A DNA stretch of 64,000 nucleotides from a virus: the IMG/VR virus record IMGVR_UViG_3300020185_000013, positions 32,001-96,000 of that record; one strand, written 5' to 3'. Positions 1 through 64,000 of this stretch are shown here, in pieces. How positions within the stretch are numbered: position 1 is the stretch's first letter; the number at the start of each line of letters is the position of its first letter. A model generated the notes under the pieces. It was not told the DNA's origin, ran no database searches, and worked only from the letters and a program-made list of their open reading frames with translations. The position numbers were made by a program, and so were the translations under genes.

Positions 1-2
1 GG

Positions 3-212
3 ACAGATGATTCTGAACCAGCAGTTCGTGGAGAAACACTATCAAAGCTTCTACAAAAAATGCTTGATTTTATTACAACACATACACACACTTCACCAAC
101 AGGACCAACAACGCCTCCACTGCCTCCTGTTTCAATACAGGGTAAAGCACTAAAGAGTCAACTTGGTCAAAATTCAGGAGAGGGTAAAATTAAACAGAAA
201 TCAACACCTTAA
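3..212 (+). CDS. Baseplate central spike protein (gp5/gpV-like), C-terminal end, partial
   Basis: My translation of frame 3, absent from the ORF track: ...EPAVRGETLSKLLQKMLDFITTHTHTSPTGPTTPP...KSTP*. The HxH motif followed by GPT is typical of spike tips. Confidence 0.65.
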   Translation, partial: TDDSEPAVRGETLSKLLQKMLDFITTHTHTSPTGPTTPPLPPVSIQGKALKSQLGQNSGEGKIKQKSTP

Positions 213-213
213 A

Positions 214-1311
214 ATGGCAGATCAAAAAACAGGAGATGATACAGGGGTAGGTACACTTAACGATGGGAATAGTGGAGCACCGACCGGAGCACCTTCTACG
301 CCTTCATTCGGTGGCGGTGGAGGAATACCAACTCCAACCGGAACTCCAGGCGGCTCTGGAACTCCAGGCGGCTCTGGAACACCGGCAGGTACTGGAACAC
401 CGGCAGGTACTGGAACACCAACAGGTACTGGTGGAAACCCAGGTTCTACTGCAACTGCTTCACCACCAAGTCCATTTCCCCCAGGATCTAATTTAAGCGC
501 AGCACTTGATTCTTTTCTAAATAAAGGTGGAGATGGTTTACCTTCATATGAAGATGTCGTCGGTATTTTTATTGCAACTAAAGTTGGAATGAATGAAATT
601 AAAAGACAAAATCCTCAAATTGCAGATGCTGACTTTAAGGTTGAAATTGATAGTTTAAAAGATTACTATATGAATGGTGCTGGAAAAGAGGCACTCGAAG
701 GAAAATATAAAGACTTAAAAGCATCTCTTGGAAAGGCAAAAGAAATAGCAATTAAACTTCCGATTATAGCAACTCAAGCAATTGCAAGTTCAGTTCTTCC
801 AGGTACGATAGGTATTGGAGTTCCTAACTTTGCAAAAATGGCGCTAGACCTAAAAGTAAGTACCGGTCAAATTAAAGAGGTTATTAATGACTTTTTAGTA
901 ACAGTTGCGACAGTATTAAAACTTGCAGGTCAACTTGGTATTTCTAATAGCGGTCCAATTAAGCAACTTGGCAATATTGCTCGACCGCTTTTAAAATCGG
1001 CTCAAAAAATGGACAATGCTGAAAAGAAAGCAGATGCAAAAGAGGAAGAAGCAAATAACCCACAGCCTCCGTTTAAATATGTTATTGGTGATGAAACATT
1101 TACTGAAGCAAGCATTGAAGAACTCTTACAAAAGGAAGAGTTTTCTTATATTACTGGATGGCCACTTTCCGATACAAACATCAGTTCAATGAATGCCCAA
1201 TACAGTACCTTAATTAAATATGGTAATGGAGAAGTTGCAGACCAATTGTTAAAAGAATTAAATGTACTTAAAGCATATGATGCGTGGTATCGAGAAAACC
1301 ACAGTAATTAA
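214..1311 (+). CDS. Hypothetical protein with G/T/P low-complexity N-terminus, probably virion-associated
   Basis: ATG at 214 lies 1 nt after the spike stop, a better start than TTG 163. No family recognised. Confidence 0.6.
   Translation: MADQKTGDDTGVGTLNDGNSGAPTGAPSTPSFGGGGGIPTPTGTPGGSGTPGGSGTPAGTGTPAGTGTPTGTGGNPGSTATASPPSPFPPGSNLSAALDSFLNKGGDGLPSYEDVVGIFIATKVGMNEIKRQNPQIADADFKVEIDSLKDYYMNGAGKEALEGKYKDLKASLGKAKEIAIKLPIIATQAIASSVLPGTIGIGVPNFAKMALDLKVSTGQIKEVINDFLVTVATVLKLAGQLGISNSGPIKQLGNIARPLLKSAQKMDNAEKKADAKEEEANNPQPPFKYVIGDETFTEASIEELLQKEEFSYITGWPLSDTNISSMNAQYSTLIKYGNGEVADQLLKELNVLKAYDAWYRENHSN
340..429 (+). repeat. 5 x 18-nt coding tandem repeat (GTPGGS x2, GTPAGT x2, GTPTGT)
   Basis: ggaactccaggcggctct x2, ggaacaccggcaggtact x2, ggaacaccaacaggtact. 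Confidence 0.9.
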
Positions 1312-1313
1312 CG

Positions 1314-1321
1314 AATATATA
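1314..1321 (+). promoter_or_regulatory. Putative late promoter (AATATATA) before S1 gene
   Basis: Matches the RATAWATA motif recurring before virion genes. Confidence 0.55.
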
Positions 1322-1350
1322 CTTAGTCTCACTTTTTAATTTAAAAATAA

Positions 1351-2640
1351 ATGTCAGAAAACAAAAGAAAGCGCCTAACCAAGCCAATGGCTGGTGAAGC
1401 AATCGTAGAAGAAACAGTAACTGTTGAATCTAACGAAGAAAGAGTAGAAGAAGAATCTTGGTTAAATGAAGATGGAACATTTAACTGGGATGGCTACGAA
1501 TCAACGTGTATTACTAACACTCGAAAACCAAATCCACACATCAAAACTAATGGTAAAGACAGAGTATTCTGTAGAGAACCATATGCCCAAAAACATTACG
1601 ATATTTATGCTGGACATGAAAGTGTTCAAAACATGCGAGTGCATGTAAATGTTGGCGACATCGTTGATGGTAGAGTATATGCAGTTTCTTCAGAATGGAT
1701 GACGCTTGATGTAGATTATCGCGAGATGATTTACGTTAAGTTATCAAAAGAACCTGCACACATACTTGAGGACTACAAACCAGGTGATGAGGTATCAGTA
1801 TTAATCACAAGCGACGGATACGATACTGCAAGTAACAATGCTCACATTACTGGATCTGTTTCGGGTGGTATGAAGCAAAGAGTCTTTAGAGACCTACAAT
1901 CCGGAGTTGATACTGCAGATACTGCATGGGTTGGTAGAGTTAGCCACATGATTGAGAATGGTGGTTATATCGTAGCTATTCAAGGTGTTGAGTGTTTTAT
2001 GCCAGGTTCATTAGCTGGAATTAATAAACTACATGACTTTGAATCTATTATTGGACAAGAAATGTATGTTGTTCCAGTGTCGTTCTCACCAGAAAGAGGT
2101 ACAATCGTAGTTTCTCACCGTAAGTATTTACAAGCAATGATTCCAACCGAGATTCAGAATCTTAAAGCTGCAATCGAAGATAATCATTTAGGTGAAGTAA
2201 CAGGTACTGCTAAATATGGAGTCTTTGTTGAGTTTAATACTTGTCTAACTGGTATGATTCACGTTAATGATTTAGATGAAGAAACAATGAAGAAATTCAA
2301 GGCAAGAGAAATCAAGCCCGGAGATTCAATTAGTTTCTGGATTAAAGACATCATTAGTAACACGAAGATTACACTAAGCCAAAAAGCTGAATCAATTGAT
2401 AATCCATGGTCAGATGTTGACAAAAAGTTCAAAGTACCATGTAATGTTGAAGCAACTGTAAAAACTAAAAAGGACTATGGTCTATTCATTAGCGTTGAAG
2501 AAGGTTTAGTTGGTTTATTGCATGTTAGCGAACTTGAAGATGGAATTATGGATCTATATAATCCAGGTGATAAAATTACCGTACAGATTAATAGAATCGA
2601 TAAGGCTGCTCAAAAGATCTTCCTTAAATTACCAGAATAA
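1351..2640 (+). CDS. rpsA: Ribosomal protein S1 (bS1) homologue, four S1/OB domains
   Basis: Four S1 repeats: VGDIVDGRV, GGYIVAIQGVECFMPGSL, KYGVFVEF..TGMIHVNDL, DYGLFISVEEGLVGLLHVSEL..PGDKITVQINRID. N-terminal FNWDGYE resembles Bacteroidota S1. Confidence 0.85.
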   Translation: MSENKRKRLTKPMAGEAIVEETVTVESNEERVEEESWLNEDGTFNWDGYESTCITNTRKPNPHIKTNGKDRVFCREPYAQKHYDIYAGHESVQNMRVHVNVGDIVDGRVYAVSSEWMTLDVDYREMIYVKLSKEPAHILEDYKPGDEVSVLITSDGYDTASNNAHITGSVSGGMKQRVFRDLQSGVDTADTAWVGRVSHMIENGGYIVAIQGVECFMPGSLAGINKLHDFESIIGQEMYVVPVSFSPERGTIVVSHRKYLQAMIPTEIQNLKAAIEDNHLGEVTGTAKYGVFVEFNTCLTGMIHVNDLDEETMKKFKAREIKPGDSISFWIKDIISNTKITLSQKAESIDNPWSDVDKKFKVPCNVEATVKTKKDYGLFISVEEGLVGLLHVSELEDGIMDLYNPGDKITVQINRIDKAAQKIFLKLPE

Positions 2641-2660
2641 TTTAACACATCTCTGAATGT

Positions 2661-2668
2661 GATATATA
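2661..2668 (+). promoter_or_regulatory. Putative late promoter GATATATA
   Basis: Recurrent motif in an intergenic gap. Confidence 0.6.
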
Positions 2669-2699
2669 CTTAATAAGTGTATAATATCATAATCAGTCG

Positions 2700-4010
2700 A
2701 TGCAGACATTAAATAGAAATTCTGATAAATTGTCAATCTTAAACGCCTCACAGATAGGTGTTGAGTTTGAATTTTATTCTAATCACGGCATAGAAGAAAC
2801 GAGAGATATGCTCAAAGTTCTTCTAGGTCGTGATATTCGTATAGAAACGAAGGCCCACTCTGACTTCCAACCAGACGATAAAACGTTTAAAATGGAACCA
2901 GATATGAGTGGTGGCAAAGGTCTAATCGAGCTGGTTACTGGCGCAGTTCCATACAGAAATGCAAGGATCATGATTATTAAGATGCTTGGATGGATTAGAG
3001 AAAATGGCTACACAACTGAAAGATCTTCAATTCACCTAAACCTTTCATTTCAGAAAGACTTCTTAGATGATAAGAATACCATTTCAAAAATGAACACCCT
3101 TAAGTTTATTCTTGAATTTAATGAAGATCAAGTTTACAAGCTTTTCCCAAATAGAAAAGATTCGATTTATGCTAAGTCGATTAAATGGGTAATGCCAAAG
3201 AATGAATCGTTTTATTTTGACGGTTCATTAATTTCTCAAATGAACTTTAACTTCCCAAATACTAAGTACTACGGAATAAACTTTGATAAGAAGATTAAAA
3301 ATTACTTAGAATTTAGATATATTGGAGGAAAAGATTACGAACACAAGCAAGATAGTATTTTGTATCTTGTTGATCGATTTATTGTTCAAACGTGGAAATC
3401 ATGTTCAGAACCTGAGTTCACTGAAACTAATAAAATCGAACTGAAGAAGATTCTTAATAAGAATTTACCACTTAGAGAAATACTCAGCAATTACACAAAC
3501 TTAAAGAAGCACTATCCAAGTATTGATGTTATGGTAGACTTACAAGAAGTAGATGCTGTGATTAGATTACAATGGGATCGAATTAAAAACAAAATAGTTT
3601 CTTTAATCTCACTTGGTGGTATGGTAGAGGGTATCATTAATTATGATTCTGATATTGGTCGAGTACAGGTTAAAGATGGAAAGTTTCCAGTATGCTATGA
3701 AATTGATGGAGTAGATTTAATTGATTGTCATGTAAATGGAAACGTTTTTAATTCAAACATGCATAACAGTGAGGTTACAAGATCAGTACTTAAAACATGT
3801 AATCTGTATAATGGCACTGAGGTTTCAGACTCTAAGATTGAATCTTCTTATGTACATGCAAGCTGTACTGCTAAGAACTGTTATGTGTTTGGTAGGGGTG
3901 GAATTTTTAAAGGTAAAATGATAGGTGGAATCTTCAGGGAAGGATTCATCGATGATAATACAAGATTTGACGAAACAGAAGTTGTCGTCAGTAAAAAAAT
4001 AAATTCGTAA
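2700..4010 (+). CDS. Putative amidoligase (COOH-NH2 ligase fold) with C-terminal beta-helix-like region
   Basis: Motifs IGVEFEF, IELVTG, SSIHLNLS, KYYGINF, LEFRY. Confidence 0.65.
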   Translation: MQTLNRNSDKLSILNASQIGVEFEFYSNHGIEETRDMLKVLLGRDIRIETKAHSDFQPDDKTFKMEPDMSGGKGLIELVTGAVPYRNARIMIIKMLGWIRENGYTTERSSIHLNLSFQKDFLDDKNTISKMNTLKFILEFNEDQVYKLFPNRKDSIYAKSIKWVMPKNESFYFDGSLISQMNFNFPNTKYYGINFDKKIKNYLEFRYIGGKDYEHKQDSILYLVDRFIVQTWKSCSEPEFTETNKIELKKILNKNLPLREILSNYTNLKKHYPSIDVMVDLQEVDAVIRLQWDRIKNKIVSLISLGGMVEGIINYDSDIGRVQVKDGKFPVCYEIDGVDLIDCHVNGNVFNSNMHNSEVTRSVLKTCNLYNGTEVSDSKIESSYVHASCTAKNCYVFGRGGIFKGKMIGGIFREGFIDDNTRFDETEVVVSKKINS

Positions 4011-4011
4011 A

Positions 4012-4851
4012 ATGAGCGAAATTAGAAGTGGTACTAGTGGATTAAGCACTCCAAGAGATTTTGGAACAGACTGTGAAAATGCATTCTTAGATGAATTAGC
4101 AGACGATATCACTGGAGCATGTATGGTTCCAGTAAATCTTCCAACTAGAGAAATCATGAACATTATTAAAAGAGCTAGAAAATGGTTCTATAAGAACTAT
4201 GAATATTCGGTAAGAGAAAACTTCTTCCATATTCCACATAATGTTTTTGAAACTGAATACTTTAGAAAAAATAGATCGGTTTATTTACCAGACACGTCAA
4301 GTACTGGAGCAGGTCAAGTATTCTCAGTTTTTGGACTATGGGATCTTTCTAGTGGATGGAATGGTGGTGGATCTGGACTAGACATCAGATTTACATCATT
4401 AGGAGATTTTGGAATGGAAAGAATGATGTTTAAAGGAGCATATTCTGGTTCTGGTTCAGCTGATTTTGCAGAAAACCTACAGTACTATGTAGTTAATAGA
4501 TCTCTATTCGATCTTTCAAGACAAATCTTAGAAAACCCAATTACATTCTCATTCTCTCAATTAACTGGAGAACTTAAGTTTTTAGGAGACACTCCAAAGG
4601 GTGATGTAATTATTAATGTATATGAAACCATTGAAGATTGTGCACTATACAGCGATGAAATCTTCTTTAGATATTGCTCAGCAAGAATTAAACAGTCTCT
4701 AGGAGCTAAACTTGGAATCTTTAAGTTTGCACTTCCTGGAAATGTTGACTTTGATTATGACGCGATCAAATCAATGGGAGACGAAGAATTAGCAGAAATT
4801 AAAGAGGAAATCAAGGGCGACGAAGGAGTTGACTGGATGTTCCACGGCTAA
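4012..4851 (+). CDS. gp13: Neck protein, T4 gp13-like
   Basis: C-terminal RYCSARIKQSLG..FALPGNVDFDYDAIKSMGDEE matches the gp13 pattern. Confidence 0.7.
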   Translation: MSEIRSGTSGLSTPRDFGTDCENAFLDELADDITGACMVPVNLPTREIMNIIKRARKWFYKNYEYSVRENFFHIPHNVFETEYFRKNRSVYLPDTSSTGAGQVFSVFGLWDLSSGWNGGGSGLDIRFTSLGDFGMERMMFKGAYSGSGSADFAENLQYYVVNRSLFDLSRQILENPITFSFSQLTGELKFLGDTPKGDVIINVYETIEDCALYSDEIFFRYCSARIKQSLGAKLGIFKFALPGNVDFDYDAIKSMGDEELAEIKEEIKGDEGVDWMFHG

Positions 4852-4867
4852 TTATAATAAATAGAAT

Positions 4868-5224
4868 ATGGAACTGTATATTAAGACCATTGGCGACCCC
4901 AATCATAATCCAACTGAAGTTCATTCAAAAAATGAAATTGACCAGTTGATTACGCAGATTGAAACTATCCTCTTCACTAATAAAGGAGAGGTCTTAGGGG
5001 ATTCTGATTTTGGTTGCAGTTTAAATGACCTACTATATGAACTTAATGCAAATGAGTTCGTTGTAAAAAATGAAATAGACAAACAAATAGCAAGATATTG
5101 TCCACTTGCTTCTAAATATAGAGTCGACGCTGAAGTTAATTTTATTAGAGGAGAGGTAAGAGACGAAGCATTTATTGACATTACAATCGATAGCCAATAT
5201 ATGATATCAGTGTCAAGTTTATAA
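4868..5224 (+). CDS. gp25: Baseplate wedge subunit gp25-like
   Basis: IETILFTNKGEVLGDSDFGCSL..LLYE signature, 118 aa. Confidence 0.85.
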   Translation: MELYIKTIGDPNHNPTEVHSKNEIDQLITQIETILFTNKGEVLGDSDFGCSLNDLLYELNANEFVVKNEIDKQIARYCPLASKYRVDAEVNFIRGEVRDEAFIDITIDSQYMISVSSL

Positions 5225-5239
5225 AAAATTAATTAGATA

Positions 5240-7069
5240 ATGGCCGAACAAAAATTTCTAAATAAGACGAGGATAATTGCTTCTCAGATCTTTGATGATA
5301 CTAGAACTTATATTTCTAGAATCTACAAAAGATCAGGCACTTTATTCACTAACGCTTCGCCCTTTGCTCAAATCCTGAGGGTTCTTTCAGAGATTTCTGA
5401 GCTATTATTATTCTATGTTGAAGATTCTACTGTAGAACAAAACATATACACAGCACAACAATCAGAATCAATCTATGGACTTGCTAGACTTGCTGGACAT
5501 GATGCAACTAGAGGATTTGCGGCTACTGGTGAACTTGCAATTAGAATCAACCCACAGTCAGGTGCCCTAACTAATTTAGCAGGAGATGGGATCTCGATTC
5601 CAGCAAACACTGAACTTAAATTTGATGCAAACGGACTTTCTTATATGCTAAGAACATCAAGAGATGCATTTAGAATTAATAAGAATCAAAGAGAACAAAT
5701 TAAAGTTGTTATTGTACAGGGTAGATCAGAAACTCAAAGTGTTACTGGTGATGGTGAATCATTTCAAAGTTACAATATTCAAACTGGAGGAACAACAGAT
5801 CATAACCTAGTAAAAGTATCGGTTAACGGAGAACAATGGACTAAATTCAATTCAGTTTATGAAATGAATGCCGGAGATAAAGGGTTTATTGTTAAAACTG
5901 GTATCAGTGGAGGTTTAGATGTTTACTTTGGTACTAATAATTTTGGTACAATTCCAGTTAATGGTTCTATTATTGATATTGAGTACATTATTCATGATGG
6001 GGCAAACGGTAATATTGAAGATGCTGAAGACTTAACAATTAAATGGATTGATGAAGGTCAAGATAGTGCCGGTAACTTTTATGACCTAAACGAAATCCTG
6101 TCAGTTGAAGTTACATCATCTCCGAAAATGGGAGCTGACCCAGAATCTACTGAGTTTACAAAGGTAATTGCACCACTTGCGTCAAAGTCATTTGTATTAG
6201 CAACTCCAGATAACTATGAGTACTTCCTATCAAGATATGGTATTTTCTCATATATTGATGCATACAATACCGCTGATGATGGTTATATCGACGATGACAA
6301 TGTAATCTATATTTTTGCAGTACCTGATATTAAGAGAAAACTTGCAAAGAATCAAGACTACTTCTCAATTCCACAGCAAGAAATGTTCTTTGACCAGAAT
6401 GAATATGATAAAATGACACAGGTTCTACAAGATAGTGGTCAAATGATGGTTACAACTGAAGTTAAATTTGTTAAACCACAGGTTAGAAAATATGCAATGG
6501 ATATTTCAGTTAGATATTTTGAAGGGTTTAGTAAAGAAAACATTGCAAATGATATTAGAGTAGCAATTTCTGAATACTTATTAAATATCACAAGAAGGGA
6601 TAAATTACCGAAGAGTGATATTATTTATATCCTAGAAGGAATTGAAGGGGTTGATGCAGTAAACGTTCAATTTAGAAGCGAAACTGAAGAAACTGCTAGA
6701 AGACTAGGTTACTATGAATCAGTTACAACTACAATTGCAGCACAGGAACCAGTAACGCTTGAAGATATTGGTAATGGTAAACAAAAGTACGTATTCTTTA
6801 AGAAAATTGAAGAGGTTACTAAAGTGAATGTTGCTGAAAATGATTCAATTCCAGCCGATATTGTAGGTCTAGATCAATGGGGTGATATTATCCTAGACAA
6901 AGAAGAAATTGCAGTATTCAGAGGAGGTTGGCAAGATCGCGATGGGGATGAAATCAAAGATGAGCCAGCAATTAATGAAGAATCATGTCTTTCTATAAAC
7001 TTCGATGGTACTCCAGTACCAAGAAAGATTTATACAAGAGTACAGACATCAAATAGAAAAGCACTATAA
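5240..7069 (+). CDS. gp6: Baseplate wedge protein gp6 / baseplate J-like
   Basis: SIYGLARLAG, VYFG..NFG, VLATPDNYE; directly after gp25. Confidence 0.75.
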   Translation: MAEQKFLNKTRIIASQIFDDTRTYISRIYKRSGTLFTNASPFAQILRVLSEISELLLFYVEDSTVEQNIYTAQQSESIYGLARLAGHDATRGFAATGELAIRINPQSGALTNLAGDGISIPANTELKFDANGLSYMLRTSRDAFRINKNQREQIKVVIVQGRSETQSVTGDGESFQSYNIQTGGTTDHNLVKVSVNGEQWTKFNSVYEMNAGDKGFIVKTGISGGLDVYFGTNNFGTIPVNGSIIDIEYIIHDGANGNIEDAEDLTIKWIDEGQDSAGNFYDLNEILSVEVTSSPKMGADPESTEFTKVIAPLASKSFVLATPDNYEYFLSRYGIFSYIDAYNTADDGYIDDDNVIYIFAVPDIKRKLAKNQDYFSIPQQEMFFDQNEYDKMTQVLQDSGQMMVTTEVKFVKPQVRKYAMDISVRYFEGFSKENIANDIRVAISEYLLNITRRDKLPKSDIIYILEGIEGVDAVNVQFRSETEETARRLGYYESVTTTIAAQEPVTLEDIGNGKQKYVFFKKIEEVTKVNVAENDSIPADIVGLDQWGDIILDKEEIAVFRGGWQDRDGDEIKDEPAINEESCLSINFDGTPVPRKIYTRVQTSNRKAL

Positions 7070-7341
7070 TGGAATCTTTATATAAAGGACTATTAAAATA
7101 TAAACTAAAGAAGCTTTATTCTAGCAGAAAAACTAGAAAGGATAATCGTTTAAACTTAGGTTATGATTACTCTGAAAGTTTGATGCAAAGAAACATGTCT
7201 TCTCATGTTCTGAGAAACCAGACAATAAGCGACTTTATTAGTTTTATTAATGATTATTTAATGAATCTAATCCGATCAATAAAGATGATGCAACAGTACA
7301 AAAACTATACTGTTAAAAAAGACGACACAAACGTTAAATAA
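7069..7341 (+). CDS. Small hypothetical baseplate-module protein
   Basis: Coupled by TAATG overlaps on both sides. Confidence 0.55.
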   Translation: MESLYKGLLKYKLKKLYSSRKTRKDNRLNLGYDYSESLMQRNMSSHVLRNQTISDFISFINDYLMNLIRSIKMMQQYKNYTVKKDDTNVK

Positions 7342-10070
7342 TGTTTGATAACTTAAAGATATTTAAAGGAACTGATCATGTTCTAGATACAACAGTAGAC
7401 CAGAATGGTGTACTGAAAACTTCTGTGTATCTTGATGAGGTTTCTACTGGACTATATGAGTCGGCAACATTATTCTTTTTAGAAGATGTTGAATATAATA
7501 GTGTTCGCTATTTAAATAGACCACTATCAGACACTCAAACTGCAGGTGAATTTGTATTCAAATGGAAAAATGATTCTTATTCCTCAGATGATCTGATAAT
7601 GTATACTGCAAAGGTTGAAAATGGGTTGACCAAAATTAACGTTGAAACTAATCAGCAAATTTCAATCCTTGATAATTCAACTGTTACCAGTACAATCAAT
7701 GGAGTAAAGCAGGTTTCAAGCGTAAATAATGAGGCGGTACAAGTTAACGTTGCTCTTAATTCTGAAGATGAAGGAAGACACGAGAACACCCTTCTAGTGT
7801 ATTATAACGATGGAGCAACAAGTACACACATTGCGAGTATCTTTTTCTACGGTGAGGTTGTAGGTGAAGATGAGAGGTTAAGAGTCCTATTACAAAACTT
7901 AGGAGCCAGTCTAGATGAAGGTGACTTTATCTTATTTAAGGAGCATGATATTACTGAAATGGCTCCTGACTATATTTTATTAAACCAAAAAAGAAGAGAG
8001 CTCTTATTAGAATTAGCAAACATAAAACCATTTATTGGAACTTACAAAGCTATTCTAAATGCAATTGATTTCTTTGGTTATAATAATTTGACCCTAAAAG
8101 AGTATTGGTTAAACATTAATACTGGAAGTAGTTCATTTGGTAAACTACACGCAATTCCAGTAACAGGTTCAAGTCAATATGGAGATGCGGTTAGAAAAAA
8201 GATTAGTGTTGAGGTTCCTTCAAGCAACCTAAAGAAAACCAGTAGGTTTAGTTTGGTATACCGTTTAAATGTTGTCAATGGAGAATATGATGAATGGGAT
8301 TACCCAAAGGTTGAAGAAGTTTTTGAGTTTACGCCAGAAGAGGTACTAATTAAGTTATATGGTCTAAAGTCAAAGTTACAGAGAGAATACCTTCCATTAA
8401 ATGCTAAAATTATTGATATTGTTGCTGAAGGTGATTACTTTACACAAAAGAACCTAAACATTTGGAATAACCAAAATGCAATTGCCTTCTTTACTGAAGG
8501 ACATGACATTGATTTTGAGCTATTCCCAACACAACGAAAACTATTTATTGAGGACGTATCACTAGTCTTAAAGAAAGTGTACGATCCAAATAATATTACA
8601 AGTGGAGATTACCAAAAGTATCATGATTTATTAGCAACTGATTTTAGTGAGTATGGAAACTTAACTAACGATCAACTTGCTGATTTAAGAGAGGCAATTG
8701 AGCTATTCTATGCTGGCTATTATAATGATGAGTTAGAAACATTCAATGAGGATATTGAAATTGGATGTCCAGTAATTCTTGACGGTGAAACAACATTTAC
8801 TCAAAGCTGGGAAGAGGCTCAATTTACATGGCAAGATGCAATCGATCCACAAGTTACTTGGAATAACTGGTGGAAGCGTTGGGTATATGAAGTTGAATGG
8901 ATTATTACTGGTCCAAAAGGACTAAGATATGAATTTAAAGGAGACATTGATAACTATTTAAGGTTCCCTGTTTTCTTACCATATGAAGGGTCATATAATG
9001 TTGAAATGAGAACATTTGACCTATTTGGTCACAGATCATATGATGTTAAATATGGTTTAATCGAAGTTGGTTTAAAAGAGGTTGAGTTCTATGGATTCTA
9101 TAAAACTCTTAGAAAAAATACTTGGAATGACAGAGAATCGGTTTCTTGGAAAGAAGTTGGTGGATATTGGGATCTTCCAGTACATAATCCAAACAAGATT
9201 GAAGAATCAAATACAAGTTGGTACTTAGCACTTGACCGAAATAATTATGTTCACGATCCAATCGAAGGACAGAGCGATGATTTTACGACAGTTTCAAGAT
9301 ACGTTGATATTTTCTCAGAGACTGGTTATTCTGAAACTACAGGTCCTTACTACTGGAATAGCGCTAATTATACTTGGAACAATACATCTGATTTATGGTG
9401 GGATGCAACTAGAATCGGATCAGATTTAGCAGCTTCATTTAAAATAGAACCAGTATTTACAGGAAACCCAGTAATTTCGATCGATCATAAAGATCCGATA
9501 ACTGGTCAAATTATATCAGATTCATATCAAATAACTTCTGCAAACCCAGGAGCTAATACTAATATAGCGGATTGGCAAACAGTTGTTGATGAATTAAATA
9601 CATCGACTAATCCAATTATTAGTAAATTTATCTACAATTTAGTCGGTAAAGACAATGATGGTGATGGAGTAGTCGACGTAGTTGCATTTATTCTTGCAGT
9701 TGGTAAAGAAACTAATAAGTACCACGACTTTGAAAGTGTATCGATGTTAGGCGGAACTATTAGTGGAGAGGTACATCAAGTAACCTATAATCCTAACTAC
9801 GATGAAATTGATATCTTTAGTGACTGGAGAATGGTAAATAAATCAACACATATTACATTCTCTCCGGATTATTCAAAGATGCCAGGAATGAAATTGAAAA
9901 AATGGACGATTACCAATAATACATACCCTGATAATAGTGATATATATTATGGTGATATAGTGTTAACATATCTCTTTAGGAATCCAGGAAACTATACAAT
10001 CTCACTAGAGGTTGAAGATACTAATGGAAATGTTAACTCAACACATAGAAACATATTAACAGTAAAATAA
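7341..10070 (+). CDS. Baseplate wedge-like structural protein with C-terminal PKD/Ig-like domain
   Basis: IGTYKAILNAIDFFGY resembles gp7/tail-I type segments. Ends YLFRNPGNYTISLEVEDTNGN (PKD-like). Confidence 0.55.
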   Translation: MFDNLKIFKGTDHVLDTTVDQNGVLKTSVYLDEVSTGLYESATLFFLEDVEYNSVRYLNRPLSDTQTAGEFVFKWKNDSYSSDDLIMYTAKVENGLTKINVETNQQISILDNSTVTSTINGVKQVSSVNNEAVQVNVALNSEDEGRHENTLLVYYNDGATSTHIASIFFYGEVVGEDERLRVLLQNLGASLDEGDFILFKEHDITEMAPDYILLNQKRRELLLELANIKPFIGTYKAILNAIDFFGYNNLTLKEYWLNINTGSSSFGKLHAIPVTGSSQYGDAVRKKISVEVPSSNLKKTSRFSLVYRLNVVNGEYDEWDYPKVEEVFEFTPEEVLIKLYGLKSKLQREYLPLNAKIIDIVAEGDYFTQKNLNIWNNQNAIAFFTEGHDIDFELFPTQRKLFIEDVSLVLKKVYDPNNITSGDYQKYHDLLATDFSEYGNLTNDQLADLREAIELFYAGYYNDELETFNEDIEIGCPVILDGETTFTQSWEEAQFTWQDAIDPQVTWNNWWKRWVYEVEWIITGPKGLRYEFKGDIDNYLRFPVFLPYEGSYNVEMRTFDLFGHRSYDVKYGLIEVGLKEVEFYGFYKTLRKNTWNDRESVSWKEVGGYWDLPVHNPNKIEESNTSWYLALDRNNYVHDPIEGQSDDFTTVSRYVDIFSETGYSETTGPYYWNSANYTWNNTSDLWWDATRIGSDLAASFKIEPVFTGNPVISIDHKDPITGQIISDSYQITSANPGANTNIADWQTVVDELNTSTNPIISKFIYNLVGKDNDGDGVVDVVAFILAVGKETNKYHDFESVSMLGGTISGEVHQVTYNPNYDEIDIFSDWRMVNKSTHITFSPDYSKMPGMKLKKWTITNNTYPDNSDIYYGDIVLTYLFRNPGNYTISLEVEDTNGNVNSTHRNILTVK

Positions 10071-10079
10071 AAACAAAAG

Positions 10080-10670
10080 ATGGCAAACATTACAGAAATT
10101 CTAGGGACTGATTCTCTTTCTTCATCAAGACTGACGATCAACTCAAACTTTACTGCCCTGAATGACGAAATCGCAGACATCACTTCATTAGTAGATCCAG
10201 TAACTTCAACAATTACTGGAATTGATAGTGTTTCTGCGGAATCAATTAACTTATCGTATCTACAAGGAGGTTCTTCGCTTCCTATCCTTTCGATCGATTC
10301 GACTGGTGCAGTATTTAGCGTTGCAACCGATTTTGCGGAAGACGTTGATGTACAAAAGAAACTTCAAAAATCTGGTGTAGTTGGTGCTGGTGGTTCTGGA
10401 AACGGAAGTACTTCAGCTGCTCCAACTTCAATTGATGCTTCTACATATTTTAGTGGAGTTGCATTAACTCTACCTGTAGGCTCAGAAGGTCAAGAAGTAA
10501 CAATTATCAGTACAGCTGGTTCAGCAATCACAGTTACAGCAGGTACTGGAGTATCTCTTGGTGCTACTTCAATCTCACTTGATGGTCTAAATTCATCAGT
10601 TACCGTAAGATTCTTTAGTAGCAACAATACTTGGTACGTTATTGGTTCACACGCAGCAACAATCGCATAA
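10080..10670 (+). CDS. Virion structural / short fibre-like protein
   Basis: N-terminal DSLSSSRLTINSNF attachment-type motif; S/T/G-rich beta structure. Confidence 0.5.
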   Translation: MANITEILGTDSLSSSRLTINSNFTALNDEIADITSLVDPVTSTITGIDSVSAESINLSYLQGGSSLPILSIDSTGAVFSVATDFAEDVDVQKKLQKSGVVGAGGSGNGSTSAAPTSIDASTYFSGVALTLPVGSEGQEVTIISTAGSAITVTAGTGVSLGATSISLDGLNSSVTVRFFSSNNTWYVIGSHAATIA

Positions 10671-10689
10671 ATTAAAAAGATAAAAGTAA

Positions 10690-12633
10690 ATGGCAACTCC
10701 ATTAGTTAGAATACCACAGGTTCAAGGAGGTACTATGTATGCTTTTGCTTCAGCGGCAAGAGATATCACACGTGCTTTCAACAACGCCGATATTAAATTT
10801 GAATTCAGTAGATATGCACTATTGGATCTGCCTGATTTTACGACCCCTGTCAATAATTCCAACACAATTGATTATACTCAATTGAAAGATTCTGCAGGTC
10901 AAGCATACTCACCTTCTCAAAATGGAGCTGGAGTAGACTTTGCAAAAACTTTCCAAAATTACGTTCTAAACGCAGAAGAGTTAATCCTACAGGACGATGA
11001 TTTTGACCCAATAATCTTTAGAACAGACGCAGAAAAACTATTCTTTAAATGGTTATCTACTACTAATTCGATTAGATTTAAAACGGCAGATTCAACTGAA
11101 AGTAATAGTGGTAATTATACTGAGCAGCCTAATTCTTCACAAGCAGGAACAGTATATGATCGAGTTGTTAAATATTTAGGTACAATTGACGCGGAAAACG
11201 ATATTGCATACAAAGGTAATGCGTATCATGAGGTTTATATTAATGTTCCTTCTTCAGCAGGTACTACACCAACTGTATTATTTGAGCCATCGAACTATAA
11301 TACTACGGCTAATAGATTATATGCTGGATCTTGGATTGAAGGTAGAGACGGACAAACACATCCGGACCCAAATCTAGATTTAGAACCAATTGTTGACGAA
11401 TACGATCAAGCAACTGGAGCCTATTACGACATTAATACTAACGGGACTAATAGTGTTGGTATTGATTGGAATGAGCAATCTTACTACGGAGTTACTAATG
11501 ATTCTGAAGTAAAAAACCTAAACGATTACGCAAAGAAGGGTACAGATTTTAGATTTAATGCAGTCCTAGTATACTATGACATGTATAGCGCTTCTGTTCC
11601 TTCAAATAGATCAACTAACCTATATGGTATTCTTATTCTAGATGATGTTAAGAGTACTGGAGGTTCAGGCTACAAGATTAATGAACAAATTAAGTATAAG
11701 CCAAACGAGGTTACTGGTTTAAATGGTAATGCTTTCTCATTAAAATTAAACTTGAAGTTTAATACTTCTCTTGATAATGTTGGCGTTGAGACTAATATCA
11801 ACGACTTTACAACATTCTCAATGGATCTATTTATGGATACGACGACACTGCTAGAGAATGCAGCTGAAATCTTAATCCAAGCAAATAATAGATATGGTGG
11901 AATTACTAATCGTCTTGATGAACTAGAAAGATTAGTACTTGCAAGCGAAACATCAGAAGATATAGAGGCAAGATTAACCAGTTTAGAAACAGACTTCCAG
12001 AACACCTCAGTTCAATTACAGGATGCTGATTCTCTGTTGAAGTTAATCACAAAAGCACATGATAAACTTAACTCCCTGATTGACGGAACAATTCCAGTTG
12101 CATTACAATATAACACTGATGTTCTATTTGATGGAGCAGGTACTCAAGTTGATAAATCAGTTGAGAATAAGATTAAAGTAAACAACGTAACTAAGGGCTA
12201 TGAAAACCTAAATCTATTTACATGGGATTTAGCGTCTGAACAGGTTGGAACTTCAATTACATCTGCTAATCCATTCGATATTCAAGTCGGAGGTAGTGGA
12301 CTAAGCCAATATGGAATTTGGTGTAAACTTAAGCAGTTCACTAATAGAATTAGCTTTATCGATAAATTCCTTACCGGTACTGCGAATGATGATTTGAATA
12401 TATACATAGACGACACAACAACGTCTTGGAAAGAAGGACAAATTGTAAAGATCACGTTTGAAACTATCAATATGGATGGTAACAATATTAAGATCTACAC
12501 ACATGCTAGAGATGGTTTCAGCCAATTAATCGCTGATATTGCTCCAGCAAGTCTAATTACCAATAAACCATACATCGAGGTAATTTGTATCAACCCAGCA
12601 ACTTATCAATTTGAAGTAGACATTTTAAGATAA
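10690..12633 (+). CDS. Virion structural protein (baseplate/tail module)
   Basis: 647 aa ORF within the structural operon, central coiled coil. Confidence 0.5.
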   Translation: MATPLVRIPQVQGGTMYAFASAARDITRAFNNADIKFEFSRYALLDLPDFTTPVNNSNTIDYTQLKDSAGQAYSPSQNGAGVDFAKTFQNYVLNAEELILQDDDFDPIIFRTDAEKLFFKWLSTTNSIRFKTADSTESNSGNYTEQPNSSQAGTVYDRVVKYLGTIDAENDIAYKGNAYHEVYINVPSSAGTTPTVLFEPSNYNTTANRLYAGSWIEGRDGQTHPDPNLDLEPIVDEYDQATGAYYDINTNGTNSVGIDWNEQSYYGVTNDSEVKNLNDYAKKGTDFRFNAVLVYYDMYSASVPSNRSTNLYGILILDDVKSTGGSGYKINEQIKYKPNEVTGLNGNAFSLKLNLKFNTSLDNVGVETNINDFTTFSMDLFMDTTTLLENAAEILIQANNRYGGITNRLDELERLVLASETSEDIEARLTSLETDFQNTSVQLQDADSLLKLITKAHDKLNSLIDGTIPVALQYNTDVLFDGAGTQVDKSVENKIKVNNVTKGYENLNLFTWDLASEQVGTSITSANPFDIQVGGSGLSQYGIWCKLKQFTNRISFIDKFLTGTANDDLNIYIDDTTTSWKEGQIVKITFETINMDGNNIKIYTHARDGFSQLIADIAPASLITNKPYIEVICINPATYQFEVDILR

Positions 12634-12634
12634 T

Positions 12635-15600
12635 ATGAACACAAACAACTCAATATCATCAGTTATCAAGCAATTGCTTGAAATTAACGTAAATTCTCTT
12701 AAGACATTTGAGAGAATAAATGAGGCGGTTACAACGGATAAGCAAACTGTGCCGCTTGAGTTGCTTACCGAAGACGGAACAACTAAAACAGTTTATGTTC
12801 CTGCTTTTGGTTATATGAGAAGAGAACTCGAAAGATTAGATGCTAATATTAGATCTCTTACTGACCTTACCGATGGTACTTCAAAATTAAAATTAGCTGA
12901 CGGAACATATCAAAGAATTTATACTGGTACTCTTAAAAGTCCAGCAAATGATATTACTGCATTAAACAGACCAACTAAGTTTGAAACAAAGCAGAACTAT
13001 TTCTTTGAAGATTTCCTAACACCACTATTAACAGTAAACTTTGATGTTACTAATCAAATTCAATCTGATACTGAAAGAGTATTAGTGAAGAGACTGATTA
13101 TTGATACATCTTTTGATTTTGCTGCTGAATACTTTAACACTGAATTAAGAGGTAAAGATGGATTAGCATATGATACTGTAATTGCAGATCTTGCAGCTAA
13201 TAACATTCCATTCTATGATGATGAGGAGGTAAGAGACCTTCCATATAAAAGCACACAATATTACGGTACGTTTGATGTAACTTCAATTGATAACGTACAA
13301 AGAACAGTTCTAGTAAATGGTACTTCAACTACACAAAATATTAAACTATATACTCTAGATCAGTTAAACTATACTGATAGCGAAAAAGGTTTTTCTAACA
13401 CAGAAACTTTAAGAGCTGGAGATGAGTTAATGATTAATAGTGGTAAAAGAAGTACTAAATATAGAGTAAAAAATATCGATACTTCTACCAGACAAGTTGA
13501 ATTAGAACTTGTACAAGGTTATGAAGCTATCAAGATTGGAGCAGATCAACTTAGAATTTATAAGGCAAGTGAGATTGGAACTAGCGTTGAAATTAACGTT
13601 GGATTCGATGAGAGTATTGCTGTCTTTGTAAAGGCTATCGATCCTGATTCAAATATACTTGCAGAAAACTGGTCACCTGGTGCTGCAATCTATTCAAATG
13701 ATTTAACAATCACTTTAGAAAACGGAACAGTTCAATCACTTGGAGATTACTACAAAGAAGAGGTTGCTGACTTTGGTCAATTTATCAAAGCACTAAAAGA
13801 AGATGCAATTCCACCAGCAACTCTTGGTAAAACTCCAGATTCTCCTAATCTAGAACCAGGAAACTTTACCGTTATTCAAATTAATAAGCACTTAACGGAT
13901 AACAATGCAGCAAATAAGATTAAGAAACTTACTGCTGATAAGATTAATACCGAAGAGAAACTTAAGCAACTTGACGATACAATTGCTAAAAAGACTGCAT
14001 CTATATCTATAAATAAGTATGCATCAGCAATTGCAAGGGATCGCGATATAAACGAATTAGCATCTCTGATTAACGAGAGAGATTCAACAACTAAACTCTA
14101 TAGTTCATTAGTAAATGAAATCAATGCAATTTCTAGTGGAACTGGAGTTGCTAATATTGAACCTAAGTTTAGAGTAAGAGGATTCTGGACTATTCCAGAT
14201 GCTAAAATTGTAGCTGAAACTATTCCACAACAAGTTGTTCAATTCATCGTTCAATACAGATATGTTTCAACCAGTGGTAAGACTTCAGAAATTGCACAAA
14301 TTCCAGTAAATGAAAATGGAACGCAAAAGACTGGAGTATTCTCAAACTGGAATGAAGTTAAAACTGGTGTTCGTCAAAGATTAAAAGATGAAACTACTGG
14401 TAAATTCTACTGGGCAGATACTGCAATTGAAGATGGACAAGAGGTTAACTTTAACCAGTTAGATATTCCAATTCAAAAAGGAGAGGTTGTTGAAGTTAGA
14501 ATCAAATCAATTTCTGAAGCAGGTTATCCAGCAAATCCAGTAATGAGTGATTGGAGCGAAACTGTTAGAATTGAATTTCCAGAAGGACAGCTCGATACTG
14601 TTAACATTTCAACATTGGTTGAGAAGAATCAAACTGAATCTGCAATCGTTAGAATTAATGACCAACTAACTTCAAAAGGAGTTTATCGTCATATCAATGA
14701 TGCGTTTACAGCGAATGAAAAGTATTTTGCACATAATTCTACAACAATTGCTTCTGGTTTCCTTTCACCTGAACAAACTCCAATTTCATTATTTGATAAG
14801 TTAACTGAGCTTGAAAATGAAATCACAGCTCTACAAGAAACTATTTCAGGAATTAAAGGAGAACTTACTGTTAAGCTGGTAACTGAAGAGGGTACAGTAA
14901 TTAATATTAATAAGAATACTAACAATAAAGTATTTGCTGGATATTACACTGATGAAGTTGCAGATCTTAACGTTAAGAAAGGACATATTGTTACAAAAAC
15001 ATTTAAACTTCTTCTTGAAAATACAAATGCTACTCAACTTGAATTAATTGCTAGAATTATTGGAGACCGTGGTCTTCCAACCTATAGATCTTCAGCAGCT
15101 ACTTCAAATGCAGTAACTTATGAATTTGGTATTGACCCAGATTCAGGTAGCGGAATTCCAGAAAAAGTAATTAACGATACTTTCTATACTACTGAAGGTA
15201 AATATGACGTTGTACCAGTTCAATATCAAAACGTAAGTGGCGATGATTTATTAGAGACCTTTGGTACAAACCCAGTTGAGTACAATCAATTAGCACCATA
15301 TCAATCATCTCAAAGAAGAGGTCAATTTATCTACTCTAGATTTATGGACATTTCTGCTGAAAATGGACTATACTTTGATACTCCTGCAGTATCTCCTGCA
15401 ACATCAACACTTGCAGATTACGAATACTTAATGTCATACGACCCAACTACACTACCTGCAATTTCAACTGCAGGATCTGATTTTATTTGGAATGGTACAT
15501 TTGGAACTTATGACCAGGCTAACGATGAATATGACGTTTCTGGAGCATTTGGTACATCAACTCCAAATGTTACAAACCTTAATACAATTACTTCAAGTGG

Positions 15601-16273
15601 ATATGATGGCGGAATTTATCTGCATAAAAACCACCCAGATCTAGAAAATATTTATGCTTCATATCAAGCAAGTGCTGCGGTAAGTACTGCAATGACTGCT
15701 GGAGAGGTTGAATTAATACTTGAAAATCAAATTAAATCTGGAGTAATTGGTACGATGGCAGTACCTGCAACTTTCCAAGCTGAAGATGCTAACGGTAAAA
15801 AGCAACTTGGATATAAGCATACTCATGGTCTAATTGGTTTAATTAATGGAACATCATATGATCGTACTCTTAAAATGTCGTTTGATGTGAATGACCAATA
15901 TCTATTAGGCGGTAAATCATGTGGTTCTTACCTATTCATTTCGCCAATTAATTCTGAGTCATTACTTGTTGATGGTGATAATAAATTTGGTCGCAAATAT
16001 GTTACAACTGGAGAAAGTAACGCTGTTTCAATCGATGTTGTATATCAATATAGAATGACTGATTATGCAGGTAACGATCCAGCTACTGATCTTGGTAGAA
16101 TTGGTGGTATTATGAGCACTAATCTTTCAAACTTAACTTACGCTAAGAGAATCGGTATCGACGTATTTGACGCCGATGGAGAACAATTCTCATTCGATGT
16201 TGAAGTATTTGCGAAGTATAAGCCAAGTGGTACTAATAAGAACTCGATCAAAGCAGCTCAGCTATCGATTTAA
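12635..16273 (+). CDS. Large virion structural protein with coiled coils and an FN3-like segment
   Basis: 1212 aa; VEVRIKSISEAG..SDWSE is FN3-like. Confidence 0.5.
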   Translation: MNTNNSISSVIKQLLEINVNSLKTFERINEAVTTDKQTVPLELLTEDGTTKTVYVPAFGYMRRELERLDANIRSLTDLTDGTSKLKLADGTYQRIYTGTLKSPANDITALNRPTKFETKQNYFFEDFLTPLLTVNFDVTNQIQSDTERVLVKRLIIDTSFDFAAEYFNTELRGKDGLAYDTVIADLAANNIPFYDDEEVRDLPYKSTQYYGTFDVTSIDNVQRTVLVNGTSTTQNIKLYTLDQLNYTDSEKGFSNTETLRAGDELMINSGKRSTKYRVKNIDTSTRQVELELVQGYEAIKIGADQLRIYKASEIGTSVEINVGFDESIAVFVKAIDPDSNILAENWSPGAAIYSNDLTITLENGTVQSLGDYYKEEVADFGQFIKALKEDAIPPATLGKTPDSPNLEPGNFTVIQINKHLTDNNAANKIKKLTADKINTEEKLKQLDDTIAKKTASISINKYASAIARDRDINELASLINERDSTTKLYSSLVNEINAISSGTGVANIEPKFRVRGFWTIPDAKIVAETIPQQVVQFIVQYRYVSTSGKTSEIAQIPVNENGTQKTGVFSNWNEVKTGVRQRLKDETTGKFYWADTAIEDGQEVNFNQLDIPIQKGEVVEVRIKSISEAGYPANPVMSDWSETVRIEFPEGQLDTVNISTLVEKNQTESAIVRINDQLTSKGVYRHINDAFTANEKYFAHNSTTIASGFLSPEQTPISLFDKLTELENEITALQETISGIKGELTVKLVTEEGTVININKNTNNKVFAGYYTDEVADLNVKKGHIVTKTFKLLLENTNATQLELIARIIGDRGLPTYRSSAATSNAVTYEFGIDPDSGSGIPEKVINDTFYTTEGKYDVVPVQYQNVSGDDLLETFGTNPVEYNQLAPYQSSQRRGQFIYSRFMDISAENGLYFDTPAVSPATSTLADYEYLMSYDPTTLPAISTAGSDFIWNGTFGTYDQANDEYDVSGAFGTSTPNVTNLNTITSSGYDGGIYLHKNHPDLENIYASYQASAAVSTAMTAGEVELILENQIKSGVIGTMAVPATFQAEDANGKKQLGYKHTHGLIGLINGTSYDRTLKMSFDVNDQYLLGGKSCGSYLFISPINSESLLVDGDNKFGRKYVTTGESNAVSIDVVYQYRMTDYAGNDPATDLGRIGGIMSTNLSNLTYAKRIGIDVFDADGEQFSFDVEVFAKYKPSGTNKNSIKAAQLSI

Positions 16274-16287
16274 TGTCAGCTAAAGTT

Positions 16288-16295
16288 GATATATA
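16288..16295 (+). promoter_or_regulatory. Putative late promoter GATATATA
   Basis: Recurrent motif, overlapping the TATAGAG/CTCTATA inverted repeat. Confidence 0.6.
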
Positions 16296-16331
16296 GAGTA
16301 TAAGATTATCTCTATAAAAAGACTAGATTGA

Positions 16332-19300
16332 ATGGCATTCAGTACAAGAATATATTTTAAAGATATATTGAGTGATCCGAGCCTATTATGCTCAGGCCCT
16401 CATGACACCCCGGTTAACCTACAATCAGATGGTTCTGGTAAATTCATTGTGTTCTATAATGAACAGAATGCTTTATTAGTTGGACTAAATGATAGTGCAA
16501 GTATAATTGATTTAGGTCTTAATAACATTGAGATTTATCGCACTCAAATTCTTGCGGATCAAAATGATCCTACTGGATATGCTGAAGCAGGGTACTATGC
16601 TTCTACTGAATTTGATGGAACAAATACTGTAAGTACTACAGTTTATCCATATAATAATGGATCTTGGGGTCAACCCACATTATGTCAAGCATCTTCAGGA
16701 ACTTCAGGAACTAGTGGAACTTCAGGAACTAGCGGAACTTCGGGAACTAGCGGAACTTCGGGAACTAGTTCAAACGTTAAATCATTTCAGATTTACTACA
16801 CATCATCGACCGGATCAAATGGAGATTATTGTCAAGGTACTAGTATTAAAAATCTTTATTATGATGGTGCTTCAACTTTTAGTACAATTGAGCAAATTAT
16901 ATACGCTCACGTTACTGGAGCTATTACTTTAAAGATTTATACAGGCCCTGGGAATCCACCAAGTGCTTCACAAATAACTGATTTAAATGATATTAATCAG
17001 ACAGGTCCACTAGCTATTCTGGACCTTACACCTGGTGAATATGGAGACGTTATTGATTATTTCTATATTAATATAGATGGAACACAAAATGGTTGGCAGC
17101 ATGGTTCTGGTGCAAACATAGATTATACAAGTACTATACTAGTTCCAACTTCTGACCCTGGATCTACAAAACAAAGCGCTTTAGCGGCAGGTTGGATTCC
17201 ATTCTATTGTCCAAATTCTGGAGCTAGTTCAATTATACTGAATTATGGATCAGATTCAACGGCATTCTGTGGAACTCCAACTAATTCAACTTATTACTAT
17301 TACACTGGACCTGGAGGTCCAACGTATAACACAGTCGATGATTTAGTATCGAACGGTATTAGAATATGGAATAATGCAAATTCAGCAGTAAGTGGATTAG
17401 ATCCTAACTATACGACTGATTTAGCAGCTACTGGTGTATATTCACACTTAAGTAGTTATGGATATGGGTTTGATAATAATACTGGAACTTGGTTCCAATC
17501 AAAGATAACATGTGCGCTAGTTGGAGACCCAGAACCAAGGGCAATTGATATTACAGTTGCACAATGTACTGAATATGGAGAATTTGTAGGATTCTGTCAT
17601 TATCCAAAGTCTATAGTTCAAGTCTTTTATATGTCAACAGTTGACTTAACGCTTCTTGAAATCGTTCAGTCAAACATTTACCTATATACTTCAGCGGATG
17701 CGGCTGAAAATACAGATTATAATGAGTTAATAAGCTATCAAGCATTTGGAGATGCTCAAAATAGTATTCCATCTACCCAATACTTTATTTGGACAGGATC
17801 TTTTTATTTAGGTAAGAATCCAACTAATGGTACTGAGAGAAGTGACGATCCAACCGCTAATATTACTCAAGGACATCAATGTCAAACAGTTTCAAGAACT
17901 ACACCATTTAGTACAGAAGTTCTAAACACTGGAGGGTATAAAAAGTTCTATGCATTCTATCAATGTGGAAGTGCAACAATTGGACAAAGTGCAAATTCTT
18001 TCCCGGTTTATGTTATTGATGCAGACGTAACTTTAAATGAAGAGAATTATATTACTGATTTTGTTGGTTTCTTAAATCAAAATAATAAAAAGACTTTTGC
18101 AGTTAATAGTTGTAAATGTGTTGAGTATATTCATACAATTTATGCTAATACTGAAAATGAGGCAAAAGTACTTCTAGAAAATTATTATGACAGAGTAGTT
18201 TCTGAGGATCCTGCAAATCTTGGTATATTTAGTGAAAGCGAAGTGTTAGTATATGACGATTGTACTGATTGTTCATCGAATACTGACCCTTTATCTTATA
18301 AATTTCCTTTTGTTGAAGAGGCTGTTCCACCAACACCTGGACCAAACTTAGATACTGAGAAAAACTATCAACTTGATAATGTTTCAAAACCATTACTTAG
18401 AACTAATCCAAAACTTAGCACAAATGTTAAGATGGTGGTTGATTCAGAGGGTAGAATATACTTAGATTCGATTAATGCAAATCAAGGCTTATCGAATACT
18501 AGCTACAAAAAGTACGAGTTAAGTTCTGATTCTAGATATGCATATGACCTATCAAGATACTATAACGAAAACAATACACCTTTAGATTCTGCGTTTGATA
18601 CGAAAAGAGATTACTCTGATTTTTCAGTGCTTGATGACTATTCAAAACAGTTCGAGGAAGATTATCAATACGGTACTAAGCTGAACGCTTCTAAGCTATA
18701 CTCAGAAGACTTTAGGATGATGGCGCCAATTTGGTTGGATGTTAATATGCCTAAAAAGTTCGTGATCTACAGGGTTGAGGATCCAACACCAGAATTTGAC
18801 TATACTGAGGGTGCTACTGATAAGCTAACTAGAGTTACTAGAATGATTAGAAATTCTAGAATAGTTAAAGTGTTTGATTTAAGTAGTAGCTCTTCGATTG
18901 GTAAATACTTAAGAAATCACGTTCAAGATGAATTCTTCCCAGACTCTCCGCTTACGGTTACAATGGAGAAAAATCAAAAATCAAATTTCAATGGAATTGA
19001 TTTGGTTAAGGGTGGATTCGTTGAGAAAGGCGAATATATTTATGATGATTTTGTCAAGCAAGACACTACCTTAATAGATGCAAACAATTTTATAACTGAT
19101 GGTTTTAGAAGAAATAAAGTTGCATGTGCTAATCTAATTAATTTAGAGTTCATGTTTAATGACACAACCGCAACTGACTATTCAGTTAACAGATATTTTG
19201 GTTTATATGTTGACGACTTAGATTCAGGTATTGGTGAAATATCGAACATTAAAAATGGTCTGGTTAGATTTAAGAATATTGAATCATATTTACAAGGTAA

Positions 19301-22300
19301 CGATCCAACATATGCTATTCCAGAATACAGCTTATTACAAAGTGCTGGAGTACTTGCATATGCTAGAATTAAAGAGAACTTCTATAATTTAGATAGTTCA
19401 AATGCATATAATGCTAATCGTTATAATGTTGCAGTTAAAGCGACTGACGAAGAAATTAATTCTAAACTTGGTATTAATAGTAAGGACGTTTCAGTTCAAA
19501 TTAAACCTAACGAAACTGCAGGTGGAGACTATTTAAAAGCAACTGTAATTGATATTCCAGGAAACAATGATTTATTTAGAGTAACTGCAGTTAAGAGAGA
19601 AGCAGTACGTTTAAAAATCGTTGCAAATGTTGGTGGAGAAACTGTTAGAATTGAAGACGCTCTAGGCAATTACATTGATTTTACAATGGGTGCAACTGGA
19701 AGTATTTCTTGGGCAAACTTTGAAGCAGCATGGAATTCAGTCAATCAAACATCTCCACAGCAAACAATTGAATTCTACAATAGATATGAGTTAAGTGTAG
19801 AAGCAGATAGTACGCAAATTAACAGTATTGTTCTTAGAGAAAGGTCGGCTAATCTAGTTGACAATGGTATTTTTGTAACCACTGTAACTTCAATTATTGG
19901 AGTTAAAGAAATCTACACAAATGTTAACCAAACAATTGGTACATTTAGAGCAGATAATACTGGAAGTTTAGGAAAAAGAAAGTTTAACAAAGACTTTTTC
20001 TCGACAATTGGTGAAAAGAGTGATGTAGCGTTCGCAATCGCAGGTGCAATCAGAAACTATACGGACTTTGATGCGTATAGTGTGAATGAATATGTGTATA
20101 TTATTAGTGAAGTGAACGGCTATCAACTGATGAACTGTACGTTACTCGTAGCAGATAGTAATCAAATAGATTTTATTACTGCCGAAAATAGTGACACTAA
20201 TAATGAATTAAACTTAAGTTCTGATCTAACTTTAAATTACTCAAGTTATTTCTTTAACGGTGGACATTCTGCTGGAAAGTCAGTATATGTTGATTCAAAT
20301 GTAGTTTCTCAAATTCAAGCCGGAGATTACTTACCTACTAAATATAGTGGTAAATATAATTTAGTATTGGATGTTGTTGAAGATACAACTGAAAGGTCTG
20401 GTAATTTTAATAAGATAATTTTACAAGACAAATCATCGCTAACTGCTGGCAATTACAATGTGTTCTCTAAGAATTTAATGGCTCTTGGATTATTCTCGGC
20501 GTATGATATTCACGACATGAACTTTGATTTCTACGATACTTCAAATTCTGAACTAAAAGAATTAAAGTACGAGACTAGAGAAAATATGGACTACGAGCCA
20601 TATGAACAAGCAGTACTAGGAGTTGGTAATATTTTACCAGACAATGTAATTTCTGAAGATTTCTTACTGAACCCAATTGAGTATTTTGCTAATCTTTTAC
20701 CTGTTTTAGGTGGAGAGGACTCAAAAACTCTTAAAGTTGATAGAATCTCTTCAGAATACGATAGATTAAAAGAAAACTACCTCAAAGAATACTCAACTGA
20801 TTCAAGAGTCGTGCCTAACATTAATAAGTGGGTCCTAAAGGATATGTTAAATGTTAGAGAGCAACCATATTACTTAAATACTAATGAGGCATTTGGTAAA
20901 ACAAACTTCTCACCAGATATTACGGTTGAGGGTAGAAATAGAGATGCATTCTCACATGAATGGTTCTATTTAGATAAATGGCCAGAATACTTAACATATA
21001 ATCAATACAATGATGGTTTTAGTTATATTGATTTTGTAGAAGGATTTGATGTTACAAAAGATATTTTTAAGAATGTCGACCATGATTATTTTGATCGATT
21101 CATGGTTTCAGAAGGACATGAACTTGTGGTACCGTTTATTGACCCATTAGATCCAACTCAGAATAAAGAGACTATATTCTACACTAAAACCGAATTGACT
21201 AAAAAGTACACTCCAATTAAAGGTGGTAGTGATATTGATTTTGCAAGTACAATCTTTAAAGGTCTTAAATTTGAATTTAAGAAAAGAAAGGACGGTTCAA
21301 GTCAAAACACTGCAGAGTTTGTTAAGAATTCTGAATTTAATAACTACAGATTCTCGACACTTGTTAAGGTAAATACAAATGCTGATACTAATAACATTGA
21401 ATATGAGTTTATTAAGAACGATAAGTTCGAATATGTTATATTCTTTATTCAGTTAAATATTGAAGACTCATTTATTGGCGATTATATTAATAGAAAGTAC
21501 TTATATGAATTAGAGCATAAGGTTGTCGTTGATACGGATCAAAATGGTCAAAACTTCTACCGATATGCTGATGTTAATATTGATGGTGCAATTGAACTTT
21601 CTTCAGTTAACTGGGCAGCACAGGGTCCATATACTCTAAAGGGTGTTATTCATAATGATGGTTCTTCTCCTGCATTCTCTAATCAAATGCCATCACAAGA
21701 GGATGGTACATATGGAAGGTTAAAAATTGACTATGGATTAGGCGGAGATTTCTATATGGATGTTGTTAAGGTTATTAGTATTGACCAACTTCAAGTCTTA
21801 GGAGCTCCTTACACTGTTGATAGTTTAGGCGTTAAGCAACCAGTAAATCCATACACTATTCCATATCAAGCTCAGTTAAACGCTAAATATGTTTACGAAG
21901 GTGGTGGTGTTAATGCACACGAATTATTATTATCACAACTTTCAGCAAATAAAGTTTTTGATAAGGTAAATAACAATTCAACTGAAATTAAGTACACTAC
22001 AATTTTAGAAGACGGTACTGAACTTACTAACCAGTTCTCAGTTAGAATGGATGATGGTAATGAAATTATTAAGCATTCTAAACTGGTTACCTCGATTGAT
22101 GGAGACACTCCAAAAAGTTACAAACTTAAAAAGGAAACTATTGGATATGTTATCGAAGACGGAACTGAATATTATCCGTTCTTAATTAGACACAATGGAA
22201 GGTATACCGTTGATTTAACTCCGGTAGTTACATTTACTGATATTTATGGGTTCAACAAGGTAATTAGAGACCAGTTAACCTATGATACTGGGTTTAAAAT

Positions 22301-23222
22301 GTTCAAAGAACCGGTTTATAAACTAAATCTATCAACCAACTACGATGTAAATAAATCACTAGCATTTTATAATAGGTACAATAGAATGGGTACTGCATTT
22401 AACGTTGGATTTATTAGTGACGAAGGGATTCATGATGCTAAATGGGGAAAGATTAAAAACCATTTCTACCATAAGGTAAATGAAATCAATACGCTTGGCG
22501 TAACTAAACTTTCAGAAAGCAGTGAATACTTACCACAATACCCATTAATTAATGAGGTTACAATTGATAAAAGAGATATTAATGTCTTCAAGTCTTCATG
22601 GGAAAATAACTATTATGTTAGATCTCTAAGTGGAGGAGATACTGAATTGGTACCTGGTACGATTTCAACTCTTGAAGAAAAATCATACCTTGGTTCTACT
22701 GTAATAAAATACAAACCATCGTATTCGATTTATGAATTTACATCGACTTCTGTGAATTCTGCATCTGATTTGGATGTTATATTGAAAAACAATTCAAATA
22801 AAACAGACGTTGTCTATTTTGAAGATGATAATAATTTGATTGTTGACTTCTATTTAGGAGGAATCGCAGCAAAAACAATTGGTGAAGATGGGTTATTTGA
22901 AACTATTCAAAAGTTTGTCGATCCAGCAAACAGTGCAGGAGATAAAACAACAATTGATGACGATGTAACATTGTATGCTGCTAACAATATGGTTGGACTA
23001 TACAGACTTGATGATATTCAAATCTATGTTAAAGAGTACAAAGGCTCTCCATCAGAAGTAGTTTCAGCAGATAGTATTGATACAATCGACAATGGGTATA
23101 CTAAAGCAAGCGATTTTACATATCAATTACATGGTAAAAAGCCACTAAATTTTAGACTAATATATAATAAAAAGTTAGGCTATTCATATAGCATGAAGGC
23201 GCTGATAAAAATACAAGCATAA
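16332..23222 (+). CDS. Giant (2296 aa) virion structural protein
   Basis: Uninterrupted ORF with a Cys-containing N-terminal third and an SGT linker; structural context. Confidence 0.55.
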   Translation: MAFSTRIYFKDILSDPSLLCSGPHDTPVNLQSDGSGKFIVFYNEQNALLVGLNDSASIIDLGLNNIEIYRTQILADQNDPTGYAEAGYYASTEFDGTNTVSTTVYPYNNGSWGQPTLCQASSGTSGTSGTSGTSGTSGTSGTSGTSSNVKSFQIYYTSSTGSNGDYCQGTSIKNLYYDGASTFSTIEQIIYAHVTGAITLKIYTGPGNPPSASQITDLNDINQTGPLAILDLTPGEYGDVIDYFYINIDGTQNGWQHGSGANIDYTSTILVPTSDPGSTKQSALAAGWIPFYCPNSGASSIILNYGSDSTAFCGTPTNSTYYYYTGPGGPTYNTVDDLVSNGIRIWNNANSAVSGLDPNYTTDLAATGVYSHLSSYGYGFDNNTGTWFQSKITCALVGDPEPRAIDITVAQCTEYGEFVGFCHYPKSIVQVFYMSTVDLTLLEIVQSNIYLYTSADAAENTDYNELISYQAFGDAQNSIPSTQYFIWTGSFYLGKNPTNGTERSDDPTANITQGHQCQTVSRTTPFSTEVLNTGGYKKFYAFYQCGSATIGQSANSFPVYVIDADVTLNEENYITDFVGFLNQNNKKTFAVNSCKCVEYIHTIYANTENEAKVLLENYYDRVVSEDPANLGIFSESEVLVYDDCTDCSSNTDPLSYKFPFVEEAVPPTPGPNLDTEKNYQLDNVSKPLLRTNPKLSTNVKMVVDSEGRIYLDSINANQGLSNTSYKKYELSSDSRYAYDLSRYYNENNTPLDSAFDTKRDYSDFSVLDDYSKQFEEDYQYGTKLNASKLYSEDFRMMAPIWLDVNMPKKFVIYRVEDPTPEFDYTEGATDKLTRVTRMIRNSRIVKVFDLSSSSSIGKYLRNHVQDEFFPDSPLTVTMEKNQKSNFNGIDLVKGGFVEKGEYIYDDFVKQDTTLIDANNFITDGFRRNKVACANLINLEFMFNDTTATDYSVNRYFGLYVDDLDSGIGEISNIKNGLVRFKNIESYLQGNDPTYAIPEYSLLQSAGVLAYARIKENFYNLDSSNAYNANRYNVAVKATDEEINSKLGINSKDVSVQIKPNETAGGDYLKATVIDIPGNNDLFRVTAVKREAVRLKIVANVGGETVRIEDALGNYIDFTMGATGSISWANFEAAWNSVNQTSPQQTIEFYNRYELSVEADSTQINSIVLRERSANLVDNGIFVTTVTSIIGVKEIYTNVNQTIGTFRADNTGSLGKRKFNKDFFSTIGEKSDVAFAIAGAIRNYTDFDAYSVNEYVYIISEVNGYQLMNCTLLVADSNQIDFITAENSDTNNELNLSSDLTLNYSSYFFNGGHSAGKSVYVDSNVVSQIQAGDYLPTKYSGKYNLVLDVVEDTTERSGNFNKIILQDKSSLTAGNYNVFSKNLMALGLFSAYDIHDMNFDFYDTSNSELKELKYETRENMDYEPYEQAVLGVGNILPDNVISEDFLLNPIEYFANLLPVLGGEDSKTLKVDRISSEYDRLKENYLKEYSTDSRVVPNINKWVLKDMLNVREQPYYLNTNEAFGKTNFSPDITVEGRNRDAFSHEWFYLDKWPEYLTYNQYNDGFSYIDFVEGFDVTKDIFKNVDHDYFDRFMVSEGHELVVPFIDPLDPTQNKETIFYTKTELTKKYTPIKGGSDIDFASTIFKGLKFEFKKRKDGSSQNTAEFVKNSEFNNYRFSTLVKVNTNADTNNIEYEFIKNDKFEYVIFFIQLNIEDSFIGDYINRKYLYELEHKVVVDTDQNGQNFYRYADVNIDGAIELSSVNWAAQGPYTLKGVIHNDGSSPAFSNQMPSQEDGTYGRLKIDYGLGGDFYMDVVKVISIDQLQVLGAPYTVDSLGVKQPVNPYTIPYQAQLNAKYVYEGGGVNAHELLLSQLSANKVFDKVNNNSTEIKYTTILEDGTELTNQFSVRMDDGNEIIKHSKLVTSIDGDTPKSYKLKKETIGYVIEDGTEYYPFLIRHNGRYTVDLTPVVTFTDIYGFNKVIRDQLTYDTGFKMFKEPVYKLNLSTNYDVNKSLAFYNRYNRMGTAFNVGFISDEGIHDAKWGKIKNHFYHKVNEINTLGVTKLSESSEYLPQYPLINEVTIDKRDINVFKSSWENNYYVRSLSGGDTELVPGTISTLEEKSYLGSTVIKYKPSYSIYEFTSTSVNSASDLDVILKNNSNKTDVVYFEDDNNLIVDFYLGGIAAKTIGEDGLFETIQKFVDPANSAGDKTTIDDDVTLYAANNMVGLYRLDDIQIYVKEYKGSPSEVVSADSIDTIDNGYTKASDFTYQLHGKKPLNFRLIYNKKLGYSYSMKALIKIQA
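16695..16766 (+). repeat. 8 x 9-nt coding repeat (SGT)8
   Basis: (tca/agt/agc/tcg)ggaact repeated eight times. Confidence 0.9.
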
Positions 23223-23223
23223 A

Positions 23224-25074
23224 ATGCCAATTAACATTAGAGAAATACTTTACCCTAATGATACTGATACCATTAGATGGGAGAAGGTCAATTATAACTT
23301 TGACCAGATCTTAGCAAATGGCGGTAAAGAGGGACCGAGAGGTACCAAGGGAGACGCTGGAGCAGTTGGTGCTACTGGTGTTAAAGGAGACAAAGGAGAC
23401 CAGGGAGACCAAGGAATTAAAGGTGAAACTGGTATTTCAACCAATTTTTGGGATCAGTTTACACATGATTCAATTAGCGCAAACGTTTTAAAACCAAAAG
23501 ACGGAACAAATAGTCAAGAGACTGTAGTGTTTATTGGCGATACTACATATACTGAAGGTTCTGCTGCTGGTGATTTAGATCCAAACGCACAGCTTGTGGT
23601 TGGTCAAAGTAGTTCTTTATTCTATGCACAAAAATGGTTAGCATATGGAAGTGGATTAACTGACATTGCAATTAGAGGAGAGGCTACAATAGATTATGAT
23701 GGCAATAATAATGCAGGTACAAATTGGGTTTTACAACCAAACTTTGGAGGCGCAAATACCAAGCTAACTATCCAGTCACATGTGCTAAGATTAGATGCTT
23801 ATGAAAAGCTAAATATCTCTAGTACTACAGGAGTAGAGTTTTTAGCAGGTGGAGCAATTGTAGTTAAACCTAGTTTTACAGCTGATGGAATTTCAACATT
23901 TAATGATAATGTGACCATTAATGCAGATGCTTCAATAACTGGAGAATTAACAGTTGGCGGAACCGATTCATTCTTTAACGGAACCGGTTCTATTAATCTC
24001 CCTTCTGGTACAACAGCACAAAGAACTGCTGGAAGTCCGATAGGCGCAATTAGATACAATTCAACTTCTGATAAATTTGAAGGATATGATTCAACAGTGT
24101 GGGTAGATTTAACTAGACTATCTAATTCAGCAAAGACAACTTATGTTGCGGTACAAACTGATTCTGATTATTCATTAGGTGAAGATGGTAAAGTTAATCT
24201 AGTTGCTTCTGGAACTAAAACTGTTAGTGTTGGTGTTTCTGACGTAAACATTATTAAAGATACTAAACTAACAACATCAGATCTATATTTTATTACTAAA
24301 AATAGAGGAGTTGTTTTTCCAGTTGGAAATGATTCAGCCGGTCTGTCTGGTTCCAATGGAGCCACTGGATTTACTGCTGGTAATTTTGGTTCAGATATAG
24401 TAGACAGAACATTAAGAGACTATTTTGAAAAAGGAGACTATACTCCTACTAATCCATTAGTTAAAGTAACGGATAGTTCTTCCACTGCTCTTGTAATCGC
24501 ATCGTCAAATTATACCGACGGAGATTTTGATGTAAACTATACTAAAATTGGTAATTTAATTAATGTTTTTGGTCAATATGAATTTAAGACAACTAGTTTT
24601 GGAGGATCATACACGCTGTCTGACAATTTTGGATTAAAACTAGGAGTAAACAATGAATTTGCATATACTAATAATTCTAATTTTGATATTATAGTTAACG
24701 TTGAAGTAGATAATTTTCAAATATTAAACGAAACAGCACCTACGAGTGCTGGGAATGAACCATCAGATCCTGAGAATACTCCGGCTTCTTATTTTGGAAT
24801 TATTAGACCAGGAGAAAACACAATCCGATTATATGTTAGGAGAAATACAACAGCAAGTACTGGAACAGGAAGTACTCCAACTAGCCCAACGAACGGAGCT
24901 GTAGTAACCATTGCAGAACCGGTAAAACTCAAACATGTAGTAACATACAATACAGGTAGCGGTCAGGTTCCTTTAAGTATTAGATTTAGTTTTGCAATGC
25001 CTGTTAATTATGAATCTTACACTAGTTTTACTACCGGCGGTGGTGGTAATACAGGAAACTCACAAGGAGTATAA
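23224..25074 (+). CDS. Tail fibre protein with collagen-like Gly-X-Y segment
   Basis: GPRGTKGDAGAVGATGVKGDKGDQGDQGIKGETG; LPSGTTAQR..GAIRYNSTSDKFEGY fibre motif; YTKIGNLINV tip-type motif. Confidence 0.75.
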   Translation: MPINIREILYPNDTDTIRWEKVNYNFDQILANGGKEGPRGTKGDAGAVGATGVKGDKGDQGDQGIKGETGISTNFWDQFTHDSISANVLKPKDGTNSQETVVFIGDTTYTEGSAAGDLDPNAQLVVGQSSSLFYAQKWLAYGSGLTDIAIRGEATIDYDGNNNAGTNWVLQPNFGGANTKLTIQSHVLRLDAYEKLNISSTTGVEFLAGGAIVVKPSFTADGISTFNDNVTINADASITGELTVGGTDSFFNGTGSINLPSGTTAQRTAGSPIGAIRYNSTSDKFEGYDSTVWVDLTRLSNSAKTTYVAVQTDSDYSLGEDGKVNLVASGTKTVSVGVSDVNIIKDTKLTTSDLYFITKNRGVVFPVGNDSAGLSGSNGATGFTAGNFGSDIVDRTLRDYFEKGDYTPTNPLVKVTDSSSTALVIASSNYTDGDFDVNYTKIGNLINVFGQYEFKTTSFGGSYTLSDNFGLKLGVNNEFAYTNNSNFDIIVNVEVDNFQILNETAPTSAGNEPSDPENTPASYFGIIRPGENTIRLYVRRNTTASTGTGSTPTSPTNGAVVTIAEPVKLKHVVTYNTGSGQVPLSIRFSFAMPVNYESYTSFTTGGGGNTGNSQGV

Positions 25075-25088
25075 TAATTCTAGAAAAG

Positions 25089-25910
25089 ATGATAACATTA
25101 ATTAAAATATTAGACTTTTTTAGGTCGCTTGATAAGAAAGTGCTAGCATTTATTGGTGGTGCTATTCTTGTTTTATTTATGATGCAGCAATGTAATCGCA
25201 TCAGTGAGTTAAAAACTGAAATTAAGCAAGTTGAGGCTCAAGCTGAGAATAATCTAAATAACTACATTGCAGCAAATGACTCAATTAAGTATTTTAGAAC
25301 CTTAAACGGAGATATGGTCGCTCAAATTTCAAGCTACCAATTTTCAGTTGAGGATTTACAAAGGGCAAATGGTAACTTGCTGAAAAAATACAGAAGATCA
25401 CTTCAATTAAATAAAGAACTTGAAGGTGTTAAGAATCTGCTTGAGAGTGAGTTACAAATAAAGGATAGCATTATTGCATCTGCAAGTTCAACCAGACTAA
25501 GCGACAGTACTGATTTAATCGAGTTTAAAGATTATGTAGACTATGGAGATGGCAATTCTAGAGACCTTTCAGGTTCTTTGGTTGTAACTAAACTTGATAG
25601 TGCTCTTGCAGCATCTGATGTTAAGATTAGATTAAGTCAATCAATTACACTAAGAGCAGCAGTTGAAGAAGTAGATGGAAGGGATCAAATTAAGATTTCT
25701 ACAGGCTACCCTGGTTTAACGATCGGTTCGATTGAGAATATAAATTTGATAAATAATAAGTTAAACGCAACACCATATACTAAGAAAGCTGGATGGTCAG
25801 TTGGAATTGGAGTAGGATATGGAGTTATGTTAAATAATGGACAGCAATTAGGATTTGGCCCAACAATTGGAGCACACCTAATTTGGTCACCAAAATGGTT
25901 AAGATTTTAA
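25089..25910 (+). CDS. Membrane-anchored coiled-coil protein, possible spanin-like lysis protein
   Basis: N-terminal hydrophobic helix plus QQC, coiled coil, C-terminal Gly/aromatic beta-hairpin ending in F. Confidence 0.45.
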   Translation: MITLIKILDFFRSLDKKVLAFIGGAILVLFMMQQCNRISELKTEIKQVEAQAENNLNNYIAANDSIKYFRTLNGDMVAQISSYQFSVEDLQRANGNLLKKYRRSLQLNKELEGVKNLLESELQIKDSIIASASSTRLSDSTDLIEFKDYVDYGDGNSRDLSGSLVVTKLDSALAASDVKIRLSQSITLRAAVEEVDGRDQIKISTGYPGLTIGSIENINLINNKLNATPYTKKAGWSVGIGVGYGVMLNNGQQLGFGPTIGAHLIWSPKWLRF

Positions 25911-25911
25911 T

Positions 25912-28011
25912 ATGGCACAATCATCAACATACTACAGAATTGACGAAGATGTATTGTTAGAGTTCGTATATCACGATCAGTCTAACCCTACAACATATGA
26001 CATCGAGGTCGATGACAATGGTAGTGAGATAAAAATTCTCAATACGGTTGATGGAGATCCATTCGCGAAAAGACACTTAATTCATGAGCTTGGAGGAGAC
26101 GTTGTTAATTTTGACGTTACCTATTCTGCAGGATATCTTGTTATCGAAGGATTTGCAGCTCGTAAATTACTTCTACAATCAGGTAAAACTTACAAATTCA
26201 ACCTTGGAGACGGTACTGGAAATTATATTCCAGTTGCTAGTAACTTTAAGATTAAAGGAACTGTAGGTACTGGAGGATATTCAACGGTAAATGGAAACAC
26301 AATTTTGACATTTACTCCAGTAACTAATGGACTTGCTGAGTATTATTATGATGACTTGGCTTCTCCGTTAATTGGTGGAGTTATTAGTGTTTCTGAAAAG
26401 GCAAATCCATTATTTGCAAATCCAGATGAGAATACTGGAAATGATATTAATCAAATTATTGGTAGATACCATACAGTTCAAGCACCTGGTGATTCTACGA
26501 AATGGGCTCTACTAGGATATGATTCTACTGGAGCATACCAGCAATTTAACTATATTAATAATAACACTGATTGGTTAGGAGAAGATGAGACCGATTTATT
26601 AGCTTCTCAGGCAAATGCTACAGCATCAATCAATTTTATTAGATACGATAAAATTAGGCTACACTTAAGAAGTGGTTACAATTTTGCAAGTAGAGGATAT
26701 GAAGGTTTCTTATTCCAAGTATTAGCAGATAGAACTAGTGGAGTACAAAATAACCTAACTCAATTAGTTTACTTAAACCAGTCTAATTACGAGATTTCAA
26801 ATCCAAAACCATTTATTCTTGGAGAGACACTATTCTCTAAATTTATTGAAATTAAGTTTCCAACTGTTTTAGCAAATCAGAACCCACAGTTTAATGATGT
26901 ATTCTACGGTGATGGCAATGCTAATAGTTCAGATTTAGACCCAACTTCAAACTATGGAGTTGTATTTAGTCTAATTGACAGATTATCGACTGAGGATGGA
27001 TACGATTATATCTATACTGCTGAGGAAAACGCGTTCACTATTTCAAGAGAGGACGAGTACCAAGATTTTACAGCTGTTATTGAAGAGGCAAATGACGGAG
27101 ATTACTTTAAGATTTATGGAGAAAGAGATGGTAGTGCAAGTGCATTCGAAGCTTACGTATTAAACAGGATTAATACCTCATCAGATGACATTATTGTTAT
27201 CTATGGTGTAGAATTATACGAACAAATCGGGATGGGTCAAGTTAAAACGTTCGATACAACGTTTACTCAAACTGAAGATTTTGCAAACCCTATCATTTTC
27301 CGACCAGTTGTAATGAATGCAAGTACTGCGGTTAACTTCTCAATCGACGTTACGATGAGAATCTATAACGAGACTGACAATACACAAATCGTTAAGAAGG
27401 CAAGTTTAACCTATAATTCAGCAGCTAAATACGGTAAAAAACTACAGACGATAAATATATCTGGTAGAAACACAGTAACTGAGGTATTTAATACTCTTCC
27501 AAATCTTTCACAGAACAGAAGTATTAGAGAGGCAATTGTGGCTTCAATACCAAGATCGATTAAGAACGTTAAAACATTTATTGAGAGATATAATGTAGTT
27601 GCAGCAGTTAACCCTGCAGAAGTTTCAATCACTGAACTTGGACAACTTAATAGTATCAGAGATTTGAATAGCCCAGAATATCTTGCTTCAAATCAACTAG
27701 AAATTGGAGTCTATCCGATGGACAACTACTATAAGTTTAAGATTGTAAGAAAGAATGGCGACGATTTTGAAGCAATGGACTTCACATCAGTTGAGAATAT
27801 GACTCTTAATTTTATTGATGGACAGGTTCGTAAGAAATTCAACCACATCTGTAATAGAGACGTTGATATGAGTAAAGGAGAGGTTCTATTTAAAATAGAT
27901 AGTGGAAACGCTACCGAAATTAGAGCAATGCAAACTAACTCATTCTATATTGGATTAAATAATGGTAGTGAAGAAACTATTGTTATCAAAGGAAGCTTTA
28001 CAGTTGAATAA
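25912..28011 (+). CDS. Virion structural protein
   Basis: 699 aa, beta-rich; GATAAATA at 25748 upstream. Confidence 0.45.
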   Translation: MAQSSTYYRIDEDVLLEFVYHDQSNPTTYDIEVDDNGSEIKILNTVDGDPFAKRHLIHELGGDVVNFDVTYSAGYLVIEGFAARKLLLQSGKTYKFNLGDGTGNYIPVASNFKIKGTVGTGGYSTVNGNTILTFTPVTNGLAEYYYDDLASPLIGGVISVSEKANPLFANPDENTGNDINQIIGRYHTVQAPGDSTKWALLGYDSTGAYQQFNYINNNTDWLGEDETDLLASQANATASINFIRYDKIRLHLRSGYNFASRGYEGFLFQVLADRTSGVQNNLTQLVYLNQSNYEISNPKPFILGETLFSKFIEIKFPTVLANQNPQFNDVFYGDGNANSSDLDPTSNYGVVFSLIDRLSTEDGYDYIYTAEENAFTISREDEYQDFTAVIEEANDGDYFKIYGERDGSASAFEAYVLNRINTSSDDIIVIYGVELYEQIGMGQVKTFDTTFTQTEDFANPIIFRPVVMNASTAVNFSIDVTMRIYNETDNTQIVKKASLTYNSAAKYGKKLQTINISGRNTVTEVFNTLPNLSQNRSIREAIVASIPRSIKNVKTFIERYNVVAAVNPAEVSITELGQLNSIRDLNSPEYLASNQLEIGVYPMDNYYKFKIVRKNGDDFEAMDFTSVENMTLNFIDGQVRKKFNHICNRDVDMSKGEVLFKIDSGNATEIRAMQTNSFYIGLNNGSEETIVIKGSFTVE

Positions 28012-28562
28012 TGATTCTAAATAGTAGAAATAATACATACGATTTTAGGTTCCCTAGAAACTTTATCCCAGATGAAGTAGCAGATAAGTACAGAAAGTAC
28101 CTTGCTAAGATTCCAGGTAATATAATGGCGGAGCCAATCGACTTTGTAAATTATTCAGTACAGGGTCTTAATGTTCCTGGAATTAGCTTTGATCCAGTAA
28201 CTCAAAATGACTGGGACGGTACAACAAGATATCATCGAGGTTCTCAACCAATCCAGAATACAGTAGAGAGACAATTTACAGTAACAATGCAGTTACTTGA
28301 CGGCTTCATTAACTACTGGATTATGCAAGATACCCTTTTATATTATTATTCAAGAGGAACTAAGGATCCGTTTACCCAAGACCTAACACTACGAGTACTT
28401 GATGCTGAAGGTGCAAGTGTTGCATTCTTTAAATTTGAGAATCCAATTATGAACTCAATTAATGAGTTGACCTTGAATATGAGTGATAACGTGGCCGACT
28501 TCAGTACATTCGAAGTTACATTCTACTACAATAAGATAGACTTACAAATCGAAATTGACTAA
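28011..28562 (+). CDS. Tail completion / tube-fold protein, T4 gp3-like
   Basis: VQGLNVPGISF..FTVTMQLLD..FEVTFYY fits the gp3/gp19 tube fold. Confidence 0.6.
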   Translation: MILNSRNNTYDFRFPRNFIPDEVADKYRKYLAKIPGNIMAEPIDFVNYSVQGLNVPGISFDPVTQNDWDGTTRYHRGSQPIQNTVERQFTVTMQLLDGFINYWIMQDTLLYYYSRGTKDPFTQDLTLRVLDAEGASVAFFKFENPIMNSINELTLNMSDNVADFSTFEVTFYYNKIDLQIEID

Positions 28563-28572
28563 TATATACAAT

Positions 28573-28950
28573 ATGAAAGATATTAAGACATTTAAAGAAT
28601 ACCTACAGGAACAACAAATTACTGAAGAGGATCTAAGAATCTTAACCGAAGGTTTAGAATCTGAGTGGACTTCAGAGCTTGAAGCGAAGGTTGATGAGGC
28701 AATTGAACAATTCGTTGCCGAATACTCTAATGAAAATGGAGAACTTGACATTAATAAATTTAATGAAGAGTTAACTAATGAAGGTTTATTAGGATCTATT
28801 TTTGGTGGTTTAACTGGATTTGCTTTAGGTAAATCAGTTGGTAAACTAATTGCTAAAGTGTTAGGTATTCAGAAGGGAGTATTTTACGATCTATTAACTT
28901 CAAGACTTGTAGGTGCTGCATTAGGTGCTGCTCTTGGTAAAAACATGTAA
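28573..28950 (+). CDS. CTS-tagged small protein with C-terminal glycine zipper
   Basis: ATG 28573 gives MKDIKTFKEYLQE just after AATATATA (28561). C-terminus GLLGSIFGGLTG..GAALGAALG. Confidence 0.55.
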   Translation: MKDIKTFKEYLQEQQITEEDLRILTEGLESEWTSELEAKVDEAIEQFVAEYSNENGELDINKFNEELTNEGLLGSIFGGLTGFALGKSVGKLIAKVLGIQKGVFYDLLTSRLVGAALGAALGKNM

Positions 28951-29604
28951 ATGAATTACCTAGCAATCGACTTTTCCCTAAATTCTCCAGGGATTTGTCT
29001 ATATAATGATAAGAGTAAAAAGTACCACTTCATCGCTTATATGAAACCTGGTACTGGGTCAAAGAAGGAGCAAAAGCTCCAAGAGGAGATGTCTCTTTTA
29101 AAAGACGTTACTCTCGTTAGTCAGCCTGATTTTACAAAAGAAGAAGAGTTCTCAAGTGTTGAGCTTGCAAAGGTCAAAAGATATGACCGAATGGCAGATG
29201 ATATTATCAATTTAGTTTTACAGGATTGTTTCGAAGGAGAAGGTTTTACAATTGCTTTTGAGGGTACCAGTTATGGCTCAAAGATGGGGACTAATAATGT
29301 AATTGATATGGCTGCTGGCGCCGCTATCCTAAAACTAAAGCTTCTTAAAACCTTAAGACCAGAAGACTTAATGACTGTCGCTCCGACCTCAATTAAGAAA
29401 TTTGCTGGAAAGGGAAATATGAATAAGTTACAATTGTTTGAGGCTTTTTTGGAGAATCGAATTGGGGACGAAAACCTAGAGAAGAGCCCCTTATATGCTT
29501 GGATTAAAGAACAAGAGTTTGGGAAAAAGATACCAAAGCCGCTTGATGATTTAGTGGACGCGTTCTTCCTAGCAGCTATGATATCAACCCCTGAAACCAA
29601 GTAA
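28951..29604 (+). CDS. RuvC-like Holliday junction resolvase
   Basis: YLAIDFSLNSPG, AFEG.SYGS, VAPTSIKKFAG.GN..K, DDLVDAF. Confidence 0.75.
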   Translation: MNYLAIDFSLNSPGICLYNDKSKKYHFIAYMKPGTGSKKEQKLQEEMSLLKDVTLVSQPDFTKEEEFSSVELAKVKRYDRMADDIINLVLQDCFEGEGFTIAFEGTSYGSKMGTNNVIDMAAGAAILKLKLLKTLRPEDLMTVAPTSIKKFAGKGNMNKLQLFEAFLENRIGDENLEKSPLYAWIKEQEFGKKIPKPLDDLVDAFFLAAMISTPETK

Positions 29605-29632
29605 CCTTATCTCTCTTTCAAAGACCTGAAAG

Positions 29633-29660
29633 TTATATGCACCTTTGAGAAAAAAGTTTC
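29633..29660 (-). promoter_or_regulatory. Leftward GAAAC-type promoter candidate
   Basis: Minus strand reads GAAAC-N16-CATATAA. Confidence 0.45.
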
Positions 29661-29682
29661 AAATTGTGCTAACTTTTTGCGT

Positions 29683-29709
29683 GAAACTTCCCATTTCTTA
29701 GATATATAA
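29683..29709 (+). promoter_or_regulatory. GAAAC-N17-TATAA promoter (gp32 distal)
   Basis: gtGAAACttcccatttcttagaTATATAA. Confidence 0.65.
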
Positions 29710-29832
29710 TATATGATGATGTTACAAGCCAACATTCGTCCGATACAATAATCTTTAAATTAGGTCCTCAATTAGAAGGAAACGTTCAAGCGCGACAGCT
29801 TTAAAAAAGATTTAGTATCAACCTATGGCGGT

Positions 29833-29859
29833 GAAACATTGTTATTTAGAGGTATATAA
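29833..29859 (+). promoter_or_regulatory. GAAAC-N17-TATAA promoter (gp32 proximal)
   Basis: gtGAAACattgttatttagaggTATATAA. Confidence 0.7.
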
Positions 29860-29900
29860 AGTACACAATTAAACATTTTTAAAGGTAATTTTTAAGTATT

Positions 29901-30809
29901 ATGGCAGATTTTGACATTTTCAATTTGGGTGTAGAAGACGTAGAAACGCATCAACCCCAAGCAACAACATCAGCAAATGAAGTTTACAAACCAACAGCTG
30001 ATGACGGTAAAGACGGAACTTACAAAGCGTTAGTTCGCTTCGTTCCAAATCCTGAGAATCCACGTAATTCTCTGATTCAAAAGTACGTACATTGGCTAAC
30101 AGATGCTAATGGCAACGGTAAATTGGTAGACTCTCCATCAACAGTTGGTGAGAAATGCCCAATCGCAGATGTATTCTGGAAACTTCGTAACAGCGACAGT
30201 GCAGTAGATCGTAAAGCTTCTGACAAACTAAAAAGACGTCAGCAGTACTACTCACTAATCAAAATTATTAAGGATCCACAGAATCCAGCACTAGAAGGAA
30301 CTTACAAAGTATTCAAGTTCGGTTACAAGATCAAAGAAAAGATCGATGCTGAATTGAAGCCAGACTTCGGTGAACCAACACAAGTATTTGACCTATTTGA
30401 AGGTAAAAACTTTGAGTTGATTATCACACGACAAGGCGAATACAACAACTACGATAAGTCTAAGTTCTCATCTTCCCGATCAGCAGTTAACGTTAATGGT
30501 GAACCAGCTGAAAGAACAAAAGAATCAATGGCTGCAATCAAAGCAGAACTTGATGAAGCACCTTCACTCGCAACTTACGACTACAAAGCATGGGATGGTG
30601 AAACTCGTGATTTTGTAAATGGAGTACTAAAAATGTATTTGAATCCTGGAGATGCAATCTCTGAGATCTCAACTTCATCAACTCCAAAGAAGTCGGCACC
30701 AAAGAAAGAAAAAGTTGCTGAAGCTGTTGCTGCTCCAACAAGCAGTTCAACTACAGAAGTTTCAAGTGATGATGATTTAGATTCTTTCTTGAATGACCTC
30801 GACATCTAA
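29901..30809 (+). CDS. gp32: Single-stranded DNA-binding protein
   Basis: ALVRFVP, CPI, IIKDPQNP..EG..KVFKFGYKIKEKI, NYDKSKF, acidic tail DDDLDSFLNDL. Confidence 0.9.
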   Translation: MADFDIFNLGVEDVETHQPQATTSANEVYKPTADDGKDGTYKALVRFVPNPENPRNSLIQKYVHWLTDANGNGKLVDSPSTVGEKCPIADVFWKLRNSDSAVDRKASDKLKRRQQYYSLIKIIKDPQNPALEGTYKVFKFGYKIKEKIDAELKPDFGEPTQVFDLFEGKNFELIITRQGEYNNYDKSKFSSSRSAVNVNGEPAERTKESMAAIKAELDEAPSLATYDYKAWDGETRDFVNGVLKMYLNPGDAISEISTSSTPKKSAPKKEKVAEAVAAPTSSSTTEVSSDDDLDSFLNDLDI

Positions 30810-31869
30810 TCCACAGATAACTCAAGAGCTTAAACTAAAGATTATGAAAGCGCTGAAAGACGTTTGTCTGACAGCACATTCAAGTCCCAACAAGCAAATG
30901 CTAAAGGACATGCCTGGTAGAATTACTATGGCATGTCCTTATTGTGGGGATTCGCATAGTGATGATACCAAGAAACGCGGTAACATGTATTGGGACACGC
31001 TTCAATATCACTGTTATAACTGTGGAACACATACTGATGTAAAGACTCTCTTAAAGGACCACGAGGTAAGACTCCCAAGTTCAGAGGATTCATTTACCAT
31101 TATTGACTATATCAAACACAACAGGTCTGTAACTTCACAGGCAGATACACTAACACACTCAGTATTTCAAAGTGTAAGTGACTTAGCAATAACAGTTGAT
31201 GAGTTTAAAAAAGGATTTGGTGCAAGAGAAATAGAACCTGGAGATTGGATTTGGCTCTACTTAAAAAATAGATTGCTTCATAAAAAGAGCGAAGAGTTTT
31301 TATTTAGTGCAAAGGACAATCGTTTATGGATTCTTAATTTTACTGGAGACGGTAAGATTATGTCAGCACAAAGTAGAAGAATGAAGGGTAAAGGTAGTCG
31401 TTACTTAACGTATGATTTACCTAAACTATATGAAGAGCTTGGTAAAGAACTTGAGCTCTCACAAGAAGATTTGGAAAAGGTAACAAAGTTATCGACACTG
31501 TTTGGTATTATGCAAGTAAACTTCCAGCGTCCAGTAACAATGTTTGAAGGTCCAATTGATGCTAAATTCATGACTAATAGTATTGCACTTGCAACCGCAG
31601 GTCGTAACACTGAAGAGTTCGATGAAATGGCAACGGTCCGGTATCTATTTGATAATGACGATACTGGTAAAAAGAAAATGATTGAGAAACTAAAAAAGGG
31701 AAGATCTGTATTTATGTGGTCTAAATTCTTAAAAGAAAATAAATTAGATACATATGATATAAAGGATCTAAACGACTTAGTTATCAAGTGTTTTGAGTTA
31801 AAGAATCCAGCAATTAAAAAGTTGGATGACTACTTCACCTCTAGCTCGTTAGATCTATGGTATATATAG
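30793..31869 (+). CDS. gp61: DNA primase, T4 gp61-like
   Basis: Zn finger CPYCGDS..HCYNCG; TOPRIM EGPIDA, FDND, KDLND. Confidence 0.88.
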   Translation: MTSTSNPQITQELKLKIMKALKDVCLTAHSSPNKQMLKDMPGRITMACPYCGDSHSDDTKKRGNMYWDTLQYHCYNCGTHTDVKTLLKDHEVRLPSSEDSFTIIDYIKHNRSVTSQADTLTHSVFQSVSDLAITVDEFKKGFGAREIEPGDWIWLYLKNRLLHKKSEEFLFSAKDNRLWILNFTGDGKIMSAQSRRMKGKGSRYLTYDLPKLYEELGKELELSQEDLEKVTKLSTLFGIMQVNFQRPVTMFEGPIDAKFMTNSIALATAGRNTEEFDEMATVRYLFDNDDTGKKKMIEKLKKGRSVFMWSKFLKENKLDTYDIKDLNDLVIKCFELKNPAIKKLDDYFTSSSLDLWYI

Positions 31870-32072
31870 AAGATATTACAGATATGGTTGAAAAGGATCT
31901 AGATGATTTTTATAGTGATCGTGACCGATTTAAAGGTATGCGAATGCTGGTAGATTTCAACGCATCAGAATACGAACATGATGTACCGAAGCTTGATCTT
32001 GGAAAACCAAAATTTAAGAAGAAGTTAAAGGCTAGTAAGTTCATTAAAGGTAATAAGGGTTCGTTGTTTTAA
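31857..32072 (+). CDS. Small hypothetical protein (start uncertain)
   Basis: Fills the gap between primase and uvsY; basic tail ending GSLF. Confidence 0.5.
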   Translation: MVYIEDITDMVEKDLDDFYSDRDRFKGMRMLVDFNASEYEHDVPKLDLGKPKFKKKLKASKFIKGNKGSLF

Positions 32073-32082
32073 ACAAGATTAG

Positions 32083-32508
32083 ATGTCGAATAAAGAAAAG
32101 ATTTTAGCACTTGATGGAAAACTAAGTGAACAAAGAAAGGAATGGACCTTAAAAATCCAAGATCTTTCTAAGTCGCTTCGTTATATCAACGGTATGGAGG
32201 ACACTATTGCAATGGTGCTCTCTAACCGCCAAATTATCATTGATCAGATTGCTTACATAAACATGAAGATCAAGGAACAAGAAAGAAGGATAAATGATAG
32301 GTACCGAGAAAAATATCTTGAGTACTATAATTTTGACTATAAATTAAGTGAGAAGCAAAAAGACCGTTTTATCGAAGCTGACCTAGCTGATGAAAACATA
32401 ATGCTCTCACATTTACAGAACCAATTAGACTTCTTTAAAGAATCGGTAAAGACCCTAGATAACATGGGATTTGCCATCCGAAACAGACTTGCATTAAAAG
32501 ATCTGTAA
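32083..32508 (+). CDS. uvsY: Recombination mediator UvsY-like
   Basis: 141 aa helical protein, FIEAD..VKTLDNMGFAIRN, immediately before uvsW. Confidence 0.7.
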   Translation: MSNKEKILALDGKLSEQRKEWTLKIQDLSKSLRYINGMEDTIAMVLSNRQIIIDQIAYINMKIKEQERRINDRYREKYLEYYNFDYKLSEKQKDRFIEADLADENIMLSHLQNQLDFFKESVKTLDNMGFAIRNRLALKDL

Positions 32509-32534
32509 GGCAAATAAAAAAACTGTGCCTATGA

Positions 32535-34043
32535 ATGGAGCTCAGTTTAACAGAGAATAAACAACTACTTAGAGTTGATGATGCTACTTCATTAGAGCTT
32601 GAACAGTTGAATATATCCTTGACCAAGAGAATAGAATCGTGGAGATTCAACCCTTTGGTCAAGAAAGGGGTATGGGACGGCTACATTACCTATATCAAGG
32701 ACGATAAGTGGATTCCTGCAGGTCTTTGGAAAGAGGTGATGGACGTCTGTAAAGAGTACAGGTTCGAGCTAAAGATTAATGGCATTAGTGAATTATTTGA
32801 CCGTGAAATTAATCCAGAATCATTTCAAAGTTGGGTAGAAGACTTCTTTGAAGATTCAGACATTACACCTCGTGACTATCAAGTCGAGGCTGCATATAAC
32901 ATTTTAAAGTTTAGAAAGTGTCTCTCAGAGCTTGCAACATCTGCTGGTAAGACACTGATATCATTCTTAACAGTTGCATATATTTTAGAGAAACAAAAGG
33001 CTGAAAAGATCCTGTTTATTGTACCAAACGTTTCACTTGTAATTCAAGCAAGTGAAGATTTTGCAGATTATAACTATCGAAACCAGGTAAACATAAAGAT
33101 TCAGCAAATTTATAGCGGTCAAAAGATCAGAGCTGGTAGAAACGTAGTGATTGGTACCTATCAATCATTAATTAAGAAGAAAGCCGAATACTTTGACCAA
33201 TTTGATGCTGTGATTATTGATGAAACACATAAGGCAAAATCACAGTCAATTAAAACGATCCTATCGAAGTGTAAAAATGCCGACTATCGATATGGCCTTT
33301 CTGGTACTATACCAAAGTCTGGAACCCTGGATCGACTAACACTAATGGCCTATACTGGTCCACTAATTACCGAAGTAAGTGCAAATTTCCTTCAGAATGA
33401 AGGTTATATTGCAAACTGTCGAGTAAAAGTTATTGAGATGGACTACGCAACCGAAGGCGCAAAGAACGCGTTTAAGGAAATGGCATTTAATAAATATGAA
33501 AGCAAAGACGTATTTAAATTTGAACAAAATTATATCATCAATTCGCCAGGCCGCCTCAACTTCATTTGTAACATTATTTCCAGAGTACGAGGTAATTCCC
33601 TTGTACTTTTCCATCGCATTGAGCATGGTAAGAAGATATATGAAAAGCTTAGACAGGAAAGTGATAAGACAATCTATTATGTTGATGGTGGAACTGACAA
33701 GGACATACGCGAAGAATACAAAAAGAAAATGGAAGCCGGTAATGAAGTTGTTATTGTCGCATCGTATGGTACCTTCTCGACTGGTATCTCGATCAAGAAA
33801 ATCCACAACATCTTCTTTACTGAATCGTTTAAGAGTGAGGTAATTATTCGTCAATCGATTGGCCGTGGATTGAGACAACATGAATCGAAGGACAGTGTTA
33901 CAATCATTGATTTTGTGGACGATATTAGTTCGCCAGACTGGGACAACTATCTTATTCGACATGCAAAGGCCAGACAAAAAATTTACAGAGAACAAAAGTT
34001 CAAATATGACATCAAAAAGGTTAAATTTGATGGAGATATATAA
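32535..34043 (+). CDS. uvsW: SF2 DNA helicase UvsW
   Basis: PRDYQ, ATSAGKT, IIDETH, GLSGT, SYGTFSTGISIK, QSIGRGLR. Confidence 0.93.
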   Translation: MELSLTENKQLLRVDDATSLELEQLNISLTKRIESWRFNPLVKKGVWDGYITYIKDDKWIPAGLWKEVMDVCKEYRFELKINGISELFDREINPESFQSWVEDFFEDSDITPRDYQVEAAYNILKFRKCLSELATSAGKTLISFLTVAYILEKQKAEKILFIVPNVSLVIQASEDFADYNYRNQVNIKIQQIYSGQKIRAGRNVVIGTYQSLIKKKAEYFDQFDAVIIDETHKAKSQSIKTILSKCKNADYRYGLSGTIPKSGTLDRLTLMAYTGPLITEVSANFLQNEGYIANCRVKVIEMDYATEGAKNAFKEMAFNKYESKDVFKFEQNYIINSPGRLNFICNIISRVRGNSLVLFHRIEHGKKIYEKLRQESDKTIYYVDGGTDKDIREEYKKKMEAGNEVVIVASYGTFSTGISIKKIHNIFFTESFKSEVIIRQSIGRGLRQHESKDSVTIIDFVDDISSPDWDNYLIRHAKARQKIYREQKFKYDIKKVKFDGDI

Positions 34044-34076
34044 AAGGTATGTTAATCAAAAAATAAGATATTACAA

Positions 34077-35594
34077 ATGGCTAAATTACATTCATTTGAA
34101 GACTACGCAAAAATAAGACAAGAGCAAGTTTCAGCTGAAATTGAAGCACAAAAAGAAGCTGCTAGAGAAGAAACAGTAAGAAGTTTTAAAGATCTTCTTG
34201 CAGAGTATGGTGTTACTAAGGTTTCAGAATTAGATGAAGATCAAAGAGAAGAATTCTTTGGTAAACTAGACGGAACTGATCTAAATGAATCACTATCTCT
34301 TGTAACAGAAGGTACTCGTTCTTTCTTTGGTAAAATAAGCAAGAAGTCAGGAGACATCGAAGCAGTGTATATGCACTACGATGGTTACCCAGAAAATATG
34401 TTACCCCTAATCCAAAAGGGTTATAGTGGTGCTAAGAAAAAGAACATTGATGTAGTTCTACAAAATGGTGCAGGATCTGGACTAGAAGCTGACCCAAAGA
34501 AAATTAACTATTATAATGACGGAAATGAGCCATTAACTGGTAACATTGGTTCAATTAGAGATTTTATCAGCGATGCAAAACAATCGTGGGCAGAATTTAT
34601 TTACCTATACGATGAGAGAGATGGTAAATGGTATATGGCTGATACTTATGAAGATGATAATATGGTTCCAGCTTTTGAAGCATTTATCGGTGAAGCAGTT
34701 GTAGTTACTGGTAAGAGAGATGCTAAAAGAGTTATGACAGCATACGTTAAATTCTTTGAGAAATATCCAGCTTTAAGTAAAAAGGCTATAGGTGTTCCAG
34801 TTAAACATCATGTCGGTGCTGTTAGAGAATTATATGCAGAAGCAATGATTGACGCTAACTTTTCTAGAGAGCTCCCAGCAACTAAAAGAGCAATTCCTGG
34901 CGTAGTTTACTCAATCGATGTCAAGGTTGCAGAATTAAATAATGCATCTATTAGAATTTCAGCAGGTAAATTAATGGATATCTGTGCAGCAAACGGTAGT
35001 ATTATATCAGGTGCAGCTAAATTCTCAGGTATAGCAATTGTTGAAGGTACTGCAATGTACTTAGATTCAATTGGATATACTAAAGAAGCTGAAGATTTAA
35101 TGGCTAGATTCAACAAAGCTTTTAATGAATCTGCTCAAACAATGGAAGAAAGAATTGCTGAAGGTAATGCATTTGGTTCCGCAAGAGCAAAGGCAATTGC
35201 TGCAGGTAAAAGCGAATTTGAAGTTGATGGTAAAACATACAAACTTAAAGGAGTAGATGCTGATGATAAAGAGAATGCTGAAGAGTTTGCAAATGAGTCT
35301 GAAATCAATGGAGAACATACAAATCCAGCTGGTTATCCATCTCCATCCGGAGACTCTGAAGATGTTGAAGAAACTGAAAGAGAAGAGGTTGAAGTAATGG
35401 GAGAGGCTAAAGTTACTGAAGCTGAAGTAAAATCAGATGATGAATTTAAAGAGTATGCATTCACAGTACTTCAAAAAGCATTTGGTGAAGACTTTGATGA
35501 TGCTAAAGCACAAGAAGTAGTTGATGGTATTCTTTCAAAATCTGATGGAGACTATGGAGCTGCTGTTGGTATGCTAACATCATCTTTAGGATAA
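34077..35594 (+). CDS. Putative internal head (packaged) multidomain protein
   Basis: Late motif at 34035; N-terminal MAKLHSFEDY; GTRS..YMHYDGYP domain; EGNAF..GKSEFEVDGKTY module; many (L/V/I)xE sites. Confidence 0.55.
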   Translation: MAKLHSFEDYAKIRQEQVSAEIEAQKEAAREETVRSFKDLLAEYGVTKVSELDEDQREEFFGKLDGTDLNESLSLVTEGTRSFFGKISKKSGDIEAVYMHYDGYPENMLPLIQKGYSGAKKKNIDVVLQNGAGSGLEADPKKINYYNDGNEPLTGNIGSIRDFISDAKQSWAEFIYLYDERDGKWYMADTYEDDNMVPAFEAFIGEAVVVTGKRDAKRVMTAYVKFFEKYPALSKKAIGVPVKHHVGAVRELYAEAMIDANFSRELPATKRAIPGVVYSIDVKVAELNNASIRISAGKLMDICAANGSIISGAAKFSGIAIVEGTAMYLDSIGYTKEAEDLMARFNKAFNESAQTMEERIAEGNAFGSARAKAIAAGKSEFEVDGKTYKLKGVDADDKENAEEFANESEINGEHTNPAGYPSPSGDSEDVEETEREEVEVMGEAKVTEAEVKSDDEFKEYAFTVLQKAFGEDFDDAKAQEVVDGILSKSDGDYGAAVGMLTSSLG

Positions 35595-35602
35595 AAAATT
35601 AA

Positions 35603-35640
35603 AAAAAGTTTGGCCTAGATTTTTCTATGTCAAACTTTTT
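35603..35640 (+). terminator. Hairpin / intrinsic terminator
   Basis: AAAAAGTTTGGC..TAGA-TTTT-TCTA..GTCAAACTTTTT. Confidence 0.55.
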
Positions 35641-35643
35641 AAT

Positions 35644-35651
35644 TATATTTG
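35644..35651 (+). promoter_or_regulatory. Bacteroidota-type -7 promoter element (TAnnTTTG)
   Basis: TATATTTG ending 7 nt before ATG 35659; no correctly spaced TTTG -33 element seen. Confidence 0.35.
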
Positions 35652-35658
35652 TAACTGA

Positions 35659-36954
35659 ATGAAATTATTACTATCATATAGCGACTTTTTAGTTGAAAAG
35701 GCAAACCAAGACCTAAATGAGTGGAGAGATTCTCAACTTGTTATGGAAGGAGGTGCTGCTGGTCATATGTCACACCCGTTTGATGATAAATCTCTTACGT
35801 TTGGCGACTTTAAAAAACTAATCGAGGCAGGTCTTAAAGGAGAACTTAACTTCGAAGAAGAAGCAACTGAAAAGACGGATGGTCAAAACGTATTTGCAAC
35901 CATCCAGGATGGAGAGGTAAAGTTTGCACGTAATAAAACTGAGCTTAAGAATCCAATGTCACTGCAAGACTTTAAGAAAAAGTTTGAAGGTCATCCTAGT
36001 AAACTTGTTCAGGACACTTTCCAATTAGCTGCAGAGGATTTAGCGTCTCAACTAATTAAAATCTCACCAAAAGATCAAGAGAATTTCGATAATGGTAAGA
36101 ACTTCATGAATATGGAGTTAATCTACTCAAAGAACCCAAACGTTATTCACTATGACCGTGATGTAATACAGTTCCACGGCATTAAGATAACTGACGGTGA
36201 GGGTAATATCATTGGTGAAGACACAAAGCCAGCTAAGAGCATCGCAAGTGCTCTCGATAAAGTAGAGGCTACTATTGGTAAAACATTTACATTCATTCCA
36301 CCTCAAATTGTAAAACTTGGTAAAGATTTAGATTTTGAAGCTAATAAAGACAAGTTTATTAAAAAGGTAGAAGACCTACGTAAACAATATAACTTAACAG
36401 ATGCTGATGAGGTTTCTCGTTACCATGAAATGTGGTGGAGAGAGCAAATTGAATCTGTATTTGGAGATCTTCCACAAGACATTAAAGAGGGCCTACTATT
36501 AAGATGGGCATACGATGATAAGAAATCTCTAAACATGAGAAGTCTTGCTAAAACTATTACGCCAAAACAGGCAGATGCAGTTAAGCAATTCGATAAGAAT
36601 GATGTTAAGAAGAAATATAAAGAAAACATTAGACCGTTTGAAGATCTTTTCTTAGAACTAGGAAGTGTTATTCTTAAAAATGCTTCTAATTTTGTTGCAG
36701 CTAATCCAAGTGCAGAAATGCAAAGGCTACATAAAGAGCTTAGAGATGAAGCAGCTAAGATTAAAAAAGGAGGTAATATCGATCAAATCTCGAAGGTTGA
36801 AGCTGAATTAGCAAGACTTGACCGTATTGGAGGCATTGAGTCTATTATTCCAACTGAAGGTATTGTATTTACATATAAGGGCAAAATTTATAAATTAACA
36901 GGTACCTTTGCTGCAATTAACCAGCTAATGGGTATTATAAAATTTGGAAGGTAA
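35659..36954 (+). CDS. ATP-dependent RNA-ligase-fold nucleotidyltransferase (DUF6267-like)
   Basis: Motif I TEKTDGQN, III NMELIY, IIIa QFHGI, IV EGIVF, V KIYKL; N-terminal EGGAAGHMSHPFD. Confidence 0.6.
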   Translation: MKLLLSYSDFLVEKANQDLNEWRDSQLVMEGGAAGHMSHPFDDKSLTFGDFKKLIEAGLKGELNFEEEATEKTDGQNVFATIQDGEVKFARNKTELKNPMSLQDFKKKFEGHPSKLVQDTFQLAAEDLASQLIKISPKDQENFDNGKNFMNMELIYSKNPNVIHYDRDVIQFHGIKITDGEGNIIGEDTKPAKSIASALDKVEATIGKTFTFIPPQIVKLGKDLDFEANKDKFIKKVEDLRKQYNLTDADEVSRYHEMWWREQIESVFGDLPQDIKEGLLLRWAYDDKKSLNMRSLAKTITPKQADAVKQFDKNDVKKKYKENIRPFEDLFLELGSVILKNASNFVAANPSAEMQRLHKELRDEAAKIKKGGNIDQISKVEAELARLDRIGGIESIIPTEGIVFTYKGKIYKLTGTFAAINQLMGIIKFGR

Positions 36955-36955
36955 C

Positions 36956-37222
36956 ATGAAACATGTAAAATTATTTGAAGGATTTCTTAGTGAAAGAAAG
37001 GCTAGTCATTATATGGCTGAACTAGTTGACATACTATCAAACCCAGATTCAATGGAAATGATGCCAGAAGAATTTGTAGACTATCTTGTATCAAACTATG
37101 CAGTTGATGCCGATACAGCAGGAGACATTTTCGATATGTATTGGTCTCTAGGAGCTAAAGACAGATTTCATTACAATGATGATCAATGGATTAAGTTCCT
37201 TAATAAATTAGGAGTTAAGTAA
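36956..37222 (+). CDS. CTS-tagged small internal head protein
   Basis: ATG 36956: MKHVKLFEGFLSE. Confidence 0.65.
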   Translation: MKHVKLFEGFLSERKASHYMAELVDILSNPDSMEMMPEEFVDYLVSNYAVDADTAGDIFDMYWSLGAKDRFHYNDDQWIKFLNKLGVK

Positions 37223-37224
37223 TC

Positions 37225-37374
37225 ATGAAACACGTAAAACTATTTGAACAGTTTCTAAACGAAGCTTCAGTTTTAGATCGTAACTCAATGATGGGTTGGA
37301 TCACAGCATATATTGACGGACCTAGAACAATGGTACGATGCAGGCACAGTAATGATCTGGCCAGCTTAATTTAA
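37225..37374 (+). pseudogene. CTS-tagged small gene, apparently internally deleted/frameshifted
   Basis: MKHVKLFEQFLNEASVLDRNSMMGWITAYIDGPRT then loses protein-like character, while the +1 frame reads WYDAGTVMIWPA* (37331-37369). Confidence 0.5.
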
Positions 37375-37380
37375 ATTATT

Positions 37381-39219
37381 ATGGCGCTACAAAACTTAAA
37401 GACATATTATAGCGAGTCAAATACTAATGACTTTCAAGCGATGCTTAAACTTCCATGTGTTGTTACTGAGAAGTTACAAGCGTCGTCTTTTCATGTTCAA
37501 TCAACAGTAGAAGGCTACAATTACTTCAAGAGTGGAAGTAAAAAGCCAATGAATGCAGTCGATAGAACAATCGTAAAATACTACGAATCGGCAATTAGCC
37601 ACTTTGATTCAATCAGTGAAGATAACAAAGAGGAAATGCCAAAAGACTGGAAGTTTGGATTTGACTATATGATAGATTCAAAAACGGTAAATATCAAATA
37701 CGATAGAATACCAAAGAACAACTTAATGTTAACACACATTCAAGTTTTAAATCCAGCAGATCATTCTCTTATTAAAAAGGTAATTAGAGACCCAAAGATT
37801 CTTAATAAATGGGCTGATGTACTAGAGGTACAAAGACCACAGGTTCTATTTAGTGGAAGTTTAAATGAGTTCCAAAGAGAACAACTTTCTGAATTAATGG
37901 CTCTATCAGATGCTGAGTATGTTAAAGTATTTGAAGATATTACATTCTCAAGAAAAATGTACAATATCTTTAACCCAGCAATGAACTCAACTGCGTTAAA
38001 TGAGGGTCTTGATGGAACTATTGATTCAATTGTGATTAACTTTTTTGATTCTACTTCAGTTAAGAACTTTAAGATTTGTGAAGATGTTGTAATCAAGAAA
38101 GAAGAAAGAGAACCATCTCATATGTACCAGCTTTCACTTCTAGATCTAGTTGAATATTTTACAACATATGATATTGAAAGCATCGAATTAAACGAAGAGA
38201 AAGCAGATCAAAGATACATTGAATTAATTTCTAAACTATTCAATGCATATGTTTCAGAAAACGCTACCAAATATGTTGGAGTAACATTTGATTCAGCTGA
38301 TTTTGCTTCTTCTCCAGAATTTAAACTTAACACTAAGTTTATTAAGAACGAGAAGACAATTGAGTATGTTTCAAATGAGGTTCTCGAGGAACTATATAAA
38401 ATAGCGCTTGGCTCTTTTAGAAAAAGAAGGGTTAAAGAAACACAGATCATTAATGCTGATCTAATGAGACAGATCAACGAGATTGTCGATAAGATCGATA
38501 ATTCGATTATGGCAAAAAGCAATGAAGCATCGGTTATGACATTCAAAACGTATTTACAAAACCAAGGACTAAAACACCAGGAGAGCCCAATTACTGAAGC
38601 TCTTAATGTTAAATATCCTGAACAACAGAAGCTAGTTAATATGTTTGTTGGTAGATTCCAACCATTTACACTAGGACATGCAAAGGTATTAGAAACGATC
38701 CATAAGCAAAATGGACATCCAGTTGTAATCTTCCTAATTAAGTCTAAAACTAAGAAGAAAGAAGATGCATTCTCTAGACCTTATGATGAGGACACTCAAA
38801 TTGAAATGCTAAATAAGTTAAAGTCAAAATATCCAATCGAAAAGGTTTATGTACTACCAACCGCAGGCATCGACCATCTATTTAATGCAATGAGAGCAGA
38901 TGGATATGAGCCTGTACTATGGGGTACTGGAACTGATAGACTTAAAACATATTCGCATCAAGTCGATAAACCAGTTTATAGAGAAGATTTAGGTGTTAGA
39001 ACTGATTTTGGTCTATTCGAAATTCCAAGAACTGGTAAAAACATTTCAGCAACTCAGGTTAGAAATGCGATGTTAGCTGGAGATGAGAAACTATTTAAGA
39101 AGTTAACCCCAAGCGAAATCCATGGAATGTATGATGAACTAAAGGCTAAGCTAGAAAAGTCGATGGCTGCTAATGAAGCATCACTACTGACGTTCAACGA
39201 GTTTATTAAGAATATATAA
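37381..39219 (+). CDS. Degenerate ligase-fold domain fused to HIGH-family nucleotidyltransferase (cytidylyltransferase/NMNAT-like)
   Basis: N-terminal VTEKLQASSF..DSIVI..NFKI; C-terminal GRFQPFTLGH, GTDR, ISATQVR. Confidence 0.7.
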   Translation: MALQNLKTYYSESNTNDFQAMLKLPCVVTEKLQASSFHVQSTVEGYNYFKSGSKKPMNAVDRTIVKYYESAISHFDSISEDNKEEMPKDWKFGFDYMIDSKTVNIKYDRIPKNNLMLTHIQVLNPADHSLIKKVIRDPKILNKWADVLEVQRPQVLFSGSLNEFQREQLSELMALSDAEYVKVFEDITFSRKMYNIFNPAMNSTALNEGLDGTIDSIVINFFDSTSVKNFKICEDVVIKKEEREPSHMYQLSLLDLVEYFTTYDIESIELNEEKADQRYIELISKLFNAYVSENATKYVGVTFDSADFASSPEFKLNTKFIKNEKTIEYVSNEVLEELYKIALGSFRKRRVKETQIINADLMRQINEIVDKIDNSIMAKSNEASVMTFKTYLQNQGLKHQESPITEALNVKYPEQQKLVNMFVGRFQPFTLGHAKVLETIHKQNGHPVVIFLIKSKTKKKEDAFSRPYDEDTQIEMLNKLKSKYPIEKVYVLPTAGIDHLFNAMRADGYEPVLWGTGTDRLKTYSHQVDKPVYREDLGVRTDFGLFEIPRTGKNISATQVRNAMLAGDEKLFKKLTPSEIHGMYDELKAKLEKSMAANEASLLTFNEFIKNI

Positions 39220-39239
39220 AAAAACAAATTTTATAAAAA

Positions 39240-41396
39240 ATGTCAAATTTTAACGACTTTATTAACAACTTAGACGAGTCTAGAAAGATTACTCTAAAGA
39301 GAAGATATACTGAAAACCATCCGGCAATTGAGGCTGGAAAGGTTGCAAGAGTCAGAAATAAAATGCTAGAAGCTATTGCTGATGGTAAGATTACTCAAGA
39401 AGAATTCAATGCAATCTTAAAAGAGTTTTCTACAGATTCTGGAAAATGGATGCGTAGAAACGCAAAATACTTCTCGGTATCTGAAGATGGTATTTCACTT
39501 TCAACCTTTGGTAAAAGAGCACTTTCATCAGTTACAGTAAATGAAAGCGAAGAAATTCTATTCGAAGCAACCGTCGAAATGGACGCAATGGATCCAGATA
39601 ACAAAGACTTCTTAAAGTTCTTAAAGAAGCATAGAGTTAAGATTATTAATAAAGAAATGGAAGGTCCAGGTGGTGGAACTCCAGTTATTACAATGCAAGG
39701 TAAAAGAAAGGATCTTGAGGCAGTATTAGCAGACGAAGAGTTTGGTTGGGCTGATCTAGATCTAGCAGAATATATTGAAGAATCAGTAGTTACTGAAAAC
39801 TATGAAGTGATCTATAGCGATGGTGTAAGTGCTATGAAAAAATTCAGAAGTGAAAAACAAGCTCTTGACTTCATGAAGCAAACCATTGCTTCTAACAAGA
39901 AATTAAGAGATATAGCAGTCTACAAACCGGGTATGCATTCAACTACTCAAACTGAATTAGTTGTTAAATTCTGGGGAGATGGTTCTTATTTAGATAATGT
40001 TTCTAAGAAGGATCCAGAATTAGCTGCTAAGAAATTAGAAGAATCAGTAGATGCTGATCATGTTGAAGAGGGTAGAGCATTTGTTGCAGCTGCTAGAAAG
40101 GCAAAAGATGAAGGCAAGGAAGAATTTGAATATGATGGCAAAACTTACCCAGTAACTATCAAAGAAGAAACAGAAACAGAAGATATAAAAATGGAAAACA
40201 AAAGAATGTTTGAATCATTTACTAATTTTGTAAATAATTTATCAGTGAACGAAGATGTATTCGCTGATTTAGAAGCTGCTATTTCAGACATGGACTTTGA
40301 TGCATATCAAAACCTAGCATTTGAATTTGGAGTAGACGATGGAGATCCAAACCAAATGATGGATTTTATTTACAATGAGCTTGACAAGAAGGGAGCTAAA
40401 CTACTAATTAAGAACATTAATAAAGGAGTTTATGAATCTGTAGTTAACGAGGCATTTAGTTCAATGAAACTACAGTCAATCTTAACAAGTGCAGGTTCTA
40501 TGCCAAAAGATTTTGCTAAGGCTTTTTACCAAATGGCTAAAATCCAATTAGATAAAGTTCAAGATGTTGATATTATCGAAATAGATCCAGAGCAGGCTAG
40601 AAAAGAAAAGAGAAAAAGCGCAGTATACCTATACTTCACAACAAATGAAAAACCAAACCCATATGCTGGTAGAAATTCTTGGGGAGTTACAACAATTCCA
40701 GGAAACACACTGCTTGGAGCAACTAATGGTTCAAACGAATGGCTAGCTACAGATTACGCAAGATCTTGGGGATCTGATAGAACAAAGACGTTATCTAAAA
40801 CTAAGAGAAATGACGGATCTGGTTTCGGAAAAAGTGCAGCTAATGATACTTGGGGTTCAGGTATTTCAAGTCTATCTAAAGTTGCTGAACTTGCTGATAG
40901 AGCATACGTTCTAGACTTAGATATTTTAAGAGCAAGATATTCATCAACCGCAAAAAGAGATGAAAGAACCGCTGCTAAAAAAGGAGCAACTGCGTTCCAG
41001 AGTGATAAGGACTTCAAGAAACAAAATCTTGACAGATACCATACTATTTTAGCAGACAGAGCAGCTTCAATGCCAGTAGACAAAGAGGTTCTAAAAGCAA
41101 TTGATGTAGTTACCTCTCAAATTAAAGATGGTTTAGCTACTGGTGAAAAAGGAAAGTATGGAGACGTTATTATTGGAAAGGATCCTAAAGGCCGCGAGGT
41201 TAAACTAAGAGATGCTTCTAACGTAATGCAAAATCTTCTTGATGACTTTAACAGATATGTAGATTACACTGAGCAAGCAAAGCGTGAGGAAGAGGCAGGT
41301 TATGGTAGCGATTACTATGCAAGAGAAGTGAAGAACTATGCTAAGTCAATTAAAGACAGAATCTCTAAGATTGAAAAAATGGATTACGTTTGGTAA
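39240..41396 (+). CDS. Putative packaged polyprotein-like internal head protein
   Basis: Late motif at 39211; MSNFNDFINNLDE start; internal MFESFTNFVNNLSVNE; repeated VNE/VTE/LEE boundaries; EGRAF..GKEEFEYDGKTY module. Confidence 0.55.
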   Translation: MSNFNDFINNLDESRKITLKRRYTENHPAIEAGKVARVRNKMLEAIADGKITQEEFNAILKEFSTDSGKWMRRNAKYFSVSEDGISLSTFGKRALSSVTVNESEEILFEATVEMDAMDPDNKDFLKFLKKHRVKIINKEMEGPGGGTPVITMQGKRKDLEAVLADEEFGWADLDLAEYIEESVVTENYEVIYSDGVSAMKKFRSEKQALDFMKQTIASNKKLRDIAVYKPGMHSTTQTELVVKFWGDGSYLDNVSKKDPELAAKKLEESVDADHVEEGRAFVAAARKAKDEGKEEFEYDGKTYPVTIKEETETEDIKMENKRMFESFTNFVNNLSVNEDVFADLEAAISDMDFDAYQNLAFEFGVDDGDPNQMMDFIYNELDKKGAKLLIKNINKGVYESVVNEAFSSMKLQSILTSAGSMPKDFAKAFYQMAKIQLDKVQDVDIIEIDPEQARKEKRKSAVYLYFTTNEKPNPYAGRNSWGVTTIPGNTLLGATNGSNEWLATDYARSWGSDRTKTLSKTKRNDGSGFGKSAANDTWGSGISSLSKVAELADRAYVLDLDILRARYSSTAKRDERTAAKKGATAFQSDKDFKKQNLDRYHTILADRAASMPVDKEVLKAIDVVTSQIKDGLATGEKGKYGDVIIGKDPKGREVKLRDASNVMQNLLDDFNRYVDYTEQAKREEEAGYGSDYYAREVKNYAKSIKDRISKIEKMDYVW

Positions 41397-41415
41397 TCAA
41401 AAATAAAATAAAACG

Positions 41416-41733
41416 ATGAAACACGTACAATTATTTGAGCAGTTCGTAGATGGAACAAACTCAACAGTTAATGAAAATAAATACGCTAAAGCTGGCAAAT
41501 TAGGTTATAATGACCAATTCTTAGGAAGAAAATCTCTTTCTAAAACTTTAGCAGTAGACTTAGGTTTAAATCCAAACCACGAGTTTGGCGGTGGAGACTG
41601 GTTAGGTTTTGACTATGTATCACTTTATGCAACAGGTGGTAAAAAAGCAGGAACTATCTTAGATGACGCTTTAACAGGAAAGTACACTTACGACGAGTTA
41701 AAGGCTGCAGCTGCAGAATTCTTAGGACTATAA
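41416..41733 (+). CDS. CTS-tagged small internal head protein
   Basis: MKHVQLFEQFVD..VNE. Confidence 0.65.
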   Translation: MKHVQLFEQFVDGTNSTVNENKYAKAGKLGYNDQFLGRKSLSKTLAVDLGLNPNHEFGGGDWLGFDYVSLYATGGKKAGTILDDALTGKYTYDELKAAAAEFLGL

Positions 41734-41739
41734 TAAGTT

Positions 41740-42339
41740 ATGCCAAGTACATCTAAATCGCAACAAAGACTAATGGGAGTCGCATATGCTGTTAAATCTG
41801 GCGATATGCAAATCTCTGATGTTGATATGACATATAGAGATAAGGTAAAAGATCTTGTTGATGGTATGACACTCAAACAATTAAAAGATTTTGCAGAAAC
41901 TAAGCACGAAGGATTACCAGAAGTTGCAGAAAATATCACACCTGCTAACATCGGTGGAATGGGGCCAGTCATGCTCCCAACTTCATCAACAAATGGCTCT
42001 GGTGATGTTCCTGCAGGTCAAGGTGATGCGAAGCAAGAATATAAAAAGAAACGTAAAAAGATGAAATACGTAAAAACATTTGAATCTTTCTCTTCAGTCA
42101 ATGAAGAGTATATTGAACTTCCAAGTCTTGATGTACCTTCAACTGACCTAATCGAAGCATTTAAAGAGTGGTATAAAGATACTGCTGACAATTGGGAAGA
42201 ATTCAAAAACGACATGGCAGAAGATTCAGTTGATGAAGCTGCTAAGAATGCTCAAATGGAAATCTTAGCCTACCTTTCTAACGAGATGAATAACATTATT
42301 AGAGATAGAAAGTTTAAGGTTAGAATGGACCTTAAATAA
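41740..42339 (+). CDS. DUF3008-like N-terminal domain plus internal CTS-tagged domain
   Basis: MPSTSKSQQRLMG..LKDFAETKHEGLPE; internal MKYVKTFESFSSVNE. Confidence 0.55.
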   Translation: MPSTSKSQQRLMGVAYAVKSGDMQISDVDMTYRDKVKDLVDGMTLKQLKDFAETKHEGLPEVAENITPANIGGMGPVMLPTSSTNGSGDVPAGQGDAKQEYKKKRKKMKYVKTFESFSSVNEEYIELPSLDVPSTDLIEAFKEWYKDTADNWEEFKNDMAEDSVDEAAKNAQMEILAYLSNEMNNIIRDRKFKVRMDLK

Positions 42340-42350
42340 AGAAACTAATT

Positions 42351-42881
42351 ATGAAACACATAAAATTATTCGAACAGTTTATCAACGAATCTCATTTTAC
42401 TGCAGGCGACAGCGTAGAATGTATTGATAGCGGAATGATCGGATCAGTTATTGGATCTACTGGAAATGGTGATGAAGAAATCTATATTGTCTCTATTAAT
42501 GGAGAAACTAAAGAGTATTCACCAGAAGAGCTAACACTGGTAGAGTCAGTACTTAATGAAATGGACTCAGAAGCTGCTTTACTTTTAGCAGATGAGGTTA
42601 GTGGTGAAGTATACACTGCAAAACTAAAAGGCAAATCAGCTACTATTAAAGCAACGACGACAACTAAAACTTGGGATGATGGTGTTCCAGTTCTAAAAGA
42701 TTTAGCTAGAGGCAGTGCAAAGTCAGTCAAGTTTGAACTATATCAAAGACCTTTTAAAGTGATTCATGACGTAGCTCACGATTGGTTCTACTTTACAGAT
42801 GGTGGAAAATGGTATGGTCTGCATAGTAATGATGGCTATTATGAACCAAGTGATTTACCATTTGAAATGACACTTGATTAA
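42351..42881 (+). CDS. CTS-tagged internal head protein with SH3/KOW-like segment
   Basis: MKHIKLFEQFINE; FTAGDSVE..GMIGSVI..YSPEELTLV. Confidence 0.6.
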   Translation: MKHIKLFEQFINESHFTAGDSVECIDSGMIGSVIGSTGNGDEEIYIVSINGETKEYSPEELTLVESVLNEMDSEAALLLADEVSGEVYTAKLKGKSATIKATTTTKTWDDGVPVLKDLARGSAKSVKFELYQRPFKVIHDVAHDWFYFTDGGKWYGLHSNDGYYEPSDLPFEMTLD

Positions 42882-42903
42882 TTCACATTATTTAAAATAA
42901 TTT

Positions 42904-42933
42904 AAGCCGAGATTTTTTAGTCTCGGCTTTTTT
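42904..42933 (+). terminator. Intrinsic terminator closing the internal-protein block
   Basis: AAGCCGAGA-N8-TCTCGGCTT followed by a T run. Confidence 0.8.
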
Positions 42934-42949
42934 GTTTATATTAGCTTAG

Positions 42950-42976
42950 GAAACAAGCGTGAACCTTCACATATAA
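42950..42976 (+). promoter_or_regulatory. GAAAC-N17-TATAA promoter (polymerase distal)
   Basis: gGAAACaagcgtgaaccttcaCATATAA. Confidence 0.6.
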
Positions 42977-43044
42977 GTAATGTACCCCTTGCCACAAATT
43001 ACAAAGCTACTCATATGGTAATCTCATATTTAGAGGCAAAGTGA

Positions 43045-43071
43045 GAAACTTCTCAAAAATCGGGTATATAA
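43045..43071 (+). promoter_or_regulatory. GAAAC-N17-TATAA promoter (polymerase proximal)
   Basis: gaGAAACttctcaaaaatcgggTATATAA. Confidence 0.7.
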
Positions 43072-43096
43072 ACAACATAACTTTAAAAATAAGCGA

Positions 43097-44497
43097 ATGC
43101 TATTAGATATAGAACAAAAAGACCAAGAAATCATCGTCTCATATTACGATAAAGAAGGTAAAGTAGCATTTAAAAGATATCCAATCTCTCAGTTTGAAAA
43201 CTGGGTAGTCACTGAAGAAAAAGATAAGTGGAAAGACGGAACATTTAGAAACTGGGACGGTCGACCAATTAAAAGACAACGTGCCCGTAACTTCAACAAG
43301 TTCTCATTAGTGTATTTTATGGACTCTCTTCCTGAAAAAGATCAGGAAGAAATCTTTGCATTTAATATGCCAAAGACCTACTTTGTCGATATTGAGACTG
43401 AGATTGTTGATGGTTTCCCAAAAGCAGAAGAGGCAAAGAGTAGAATTCTTACCTTTTCGATTATCACACCTGATCGTAAGGCAATTGTGCTAGGTCTTGA
43501 TGATTTATCTAGCGAACAAATTAAGAAGATTGAAGATGACACACTGAAACACTTCAAGAAATACGATCAAGATTGGGAATTCAGTTACTATAAATTTAAG
43601 GACGAATACAATATGCTGTACACGTTCTTACATAAATTTATGCCAAAGTTCCCAATGATGACAGGTTGGAACTTTATTAACTATGACTGGCAATATATTG
43701 TTAATCGATGTAGGCGTTTACAAATTGACCTGACTGAAGTTGCGATCACTGGAGAACTTGATAAGACTGACTCAAGACCCCTACATATGGGTATTCTTGA
43801 TTATATGCAACTTTATGATAAGTATGACCGAAGTGTAAAAGTAAAAGAGTCAAATAAACTTGACTTTGTTGCTGGGCAGGTTCTTGACGTTGCAAAGATC
43901 AAGTATACGGGTGGTCTACAAGATTTATATGAGAATGACTTCCAAAAATACGTATTCTATAATGTAGTCGATTCTATTTTGGTATACTATATTGACCAAA
44001 AGCTAAAATCGATGGAAGTAATTATGACATTGGCAACTATTACAAAAATGCCATTGTATAAAGCAGCTTCTCCAGTTGCTGTAACCGAAGCATTGATGGC
44101 CCGTAAAATGGCTGAAATGAATCGTAAAATTGGAGTTGACTATAATCAAGAGGATAACAAAAAAGACGGCAAGTACGCAGGTGCATTTGTAAAACAACCA
44201 TTAGTTGGTTACTATTCTGGTGTAAGTGCATTTGACTTTGCGTCACTATATCCTTCAGTAATGAGACAATTTAACATCTCACCAGATGCTTACGTTGACC
44301 TTATTCCAGAGAATGAAATTGAAGAGCGTCGTAAAAACATAGATGAAATTGTTTGTGAAAATGGTGTAGTATATAAGAAAGAAGATTCGATCTTGAAAAA
44401 GATTCTTAGCGATTTATACGCACAGAGGAAACAATATAAGTCTATATCATATGATTATTATGAAAAGGCTCATGAACTTAAAAAAATATTTAAGTAA
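43097..44497 (+). CDS. gp43A: Family B DNA polymerase, N-terminal subunit (3'-5' exonuclease, motif A)
   Basis: ExoI DIETE, ExoII GWNFINYD, ExoIII YNVVD, YAGAFV, DFASLYPS; stops after the first finger helix RKQYK. Confidence 0.9.
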   Translation: MLLDIEQKDQEIIVSYYDKEGKVAFKRYPISQFENWVVTEEKDKWKDGTFRNWDGRPIKRQRARNFNKFSLVYFMDSLPEKDQEEIFAFNMPKTYFVDIETEIVDGFPKAEEAKSRILTFSIITPDRKAIVLGLDDLSSEQIKKIEDDTLKHFKKYDQDWEFSYYKFKDEYNMLYTFLHKFMPKFPMMTGWNFINYDWQYIVNRCRRLQIDLTEVAITGELDKTDSRPLHMGILDYMQLYDKYDRSVKVKESNKLDFVAGQVLDVAKIKYTGGLQDLYENDFQKYVFYNVVDSILVYYIDQKLKSMEVIMTLATITKMPLYKAASPVAVTEALMARKMAEMNRKIGVDYNQEDNKKDGKYAGAFVKQPLVGYYSGVSAFDFASLYPSVMRQFNISPDAYVDLIPENEIEERRKNIDEIVCENGVVYKKEDSILKKILSDLYAQRKQYKSISYDYYEKAHELKKIFK

Positions 44498-44560
44498 CCA
44501 GGACCCAAACTTGTTGGATAGCAGAATATATAAACAACTAGCTGGTAAAATCCAACAATC

Positions 44561-44590
44561 AAAAGGTCTAATTCACTTTAGACCTTTTTT
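44561..44590 (+). terminator. Intrinsic terminator-like hairpin before nrdB
   Basis: AAAAGGTCTAA-ttcact-TTAGACCTTTTTT. Confidence 0.65.
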
Positions 44591-44618
44591 AGTCTAAAAA
44601 ATAAGGTAATATTAGAAT

Positions 44619-45623
44619 ATGTCACTATTTGAAGAACGAATTGAATTTAAACCATTTGAGTACCCGGTATACTACACCGAAGGTTGGCTCAAACAAGCAC
44701 AAGCATTTTGGTTACACACTGAAATCTCAATGCAAGGAGATGTTAAAGATTGGAATGAAAGATTAGAAGAACACGAAAAGAATTTAGTAGGAAATATATT
44801 ATTAGGATTTGCTCAAACAGAATGTGCAGTTTCAGATTACTGGACTGGTATGGTTACTAACTGGTTTCCAAAGCATGAAATTAAGCAAATGGCAATGATG
44901 TTTGGTTCACAAGAAACCATTCACGCAACGGCATATTCATACCTAAATGAAACACTAGGATTAGAAGACTTTACAGCGTTTCTACATGAACCAGCAACTG
45001 CTGATAAATTTGAACACTTAACTTCAGTTGAAGCTGATTGGTCTTATGAAGATTTAGCATCAAGTTCAGAAGCTAGAAAGCAGGTAGCTAGATCACTGGC
45101 AATCTTCTCTGCTTTTGCCGAAGGAGTTTCACTATATTCATCATTTGCAGTTTTATATTCATTCCAGATGCGTAACCTTCTTAAGGGGATTGGTCAGCAA
45201 ATGAAATGGTCAGTTCGTGATGAATCACTACACAGCAGAATGGGATGTCAATTATTCCGTCATATGTGTGAAGAATATACTGAACTAAAAGAAGAGGTAA
45301 GGGACGATGTTGTACGTGCTGCTGAATTAATGGTCGAAATGGAACATAACTTTATTAATAAAATGTTTGAAATGGGAGACCTTGAAAACATGAAGGCAGA
45401 AGACCTTAAACATTTTATCGTTAAAAGAGCAAATGAAAAGATTGCTGAACTAGGTTACAGTGATGGACCATTTATGAAGTACGATGAAGATAAAGCATCT
45501 GAACTTGATTGGTTCTACCACTTAACTGGAGGAACAACACACACTGACTTTTTTGCAATTAGACCGACTGATTACTCAAAAGCAGGAGAAGACGAAAACT
45601 GGGACGAAGACGATATCTTTTAA
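44619..45623 (+). CDS. nrdB: Ribonucleotide reductase class I beta subunit
   Basis: FW..EI....D..DW, ETIHATAYS, EGVSLYSSFA, RDESLH, DFF. Confidence 0.95.
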   Translation: MSLFEERIEFKPFEYPVYYTEGWLKQAQAFWLHTEISMQGDVKDWNERLEEHEKNLVGNILLGFAQTECAVSDYWTGMVTNWFPKHEIKQMAMMFGSQETIHATAYSYLNETLGLEDFTAFLHEPATADKFEHLTSVEADWSYEDLASSSEARKQVARSLAIFSAFAEGVSLYSSFAVLYSFQMRNLLKGIGQQMKWSVRDESLHSRMGCQLFRHMCEEYTELKEEVRDDVVRAAELMVEMEHNFINKMFEMGDLENMKAEDLKHFIVKRANEKIAELGYSDGPFMKYDEDKASELDWFYHLTGGTTHTDFFAIRPTDYSKAGEDENWDEDDIF

Positions 45624-45640
45624 TCCCCAACACTATTTAA

Positions 45641-47482
45641 ATGATTAACTTTTTTAAAAATAATGACAAGAAAATGAGCGAAGACGCCAATGGTATTAAT
45701 CATGGTGAAGCTTTAGGCTGGGAACTCGGAGTAGATTTTCCAACATGGGCTAACACTGAAATCTATGTAAAGACAATTAGCAACGGTTACCTTTTAGAGG
45801 GTGAAACTCCAAAGGATGCATATTGGAGAGTTGCAACAACTGTAGCAAAAAGGTTACAAAAACCTGAAATGGCTAGCAAATTCTTTGACTATATCTGGAA
45901 GGGCTGGTTAAATCTTGCTTCTCCAGTACTTTCAAATACTGGAACTGAGCGTGGTTTACCAATCTCTTGTTTTGGTATTGATGTTGCTGATTCAATTCAT
46001 GATATTGGCTCAAAGAATCTAGAAATGATGCTACTTGCAAAACATGGAGGCGGTGTTGGTATTGGAATTAATCAAATTAGACCAGCAGGTGCTAAGATTC
46101 AAGGTAATGGTACAAGTGATGGTGTAGTTCCATTCTGTAAAATTTACGATTCAACGATCCTAGCGACTAATCAAGGTTCTGTTCGTAGAGGTGCAGCTTC
46201 AGTAAACATTGACATTGAACACAAAGATTTCTGGGAATGGCTAGAAATTCGTGAGCCAAAGGGAGACGTAAACAGACAGTCTCTTAATCTTCACCAATGT
46301 GTTATTGTTCCTGATGGTTTTATGGACAAAATCAAACAGGGAGACAAAGAGGCACGTAAAAGATGGGCAGCTCTATTAAGAAAGCGTAGAGCAACTGGAG
46401 AACCATACATTATGTTTAAAGGTAATGTAAATAATGCCAATCCAGATGCTTACAAAAACAATGGTCTTAAAGTTTACATGACCAATATCTGTTCTGAGAT
46501 TGCACTACACACCGATGAAAATCATTCATTCGTATGTTGTCTAAGTTCATTAAACCTTACAAGGTATGATGAGTGGAGAGACACTGATCTTATTTACACA
46601 GCTACTTGGTTCTTAGATGGCGTTCTTGAAGAATTTATCCAGAAGGCAAAATACATGCGTGGATTTGAGAACTCTATTCGCTCAGCAGAAAAGGGAAGAG
46701 CACTAGGACTTGGAGTTCTAGGATGGCACACTTACCTACAAGACAGAAACATTCCTTTTGAAGGACTAGCCGCACAATTTGAAACTCGTAAGATTTTTAG
46801 TGAGTTAAAGACCGAAAGCGAGAAAGCAAGTCGTGATATGGCGAAAGAGTATGGTGAACCTCTATGGTGTGTTGGTACTGGAATGCGTAACACTCACCTT
46901 AGAGCCGTAGCTCCTACTGTTTCTAATAGTAAACTAAGTGGTAACGTTTCTCCAGGTATTGAACCATGGGCAGCAAACGTATTTACTGAACAAACTGCAA
47001 AAGGAACATTTATCCGCAAGAACCCTACTCTTGAGACGGCACTTGAAGCAATTCGTAAAAACACAAAAGATACATGGGATAAGATCCTAGAAGACGGTGG
47101 AAGTGTTCAAGGAATTGACTGGATGGATAACTACTATGTACATCATGGAGAATTAGAGGGCATTCCAATCAATAAAGATGAATTGTCTGAAGAGGACATG
47201 AAAGATTTTATTCCGATGAAAGATGTTTATAGAACATTTAAGGAAATTAACCAAATGGAATTGGTACGTCAAGCTGGAGTTAGACAACAATATGTTGACC
47301 AGGCAGTTTCATTAAACCTAGCGTTCCCAAATACAGCGGATCCTAAGTTTATTAACCAAGTTCACCTTGAAGCGTACGATCAAGGTATAAAGACACTCTA
47401 TTACATGAGAACGGAGAGCGTTCTACGAGGAGACATTGCAACCAGAGCAACGGATCCAGATTGTTTATCATGTGATGGATAA
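45641..47482 (+). CDS. nrdA: Ribonucleotide reductase class I alpha subunit, no ATP cone
   Basis: PISCF, GGGVG, RRGA, NICSEI, APTVS, TLYY, C-terminal CLSC. Confidence 0.95.
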   Translation: MINFFKNNDKKMSEDANGINHGEALGWELGVDFPTWANTEIYVKTISNGYLLEGETPKDAYWRVATTVAKRLQKPEMASKFFDYIWKGWLNLASPVLSNTGTERGLPISCFGIDVADSIHDIGSKNLEMMLLAKHGGGVGIGINQIRPAGAKIQGNGTSDGVVPFCKIYDSTILATNQGSVRRGAASVNIDIEHKDFWEWLEIREPKGDVNRQSLNLHQCVIVPDGFMDKIKQGDKEARKRWAALLRKRRATGEPYIMFKGNVNNANPDAYKNNGLKVYMTNICSEIALHTDENHSFVCCLSSLNLTRYDEWRDTDLIYTATWFLDGVLEEFIQKAKYMRGFENSIRSAEKGRALGLGVLGWHTYLQDRNIPFEGLAAQFETRKIFSELKTESEKASRDMAKEYGEPLWCVGTGMRNTHLRAVAPTVSNSKLSGNVSPGIEPWAANVFTEQTAKGTFIRKNPTLETALEAIRKNTKDTWDKILEDGGSVQGIDWMDNYYVHHGELEGIPINKDELSEEDMKDFIPMKDVYRTFKEINQMELVRQAGVRQQYVDQAVSLNLAFPNTADPKFINQVHLEAYDQGIKTLYYMRTESVLRGDIATRATDPDCLSCDG

Positions 47483-47537
47483 AGACGGTGAGGTTTGAAG
47501 ACCTCGTCTTAGGACCGTTACATCGTTAACGGATTTT

Positions 47538-47569
47538 AGCCAGGGAATTCGCTACTCCCTGGCTTTTTT
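47538..47569 (+). terminator. Intrinsic terminator after nrdA
   Basis: AGCCAGGGA-N9-TCCCTGGCT followed by a T run. Confidence 0.8.
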
Positions 47570-47573
47570 ATGT

Positions 47574-47600
47574 GAAACAGTTTGGCTAGCCCTCATATAA
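47574..47600 (+). promoter_or_regulatory. GAAAC-N17-TATAA promoter (clamp / pol C-subunit / uvsX)
   Basis: gtGAAACagtttggctagccctCATATAA. Confidence 0.7.
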
Positions 47601-47630
47601 TAATCAAATTCTTTAAACAAATAAAAAAAT

Positions 47631-48374
47631 ATGAAACTAGTAATTGATCGAGTTGACCAACACGCTTTGACTGATTTTATCAATCGTGTGAAGTTAATTG
47701 ATTCTTTCATCTATTTGAAGATGGACGAGAATCGCATTACTTCTGCAGTTTATCTTCCACAAAGAGATGCTGTGAAGTACCACGCAGTTAACACTGACAC
47801 AATCTTTAAGCTTTCATCAGTTCCGAAAACTGATAAACCAATAAAGATTGCATTCTTTGACGGTGCTAAAGTTATTGATGCTATTAAGCACTTCGATGCT
47901 GATGCAATTAAAGGTGAAATTCAGTTCATTGAAAACGATGAAGACATGGTTGCTTCAACACTTCGTCTATTCAATGATGAACTTGAAATCACATTGTCTT
48001 GTTCTGAACCATCTCTTGGTTTTAAAGATCTTACTCAAGAGCAAATTGAAGGTATCTTCTCGAAAGATGGTAGTGAATTTAACTTTGAATTGGACACTTA
48101 TTCAATTGGTAAAGTTAAGAACCTATTTAGTCTTGATAAAGACGAAACATTTGCAATCAATGCAAACGCTAAAGGCGTAAATGTTAAAGGTAAATCATTC
48201 AACGTTGTAATCAACCCAGAGAGCAATGGCAAAGGTGAAGTTACAGTATACAAGAAGTATTTGAACTTGCTTGACAAAGAAGAGCAAACAGTTTACATTT
48301 CTTCTTCAAAAGTTGTATTCGCATCAAAAGACAGCGAAACACTTCTAACTGTATCAACCTGCCAAAACGCTTAA
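47631..48374 (+). CDS. Probable sliding clamp (gp45-like)
   Basis: 247 aa, two repeated alpha/beta halves, adjacent to the polymerase; fold is an inference. Confidence 0.5.
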   Translation: MKLVIDRVDQHALTDFINRVKLIDSFIYLKMDENRITSAVYLPQRDAVKYHAVNTDTIFKLSSVPKTDKPIKIAFFDGAKVIDAIKHFDADAIKGEIQFIENDEDMVASTLRLFNDELEITLSCSEPSLGFKDLTQEQIEGIFSKDGSEFNFELDTYSIGKVKNLFSLDKDETFAINANAKGVNVKGKSFNVVINPESNGKGEVTVYKKYLNLLDKEEQTVYISSSKVVFASKDSETLLTVSTCQNA

Positions 48375-48375
48375 T

Positions 48376-49578
48376 ATGAACATAGAAGAGTTAAAGAATA
48401 AACCAACCGATCAATTAAGTAAAAGTGAAGCGGAGTTCCTCATAAACTATTATGAGGAACTTTCCGCTAAGTACACTGCTTATGAACAGGCGGTAAAGGT
48501 AACTTTGAACTCGATCTATGGTGCATTTGGTAACAAGTGGTTTCACTTCTTCAATATTGATATTGCAGAATCTATCACATTACAAGGTCAAAATGCGATC
48601 CTGTATTCTGAAAGTATTCTAAACAAGTACTTTCAAGAGTTCTTTCATAAGGATACGATGGTTCATGAACACTTCAATATTAAGGTAAAACACCAGCTTG
48701 AACGACCATCAGTAATCTATATCGATACTGATTCTTGTTATGTTCAGTTTGAAGAAATGTACAATTCAATTGAGTGGTTAGGAGAACCTCTTTCAATCGA
48801 TACATTTATCATTGAGATTTATGCCCTTAGACTAAAGGACTATATCATTAAAGCAATGGAAAAGTATGCAGAAAAGAGAAACACTGACAACTTCTTGGTA
48901 TTTGAACTTGAAACTGTAGCATATGGTGGTATTTGGATGAGTAAGAAAAAGTACATTCAAAATATTGCATGGGATGATAAACTTGAATCAACCGATCGTC
49001 ACCCTTCATTAAAGAAGATTAAGACAATCGGATTCGATACTATTCAGTCATCTACACCAACTTTTGTTAGAGGTAAATTAAATGAAGCTCTTAAAATCCT
49101 ATTTAAGAAGCATGAGAAACCAACAGCAGAAGATCTACAAGAACTTGTTACTTTCATGAAGCAAACGAAGAAAGAATTCAAACTTGCAGATATTGACGAT
49201 ATTGCGTTCAATAAGAGAACTAATAATATTGAAAAGTATATCGTTGATGACCAAATTGAACTTCAGTTTGGATCGAAATGTCCACCGAATGTAAAAGCGG
49301 CAGGATTCTACAATTACTTATTGAACAACAATAAAAAATATAAAAACAAGTATAAACTAATTGGTAACGGGGAGAAGTTAAGAATCTATCATGTGAAAGG
49401 TAATATAAGTGATATGTTCGCATATATGCCAAGTGAACATCCTTATGAGTTTGCTCCACCTGTAGATTATGACACTCAATTTGAAAAGTCGATGATTGAT
49501 CCACTTAATCGTGTACTAAAAGCAATTGGACTTCAGACTCTTGATACTAATCTAATTTATGCTTCAGCATTATTTTAA
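48376..49578 (+). CDS. gp43B: Family B DNA polymerase, C-terminal subunit (motifs B, C, thumb)
   Basis: EQAVKVTLNSIYGAFGN, ITLQGQ, YIDTDS, KKKY, SSTP; C-terminal ASALF. Confidence 0.9.
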   Translation: MNIEELKNKPTDQLSKSEAEFLINYYEELSAKYTAYEQAVKVTLNSIYGAFGNKWFHFFNIDIAESITLQGQNAILYSESILNKYFQEFFHKDTMVHEHFNIKVKHQLERPSVIYIDTDSCYVQFEEMYNSIEWLGEPLSIDTFIIEIYALRLKDYIIKAMEKYAEKRNTDNFLVFELETVAYGGIWMSKKKYIQNIAWDDKLESTDRHPSLKKIKTIGFDTIQSSTPTFVRGKLNEALKILFKKHEKPTAEDLQELVTFMKQTKKEFKLADIDDIAFNKRTNNIEKYIVDDQIELQFGSKCPPNVKAAGFYNYLLNNNKKYKNKYKLIGNGEKLRIYHVKGNISDMFAYMPSEHPYEFAPPVDYDTQFEKSMIDPLNRVLKAIGLQTLDTNLIYASALF

Positions 49579-49580
49579 TT

Positions 49581-49748
49581 ATGGACTTAGAACAGCAAAT
49601 TATCGACCTACACAAGCAATATCCAAACGATATGGAGCTTGGAGAACAAGTAAGAATAATGGCTTGGTCATTAATGAAGAAAGAAAATGACCCAAACCAA
49701 CTAAGCCTCTGGAGTGAAGAGGAACTCGATGCTTTAGGGAATGCTTGA
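49581..49748 (+). CDS. 55-aa hypothetical protein (not in ORF track)
   Basis: MDLEQQIIDLHKQYPNDMELGEQVRIMAWSLMKKENDPNQLSLWSEEELDALGNA; tightly packed between neighbours. Confidence 0.6.
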   Translation: MDLEQQIIDLHKQYPNDMELGEQVRIMAWSLMKKENDPNQLSLWSEEELDALGNA

Positions 49749-49929
49749 TTATAATCAACTTTCAGAAGAGCAAAAACAAATCGTACGAGAATATCAAGCG
49801 ATTCACTCACGGCTGCATGAACTTGAGGAACAAATGGAAACCTTAAGTGCTGAAGCCAAACAATTGATAGGACAGCTAGAAGCTCTCCGAGAAAAAGATA
49901 AAAAAATTAATAACAATGGCGAAAAGTAA
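49741..49929 (+). CDS. Small coiled-coil protein
   Basis: Heptad pattern; overlaps both neighbours. Confidence 0.55.
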   Translation: MLDYNQLSEEQKQIVREYQAIHSRLHELEEQMETLSAEAKQLIGQLEALREKDKKINNNGEK

Positions 49930-51025
49930 ACAATTTAGCTTTGATGACATTAATGCTGAGCTAGCAAACTTGAATCCACTTGGATCAGTTATGTCAAACT
50001 CTAGTTTTAGTGATGTTACTGAGTGGATTGACACAGGTAATTATCACCTTAATGCATGTGTTTCAGGTTCTCTATTTGGTGGATGGCCAAACAACAGATC
50101 ATGTTCGATTGCAGGACCTTCTGGTACAGGTAAAACCTATCTGATCCTAAACTCTATTCGTAGAGCAATCGATATGGGCTACAACATTATCTTCTATGAT
50201 TCAGAAGCAGCAGTTGATAAAACCCTTATGAAAAAGTTTGGTATTGATACTGATAAAGTAAACTACCAACCGATTAATACGGTACAGGAGTTTAGATCTT
50301 CAGTAACTACAATTACGAAGAGAATGCAAGAGGCAAAGAGAGGCGGTGCAGAACTTCCAAAGATGATGATTATTCTTGATTCTGCTGGTAACCTTGCAAC
50401 TCAAAAAGAGATTGATGATGCAGTTAGCGGTTCTGAAAAGAGTGATATGACGCGTTCAAAGATCTTGAAGTCAATCTTCCGTATCATTATGACACCAATG
50501 GCTGACCTTAAGATTCCATTCTTATTCACAAACCATACGTACCAGACACAAGACTTTATCTCTCGTCAGGTTGCAGGCGGTGGAACAGGACCAGAATATG
50601 CAGCTTCTATTGTACTATTCTTAGGAAAAGCACAACTTAAAGATTCTAGTGGTGAAAAAGCTGGTATTATCGTTAGCGCAAAACCAAATAAGAATCGTTT
50701 TGCTAAACCGCATCCAATCAAGTTCCACCTACATTTTAGCGAAGGAATGAACCGTTATGTGGGATTAGAACAATACATCGATTGGGAAGAGATCGGTATT
50801 GCAAAAGGTACAATTGAAAAAGGCGAAAAGATACCTAAAAAGACAGCACGTAATTGGATCTGTAAGCATCTTGATGAAACAGTACCAAACAATGAATTCT
50901 TTACTGAAAAAGTATTTACTCAAGAGGTCCTAGAAAAGATCGAGAAGAAGATTCACCCACTATTTAACTATAATACTGAGGTTGAATTTGATTTTGATGA
51001 GTTAATGGAGGAAACTGAAGACTAA
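49916..51025 (+). CDS. uvsX: RecA-like recombinase UvsX
   Basis: IDTG, AGPSGTGKT, YDSE, ILDSAGNL, TNHTY, GGG. Confidence 0.92.
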   Translation: MAKSKQFSFDDINAELANLNPLGSVMSNSSFSDVTEWIDTGNYHLNACVSGSLFGGWPNNRSCSIAGPSGTGKTYLILNSIRRAIDMGYNIIFYDSEAAVDKTLMKKFGIDTDKVNYQPINTVQEFRSSVTTITKRMQEAKRGGAELPKMMIILDSAGNLATQKEIDDAVSGSEKSDMTRSKILKSIFRIIMTPMADLKIPFLFTNHTYQTQDFISRQVAGGGTGPEYAASIVLFLGKAQLKDSSGEKAGIIVSAKPNKNRFAKPHPIKFHLHFSEGMNRYVGLEQYIDWEEIGIAKGTIEKGEKIPKKTARNWICKHLDETVPNNEFFTEKVFTQEVLEKIEKKIHPLFNYNTEVEFDFDELMEETED

Positions 51026-51037
51026 TTTCTTCTATAA
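51011..51037 (+). promoter_or_regulatory. GAAAC-N17-TATAA promoter (helicase)
   Basis: gGAAACtgaagactaatttctTCTATAA, overlapping the uvsX end. Confidence 0.55.
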
Positions 51038-51056
51038 GCTTAAATAATTTAGACCT

Positions 51057-52373
51057 ATGCAATTCGGACAAGACTTCGAGAAAATATTCTTTAGAATCTC
51101 ATTAGAGAAGCCTAAGTATCTTCAATCAATTAAAAGCGGTTACTATACCTCTGAAGAAATTGATATTTTGAGCTATCTTGCTAATAAGTTCTATGTTAAG
51201 TTTAAAGAGACTCCAGGAAAAGAGCAACTTAAACTTCTAGTACAAAATTACAAGAAGGCAAAAGAAAAGATTACTGACGGTATTCTTGATGTTATCTTTG
51301 ATGTTGATCTTGCCCAATATGATGAAGAATGGCTTACCTCAACTGCAGAATCTTGGATTAAGTGGAGAACATTTGATACCACTCTGATTGATACAATCGA
51401 GTATATTAAGACAACACAGGTTACACCCGACAATGCGGATAGTATTATCCAAAAGGTAAAAGGGTTAATTAACGAGAGAAACAATATAACATTTAACTCA
51501 GACCTTGGTCTAGACTTCTTTAATCCAGAAGATCACGATCAAAAAGAAGCTGAAAAAGTTAGCTCTGGTTATAACTTCGTCGATCGAGTACTTGGCGGTG
51601 GTTATGATAAAGGTGGTAACCTAGTAGTTTATGCTGGAGAGCAAAACATTGGTAAATCAATCTACTTGGCAAATGATGCTGCAAGTTTTGTAAAAATGGG
51701 AGTTAACACTGTTGTAATTACAGCAGAAATGGCAGCTCACAAATTTGTAAAACGTATTGGTTCTAATCTTCTATCAATTAATATTAGTGAATATTCTGAT
51801 AAGGCAAAACAAAAAGAGTACATACAACGTCGACTTGAAACAGTCGGTGATGGTTTTACTCCTCCAGGCCAGTTATTCATTAAGCAAATGCCAACATCAC
51901 AAGCAACGGTTCTTGATATTGATGCATACATTACTCAACTTGAAGAAGAAAAGCAGATTAAGATTGGAGCAGTTGTAATTGACTACATTAACATCTTGGC
52001 AAACTATCGTAATCCAAACAGTGAGAACACTTACTTAAAGATTAAACAAATTGCAGAAGATTTAAGAGCAATGGGTCAACGTCATGATTGGTTAATTGTA
52101 ACAGCAACTCAGATTACAAGAGGAGGTTATAATTCAAGTGACATCTCAATGGGAGATATTGCAGAATCAGCTGGTCTTTCACACACTGCCGATGTAATGT
52201 ATGGTATTATTCAAGATGATTTAATGCGTGCAAGTGACGAATACTGGCTCAAAATCTTAAAGATGAGAGATGGTGAAGGAAAAGGAACAAAATGTAAACT
52301 AAACATTAACTGGAATTATATGCGTCTGGTAGAAACAGAAGATATAACAAACAGTAATCTACACGGAATATGA
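51057..52373 (+). CDS. gp41: Replicative DnaB-family helicase
   Basis: AGEQNIGKS, TAEM, IDYINI, AEDLR, TATQITR, AESAGL..TAD, KMRDG. Confidence 0.92.
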   Translation: MQFGQDFEKIFFRISLEKPKYLQSIKSGYYTSEEIDILSYLANKFYVKFKETPGKEQLKLLVQNYKKAKEKITDGILDVIFDVDLAQYDEEWLTSTAESWIKWRTFDTTLIDTIEYIKTTQVTPDNADSIIQKVKGLINERNNITFNSDLGLDFFNPEDHDQKEAEKVSSGYNFVDRVLGGGYDKGGNLVVYAGEQNIGKSIYLANDAASFVKMGVNTVVITAEMAAHKFVKRIGSNLLSINISEYSDKAKQKEYIQRRLETVGDGFTPPGQLFIKQMPTSQATVLDIDAYITQLEEEKQIKIGAVVIDYINILANYRNPNSENTYLKIKQIAEDLRAMGQRHDWLIVTATQITRGGYNSSDISMGDIAESAGLSHTADVMYGIIQDDLMRASDEYWLKILKMRDGEGKGTKCKLNINWNYMRLVETEDITNSNLHGI

Positions 52374-52810
52374 TAGAAAGAGATAAAATATTTGACAATA
52401 ATTTTGAATCACCAGACTTTGAGATTTTACCTAATTTCTCATTTGATTTGGACCCTTCTTGGAAAGACGATCGATCTGAAGAGGACAAGATTCATTATGA
52501 TATGATCGCACGAGAAATACACAAGCTGGTTACGGCCTCTAGATTTAAGATCTTTAATGAAATCGACGACCACGGGAGAAGCGTAAAATTAAAAAAGGTT
52601 GAAATCAACGACGTATATGGATATATTGTCGGTGAGATGCTAACAAAATACAGTAGAATTGACCTATTCAGCGAACTATGTGTCTATTTTGATATTAACC
52701 CAACTAAGTTTTATAATTCACTTTCAAACATTTACAAAGAAGATTTAATTGAAGAGCTAGACCTCAAGACAGGAGTCCTTGGAAAGAAGAACATTAACAA
52801 GTTATTCTAA
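52370..52810 (+). CDS. Hypothetical protein, possibly gp33-like late transcription co-activator
   Basis: C-half IDLFSELCVYFDINP..LSNIYKEDLIEE..KLF resembles the gp33 helical pattern with a clamp-binding-type tail. Confidence 0.35.
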   Translation: MIERDKIFDNNFESPDFEILPNFSFDLDPSWKDDRSEEDKIHYDMIAREIHKLVTASRFKIFNEIDDHGRSVKLKKVEINDVYGYIVGEMLTKYSRIDLFSELCVYFDINPTKFYNSLSNIYKEDLIEELDLKTGVLGKKNINKLF

Positions 52811-53919
52811 TGATTGATTCTAAAGTTTTTAACGAGGGTGCAAACAGGGTTTGGATCCTCGGAGATTTACACTTCGGAGTTCGGGCAAATTCTCAAGAAT
52901 GGCTCGATATCCAGAAAGAATTCTTTGAAAAGTACTTTATACCAACTCTTAAAGAGCATGTAAAGCCAGGTGATGTATTGGTTCAGGTTGGAGATACGTT
53001 TGATAACCGACAGTCGATCAATATTAAGGTACTAAACTATGCTGTAAATCTGTTTGAAAGGTTAGGTAATATTTTACCAGTTCATGTTATTTGTGGTAAC
53101 CATGATATTTGGGCTAAGAAGAGTAACGAAATTACTTCAATTGATAGTTTGAAATGGATCCCAAATGTACAGATCTATAAAGAACCTCAATTGATGGACT
53201 GGAATGGTCGTAAGGTTTTAATGATGCCATGGAGACGTGATACTGCACATGAAACTGAAACACTTGCCGAATTTCCGACTGCTGAAATAGTATTTTGTCA
53301 TTCTGAAGTAAGTGGAATTTACCTAAATGCAAAAGTAAAGAACGCGCACGGTACTAGACCTAATGTTTACTCAAAGTATACTCGAGTTTACAGTGGACAT
53401 ATTCACTATCGACAAGAGAATGGAAAGCTCTTATTGGTCGGTACTCCATATGAATTAACACGCTCAGATAGAGGTAATCAAAAAGGATTCGATCTAGTTG
53501 ATTTAGAAGACATGTCAGAAACATTCTTCCCGAACAACATATCACCAAAGTTCTTGAAGTTTAATATCACGAAGTTATTCGATATGACTCTCGGTGAATT
53601 TAAGGATCAGATTAGAAATAATTTTATTGATTTATATGTTCCAAGTAAAATTGCAACATCTAATTCGTTAAGTGAATTAATTAATAAGATTCAAAATATT
53701 GGTCGAAGATTAGAACCGAACATTTATCAAGAGACTGATATTATTGATAAGGACTTCCACGATCTTGATGACGAGATCTATAAGAATTACAATATATTAA
53801 ACCTTTGCGAATCGTACGTTGAAAACTTAAATTATGACGACGATACGAAACAAAAGTTAAAATATAAACTAAAACAGTTACACGACCTTTGTGCGTATAA
53901 CCACGATATTGACAGATGA
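52810..53919 (+). CDS. gp47: Mre11/SbcD-like recombination nuclease
   Basis: GDLHFG, GDTFD, GNHD, SGHIH. Confidence 0.9.
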   Translation: MIDSKVFNEGANRVWILGDLHFGVRANSQEWLDIQKEFFEKYFIPTLKEHVKPGDVLVQVGDTFDNRQSINIKVLNYAVNLFERLGNILPVHVICGNHDIWAKKSNEITSIDSLKWIPNVQIYKEPQLMDWNGRKVLMMPWRRDTAHETETLAEFPTAEIVFCHSEVSGIYLNAKVKNAHGTRPNVYSKYTRVYSGHIHYRQENGKLLLVGTPYELTRSDRGNQKGFDLVDLEDMSETFFPNNISPKFLKFNITKLFDMTLGEFKDQIRNNFIDLYVPSKIATSNSLSELINKIQNIGRRLEPNIYQETDIIDKDFHDLDDEIYKNYNILNLCESYVENLNYDDDTKQKLKYKLKQLHDLCAYNHDIDR

Positions 53920-55586
53920 GAATAGACTCTATAGCATTTAAGAATTTTGCAAGTTACGGAAATAAGGTACAACGAATAGAATTTGAGGATGATTTCTCAG
54001 AATTGTTTTTGACCTTAGGAAAGAATGGAGATGGAAAGACAACAATTGCAAATGCTATCATCTTTGCCCTATATGGTAAAGTTGAAGGTGTTAAGTTAGG
54101 TGATCTTCCAAACCGAATCAATGGTGAGCTTTGGGTACAGATCAAACTTAAATGTGGAACTATTGAAGTTGACATTGAGAGAGGACTAAGTCCAACTATC
54201 TTTAATGTTAAACTAAATGGTGTAGAATTCGACAAGGCTGGTAAAAAGAGCGTTCAAGACTATCTTGAAGAAGAGGTATATGGAATTCCTTACCATGTAT
54301 TTAAGAACATTATTATCCTATCAATTAATGATTTCAAATCGTTCTTAACAATGAGTAATAGCGATAAGAAACAAATCATTGATAAGATGTTTGGTTTCTC
54401 TGTATTAAATGATATGCAGCAGAAAATCAAAGATGAGAGAAAGAATGTCAGACTTGAAATAGCAGGCTATGAATCAGAATTGAACCAAATTATGGAATCA
54501 ATTCAATCAGTTCGTCATAAATTAAATACTCTACTTGAAGAATCTTCTCAAAAGAATAAGGAAAAGATTGAAGAGCTTAAGAATCAGCTGACCCAATTAA
54601 ATGAAGATGCTAAAGGTCTTAAACTTGAAAAGGACGAGCTAACCAAAATTATTGGTGAGTCAAAAGAAGAATATGACGATGCTAGATCTGAAGCTTCAAA
54701 ACTAAAGCACGAGATTGAGTATCTGAAAAAGAAGATCGATCTTTATGAGGGTGGTAACTGTCCAACATGTGAGACCAAACTTGATAGTGAATGGCATACT
54801 CAAAAACTTGACGAGTTCCAGGACCAGTTAAAAGAAAGTGCAACTGGAATTAAGGAACAAAAAGACAAGATGGATGCTACTAAGGGCAGAATCGATGAAC
54901 TTTCAAATCAAAAGAAAGGAATTGAATCAAAGGCATCCAATATTAAATATGAGATGCAGTCTCTTAAGAATGAACTAGTCAAAATTAAAGATACGTCAAG
55001 CAGTGATCAGTTCGAACATTTAAAAAAGCTAATCGAAGATTTTGAAGATAAAGAAGCTAAGAAGTCTGCTGAATCAAGTAAATTGTCGAATGATTATCAA
55101 TTTATGGAAATGGTTGAGAACATCCTGGGTGAAGACGGTGTTAAAAACTTAGCAGTAAAAACAATTCTGCCAGGTTTAAATACTAACATTGCCGCGATGA
55201 CACAAACAATGCACTTACCATTCCATATTAAATTTGATGAGAAGTTTAATTGTATTATTAATCATTTAGGAGAGGAGATTAACCCAATGACCCTTTCTAC
55301 CGGTGAACGTAAAAAAGCAGACTTTATTATTATCATTGCGATTATTAAAATCTTAAAGTTACGTTTCCCACAACTAAACCTACTATTCCTTGATGAATTG
55401 TTAAGTTCGGTTGATAATGACGGAGTACACAATATCTTAAAGATCCTATCACAGGTTATTAAAGAGAACAAGATTAATACATTTGTAATTAACCACACTG
55501 TATTACCGCATGAAATCTTTGATAAGAAGGTACAGATCTATAGAGAGAATGGTTTCTCTAAATTCGAAATCGAAAGAATTGAGTAG
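53916..55586 (+). CDS. gp46: Rad50/SbcC-like ATPase
   Basis: FKNFASYGN, GKNGDGKTT, Zn hook CPTC, LSTGE, LFLDE. Confidence 0.92.
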   Translation: MRIDSIAFKNFASYGNKVQRIEFEDDFSELFLTLGKNGDGKTTIANAIIFALYGKVEGVKLGDLPNRINGELWVQIKLKCGTIEVDIERGLSPTIFNVKLNGVEFDKAGKKSVQDYLEEEVYGIPYHVFKNIIILSINDFKSFLTMSNSDKKQIIDKMFGFSVLNDMQQKIKDERKNVRLEIAGYESELNQIMESIQSVRHKLNTLLEESSQKNKEKIEELKNQLTQLNEDAKGLKLEKDELTKIIGESKEEYDDARSEASKLKHEIEYLKKKIDLYEGGNCPTCETKLDSEWHTQKLDEFQDQLKESATGIKEQKDKMDATKGRIDELSNQKKGIESKASNIKYEMQSLKNELVKIKDTSSSDQFEHLKKLIEDFEDKEAKKSAESSKLSNDYQFMEMVENILGEDGVKNLAVKTILPGLNTNIAAMTQTMHLPFHIKFDEKFNCIINHLGEEINPMTLSTGERKKADFIIIIAIIKILKLRFPQLNLLFLDELLSSVDNDGVHNILKILSQVIKENKINTFVINHTVLPHEIFDKKVQIYRENGFSKFEIERIE

Positions 55587-55594
55587 GATATATA
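55587..55594 (+). promoter_or_regulatory. Putative late promoter GATATATA
   Basis: At the replication-to-virion gene switch, within the inverted repeat GATATA-TAG-TATATC. Confidence 0.65.
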
Positions 55595-55619
55595 GTATAT
55601 CTGAAAAATTATCATATAG

Positions 55620-56435
55620 ATGGCAACATATAACCTTAAATTCAACAAAGACGACAGTGTAGTTAGGCACCTAATTATTGGCCTACTCGCTGACTTGAAT
55701 CAAAAGTTAAGTTTCCATCGTCAGGTTTCGAATGATAATAGAGTCGAGGTAGATGTACCATTCTACTATTCTATTACAGGAGACGAAAACTTCTTACGTG
55801 ATGAATTTCTATTCACAACGATCGGTGGAGTAAATTGTGTACCTGATGGACAAAAAGCAGATGGTAATTACGACCAAGTTCCAAGAGGAATTATCAATAT
55901 AACTTCACTTAATGTCGATCCTTCAAAACTGGTAAACAAGAGAAATCTTGGTCAATACTCAGTCCTTGATAAGGACGGTGTAATGCAGAGTTATGTTGCT
56001 GAATTTAGTATGATTCCAATCGTGTTAGGATTTGATGTTACAATTGTAGTTTCAAGTCAACTTGACCTATTTAAAGTTACTGAGGCGATCATTAAAAAGA
56101 TGTACCGTGCTAATTACTATAATGTAGAAGTTGGACATCTTGAAGAGGGACTTTACAGAGTTTCTTCAGAGTATGCAGTACCTGATGATTATAGTTTAGA
56201 AAGACCGGTTGAATTCGGATTTGGCGAGAAAGAGGACTTTAGAGTTACCTTTCCTCTAGAAATCAATTCATTTATTCCATCATTTGACTTCTCAACTGCA
56301 AGGCATGCTGGTAATAGAATGGAAGTTATTGGAAGCTTTAATAATACACAAAATGGAGAAGTTGAAGGACCAGATGCTCCACTACTAGGAGACAACTATA
56401 GTGTTACTGGTCGAGAAGTTCCATTTAAAGAATAA
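55620..56435 (+). CDS. gp15: Tail sheath stabiliser / terminator, gp15-like
   Basis: VDVPFYY..ENFL, VPRG..ITSLNVD, PIVLGFDVTI..EAII. Confidence 0.6.
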   Translation: MATYNLKFNKDDSVVRHLIIGLLADLNQKLSFHRQVSNDNRVEVDVPFYYSITGDENFLRDEFLFTTIGGVNCVPDGQKADGNYDQVPRGIINITSLNVDPSKLVNKRNLGQYSVLDKDGVMQSYVAEFSMIPIVLGFDVTIVVSSQLDLFKVTEAIIKKMYRANYYNVEVGHLEEGLYRVSSEYAVPDDYSLERPVEFGFGEKEDFRVTFPLEINSFIPSFDFSTARHAGNRMEVIGSFNNTQNGEVEGPDAPLLGDNYSVTGREVPFKE

Positions 56436-56471
56436 ATACTTGATATATAAAGAAAATTAAAAAACCATAAA

Positions 56472-57686
56472 ATGGCTACAGTTAAGAAAAATATCTTCAC
56501 GATTTGCTTTGAGTCTGGCGAGAACTCTAAAGTAGTTTATACTGCTGGAAAATTCTTCAACGTAACAGAGAGCGGAGTTTCACCAATGTCGACTGCAAAC
56601 AATCCACTATTGGAAGACCTAGCATATTCACTGAAGAACTTTAATGTAACAGAAGAGGGCTTAAGCTTTTACTACGATTTAAAATCTAAGTCTATCAAAA
56701 GAATCACTGAAGGAATTGTTTCAGCAGAGTTTCAGCAAGAAAAAATGAATGAGTCGGTTGAGTCTTTCAACGAATTGATCGAGCTTAACGCAAAACTTTC
56801 TGAAGTAGAAGCTCTAAGAAAAGAGCACAAACTTGCTGGTAACGAAGCTGCAGTTTCTGAAGCGATCAACATTATTTCGGAAATCAAAGCATCGATTGCT
56901 AAGGTTAAGGAAACAGCAACAGTTACTCTATACAGATACGTTGCAGAAGAAAATAAAGTATACGTTAACAATACTGAAACAGCTCTAGAAAATTTCACAG
57001 AGAATATGTTTGCTGCTGGTTACATTAACTACGCAGACAAAGCAATTCTAAAAAAGTTCGAAGCCGCTGCAAATAACTTTGATAAGTATTCAGTCGCTGA
57101 AAACCTAACAGAAATTACTGAAGATGTAATTACTGTTTCAACATTTAGAGTTAACGAAAAAGCTTTCGTTTACAAGAACAACGTAGAAACGACAATTACA
57201 GAATTTAAAGAACTATCTGCGGTAGCAGCTATCGATTATATTTCTGAAAAGACAGGAGAAGATGTATCATTCATGTTCGAAGACGTCCTACAGGCAAAAC
57301 TAGAATTAAGATCTAGATTAGATGCTAAAATCGAAGAGACTTTAGGGTTAATCGCGTTCTTAAAAGATCAGAGAAATATTCTAGCAGAGGCTAATAAGAA
57401 TATCCCAGAAATTAAAGAAGCTGATAAATTAATTAGTTCTGAAATTGCTAACTTCGAAAGAATCATTTCTATTTTAGAGAATGATGAGTTAACAAGAAAC
57501 GACGGATTTACAAGTGGCATACTAAGCACTGAATATGAAGGCCATGCAGCTGGAACAGAAGTAAAAGTAGATGCATTAGACTATACAACTGCTGGTAAAG
57601 ACGATATGATTACAGTTGTTATCGGAGAAAGCAATGTTAAAGTACTGAAAAAACATGTTGAGATTAGTTCTAAAGAAACAATCTAA
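56472..57686 (+). CDS. Hypothetical late protein, probably head-associated
   Basis: GATATATA at 56442; coiled coils and several xxE sites. Confidence 0.45.
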   Translation: MATVKKNIFTICFESGENSKVVYTAGKFFNVTESGVSPMSTANNPLLEDLAYSLKNFNVTEEGLSFYYDLKSKSIKRITEGIVSAEFQQEKMNESVESFNELIELNAKLSEVEALRKEHKLAGNEAAVSEAINIISEIKASIAKVKETATVTLYRYVAEENKVYVNNTETALENFTENMFAAGYINYADKAILKKFEAAANNFDKYSVAENLTEITEDVITVSTFRVNEKAFVYKNNVETTITEFKELSAVAAIDYISEKTGEDVSFMFEDVLQAKLELRSRLDAKIEETLGLIAFLKDQRNILAEANKNIPEIKEADKLISSEIANFERIISILENDELTRNDGFTSGILSTEYEGHAAGTEVKVDALDYTTAGKDDMITVVIGESNVKVLKKHVEISSKETI

Positions 57687-57709
57687 TAAACATAGTTATT
57701 AACAATAAG

Positions 57710-57742
57710 AAAAGGGCCAATTGGAAACAATTGGCCCTTTTT
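57710..57742. terminator. Perfect 14-bp hairpin with GAAA loop (bidirectional terminator-like)
   Basis: AAAAGGGCCAATTG-GAAA-CAATTGGCCCTTTT. Confidence 0.85.
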
Positions 57743-57750
57743 GTCTATAA
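57724..57750 (+). promoter_or_regulatory. GAAAC-N17-TATAA promoter (gp55 operon)
   Basis: gGAAACaattggccctttttgTCTATAA. Confidence 0.6.
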
Positions 57751-57768
57751 TCTAAAACAAAATAAATT

Positions 57769-57945
57769 ATGAGTTTATTACAGATACTTATTATTCTTGC
57801 CTTTGGCCTTTGGGGCTACAAGAATTTTGAAAATAAAAATAGAGAGCCATGGAGAGGATTCTTATGGGGATTCTTTTTAGGCCTGATTGGTGTCGCTATT
57901 ACCTATATGTTTATCACTAAAGAAATCGAAGAAAATAATGGCTAG
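57769..57945 (+). CDS. 58-aa two-TM membrane protein (not in ORF track)
   Basis: MSLLQILIILAFGLWGYKNFENKNREPWRGFLWGFFLGLIGVAITYMFITKEIEENNG. Confidence 0.65.
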   Translation: MSLLQILIILAFGLWGYKNFENKNREPWRGFLWGFFLGLIGVAITYMFITKEIEENNG

Positions 57946-58312
57946 AAAAAAGAACTACCTAAACAATAGAGACCTTTATGATGAAATCGTAAAGTCAAAG
58001 GAACAGGATCAGCTTACACCAAAGGCTGAAAAAATGCTTGTTATGTTGGCTGAACGCGCAATTCGTAAATTAACCTATGTTAGTGAAGACGATAGAAACG
58101 ATTGTTTACAATTTGCGCTATTAGATTTATTAAAGTATTGGAGAAACTTTAACCCAAAGTATACGAATGCCTTTGCATACTTTACTGAGATTGCAAAGCG
58201 TGGATATGCGAAAGGTTGGAATAAAATCCACCCTAAAAAATACAAGTCTACCCTATCGCTTGATAAAAATAGCGGAAGCTCAGATCATGAGGGTGGATTG
58301 TTCAATATCTGA
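57938..58312 (+). CDS. gp55: Late transcription sigma factor, gp55-like
   Basis: MARKKNYLNNRDLY..NFNPKYTNAFAYFTEI; ATG 57938 preferred to TTG 57887. Confidence 0.85.
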   Translation: MARKKNYLNNRDLYDEIVKSKEQDQLTPKAEKMLVMLAERAIRKLTYVSEDDRNDCLQFALLDLLKYWRNFNPKYTNAFAYFTEIAKRGYAKGWNKIHPKKYKSTLSLDKNSGSSDHEGGLFNI

Positions 58313-58788
58313 TGTCAATAAAGAATGTAAAACCAACTAAAAATTCAGGATTTAACCAAGGATATTTCACACCAACATACCCGCAGAAATACCTTGGCAA
58401 ACCTCCTATTATCTACAGGTCATCATGGGAACGCAAATTTATGATTATGTGCGACTCTAGAGATGATGTCGTGGCGTGGTCCAGCGAACCTGTAGAGATT
58501 AAATATTGGTCTACATTAGATTCTAAAGTCAGAAAGTATTACCCTGATTTTTATATGAAAGTACAAAAAGGTGAAGGTATCTTTGAAGAATTTCTGGTAG
58601 AGATTAAACCATCAGAACAACTTAAAAAACCACAACCTCCAAAAAAGAATTCTAAAAAGGCTCTTAACTCATATAAGTTTTTAGCCGAACAGTTCGTTAT
58701 TAATCGCGATAAATACATATATGCTAAAAAGTGGGCGGAAGAAAGAGGTTGGCGATTTATTGTCTTAACTGAAAAGACACTTAAATAA
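58312..58788 (+). CDS. gp4: Head completion nuclease gp4 (TnsA-like)
   Basis: YRSSWE, WSSEP, YYPDF, VEIKP, F.VLTE. Confidence 0.88.
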   Translation: MSIKNVKPTKNSGFNQGYFTPTYPQKYLGKPPIIYRSSWERKFMIMCDSRDDVVAWSSEPVEIKYWSTLDSKVRKYYPDFYMKVQKGEGIFEEFLVEIKPSEQLKKPQPPKKNSKKALNSYKFLAEQFVINRDKYIYAKKWAEERGWRFIVLTEKTLK

Positions 58789-59387
58789 TGGGTGAAATCA
58801 AACGACAAATCAGAAAACTAAGTAAAGGCGCCGGTGGTAAACCATTGGCTAGAAGATCTGCTGAAAAGTGGTTTAGTGCTGGCAAAAGAAAAAGGTCAGA
58901 TAAGTCAGTATCTTCAACCGGTCAAAGATTTAGACCTGGTAAAATTTATGTGTTTGAATATAAGACACCAAAGGGAATAGACCGTTTAGAATGGTGGGAT
59001 CAGAATCCGGTTGTACTTGCATTAGATCCATATAAGGGAAACGACGTTGGAATTAACCTTAACCTTTTACCAGTTACAGTAAAAGAAGAAATGCTAGACT
59101 TGGTATATGACAGAATGCAGGGTCAAATTAAAAGTCAAACAATGGGATCTAAATCTGGAGATGCGCAAAGACAAGGACAGATACAATTTAGTTATGAAGG
59201 TGCAAGGTCATTCTTAAAAAGATATGGATATGATTTTGCAATTAGACAATACATACCGAATCTAAAGTCAAATCAAGCAGTAATTGCTTATGAAAATTGG
59301 GCAAATATTGCACTTTGTGATTTTATAGATTTAAATGGAAGTAGTGTTGCTAGTGTCAGAGCCCAATTTAGAAAACATAACAGATAA
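58788..59387 (+). CDS. gp2: DNA end protector protein gp2-like
   Basis: PGKIYVFEY..WWDQNPVVL..GINLNLLP. Confidence 0.75.
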   Translation: MGEIKRQIRKLSKGAGGKPLARRSAEKWFSAGKRKRSDKSVSSTGQRFRPGKIYVFEYKTPKGIDRLEWWDQNPVVLALDPYKGNDVGINLNLLPVTVKEEMLDLVYDRMQGQIKSQTMGSKSGDAQRQGQIQFSYEGARSFLKRYGYDFAIRQYIPNLKSNQAVIAYENWANIALCDFIDLNGSSVASVRAQFRKHNR

Positions 59388-59424
59388 CAAGAATATATAC
59401 TAAAGAATATAATATTAACCTACA

Positions 59425-61020
59425 ATGGCAGGATTTACTAATAACAACAATGGTCCATTAAGTACCAATAAAAGACCTTTTAGACTTTCAGATTCTCTGA
59501 GAGCTCTTTCGTCGTTTGGTATGAGATATGACGACCTTGTATTAAGACAGTCTCAAGCAATTGGTCCAATGGAGGATCAAATAGGTTATGGTCAAATGAA
59601 CCCACTTGGATGGGACAATGATGATATCTATGGAGCTTTTGCTGCTCTTTCAATGACCGATATTAACCTAAAGAAAAACATTCCATTCTTTGATAAAGAC
59701 TATGTTGGAAAAAGAGACGACTTAAGAAGATTCTCGATGAATGATGAGATTGAGGATATCTTAGACATTTTAAGTGATGAGACGATTGTTTATGATGATA
59801 AGAATTTCTTTTGTCAACCTGAAATTTTAGGAATGGATGCATCTGGAGATGTTGAAAAGGACCTTAACAAATACTTTAAGCAAATCTATCAATACTTTGG
59901 ATTCACTCAAGATCAATCAGCATGGTACTATTTTAGAAAGTTCTTAATTGATGGTTACCTTGCATTTGAAATTATCTATTCACCGGATCAAAAGACCGTA
60001 ATTGGTTTTAAAGAACTTGATCCAATCACACTAGTACCTGGTTATAATAAAGAGGACGGTAAGAAAGTTTGGATTCAATATAAGGACGATCCAATCAAGC
60101 AGAGAAAACTATACGATTCTCAAATTGTATACATCTCATATTCGTCAATTACAACCGCATCTAGAGTTTCATACGTTGAAAGATTGGTTAGATCGTATAA
60201 CCTTCTTCGCATCATGGAACACACTCGAGTGATTTGGGCTACAACTAACTCGAGCTTTAGAATGAAATTCATTATCCCAGTTGGGGGTAAATCTAAAACA
60301 CGTGCTAAACAATCGCTAGCTCAATTGATGCATTCATATAAAGAGAATGTTGAATTTGATTGGGATAGTGGAACTCTACAAACTGATGGTAAACCAATGC
60401 TACAGTTTAATAAAGAGTACTGGCTACCAAGTAAAGAGGGAGAGAGCCCTGAAATTGAAACACTTGGAGGAGACGGACCAGACCTATCAGATACAGAAGC
60501 ACTAAAATACTTTGCTGATAAACTAAAACACGTTTCAAAGATTCCGTATTCACGTTTCCTATATGAAGACGGCGGTGGTGATTTCAATATGGCTGCTGAT
60601 GGTATGATTCGCGATGAAATTAAATTCTCTAAATTCGTTAAGCGTTTAAGATCTACATTCCAAGAGATTTTGGTTAAGCCATTATACTTGCAAATGTGTC
60701 TTAAGTACCCTGAATTTGAGAACGATCCACAATTCAAAACTCAAGTTGCTCTAAGATTTAACGAAGAGAACGTATTTGCTGAACTTAAGAATTACGAAAT
60801 AATGGAGCGTCGCCTAGACTTTATTGGTCAAATGCGCGATAGTCTAGTAGAAACCAATCCAGAAACAATGGATGAAGAATACTTCTTCGATATGGACTTC
60901 CTAGTTAAGAAATACTTAAAAATCAACGATGATGATTTAGCAGCTAATGCAGCAGCAAAAGCATCGAAAGCAGCAGAAGAGGCTGGAGAGGAACCAGAAG
61001 ACGAAATGGGCGGATTCTAA
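59425..61020 (+). CDS. gp20: Portal protein
   Basis: FRKFLIDG, YVERL, EYWLP..EG..EIETLGG, RDEIKFSKFVKRLR. Confidence 0.92.
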   Translation: MAGFTNNNNGPLSTNKRPFRLSDSLRALSSFGMRYDDLVLRQSQAIGPMEDQIGYGQMNPLGWDNDDIYGAFAALSMTDINLKKNIPFFDKDYVGKRDDLRRFSMNDEIEDILDILSDETIVYDDKNFFCQPEILGMDASGDVEKDLNKYFKQIYQYFGFTQDQSAWYYFRKFLIDGYLAFEIIYSPDQKTVIGFKELDPITLVPGYNKEDGKKVWIQYKDDPIKQRKLYDSQIVYISYSSITTASRVSYVERLVRSYNLLRIMEHTRVIWATTNSSFRMKFIIPVGGKSKTRAKQSLAQLMHSYKENVEFDWDSGTLQTDGKPMLQFNKEYWLPSKEGESPEIETLGGDGPDLSDTEALKYFADKLKHVSKIPYSRFLYEDGGGDFNMAADGMIRDEIKFSKFVKRLRSTFQEILVKPLYLQMCLKYPEFENDPQFKTQVALRFNEENVFAELKNYEIMERRLDFIGQMRDSLVETNPETMDEEYFFDMDFLVKKYLKINDDDLAANAAAKASKAAEEAGEEPEDEMGGF

Positions 61021-61036
61021 AAAAGATAAATAGTTT

Positions 61037-61408
61037 ATGAAATACGTAAAATTATTTGAGCAGTTCATCAAAGAGAACACAGCAAAACCAAATCCAGATT
61101 CGGATGTTGTTGCTGATGACATCACACTTGAAGATGAAAGAGTTATTAGCTCAGCTGAAATCATTGGCGCTATAATTAATAGTGAAAGTGAAAAAGAGCT
61201 AGAGGATTACTTTTATGATAAATATGGTCAAACTGCATTTAGAGCAGGAGAACTAGCTGGGATTAAACAACTTTGGAATGAATACCAAGCCGAAGTTAAA
61301 GAATTAGAAGCTGAAGAGGAAGGAGAGGCTCCGGCTACAGAAGGAGAACCTGAAGCTGAAGGAGAATCTGAAGATGGTGCAGCTGACGATATTCTAGACG
61401 ACCTATAA
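61037..61408 (+). CDS. CTS-tagged acidic prohead core protein
   Basis: MKYVKLFEQFIKE; between portal and protease, the position of T4 gp67/68; GATAAATA at 61025. Confidence 0.55.
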   Translation: MKYVKLFEQFIKENTAKPNPDSDVVADDITLEDERVISSAEIIGAIINSESEKELEDYFYDKYGQTAFRAGELAGIKQLWNEYQAEVKELEAEEEGEAPATEGEPEAEGESEDGAADDILDDL

Positions 61409-61457
61409 AAGTTTATCATAATAAAAAGATATATAAAAAAACAATAAAACTCAAAAT

Positions 61458-63458
61458 ATGGAAAATATGAAGGATCTTTTGATTGTAGAGATGTCATCGA
61501 ACGCTCTTTCTGTAGAAAATACAGAATCAAAAGACTATGTTTTGGAGGGTATCTTTGGTGAAATTGATGTCAAAAACAAGAACCAAAGAATTTATACTGA
61601 GGACGAATACGTACCTCAAATTGAAGCTCTTCAGCAGAAAATCAAGTCAGGTAAACTGTTAGGTGAATTAGATCACCCATCACAGTTTGATGTTTCTTTA
61701 AAGAACGTTTCACACGTTATCGAGGAACTATACTATGACGGTGAAAAGAAGCAAGTAAGAGGTCGTATCAGACTTTTAGATACTGATGCTGGTCGCCAAG
61801 CAAAAGCATTAGTTGATGCGGGCGTACCTCTACAAATCTCATCAAGAGCAGCTGGTGCAGTTGAATCAAATGGTCAAGTAAAAATCAAACAACTATTTAC
61901 TTATGACCTAGTAGCTGATCCAGGATTTGAAAACGCTGAACTAAAGCGCGTTAACGAATCTTACGGTTTTACTACTGAAGGTGGCTTGTATATTTATGAG
62001 ATAAATAAAGAACAAGAAAACATTACAACAACTCAAATTATAGAAAATCAAGAAATGGCAGACTTTGTAAAAGCTGACGACTTCAACAAGTACACTGAGT
62101 ACCTTGCAAATGAAATCAAGTCGTTAAAAGAAGCAATCGAAACAACGAACCAGCCTGTTGAGAGTGAAGTATCTGAAGCAGATCTAAACGCTGTTAGAGA
62201 GCACAACGACCACATTGTTGAGAACTTTAACAATCTTTCAGAGTACGTTAAGTACCTTGCAGAAAAGCTAGATCAATCAATTCAATACTCTGAGCATGTA
62301 GCTGAAAAAGCTGATCAAGGAATTCAGTACTCTGAAGAAGTAGCTGAAAAACTAGACCAGTCAATCCAATACACTGAGCATTTAGCAGAGGGTATGGAAA
62401 AGGTAAAAGAATACGCTAACTATTTAGCTGAAGCTCACAATGAGAACACAACTTCAGGCGAAAAGTTAATCGAGTACGTTGACTACCTAAAACAAAATCT
62501 ACAGTCAGTAACTGAATACGCTCAGTACATTGCTGAATCTATCAACGAAAATCTAGTAGTTGAAGAATTAGGCGAAGGATCAGATGATGAAGGTGCTGCT
62601 AAGGATATGGAAGAAATCGAAAAGAAAGATTCTGAAGTTGGTAACAACGCTGAAGAAGGAGATGTAGAAGGAGAAGAAGTAGCTCTACCTGCAGAAGAAA
62701 TCGAAGCAGAAGACACAAAAGTAAATACTGAAGCTGATAAGAAAACTACAGATACTTCAGCTGAATTAGAAGCAGATCTAGAAGGAGATGCAGACGATGC
62801 TGGTAAAGAAGTAGTTGAATCTTCTGAAGAAGTTGAAGAAACTGAAGAAGTAGCTGGAGAAGAATCTGCTAAAGACATGGAAGAAATCGAAGATGAGCAC
62901 GAAGAAGAAATGGAAGAAGAAGTTTCTGCTGCTGAGGCTTACAAAAACGAAATCTCTAGCAAACTAAGCTCACTAGTTGAAGCTGCTACGAAGAAAGAAA
63001 ACGAAAATCCATCATTCTTTAAAATCGTTTCTTCAAACGTTCAAGAAAAGTACAACGCACTTAACGAAGATGCTAAGACTGAAGTTAGAAGAGCAGTTTC
63101 TAAGAGAGGCTTTATGACTGAATCACAAATCGAATCAATCATCGAAAGCTCTAATCTAATCGTAGAAAACAGAAATGCTGAACCGTTCTTCATTACTGCA
63201 ATGCCAGTAGAATACAAAGAAGCATGGGAAACTCTATCTGAATCTAAGAAGAATCAAATCATGGCTCAATCTAAGTACCACAAACTTGGAACTGAGTACC
63301 AGGTAAGAAACTTCTGGCAAACAAGAGACCTTAGAGAGACTGCTCCAGTAATGGAAAAGCTTGAAATGGTTAAAGAATCTAAAGAAGAAGAAAAGAAAGG
63401 TCTAGGATATGATATAACTTCATATGCTGAACAATTCAAAAAGAGATTCAATAAATAA
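61458..63458 (+). CDS. gp21: Prohead protease (gp21) fused to scaffold/core (gp22-like)
   Basis: LEGIF..KNKNQRIY, LGELDHP, VSH, ISSRAAG, YDLVADPG, then ~480 aa of acidic coiled coil. Confidence 0.88.
   Translation: MENMKDLLIVEMSSNALSVENTESKDYVLEGIFGEIDVKNKNQRIYTEDEYVPQIEALQQKIKSGKLLGELDHPSQFDVSLKNVSHVIEELYYDGEKKQVRGRIRLLDTDAGRQAKALVDAGVPLQISSRAAGAVESNGQVKIKQLFTYDLVADPGFENAELKRVNESYGFTTEGGLYIYEINKEQENITTTQIIENQEMADFVKADDFNKYTEYLANEIKSLKEAIETTNQPVESEVSEADLNAVREHNDHIVENFNNLSEYVKYLAEKLDQSIQYSEHVAEKADQGIQYSEEVAEKLDQSIQYTEHLAEGMEKVKEYANYLAEAHNENTTSGEKLIEYVDYLKQNLQSVTEYAQYIAESINENLVVEELGEGSDDEGAAKDMEEIEKKDSEVGNNAEEGDVEGEEVALPAEEIEAEDTKVNTEADKKTTDTSAELEADLEGDADDAGKEVVESSEEVEETEEVAGEESAKDMEEIEDEHEEEMEEEVSAAEAYKNEISSKLSSLVEAATKKENENPSFFKIVSSNVQEKYNALNEDAKTEVRRAVSKRGFMTESQIESIIESSNLIVENRNAEPFFITAMPVEYKEAWETLSESKKNQIMAQSKYHKLGTEYQVRNFWQTRDLRETAPVMEKLEMVKESKEEEKKGLGYDITSYAEQFKKRFNK
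62241..62432 (+). repeat. ~42-nt (14-aa) coding repeat in the scaffold domain
   Basis: EYVKYLAEKLDQSI/QYSEHVAEKADQGI/QYSEEVAEKLDQSI/QYTEHLAEGMEKVK/EYANYLAE. Confidence 0.7.
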
Positions 63459-63459
63459 G

Positions 63460-63467
63460 GATATATA
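63460..63467 (+). promoter_or_regulatory. Putative late promoter of the major capsid gene
   Basis: GATATATA immediately after the scaffold stop. Confidence 0.65.
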
Positions 63468-63551
63468 AAAAGATATCGACGATAGGGCGACAGAAGCAGA
63501 AAGCCCAAATATGTCGAGTTTAAACAACAAACAAAAACAAAAATCTGAAAA

Positions 63552-64000
63552 ATGGCAAATTTAATTAATGAGGCAGAAATCAGAAGTACTTGGGCTCCTG
63601 TAATTGAGGAAGCAACTGGTATCAATGATTCTAACAAGCTGGCTTGGATGTCAACTTACTGTCACAACCACAAGCTATACGAAGATGCTAACATGATGAG
63701 CTTAGGTTCAGTTGGTTCTTTCAATAGCATGAACATCGGAGGTATGGGCGCTGTAGTTCTACCAGACACGGCAACTGGATTTGACGCACAAAGAGGTTCT
63801 GGAGACAAAGCTCCAACTCTACTTCCACTAGCAATGCAAGTTGCTGCACAAACAATCGGTCTAGATTTAGTACCGGTAATCCCAATGGCAGGTCCAATGG
63901 GTCTTTTATCTTACCTAGACTTCGTATACGAAGGTGGTAGAACTGATAACGACGTAACTCCAACTTACGTAAAAGTTGATGGTACTGGCTTATCTGTTAA
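63552..64000 (+). CDS. gp23: Major capsid protein, partial (runs off window)
   Basis: My translation: MANLINEAEIRSTWAPVIE..LLPLAMQVAAQTIGLDLVPVIPMAGPMG..YLDFVY; follows protease/scaffold. Confidence 0.9.
   Translation, partial: MANLINEAEIRSTWAPVIEEATGINDSNKLAWMSTYCHNHKLYEDANMMSLGSVGSFNSMNIGGMGAVVLPDTATGFDAQRGSGDKAPTLLPLAMQVAAQTIGLDLVPVIPMAGPMGLLSYLDFVYEGGRTDNDVTPTYVKVDGTGLSV

Follow-up and report, generated by a model that had tools for sequence, protein, structure and literature searches.

Bacteroidia initiate translation without Shine-Dalgarno (SD) pairing, and ribosomal protein bS1 is thought to be central to the process. A cellular reference is the 30S subunit of Flavobacterium johnsoniae (Arpin et al. 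2026, PMC13000457); in the passages of that paper on bS1, its first 42 residues form a helix-loop-helix lying on uS2 and uS8, and the uS8 contact is the aromatic stretch FLANFNWHNF (residues 11–20). On the viral side, S1 genes in huge phages and the idea of ribosome hijacking are described by Al-Shayeb et al. (2020, PMC7162821), whose passages on these genes state that carriers rarely have SD motifs and that true rpS1 status is hard to confirm. The "possible rpS1" proteins of huge and Lak phages (LR756500, LR745206, LR756501, MK250019) are multi-S1-domain proteins from SD-lacking genomes.

Two other phage systems are similar in part. Phage-carried bS21 is also a small-subunit protein of initiation (Mizuno et al. 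2019, PMC6375957; Chen et al. 2022, PMC9723584), associated in the relevant sections of these papers with Bacteroidota-type hosts and linked to late replication, but it is a different protein from S1. In its section on gene selection, the Mizuno et al. survey omitted the S1 domain as ambiguous, and it cites earlier virome hints of both bS1 and bS21. The Microcystis jumbo phage PhiMa05 encodes a bS1 for which replacement of the host copy has been proposed; according to the part of PMC13157829 dealing with it, that protein groups with a cellular Vampirovibrio-like lineage and looks host-derived, whereas the viral S1 described here belongs to a deep virus-only clade. A literature search for S1 in marine flavobacterial phages found no description, and the word "ribosomal" is absent from the main text of a paper on large Flavobacteriia phages ("moraphages", PMC12619734). 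A paper on retron Eco2, which concerns host S1 as a chaperone, was set aside as irrelevant to phage S1.

The gene analysed here lies in IMG/VR virus record IMGVR_UViG_3300020185_000013, a linear record of 130,479 bp with 35.9% G+C and an estimated completeness of 46%. The window, to which all positions below refer, is a stretch of 64,000 nucleotides of this record (positions 32,001 to 96,000). Nearly all genes of the record are on the + strand, 95% of it is coding, and portal, head, sheath and baseplate genes on the same DNA establish its viral origin. The source is a large uncultured marine phage, probably with Flavobacteria-type hosts. The viral S1 gene occupies 1351..2640 including the stop codon, on the + strand as are all features given below; it is intact, starts with ATG and encodes 429 amino acids, identified by Pfam, NCBIfam, PDB alignment and a fold model.

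This gene is well supported as a further example of a type already reported in huge phages, and it opens no new kind of system. It differs from the huge-phage and Lak cases in its setting, a 130-kb record of marine lineage, and in that membership of a baseplate block and a late-type promoter of its own are documented here. What had been a "possible rpS1" in phages is in this instance a bS1 homologue that keeps its docking parts, and a large, abundant phage S1 family retains the lineage-specific anchor of the host protein.

Domain content and relatives of the viral S1

Domain, alignment, fold-model and Foldseek searches agree, and on their combined evidence the viral protein is a genuine homologue of bS1, as opposed to an S1-domain protein of some generic sort. 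Pfam S1 matches three stretches (83 bits), the NCBIfam bS1 models give a single colinear match (residues 93–425 to 39–371 of 580), and phmmer against the PDB places residues 97–427 on residues 16–346 of Escherichia coli bS1, that is, on D1–D4. A PHROGs search of the 429-aa protein matched no family. With 64 family members as input, AlphaFold2 (pLDDT 86, pTM 0.67) predicts four five-stranded barrels at about residues 104–169, 193–255, 279–343 and 364–426, with helices at 46–50, 79–88 and 90–93 ahead of D1; residues 1–33 are modelled as disordered, with pLDDT below 50 at 1–5 and 9–33. In a Foldseek search of the PDB, bS1 chains and organellar homologues of S1 fill the first nine places (best E 1e-27), and other S1-domain proteins such as RNase R and NusA rank far lower. 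Two PDB entries considered as phage proteins, 28jw and 9tvu, were rejected as such, being the Chlamydomonas chlororibosome S1 homologue.

Domain D1 (aa 97–170, 1639..1860) aligns to E. coli bS1 D1 and has five predicted strands at 104–169. D2 (aa 190–257, 1918..2121) carries F-M-P-G-S, matching F-L-P-G-S of cellular D2, and so shares the F-x-P-G-S signature of Bacteroidia bS1. D3 (aa 276–345, 2176..2385) and D4 (aa 361–427, 2431..2631) are of the canonical S1 RNA-binding type. The former is matched by Pfam S1 and aligns to E. coli D3, of which the Y-G-x-F and H positions are retained; the latter holds the best Pfam S1 stretch (366–425). The protein stops after D4, and D5–D6 are missing. A long bS1, matching to model position 513–515 of 516, is present in 61/61 and 31/31 sampled Bacteroidota genomes, with one exception in which the match is split across contigs. 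The original prediction of a four-domain S1 shortened relative to the six-domain host type is therefore sustained on both counts, the number of domains by Pfam, NCBIfam, PDB alignment, AlphaFold2 and Foldseek, and the shortening by the absence of D5–D6 from a protein whose sampled Bacteroidota counterparts are long.

The prediction had also proposed comparing the protein with bS1 by HMM and phylogeny. The HMM match is colinear over D1–D4, though far under the curated cut-offs (153.1 versus 524 bits for NF004952, 129.4 versus 577 bits for TIGR00717). Because these scores fall under the equivalog cut-offs, the viral S1 cannot be named rpsA under the NCBI rule. A similar result is seen with the four-domain S1 of low-GC Gram-positives (NF005208, PRK06676), which is alike in length and aligns from residues 93–426 to 10–346 of 391, but at 124.7 bits against a cut-off of 368. 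The single Bacillota bS1 sampled lacks the N-terminal FNW anchor discussed below (0/1) and falls among cellular bS1 sequences, outside the viral clade. Compared with Bacteroidia bS1, the viral protein has the FNW-type helix, the second helix and the D1–D4 order in common with F. johnsoniae bS1 as presented in the bS1 passages of PMC13000457, together with an SD-less setting and A-rich leaders; it differs in lacking D5–D6, in having about 20 extra N-terminal residues that include a conserved strand, and in scoring only 92–135 bits by phmmer.

Relatives are numerous. More than 120 clusters of 420–435-aa proteins, at 55%–90% identity, were found in marine and other metagenomes, and the lineage comes from marine sources (Tara and marine metagenomes). 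Family alignment A1 was too diverse for a scan of the collection, and with a narrower alignment 560 IMG/VR contigs encode a relative. In an exhaustive profile-free search, many proteins of 360–450 aa rank above any cellular bS1. A search of 185,579 species genomes gave a single close match (53% identity), in a Flavobacteriaceae MAG, where it lies on a contig of 57.7 kb. That contig has the same four baseplate-block genes downstream, and the MAG has its own long bS1 as well; it is the only one of the 61 sampled Bacteroidota genomes with the short form. The match gives a weak hint as to the host. The bS1 samples used throughout were drawn from the GTDB class and phylum of this MAG.

A quick IQ-TREE analysis with 117 rows groups the 25 short proteins in a single clade (support 100) apart from the 92 cellular bS1 sequences. 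The phylogeny thus places the viral S1 in a clade of its own beside cellular bS1. The branch between this clade and all cellular bS1 measures about 2.8 changes per site, and over such a distance function may have drifted. Bacteroidia bS1 forms a clade of its own (support 95) within which the viral proteins are not nested, and phmmer medians over D1–D4 are 110 bits for Bacteroidia bS1 versus 130 and 141 for the other groups. A tree in which viral and Bacteroidia rows are held together is not rejected in a 45-row subsample (lnL difference 8.98, p-AU 0.212). A Bacteroidia origin of the viral S1 was considered and dropped, as the phmmer scores are not higher and the tree gives no donor; the link to Bacteroidia comes instead from the N-terminal anchor, the SD-less leaders and the one MAG.

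The huge-phage and Lak proteins belong to the same family. They match the viral S1 at 28%–35% identity by tblastn (E 1e-61 to 1e-27) and form one clade with it (16 rows, support 100). S1 from Lak-A2, whose host is Prevotella, from a rumen contig and from three huge phages falls inside the viral clade; these placements are from FastTree only. Lak-A2 has the same N-terminal order, with FNW followed by K-V-F-S-H-E and then a Y-A-Q-E-L-Y-D helix. On these alignments and trees, the viral S1 family is an old, monophyletic group of four-domain phage S1 proteins.

N-terminal elements and predicted docking on uS2

The N-terminal tail (aa 1–40, 1351..1470) has a basic start, M-S-x-x-K-R-x-R, in which R6 and R8 are invariant in alignment A2, and continues as an acidic low-confidence stretch. 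It is followed by FNWDGYE (aa 44–50, 1480..1500), which by sequence comparison is the counterpart of the FLANFNWHNF stretch, the helix of Bacteroidia bS1 that contacts uS8. The description of this N-terminus as Bacteroidota-like proved apt, and can be narrowed to a signature of class Bacteroidia: a hydrophobic-[DN]-W motif, [FIVLYWM][DN]W, stands upstream of D1 in 23 of the 26 class-Bacteroidia bS1 sequences alignable at D1, compared with 0/28 phylum-wide Bacteroidota, 1/36 unlabelled long bS1 (a poor match) and 0/3 from other phyla. A stricter N-terminal pattern matches only 5/30 in the class sample.

Between the FNW motif and the next helix, the viral family has about 20 extra residues, including a conserved segment of the K-V-F/Y-S-x-E type (aa 69–76, 1555..1578) that is kept in alignments A1–A3 and has no counterpart in the Bacteroidia bS1 N-termini compared. 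The helix itself (aa 77–93, 1579..1629; E-x-Y-A-Q-x-x-Y-D type) aligns, in MAFFT, with the N-terminal helix through which cellular bS1 binds uS2. Three motifs, G-V-E-C-F-M-P-G, Y-R-E-M and Y-A-Q-x-x-Y-D, vary hardly or not at all in the viral family alignments. In silico evidence, from alignments and models alike, supports the view that the N-terminal docking elements of bS1 are retained in the viral S1.

A complex was predicted for residues 38–190 of the viral S1, with the family alignment, and F. johnsoniae uS2 (Swiss-Prot RS2_FLAJ1), which serves as a stand-in for the uS2 of the phage's own host. The complex scores 0.70, against 0.01 for the best of three controls; among solved complexes 58 of 80 reach this mark, and among mismatched pairs 2 of 110. 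Three runs share at least 75% of their contacts, with a partner pLDDT of at least 73. The predicted interface comprises viral S1 residues 58, 69–74, 82–97, 110–128 and 163–165 and coincides with the conserved segments of the viral family. Residues 69–76 are modelled as a strand paired with uS2 residues 33–36, and these are the lowest-error contacts of the complex. The pass may in part stem from resemblance to solved S1–uS2 structures. Of the docking on a Flavobacterium 30S that had been proposed as a check, the model covers the N-terminal region on uS2.

The FNW residues are outside the predicted interface in this complex, which was modelled with uS2 only. Their absence from it fits the uS8 role described in the bS1 passages of PMC13000457.

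The reading we favour, with moderate confidence and on the strength of sequence and models, is that the viral S1 docks at the bS1 site of the host 30S subunit late in infection and aids initiation on SD-less late messages. Transcribed from its own late promoter along with the virion genes, it would dock through the FNW helix (on uS8) and through the virus-specific strand and the conserved helix with D1 (on uS2), and D3–D4 would hold A/U-rich, SD-less leaders, giving efficient translation when demand for structural proteins is at its peak. We infer the 30S binding from sequence likeness and the predicted complex, and phage translation would presumably benefit. The FNW helix, aa 69–76 and helix 77–93 are candidate residues for mutation.

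A free RNA-binding protein is the alternative that survives best. Host S1 serving T4 RegB and Q-beta replicase are model cases, and the extraribosomal uses of S1 by phages summarised in one part of PMC13157829 lend the idea some weight. The viral S1 could likewise be an RNA chaperone at large in the cytoplasm, a protector of late mRNA or a cofactor of a phage enzyme, its N-terminal likeness to bS1 being ancestral only; its D3–D4 are canonical RNA-binding domains, and it is strongly diverged from cellular bS1. We nevertheless regard this as rather unlikely. The best-conserved motifs of the virus family are those of D1–D2 and the N-terminal docking elements, and they fall on the predicted uS2 interface; a free RNA binder would have no need of a lineage-specific uS8/uS2 anchor that persists across Lak, huge-phage and marine members.

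Docking at the bS1 site could have a second component. The record also encodes a bS21 homologue (G000:C1:9238-9429) beside a DnaJ-like gene, and the bS1 passages of PMC13000457 report that truncation of F. johnsoniae bS21 leaves the bS1 N-terminus disordered and SD-less initiation no longer stimulated. Since the order of the bS1 N-terminus depends on bS21 in F. johnsoniae, a two-piece kit of phage bS21 and viral S1 is plausible in principle, turning ribosomes phage-specific and D5–D6-less late in infection, but we hold it doubtful that the phage works in this way. It is no less doubtful that such a kit would act at the 30S platform and mRNA-exit site with strand 69–76 gripping uS2 tighter than the host protein does.

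Late-type promoters, A-rich leaders and the baseplate block

A motif of the DATATATA class is found in 36 copies on the + strand and 2 on the − strand across the 130-kb record. Twenty-six of the 36 + copies are intergenic, i.e., in the non-coding 5% of the record, and 28 are no more than 100 nt ahead of a called start, mostly 25–45 nt before it. Copies are found ahead of the genes for the portal, prohead protease, major head protein and tail sheath, and also where the baseplate block begins. The copy before the S1 gene (1314..1322) lies 37 nt upstream of its start, as the original prediction of a late-type motif at 1314 had it, and all 33 distinct sequences upstream of S1 in relatives keep the motif, 34–51 nt before the start. 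A second promoter-like class is represented by 10 strict copies; each is on the + strand and in a small-ORF region outside the virion block, and hence there is no early-type promoter of this class near S1. The promoter class suggests late timing for the viral S1, which would make it, on that basis, a fixed late gene in a common marine phage lineage.

The S1 leader (1323..1350) reads as U/A-rich and without an SD core. The A-rich leaders without SD that had been claimed for the late genes are likewise confirmed at the level of the record: GGAG at −18..−4 is present before 2.0% of 148 crude gene calls, compared with 5.0% of 3000 random sites, and the frequency of A peaks at 0.59 at −3 and at 0.57–0.63 at −11 to −13. 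The capsid leader quoted with that claim is present, and its gene encodes the major head protein. F. johnsoniae genes are cited, in the passages of PMC13000457 on leaders, as having A at −3, −6, −12 and −13. The phage pattern is the same, so the leaders offer no feature that discriminates phage from host.

This bears on the strongest form of the original prediction, in which the viral S1 displaces host bS1 and ribosomes then prefer phage leaders. All of the docking evidence applies to such a take-over as well, strand 69–76 adds predicted uS2 contacts, loss of D5–D6 could alter mRNA choice, and the same record carries the bS21 homologue. With an A pattern equal to that of F. johnsoniae and no leader feature separating phage from host, a selective redirection of ribosomes toward phage messages is unsupported, and we consider a take-over of this kind improbable. 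The phage S1 variants together form a natural set for studying 30S docking and A-rich leader selection.

A second late-type motif, for the next gene (2700–4010), lies at 2661..2669 and is also conserved in relatives. A conserved S1 leader as an autoregulatory element was considered and dropped, the leader of the next gene being equally conserved. Metatranscriptome contigs identical to parts of 1213–2099 and to neighbouring genes were found in four runs from two studies; they comprise at most 16% of the sampled words, may include DNA carry-over, and are uninformative on transcription, timing or strand.

The place of the gene between spike and neck genes, as first proposed, is corroborated by matches to its neighbours. 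A Phage_base_V spike-OB gene (PF04717, 30.6 bits) lies two genes upstream, and a gene of 436 aa, an adaptor-like gene (phrog_211, E 4e-9), a gp25-like gene and a gp6-like gene lie downstream. The genes directly adjoining S1 (214–1311 upstream, 2700–4010 downstream) have no family match. The four downstream neighbours are found in 81, 80, 78 and 77 of 81 S1-anchored loci, the misses being short loci. Conversely, S1 is present in 62 of 62 gp6-anchored loci with room upstream (61 full matches and one partial). The viral S1 belongs to the fixed core of the baseplate block.

A fixed place between spike and baseplate genes, a late-type promoter and an N-terminus whose basic start is conserved and leads into an acidic, disordered stretch could also suggest that S1 is packed in particles, injected and active at the very start of the next infection. 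Gene position alone is weak evidence, however, and the S1 N-terminal start is shared by none of the other proteins of the record, so that nothing points to a targeting signal in common; this alternative is highly improbable. Within the otherwise constant neighbourhood the variable position is the gene directly upstream of S1 (214–1311), which is present in 4 of the 73 loci having at least 1.5 kb of upstream sequence.

Neighbours of the S1 gene

The gene directly 3' of S1 (the 429-aa viral bS1 homologue at window 1351-2640) is the same in all relatives (81 of 81), a 436-aa gene at window 2700-4010 that carries a conserved late motif of its own and has no match in Pfam or PHROG. Directly 5' of S1 lies the sole variable member of the surrounding block, a 365-aa gene (window 214-1311) with a Gly/Pro/Thr-rich front; a homologue is seen in just 4 of the 73 related loci with sufficient upstream sequence. 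Because it is placed after the spike-OB gene, this variable gene may encode an exchangeable component of the spike tip or of host range.

Two studies of marine and estuary samples provide four metatranscriptomic libraries with short contigs that match segments of window 1-8000 at full identity: three within S1 (window 1351-1506, 1588-1774, and 1868-2099) and others within the baseplate genes. DNA carry-over is a possible source of these matches.

bS21, tRNA genes, and a viral S1 in a Bacillota bin

A 63-aa bS21 homologue is encoded outside the window, at G000:C1:9238-9429 of the whole 130,479-bp record (1492-1683 of its sub-stretch L172), and matches PF01165 at 42.4 bits against a cut-off of 27; S1 and S21 are thus both phage-encoded. 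Its gene is preceded by an 89-aa ORF and by a 269-aa protein whose N-terminus, judged by reading alone, reads like a DnaJ J-domain. The record also carries five tRNA genes (Arg-TCT, Trp, Ser-GCT, Ile-GAT, and Tyr; G000:C1:116854-116928 and 129634-130476), four of which are clustered at the extreme end of the contig, indicating that the record breaks within a tRNA array.

One member of the viral S1 clade (380 aa, 36% identity) lies on a 43-kb contig that was assigned to a Bacillota bin, an Erysipelotrichaceae MAG from the rumen. Either this is a mis-binned phage contig, or the viral S1 family extends beyond Bacteroidota hosts.

A second promoter-like class and other large proteins

A second promoter-like class consists of a T-rich stretch, then TATGTC, 8-16 nt, and TTTATATT. 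Its ten strict copies, every one on the + strand, lie in small-ORF regions (G000:C1 11.8-16.3 kb and 118-130 kb), and the virion block has none; looser copies are found 5' of window 35659 and, just beyond the window end, 5' of G000:C1:100367. This is probably an early class.

The late motif also stands in front of a 2296-aa ORF (window 16332-23222), whose single match is an uncharacterised PHROG, phrog_31887. A 616-aa protein at window 23224-25074 has collagen-like tail-fibre matches, and coding repeats of collagen-like Gly-X-Y are present at the contig start (G000:C1:1-100).

Follow-up and report, generated by a model that had tools for sequence, protein, structure and literature searches.

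A short peptide resembling the T4 capsid-targeting sequence on many proteins of an uncultured T4-related jumbo phage

Genes of the 34077-42881 segment

The window analyzed here is a stretch of 64,000 nucleotides from a 130,479-bp contig (130-kb fragment) of an uncultured T4-related jumbo phage (CheckV 46 %) that encodes a T4-type portal, an S77 prohead protease fused to a scaffold, and a gp55-like late sigma factor. All genes described below lie on the + strand, and ↓ marks module borders and candidate cleavage points. The segment 34077-42881 is preceded by a late-promoter-like motif (ATATATAA, 34036-34043) located 33 nt upstream of its first gene, which encodes a 505-aa polyprotein (34077-35594) starting with MAKLHSFEDY, a weak form of the peptide tag that characterizes this region. 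Its joint LSLVTE↓G (nt 34293-34310) directly precedes a phrog_1987 domain (residues 79-197) that abuts a full tag (...INE↓GTR) in L016 and L058, and further modules of the same protein reappear after ESVVNE or ESVVTE linkers in L065 and L046. The following gene (35659-36954) encodes a 431-aa enzyme-like conserved protein with an EKTDGQN motif and a tag variant (MKLLLSYSDFLVE, nt 35659-35697). It has 2070 homologs; in 12 orthologs (74-84 % identity) the N-terminus retains [YF]-x-x-F-[LI]-x-E, neither F10 nor E13 varies, and all 13/13 family members share both the F-[ILV]-x-E tag end and EKTDGQN. The protein atlas indicates DUF6267 clusters. EKTDGQN was also considered as a candidate KxDG nucleotidyltransferase motif of an ATP-dependent RNA ligase fold; searches of Pfam and of PDB sequences gave no match, and the top Foldseek match of an AlphaFold2 model (mean pLDDT 63) is T4 Rnl1 at a non-significant E = 0.46.

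Two short tagged genes come next, i.e., an 88-aa protein (MKHVKLFEGFLSE, 36956-37222; tag HMM 24.4 bits) for which no Pfam family reached its cut-off, and a 49-aa ORF (MKHVKLFEQFLNE, 37225-37374; 34.0 bits) that is probably a truncated copy of a module 107-213 aa long elsewhere (cf. T030 and T046, ...NE↓AK(T/I)L(D/T)R..MM). The C-terminal half of the 612-aa protein encoded at 37381-39219 is cytidylyltransferase/NMNAT-like (PF01467 at 9.3e-09, residues 421-562; NMNAT structures at E of about 0.01), and this protein carries a tag-like sequence at its very end (SLLTFNEFIKNI, nt 39181-39216), which confirms the C-terminal copy proposed in the initial annotation. Among 114 full-length orthologs, the C-terminus reads TF[DNEK]xF[ITVL]xx in 108 and shows close variants in 6, with a Glu 2-6 residues upstream of the tail in 107/114. 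The 35659 and 37381 families show 72-96 % identity over >100 relatives, and the two domains of this enzyme pair are fused and untagged in a Microcystis phage.

Another late-promoter-like motif (ATATATAA, 39212-39219) lies 20 nt upstream of the gene for a 718-aa polyprotein (39240-41396) with tag variant MSNFNDFINNLDE and the joints ESVVTE↓N (nt 39780-39797), LSVNE↓D (40239-40253), and ESVVNE↓A (40434-40451). Every module of this protein reappears elsewhere, either directly after an N-terminal tag (P0011, P0003, L001) or after a linker. It is followed by a 105-aa tagged protein (41416-41733; MKHVQLFEQFVDG...TVNE, with MKHVQLFEQF; tag HMM 15.8 bits) whose body is an internal module in L037 and L019. 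The 199-aa fusion at 41740-42339 consists of a DUF3008 domain (PF11450 at 9.4e-10, residues 4-61), a Gly-rich stretch, KKKRKK, the internal tag MKYVKTFESF (from nt 42061, residue 108 of the ORF) and then a module, an architecture common to P0003, P0005, L043, L052, L024, and others. The last gene encodes a 176-aa two-module tagged protein (MKHIKLFEQFINE, 42351-42881) with the joint ESVLNE↓M (nt 42543-42560); its AlphaFold2 model has pLDDT <50 at residues 62-70 and >=80 from residue 71, i.e., it becomes confident straight after ESVLNE. The tag stands at the start of 21/28 homologs of this protein, and the C-terminal module comes after a tag or a linker.

All tag peptides that the initial annotation had quoted are present on the + strand at the positions it had assigned to them. 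Its looser copies divide into those at 35659 and 39240, which are backed by orthologs, and the one at 34077 (MAKLHSFEDYAKI), which stays weak. Internal and C-terminal use of the tag likewise has conservation in its favor. The protein bodies had been called unrelated, and 35/36 pairs of cassette proteins, compared after removal of their tags, indeed lack similarity at E <= 0.01; the exception is the pair 34077/39240, which shares a 65-residue module.

Definition and distribution of the tag

The tag consensus spans 13 residues, M-K-[HY]-[IV]-K-[LT]-F-E-x-F-[ILV]-x-E. As a regular expression defined post hoc, it matches the starts of 15/154 called ORFs of the contig (ca. one gene in ten), or 17 when the two ortholog-backed variants at 35659 and 39240 are added, compared to 4/917 internal methionines and 0/263 spurious six-frame ORF starts of the same contig. 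An HMM built from strict tags gave 7 matches at >=15.5 bits, every one at a + strand ATG start, while reversed sequence topped at 8.1 bits, and a DNA pattern for MKxxxxF[EDKN]x[FY] gave 12 matches in forward orientation and none in reverse or in controls. Between copies of the tag, synonymous codons vary at nearly every position with the residues constant, and the upstream DNA is unlike; the conserved entity is therefore the peptide. Two copies reported outside the segment, at 28573 and 61037, were confirmed, and the contig has nine further tagged genes beyond the window (seven in the 32 kb upstream, two downstream), so that the single nine-kb cassette originally envisaged is in fact part of a genome-wide set.

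The capsid-targeting sequence (CTS) of T4 is MKTYQEFIAE (PMC8442874, PMC9026906), with residues 4 and 7 responsible for targeting and residues 8 and 10 for processing. F7, F10, [ILV]11, and E13 of the tag have a spacing identical to these four functional positions. Within T4, the pattern M-K-x(1-5)-[FY]-x-x-[FY]-[ILVM]-x-E has only three matches, the starts of ipII, ipIII, and gp61.1; in the contig it matches six tagged genes, with 0-1 control matches. Both targeting positions are kept throughout the 17 contig tags (F/Y at position 0 in 17/17 and F/Y/W at +3 in 17/17). Glu at canonical position 13, the F-[ILV]-x-E end, is present in 9/17, whereas D, G, V, or some other residue takes its place in the remaining 8/17. 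PMC8442874 describes the internal proteins of T4 as highly basic. The tagged proteins are not a set of small, highly basic cargo like IPI-III, given their median pI of 5.3 vs 5.2 for other proteins (p = 0.39) and sizes of 49 to 718 aa.

Beyond the contig, the tag was found in at least 132 IMG/VR stretches, and cellular genomes (genome_contigs, 185,579) yielded 0 matches. A separate IMG/VR count gave 137 unique tagged bodies. Related records have 4-39 loose matches each compared to 0-2 in controls. An S77 protease is encoded by 12/15 large tag-bearing IMG/VR records, the other three being estimated at 43-54 % completeness; the tag is absent from the S77-bearing relatives LR756500.1 and PTm1. 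Among cultured phages, Sphingomonas (Sphingobacterium) phage PAU (GenBank JQ362498) has an N-terminal peptide of the same type on many small genes near portal, protease, scaffold, and capsid. This sister tag, M-K-[TS]-[LI]-x-x-L-[YF]-E..LNE, gave 17 matches in forward orientation and none in reverse or in controls; 13/17 fall within 100,248-120,295, in or around the head module (portal to major capsid, 108-117 kb). Its carriers include a "scaffolding" gene and two genes annotated in GenBank as "internal capsid protein" (gp142 and gp154). The PAU tag differs from ours in being one residue longer, in having K-L-N-E for F-I-N-E, in its concentration in the head module, and in that the scaffold is also tagged. 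Our literature search found neither a PAU proteomics paper nor a paper on its tag.

Head genes, promoter-like motifs and linkers

The motif ATATATA[AGC] occurs 34 times in forward orientation in the contig (29 intergenic) and 3 times in reverse. It is found upstream of the portal, protease-scaffold, and capsid genes as well as of nine tagged genes, including 34077 and 39240, and its ATATATA(A/G) form is common to tagged operons and head genes. One copy (28562-28569) ends 3 nt before the ATG of the gene for a 125-aa tagged protein (MKDIKTFKEYLQE, 28573-28950). Judged by this motif, these would be late-type promoters, and the window encodes a gp55-like late sigma factor (57938-58312; phrog_234, 1.4e-10).

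The head module begins with the T4-type portal protein (59425-61020; PF07230, 1.5e-70). Directly downstream, in the position of T4 gp67/gp68, lies the gene for a very acidic 123-aa tagged protein (MKYVKLFEQFIKE, 61037-61408), and the gene between portal and protease is tagged in 9/11 relatives. In the alignment of proteins from this slot, M1, F7, F10, and E13 are invariant and the F-[ILV]-x-E tag end is present in 10/10; an acidic tail is also present in T4 gp67. The next gene encodes a 666-aa S77 prohead protease-scaffold fusion (61458-63458; PF03420 at 51.5 bits vs a cut-off of 27; phrog_207 at 1.9e-42) that matches T4 gp21 by BLASTP at 1e-13 with GELDHP and ISSRAAG aligned. E11, H73, S128, and S129 are invariant among its relatives, and we take the residues of the His and Ser motifs to be catalytic. 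The N-terminal LLIVE↓M is conserved as LL[IL][VL]E, and its counterpart in T4 gp21 is LIE-9 according to the accessible part of PMC9026906. The major capsid gene starts at 63552 and runs beyond the end of the window (63552-63998), and its product matches PF07068 below the cut-off (8.2e-4) because only 149 aa of the 485-aa ORF lie within the window. Upstream of the Gp23-profile match, this protein has three candidate sites for the protease: LINE↓A at residue 7, VIEE↓A at residue 20, and LYE↓D at residue 44.

The end of the tag, E-x-φ-φ-N-E, reappears within the polyproteins, where E-S-V-V-(N/T)-E linkers stand exactly where one module meets the next. The pattern E[SA][ILV][ILVT][NT]E is present 13 times in tagged and 16 times in other proteins of these loci, compared to 0.1 and 0.3 in shuffles, with counts that include homologous, non-independent copies, while none of the controls (reversed, D-for-E, and Q/S-for-N/T) exceeded chance. 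We catalogued 25 distinct linkers and found at least eight module families both directly after a tag and after a linker, with the Glu as the border. Modules evidently shift between genes at tags and linkers. The linkers look like prohead-protease sites, and T4 has similar sites, FLTE↓A in gp23, LLRE↓S in gp24, and GLIE↓A in gp67. T4 gp21 cleaves after L/I-x-E (PMC8442874, PMC9026906).

A capsid-targeting reading, its alternatives and known systems

We favor, with moderate confidence, T4-style capsid targeting and prohead-protease processing in a much expanded form, and the 13-residue peptide itself is best read, with similar confidence, as a propeptide that targets proteins to the capsid in the manner of the T4 CTS. 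Tagged genes would be transcribed from late-type promoters along with head genes, and the amphipathic tag would dock each protein on an assembling core formed by the protease-scaffold fusion and the acidic tagged protein of the portal-protease slot. The S77 protease of gp21 type would then cut after the tag-terminal Glu (φ-φ-x-E↓) and at the E-S-V-V-(N/T)-E↓ joints of polyproteins, and with cuts at both places we propose that a single tag could load several unrelated modules that are released inside the head. The C-terminal tag core (TF-x-x-F-I-K-N-I, with a Glu few residues upstream) and the internal form following DUF3008 would seemingly serve the same purpose. Freed proteins would remain in the head with the DNA and then probably enter the host at infection, a last step that we propose only tentatively. 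Given the close likeness of the tag to the T4 head-loading tag, this phage thus probably packs and delivers many proteins together with its DNA.

The capsid targeting originally suggested is supported in part, by the indirect evidence of the T4 CTS match, the S77 protease, the tagged gene in the gp67/gp68 slot, the PAU tag, the linkers, and the promoter-like motifs. Calling the cargo "effectors" was a guess that fits poorly with a tagged set that is not basic and whose two largest cargo proteins are highly conserved enzymes; that the 35659 and 37381 families are conserved enzymes rather than fast-changing cargo also counts against our own reading. So do the untagged fusion in the Microcystis phage, the canonical Glu in only 9/17 tags, the absence of the tag from LR756500.1 and PTm1, and a count of tagged genes that is high for the inside of a capsid. 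Instead of an undescribed system, we see an expanded variant of the T4 CTS/internal-protein system.

Tagged proteins might reach the prohead and be cut there but serve to build a very large head, as accessory components of its core or scaffold that are degraded and expelled like T4 gp22, gp67, and gp68 and not delivered. It would suit this idea that the best-conserved tag carrier is the acidic gp67/gp68-slot protein, that the PAU scaffold itself is tagged, and that tagged proteins, with their acidic to neutral character, resemble core proteins and differ from the internal proteins of T4. We nevertheless consider it unlikely since many carriers are folded or enzyme-like (a CTP-transferase-like domain, ATP-grasp, DUF5661, DUF5824, the KxDG protein) without an obvious scaffolding role and since the predicted cuts are at domain borders and none within domains. 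Similarly, the residue-for-residue match to functional positions of the T4 CTS, the tagging of head-module genes both here and in PAU, the co-occurrence of tag and S77, and the fit of the linkers to the T4 gp21 site type make it improbable that the peptide acts as an address or a docking helix directed to a non-capsid target, e.g., a phage-made compartment, a hub protein, or a chaperone, with ESVV(N/T)E as flexible linkers or sites of another protease. This alternative draws on the facts that the capsid link in this clade is indirect, that conserved enzymes working untagged in another phage carry the tag here, and that around one gene in ten is tagged. A constraint at the level of nucleic acids, i.e., a translation-initiation region or recombination joints for cassette shuffling, could be imagined from the AT-rich region with its MK start and from the movement of modules at tags and linkers. 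However, it appears very improbable when residues are fixed across varying synonymous codons without conservation of the upstream DNA, orthologs of 74-84 % identity retain these residues, and internal and C-terminal copies are conserved as peptides.

Taking capsid targeting further, a widespread marine T4-related clade with genomes of ca. 280 kb could deliver a ready-made "early proteome" of ca. 10 % of its genes (30-40 per genome), loaded by one tag in N-terminal, internal, or C-terminal position. The head protease would cut polyproteins at ESVV(N/T)E into dozens of modules for injection along with the DNA, the ligase-like/NMNAT-like enzyme pair would be among the cargo, and joints would double as in-frame swap points for plug-and-play cargo. 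We regard this extension as speculative and rather doubtful. If the capsid-targeting reading holds, T4 capsid targeting would not be peculiar to T-even coliphages. It would represent an old loading system in wide use, which in some jumbo phages has grown ten-fold and become coupled to polyprotein processing. The tag would then provide a sequence rule to list proteins that uncultured phages bring into the cell, a place to seek anti-defense and host-takeover proteins, and a short portable peptide with a defined cut site to package foreign proteins in non-coliphage heads. Cultured phage PAU with its sister tag makes this reading directly testable.

Compared to known systems, the closest likeness is to the CTS of T4 IPII and IPIII, which the gp21 prohead protease removes and which in the available sources is likewise a short N-terminal propeptide with two aromatics three apart followed by I/L/V-x-E, shared by otherwise unrelated bodies and accompanied by an S77 protease. 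However, the T4 CTS has 10 residues and marks three genes, compared to 13 residues and ca. 10 % of genes here; our carriers lack a basic character and count large conserved enzymes among them, the tag is additionally internal and C-terminal, and polyproteins with cleavage-type joints were not found described for T4 in the literature covered. T4 Alt and gp21 have C-terminal besides N-terminal propeptides, as far as the sources covered describe them, and the tail of the 37381 family with its upstream Glu would fit a C-terminal propeptide, though this family has no sequence relation to Alt. The phiKZ-like giants (201phi2-1, phiKZ, and SPN3US) have many head-internal proteins cut after Glu by a gp21-related protease and identical N-termini among paralogs, as reported in the accessible part of PMC5694885, but their propeptides mostly have at least 100 residues and their cleavage motif is S/A-x-E. 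They are also not T4-core phages, and that part of the source describes no short portable tag. The polyvalent proteins that Iyer et al. (2017, PMC5512222) reported from phages and conjugative elements similarly combine in one polypeptide many unrelated domains thought to enter the host with DNA, whereas the modules described here are small, separated by a defined short joint that fits a head-protease site, and preceded by a CTS-like tag.

Setting of the tag in a T4-type contig

The window covers bases 32,001-96,000 of a 130,479-bp viral contig of 46 % completeness (CheckV), in which crude ORF calling placed 150 of 154 ORFs on the + strand. Judged by its protein-family matches, this contig bears a T4-type core gene set, with a portal (59425..61020, +; PF07230, 1.5e-70), an S77 (gp21-type) prohead protease within a 666-aa protease-scaffold protein (61458..63458, +; PF03420, 51.5 bits at a cut-off of 27; phrog_207, 1.9e-42), and a gp55-like late sigma factor (57938..58312, +; phrog_234, 1.4e-10) alongside Pfam/PHROG matches to UvsW, UvsX, a gp41-like helicase, gp46/47-like nuclease subunits, a head-closure protein, and a DNA-end protector. 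T4 gp21 matches the protease domain, residues 1 to ca. 230 of the 666-aa protein, at E = 1e-13, with GELDHP/ISSRAAG aligned to GELNHP/VSSRGLG of T4. The closest portals in the phage collection belong to uncultured huge phages (LR756500.1, 59.9 %), Lak phages (36 %), and Sphingomonas phage PAU (31.6 %). The same collection yielded no near match to the cassette of tagged genes (34077..42881, +; genes named by start nucleotide) in a DNA search and no match in a protein search with the product of gene 42351.

Elsewhere on the contig, the family-B DNA polymerase is encoded in two ORFs, an N-terminal exonuclease part at 43097-44497 (phrog_262 positions 93-495) and a C-terminal part at 48376-49578 (positions 489-841), with both ribonucleotide reductase genes and a 247-aa ORF in the ca. 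3.9 kb between them. The tail region contains a 2296-aa ORF (16332-23222) with only a partial PHROG match (phrog_31887, function unknown) and a promoter-like motif upstream.

The tag is an N-terminal peptide of 13 residues, M-K-[HY]-[IV]-K-[LT]-F-E-x-F-[ILV]-x-E. All peptides quoted for it in the initial annotation were found in place. It is not confined to the 9-kb cassette but spread genome-wide: a regular expression defined post hoc fits 15 of the 154 ORF starts in the contig and none of the starts of 263 spurious ORFs. Of its four fits among 917 internal Met, one is a double Met, one is the internal tag at 42061, and one belongs to the tail at the C-terminus of 37381. With a strict HMM of the tag, seven matches of at least 15.5 bits were obtained, all at + strand starts (reversed-sequence maximum 8.1 bits), and a loose DNA pattern gave 12 forward and no reverse matches in this contig vs 0-1 matches each in T4, PTm1, LR756500.1, and Mel-JY01, the last of these having no tag. 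When tags are aligned on their core, position 0 is F/Y and position +3 is F/Y/W in 17 of 17, while position +4 is I/V/L in 12. Synonymous codons vary at nearly all positions among the copies and the upstream DNA is dissimilar, so selection acts on the peptide.

In IMG/VR, the strict tag pattern occurs in at least 132 stretches, with 137 unique tagged ORFs among the matches listed, and it has no match in 185,579 bacterial and archaeal species represented by one genome each. Related records contain 4-39 loose matches vs 0-2 in controls. The tagged bodies are mostly orphans: among 87 of the 133 tagged proteins of at least 60 aa (near-duplicates removed by eye), only six exceeded a Pfam cut-off (DUF5661, DUF5824 twice, CTP_transf_like, ATP-grasp, and, marginally, Peptidase_C25). 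An Acb1/2H-phosphoesterase candidate in the tagged set was not counted (21.9 bits at a cut-off of 27).

Modules, joints, and tag positions

Homologs of 42351 carry its C-terminal module either directly after the tag (…FINE|MD…) or after another module that ends in ES[IV][VL]NE|. Such placement behind a tag or linker was seen for at least eight module families, including the three modules of polyprotein 39240, the phrog_1987 domain of polyprotein 34077, DUF5824, and a module that survives as a stump in 37225. That 49-aa tagged ORF (37225-37374) matches a module of 107-213 aa in relatives over its first ca. 25 residues before it diverges and stops, and is probably a decayed module copy. When 50 junctions were extrapolated without gaps, 20 coincided exactly with a φ-φ-x-E site (φ, hydrophobic); five of these 20 are full tags preceded by an upstream stretch that was mis-called or fused. 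We counted 13 copies of the hexamer E[SA][ILV][ILVT][NT]E in the tagged proteins and 16 in the other proteins of the loci (shuffles, 0.1 and 0.3), numbers that contain homologous copies and thus non-independent events, with 25 distinct linkers listed. Reversed, D-for-E, and Q/S-for-N/T hexamer controls stayed at chance level or lower. In the AlphaFold2 model of 42351, pLDDT is below 50 at residues 62-70 and at least 80 from residue 71 onward, switching directly after ESVLNE.

Linker and tag end have E-x-φ-φ-N-E in common, and the linker resembles FLTE|A of gp23, LLRE|S of gp24, and GLIE|A of gp67 in the T4 record, positions that we take to be cleavage sites. The four-letter motif φφ[NT]E by itself is too frequent within one genome to be informative. 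The bodies following the tag had been described as unrelated, which is accurate for the cassette except for one pair: 34077-35594 and 39240-41396 share a module of ca. 65 residues (...GKxEFExDGKTY...; 41.5 % identity, E = 2e-5).

Use of the tag at internal and C-terminal positions, also proposed earlier, proved to be recurrent. The architecture of 41740, i.e., DUF3008, a Gly-rich stretch, KKKRKK, tag, and module, was seen again in many loci, and in the family of 37381 (612 aa; 645 homologs at E <= 1e-10) the C-terminus reads TF[DNEK]xF[ITVL]xx in 108 of 114 full-length members among the best 120, with close variants in the other six; a Glu lies 2-6 residues upstream of this tail in 107 of the same 114. 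Polyproteins are often led by an untagged DUF3008 domain (MPSTSKSQQRLMG.AYA.KKG...), seen at 41740-42060 and in homologs from related sequences (P0003, P0005, L043, L052, and L024).

The families of 37381 and of 35659, a 431-aa protein, show 72-96 % identity across more than 100 relatives, and a Microcystis phage encodes both domains as one fusion without the tag. BLASTP found no relation between the two proteins, and sequence searches of the PDB gave weak NMNAT matches only for 37381 and nothing useful for 35659. An RNA-ligase reading of 35659 was not established, given a low-confidence model (mean pLDDT 63) without Foldseek match in the PDB at E <= 0.001 and with T4 Rnl1 as best hit at E = 0.46.

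Putative late promoters and head genes

The motif ATATATA[AGC] occurs contig-wide 34 times in forward orientation (29 intergenic) and three times in reverse, with examples at 28562, 34036, 39212, 59393, 61429, and 63461 of the window. It precedes the genes for the portal and the protease-scaffold protein, several tail-region genes, and nine tagged genes, for most of them at a distance of 3-35 nt, and lies 33 nt before 34077, 20 nt before 39240, and 83 nt before the capsid gene. By analogy to T4, we infer that it serves as a late promoter, and the remaining cassette genes lie close enough behind 34077 and 39240 that they could be co-transcribed. At several tagged genes, the motif ends only 3 nt from the ATG (TGATATATAGAAT-ATG), a spacing that would yield leaderless or nearly leaderless mRNAs if the motif is a late promoter.

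Gene 61037 encodes a tagged 123-aa acidic protein between portal and protease, i.e., at the position of T4 gp67/gp68, and an acidic tail is also present in T4 gp67. Among 11 related IMG/VR records, nine have a tagged ortholog of 61037, in which M1, F7, F10, and E13 are invariant; the two exceptions are the most distant records. The S77 protease lies within an ORF of 620-750 aa in 12 of 15 large tag-bearing records (the other three are estimated to be 43-54 % complete). Its N-terminus keeps LL[IL][VL]E, and all 12 sequences share E11; the T4 gp21 counterpart is LIE-9 according to PMC9026906.

The cultured phage PAU (JQ362498) bears a sister tag, MK[TS][LI]xxL[YF]E..LNE, with 17 forward matches and none in reverse or in the control. 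Thirteen of these lie within 100,248-120,295, in and around the head module, which runs from portal to major capsid at 108-117 kb. The carriers include gp152, annotated as "scaffolding", and gp142 and gp154, annotated as "internal capsid protein"; gp143, gp145, gp146, gp149, gp150, and gp153 are tagged as well. A literature search on PAU did not find the basis of these annotations.

Proposed capsid targeting and the T4 internal proteins

The sequence patterns lead us to favor, with some reservation, capsid targeting of the tagged proteins plus their processing by the prohead protease. That this cargo would be injected and active in the host is a more tentative idea, to which we give slightly less than even chances. 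Several observations count against the favored reading. Two S77-bearing relatives lack the tag, namely PTm1 and LR756500.1, the latter with no match in the loose scan and none in 41 kb read. Position +6 of the core-aligned tags is Glu in only 9 of 17, leaving eight without Glu at position 13. The tagged proteins lack a basic character, with a median pI of 5.3 vs 5.2 for the rest, and the high conservation of the 35659 and 37381 families together with the untagged Microcystis fusion also speaks against this reading.

The T4 capsid-targeting sequence (CTS) is given as MKTYQEFIAE in PMC8442874. PMC9026906 attributes targeting to residues 4 and 7 and control of processing to residues 8 and 10, with gp21 cleaving after L/I-x-E, and PMC3012670 describes the CTS as the sole common part of T-even internal proteins. 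F7, F10, [ILV]11, and E13 of the tag have equivalents in the CTS at equal spacing. The pattern M-K-x(1-5)-[FY]-x-x-[FY]-[ILVM]-x-E has only three matches in T4, at the starts of ipII, ipIII, and ORF 61.1, and it finds six tagged genes in this contig. ORF 61.1 (NC_000866 18966-19130, minus; 54 aa, hypothetical) begins with MKTFKEFIKE.

The suggestion of an undescribed system therefore needs to be narrowed, since the CTS principle is already known from T4, to the expanded, jointed form, of which we found no description in literature on CTS, internal proteins, prohead proteases, and metagenomic or T4-like phages; nor did this search, mainly of open-access papers, turn up a paper that ties the CTS to T4-related phages of jumbo size or metagenomic origin. 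The sequence-level features of membership that can be tested here are present, and the expanded tag set probably works like the T4 CTS and internal proteins. It differs from them in scale, in the charge and size of its cargo, in having the tag also in internal and C-terminal form, and in its polyproteins with protease-type joints.
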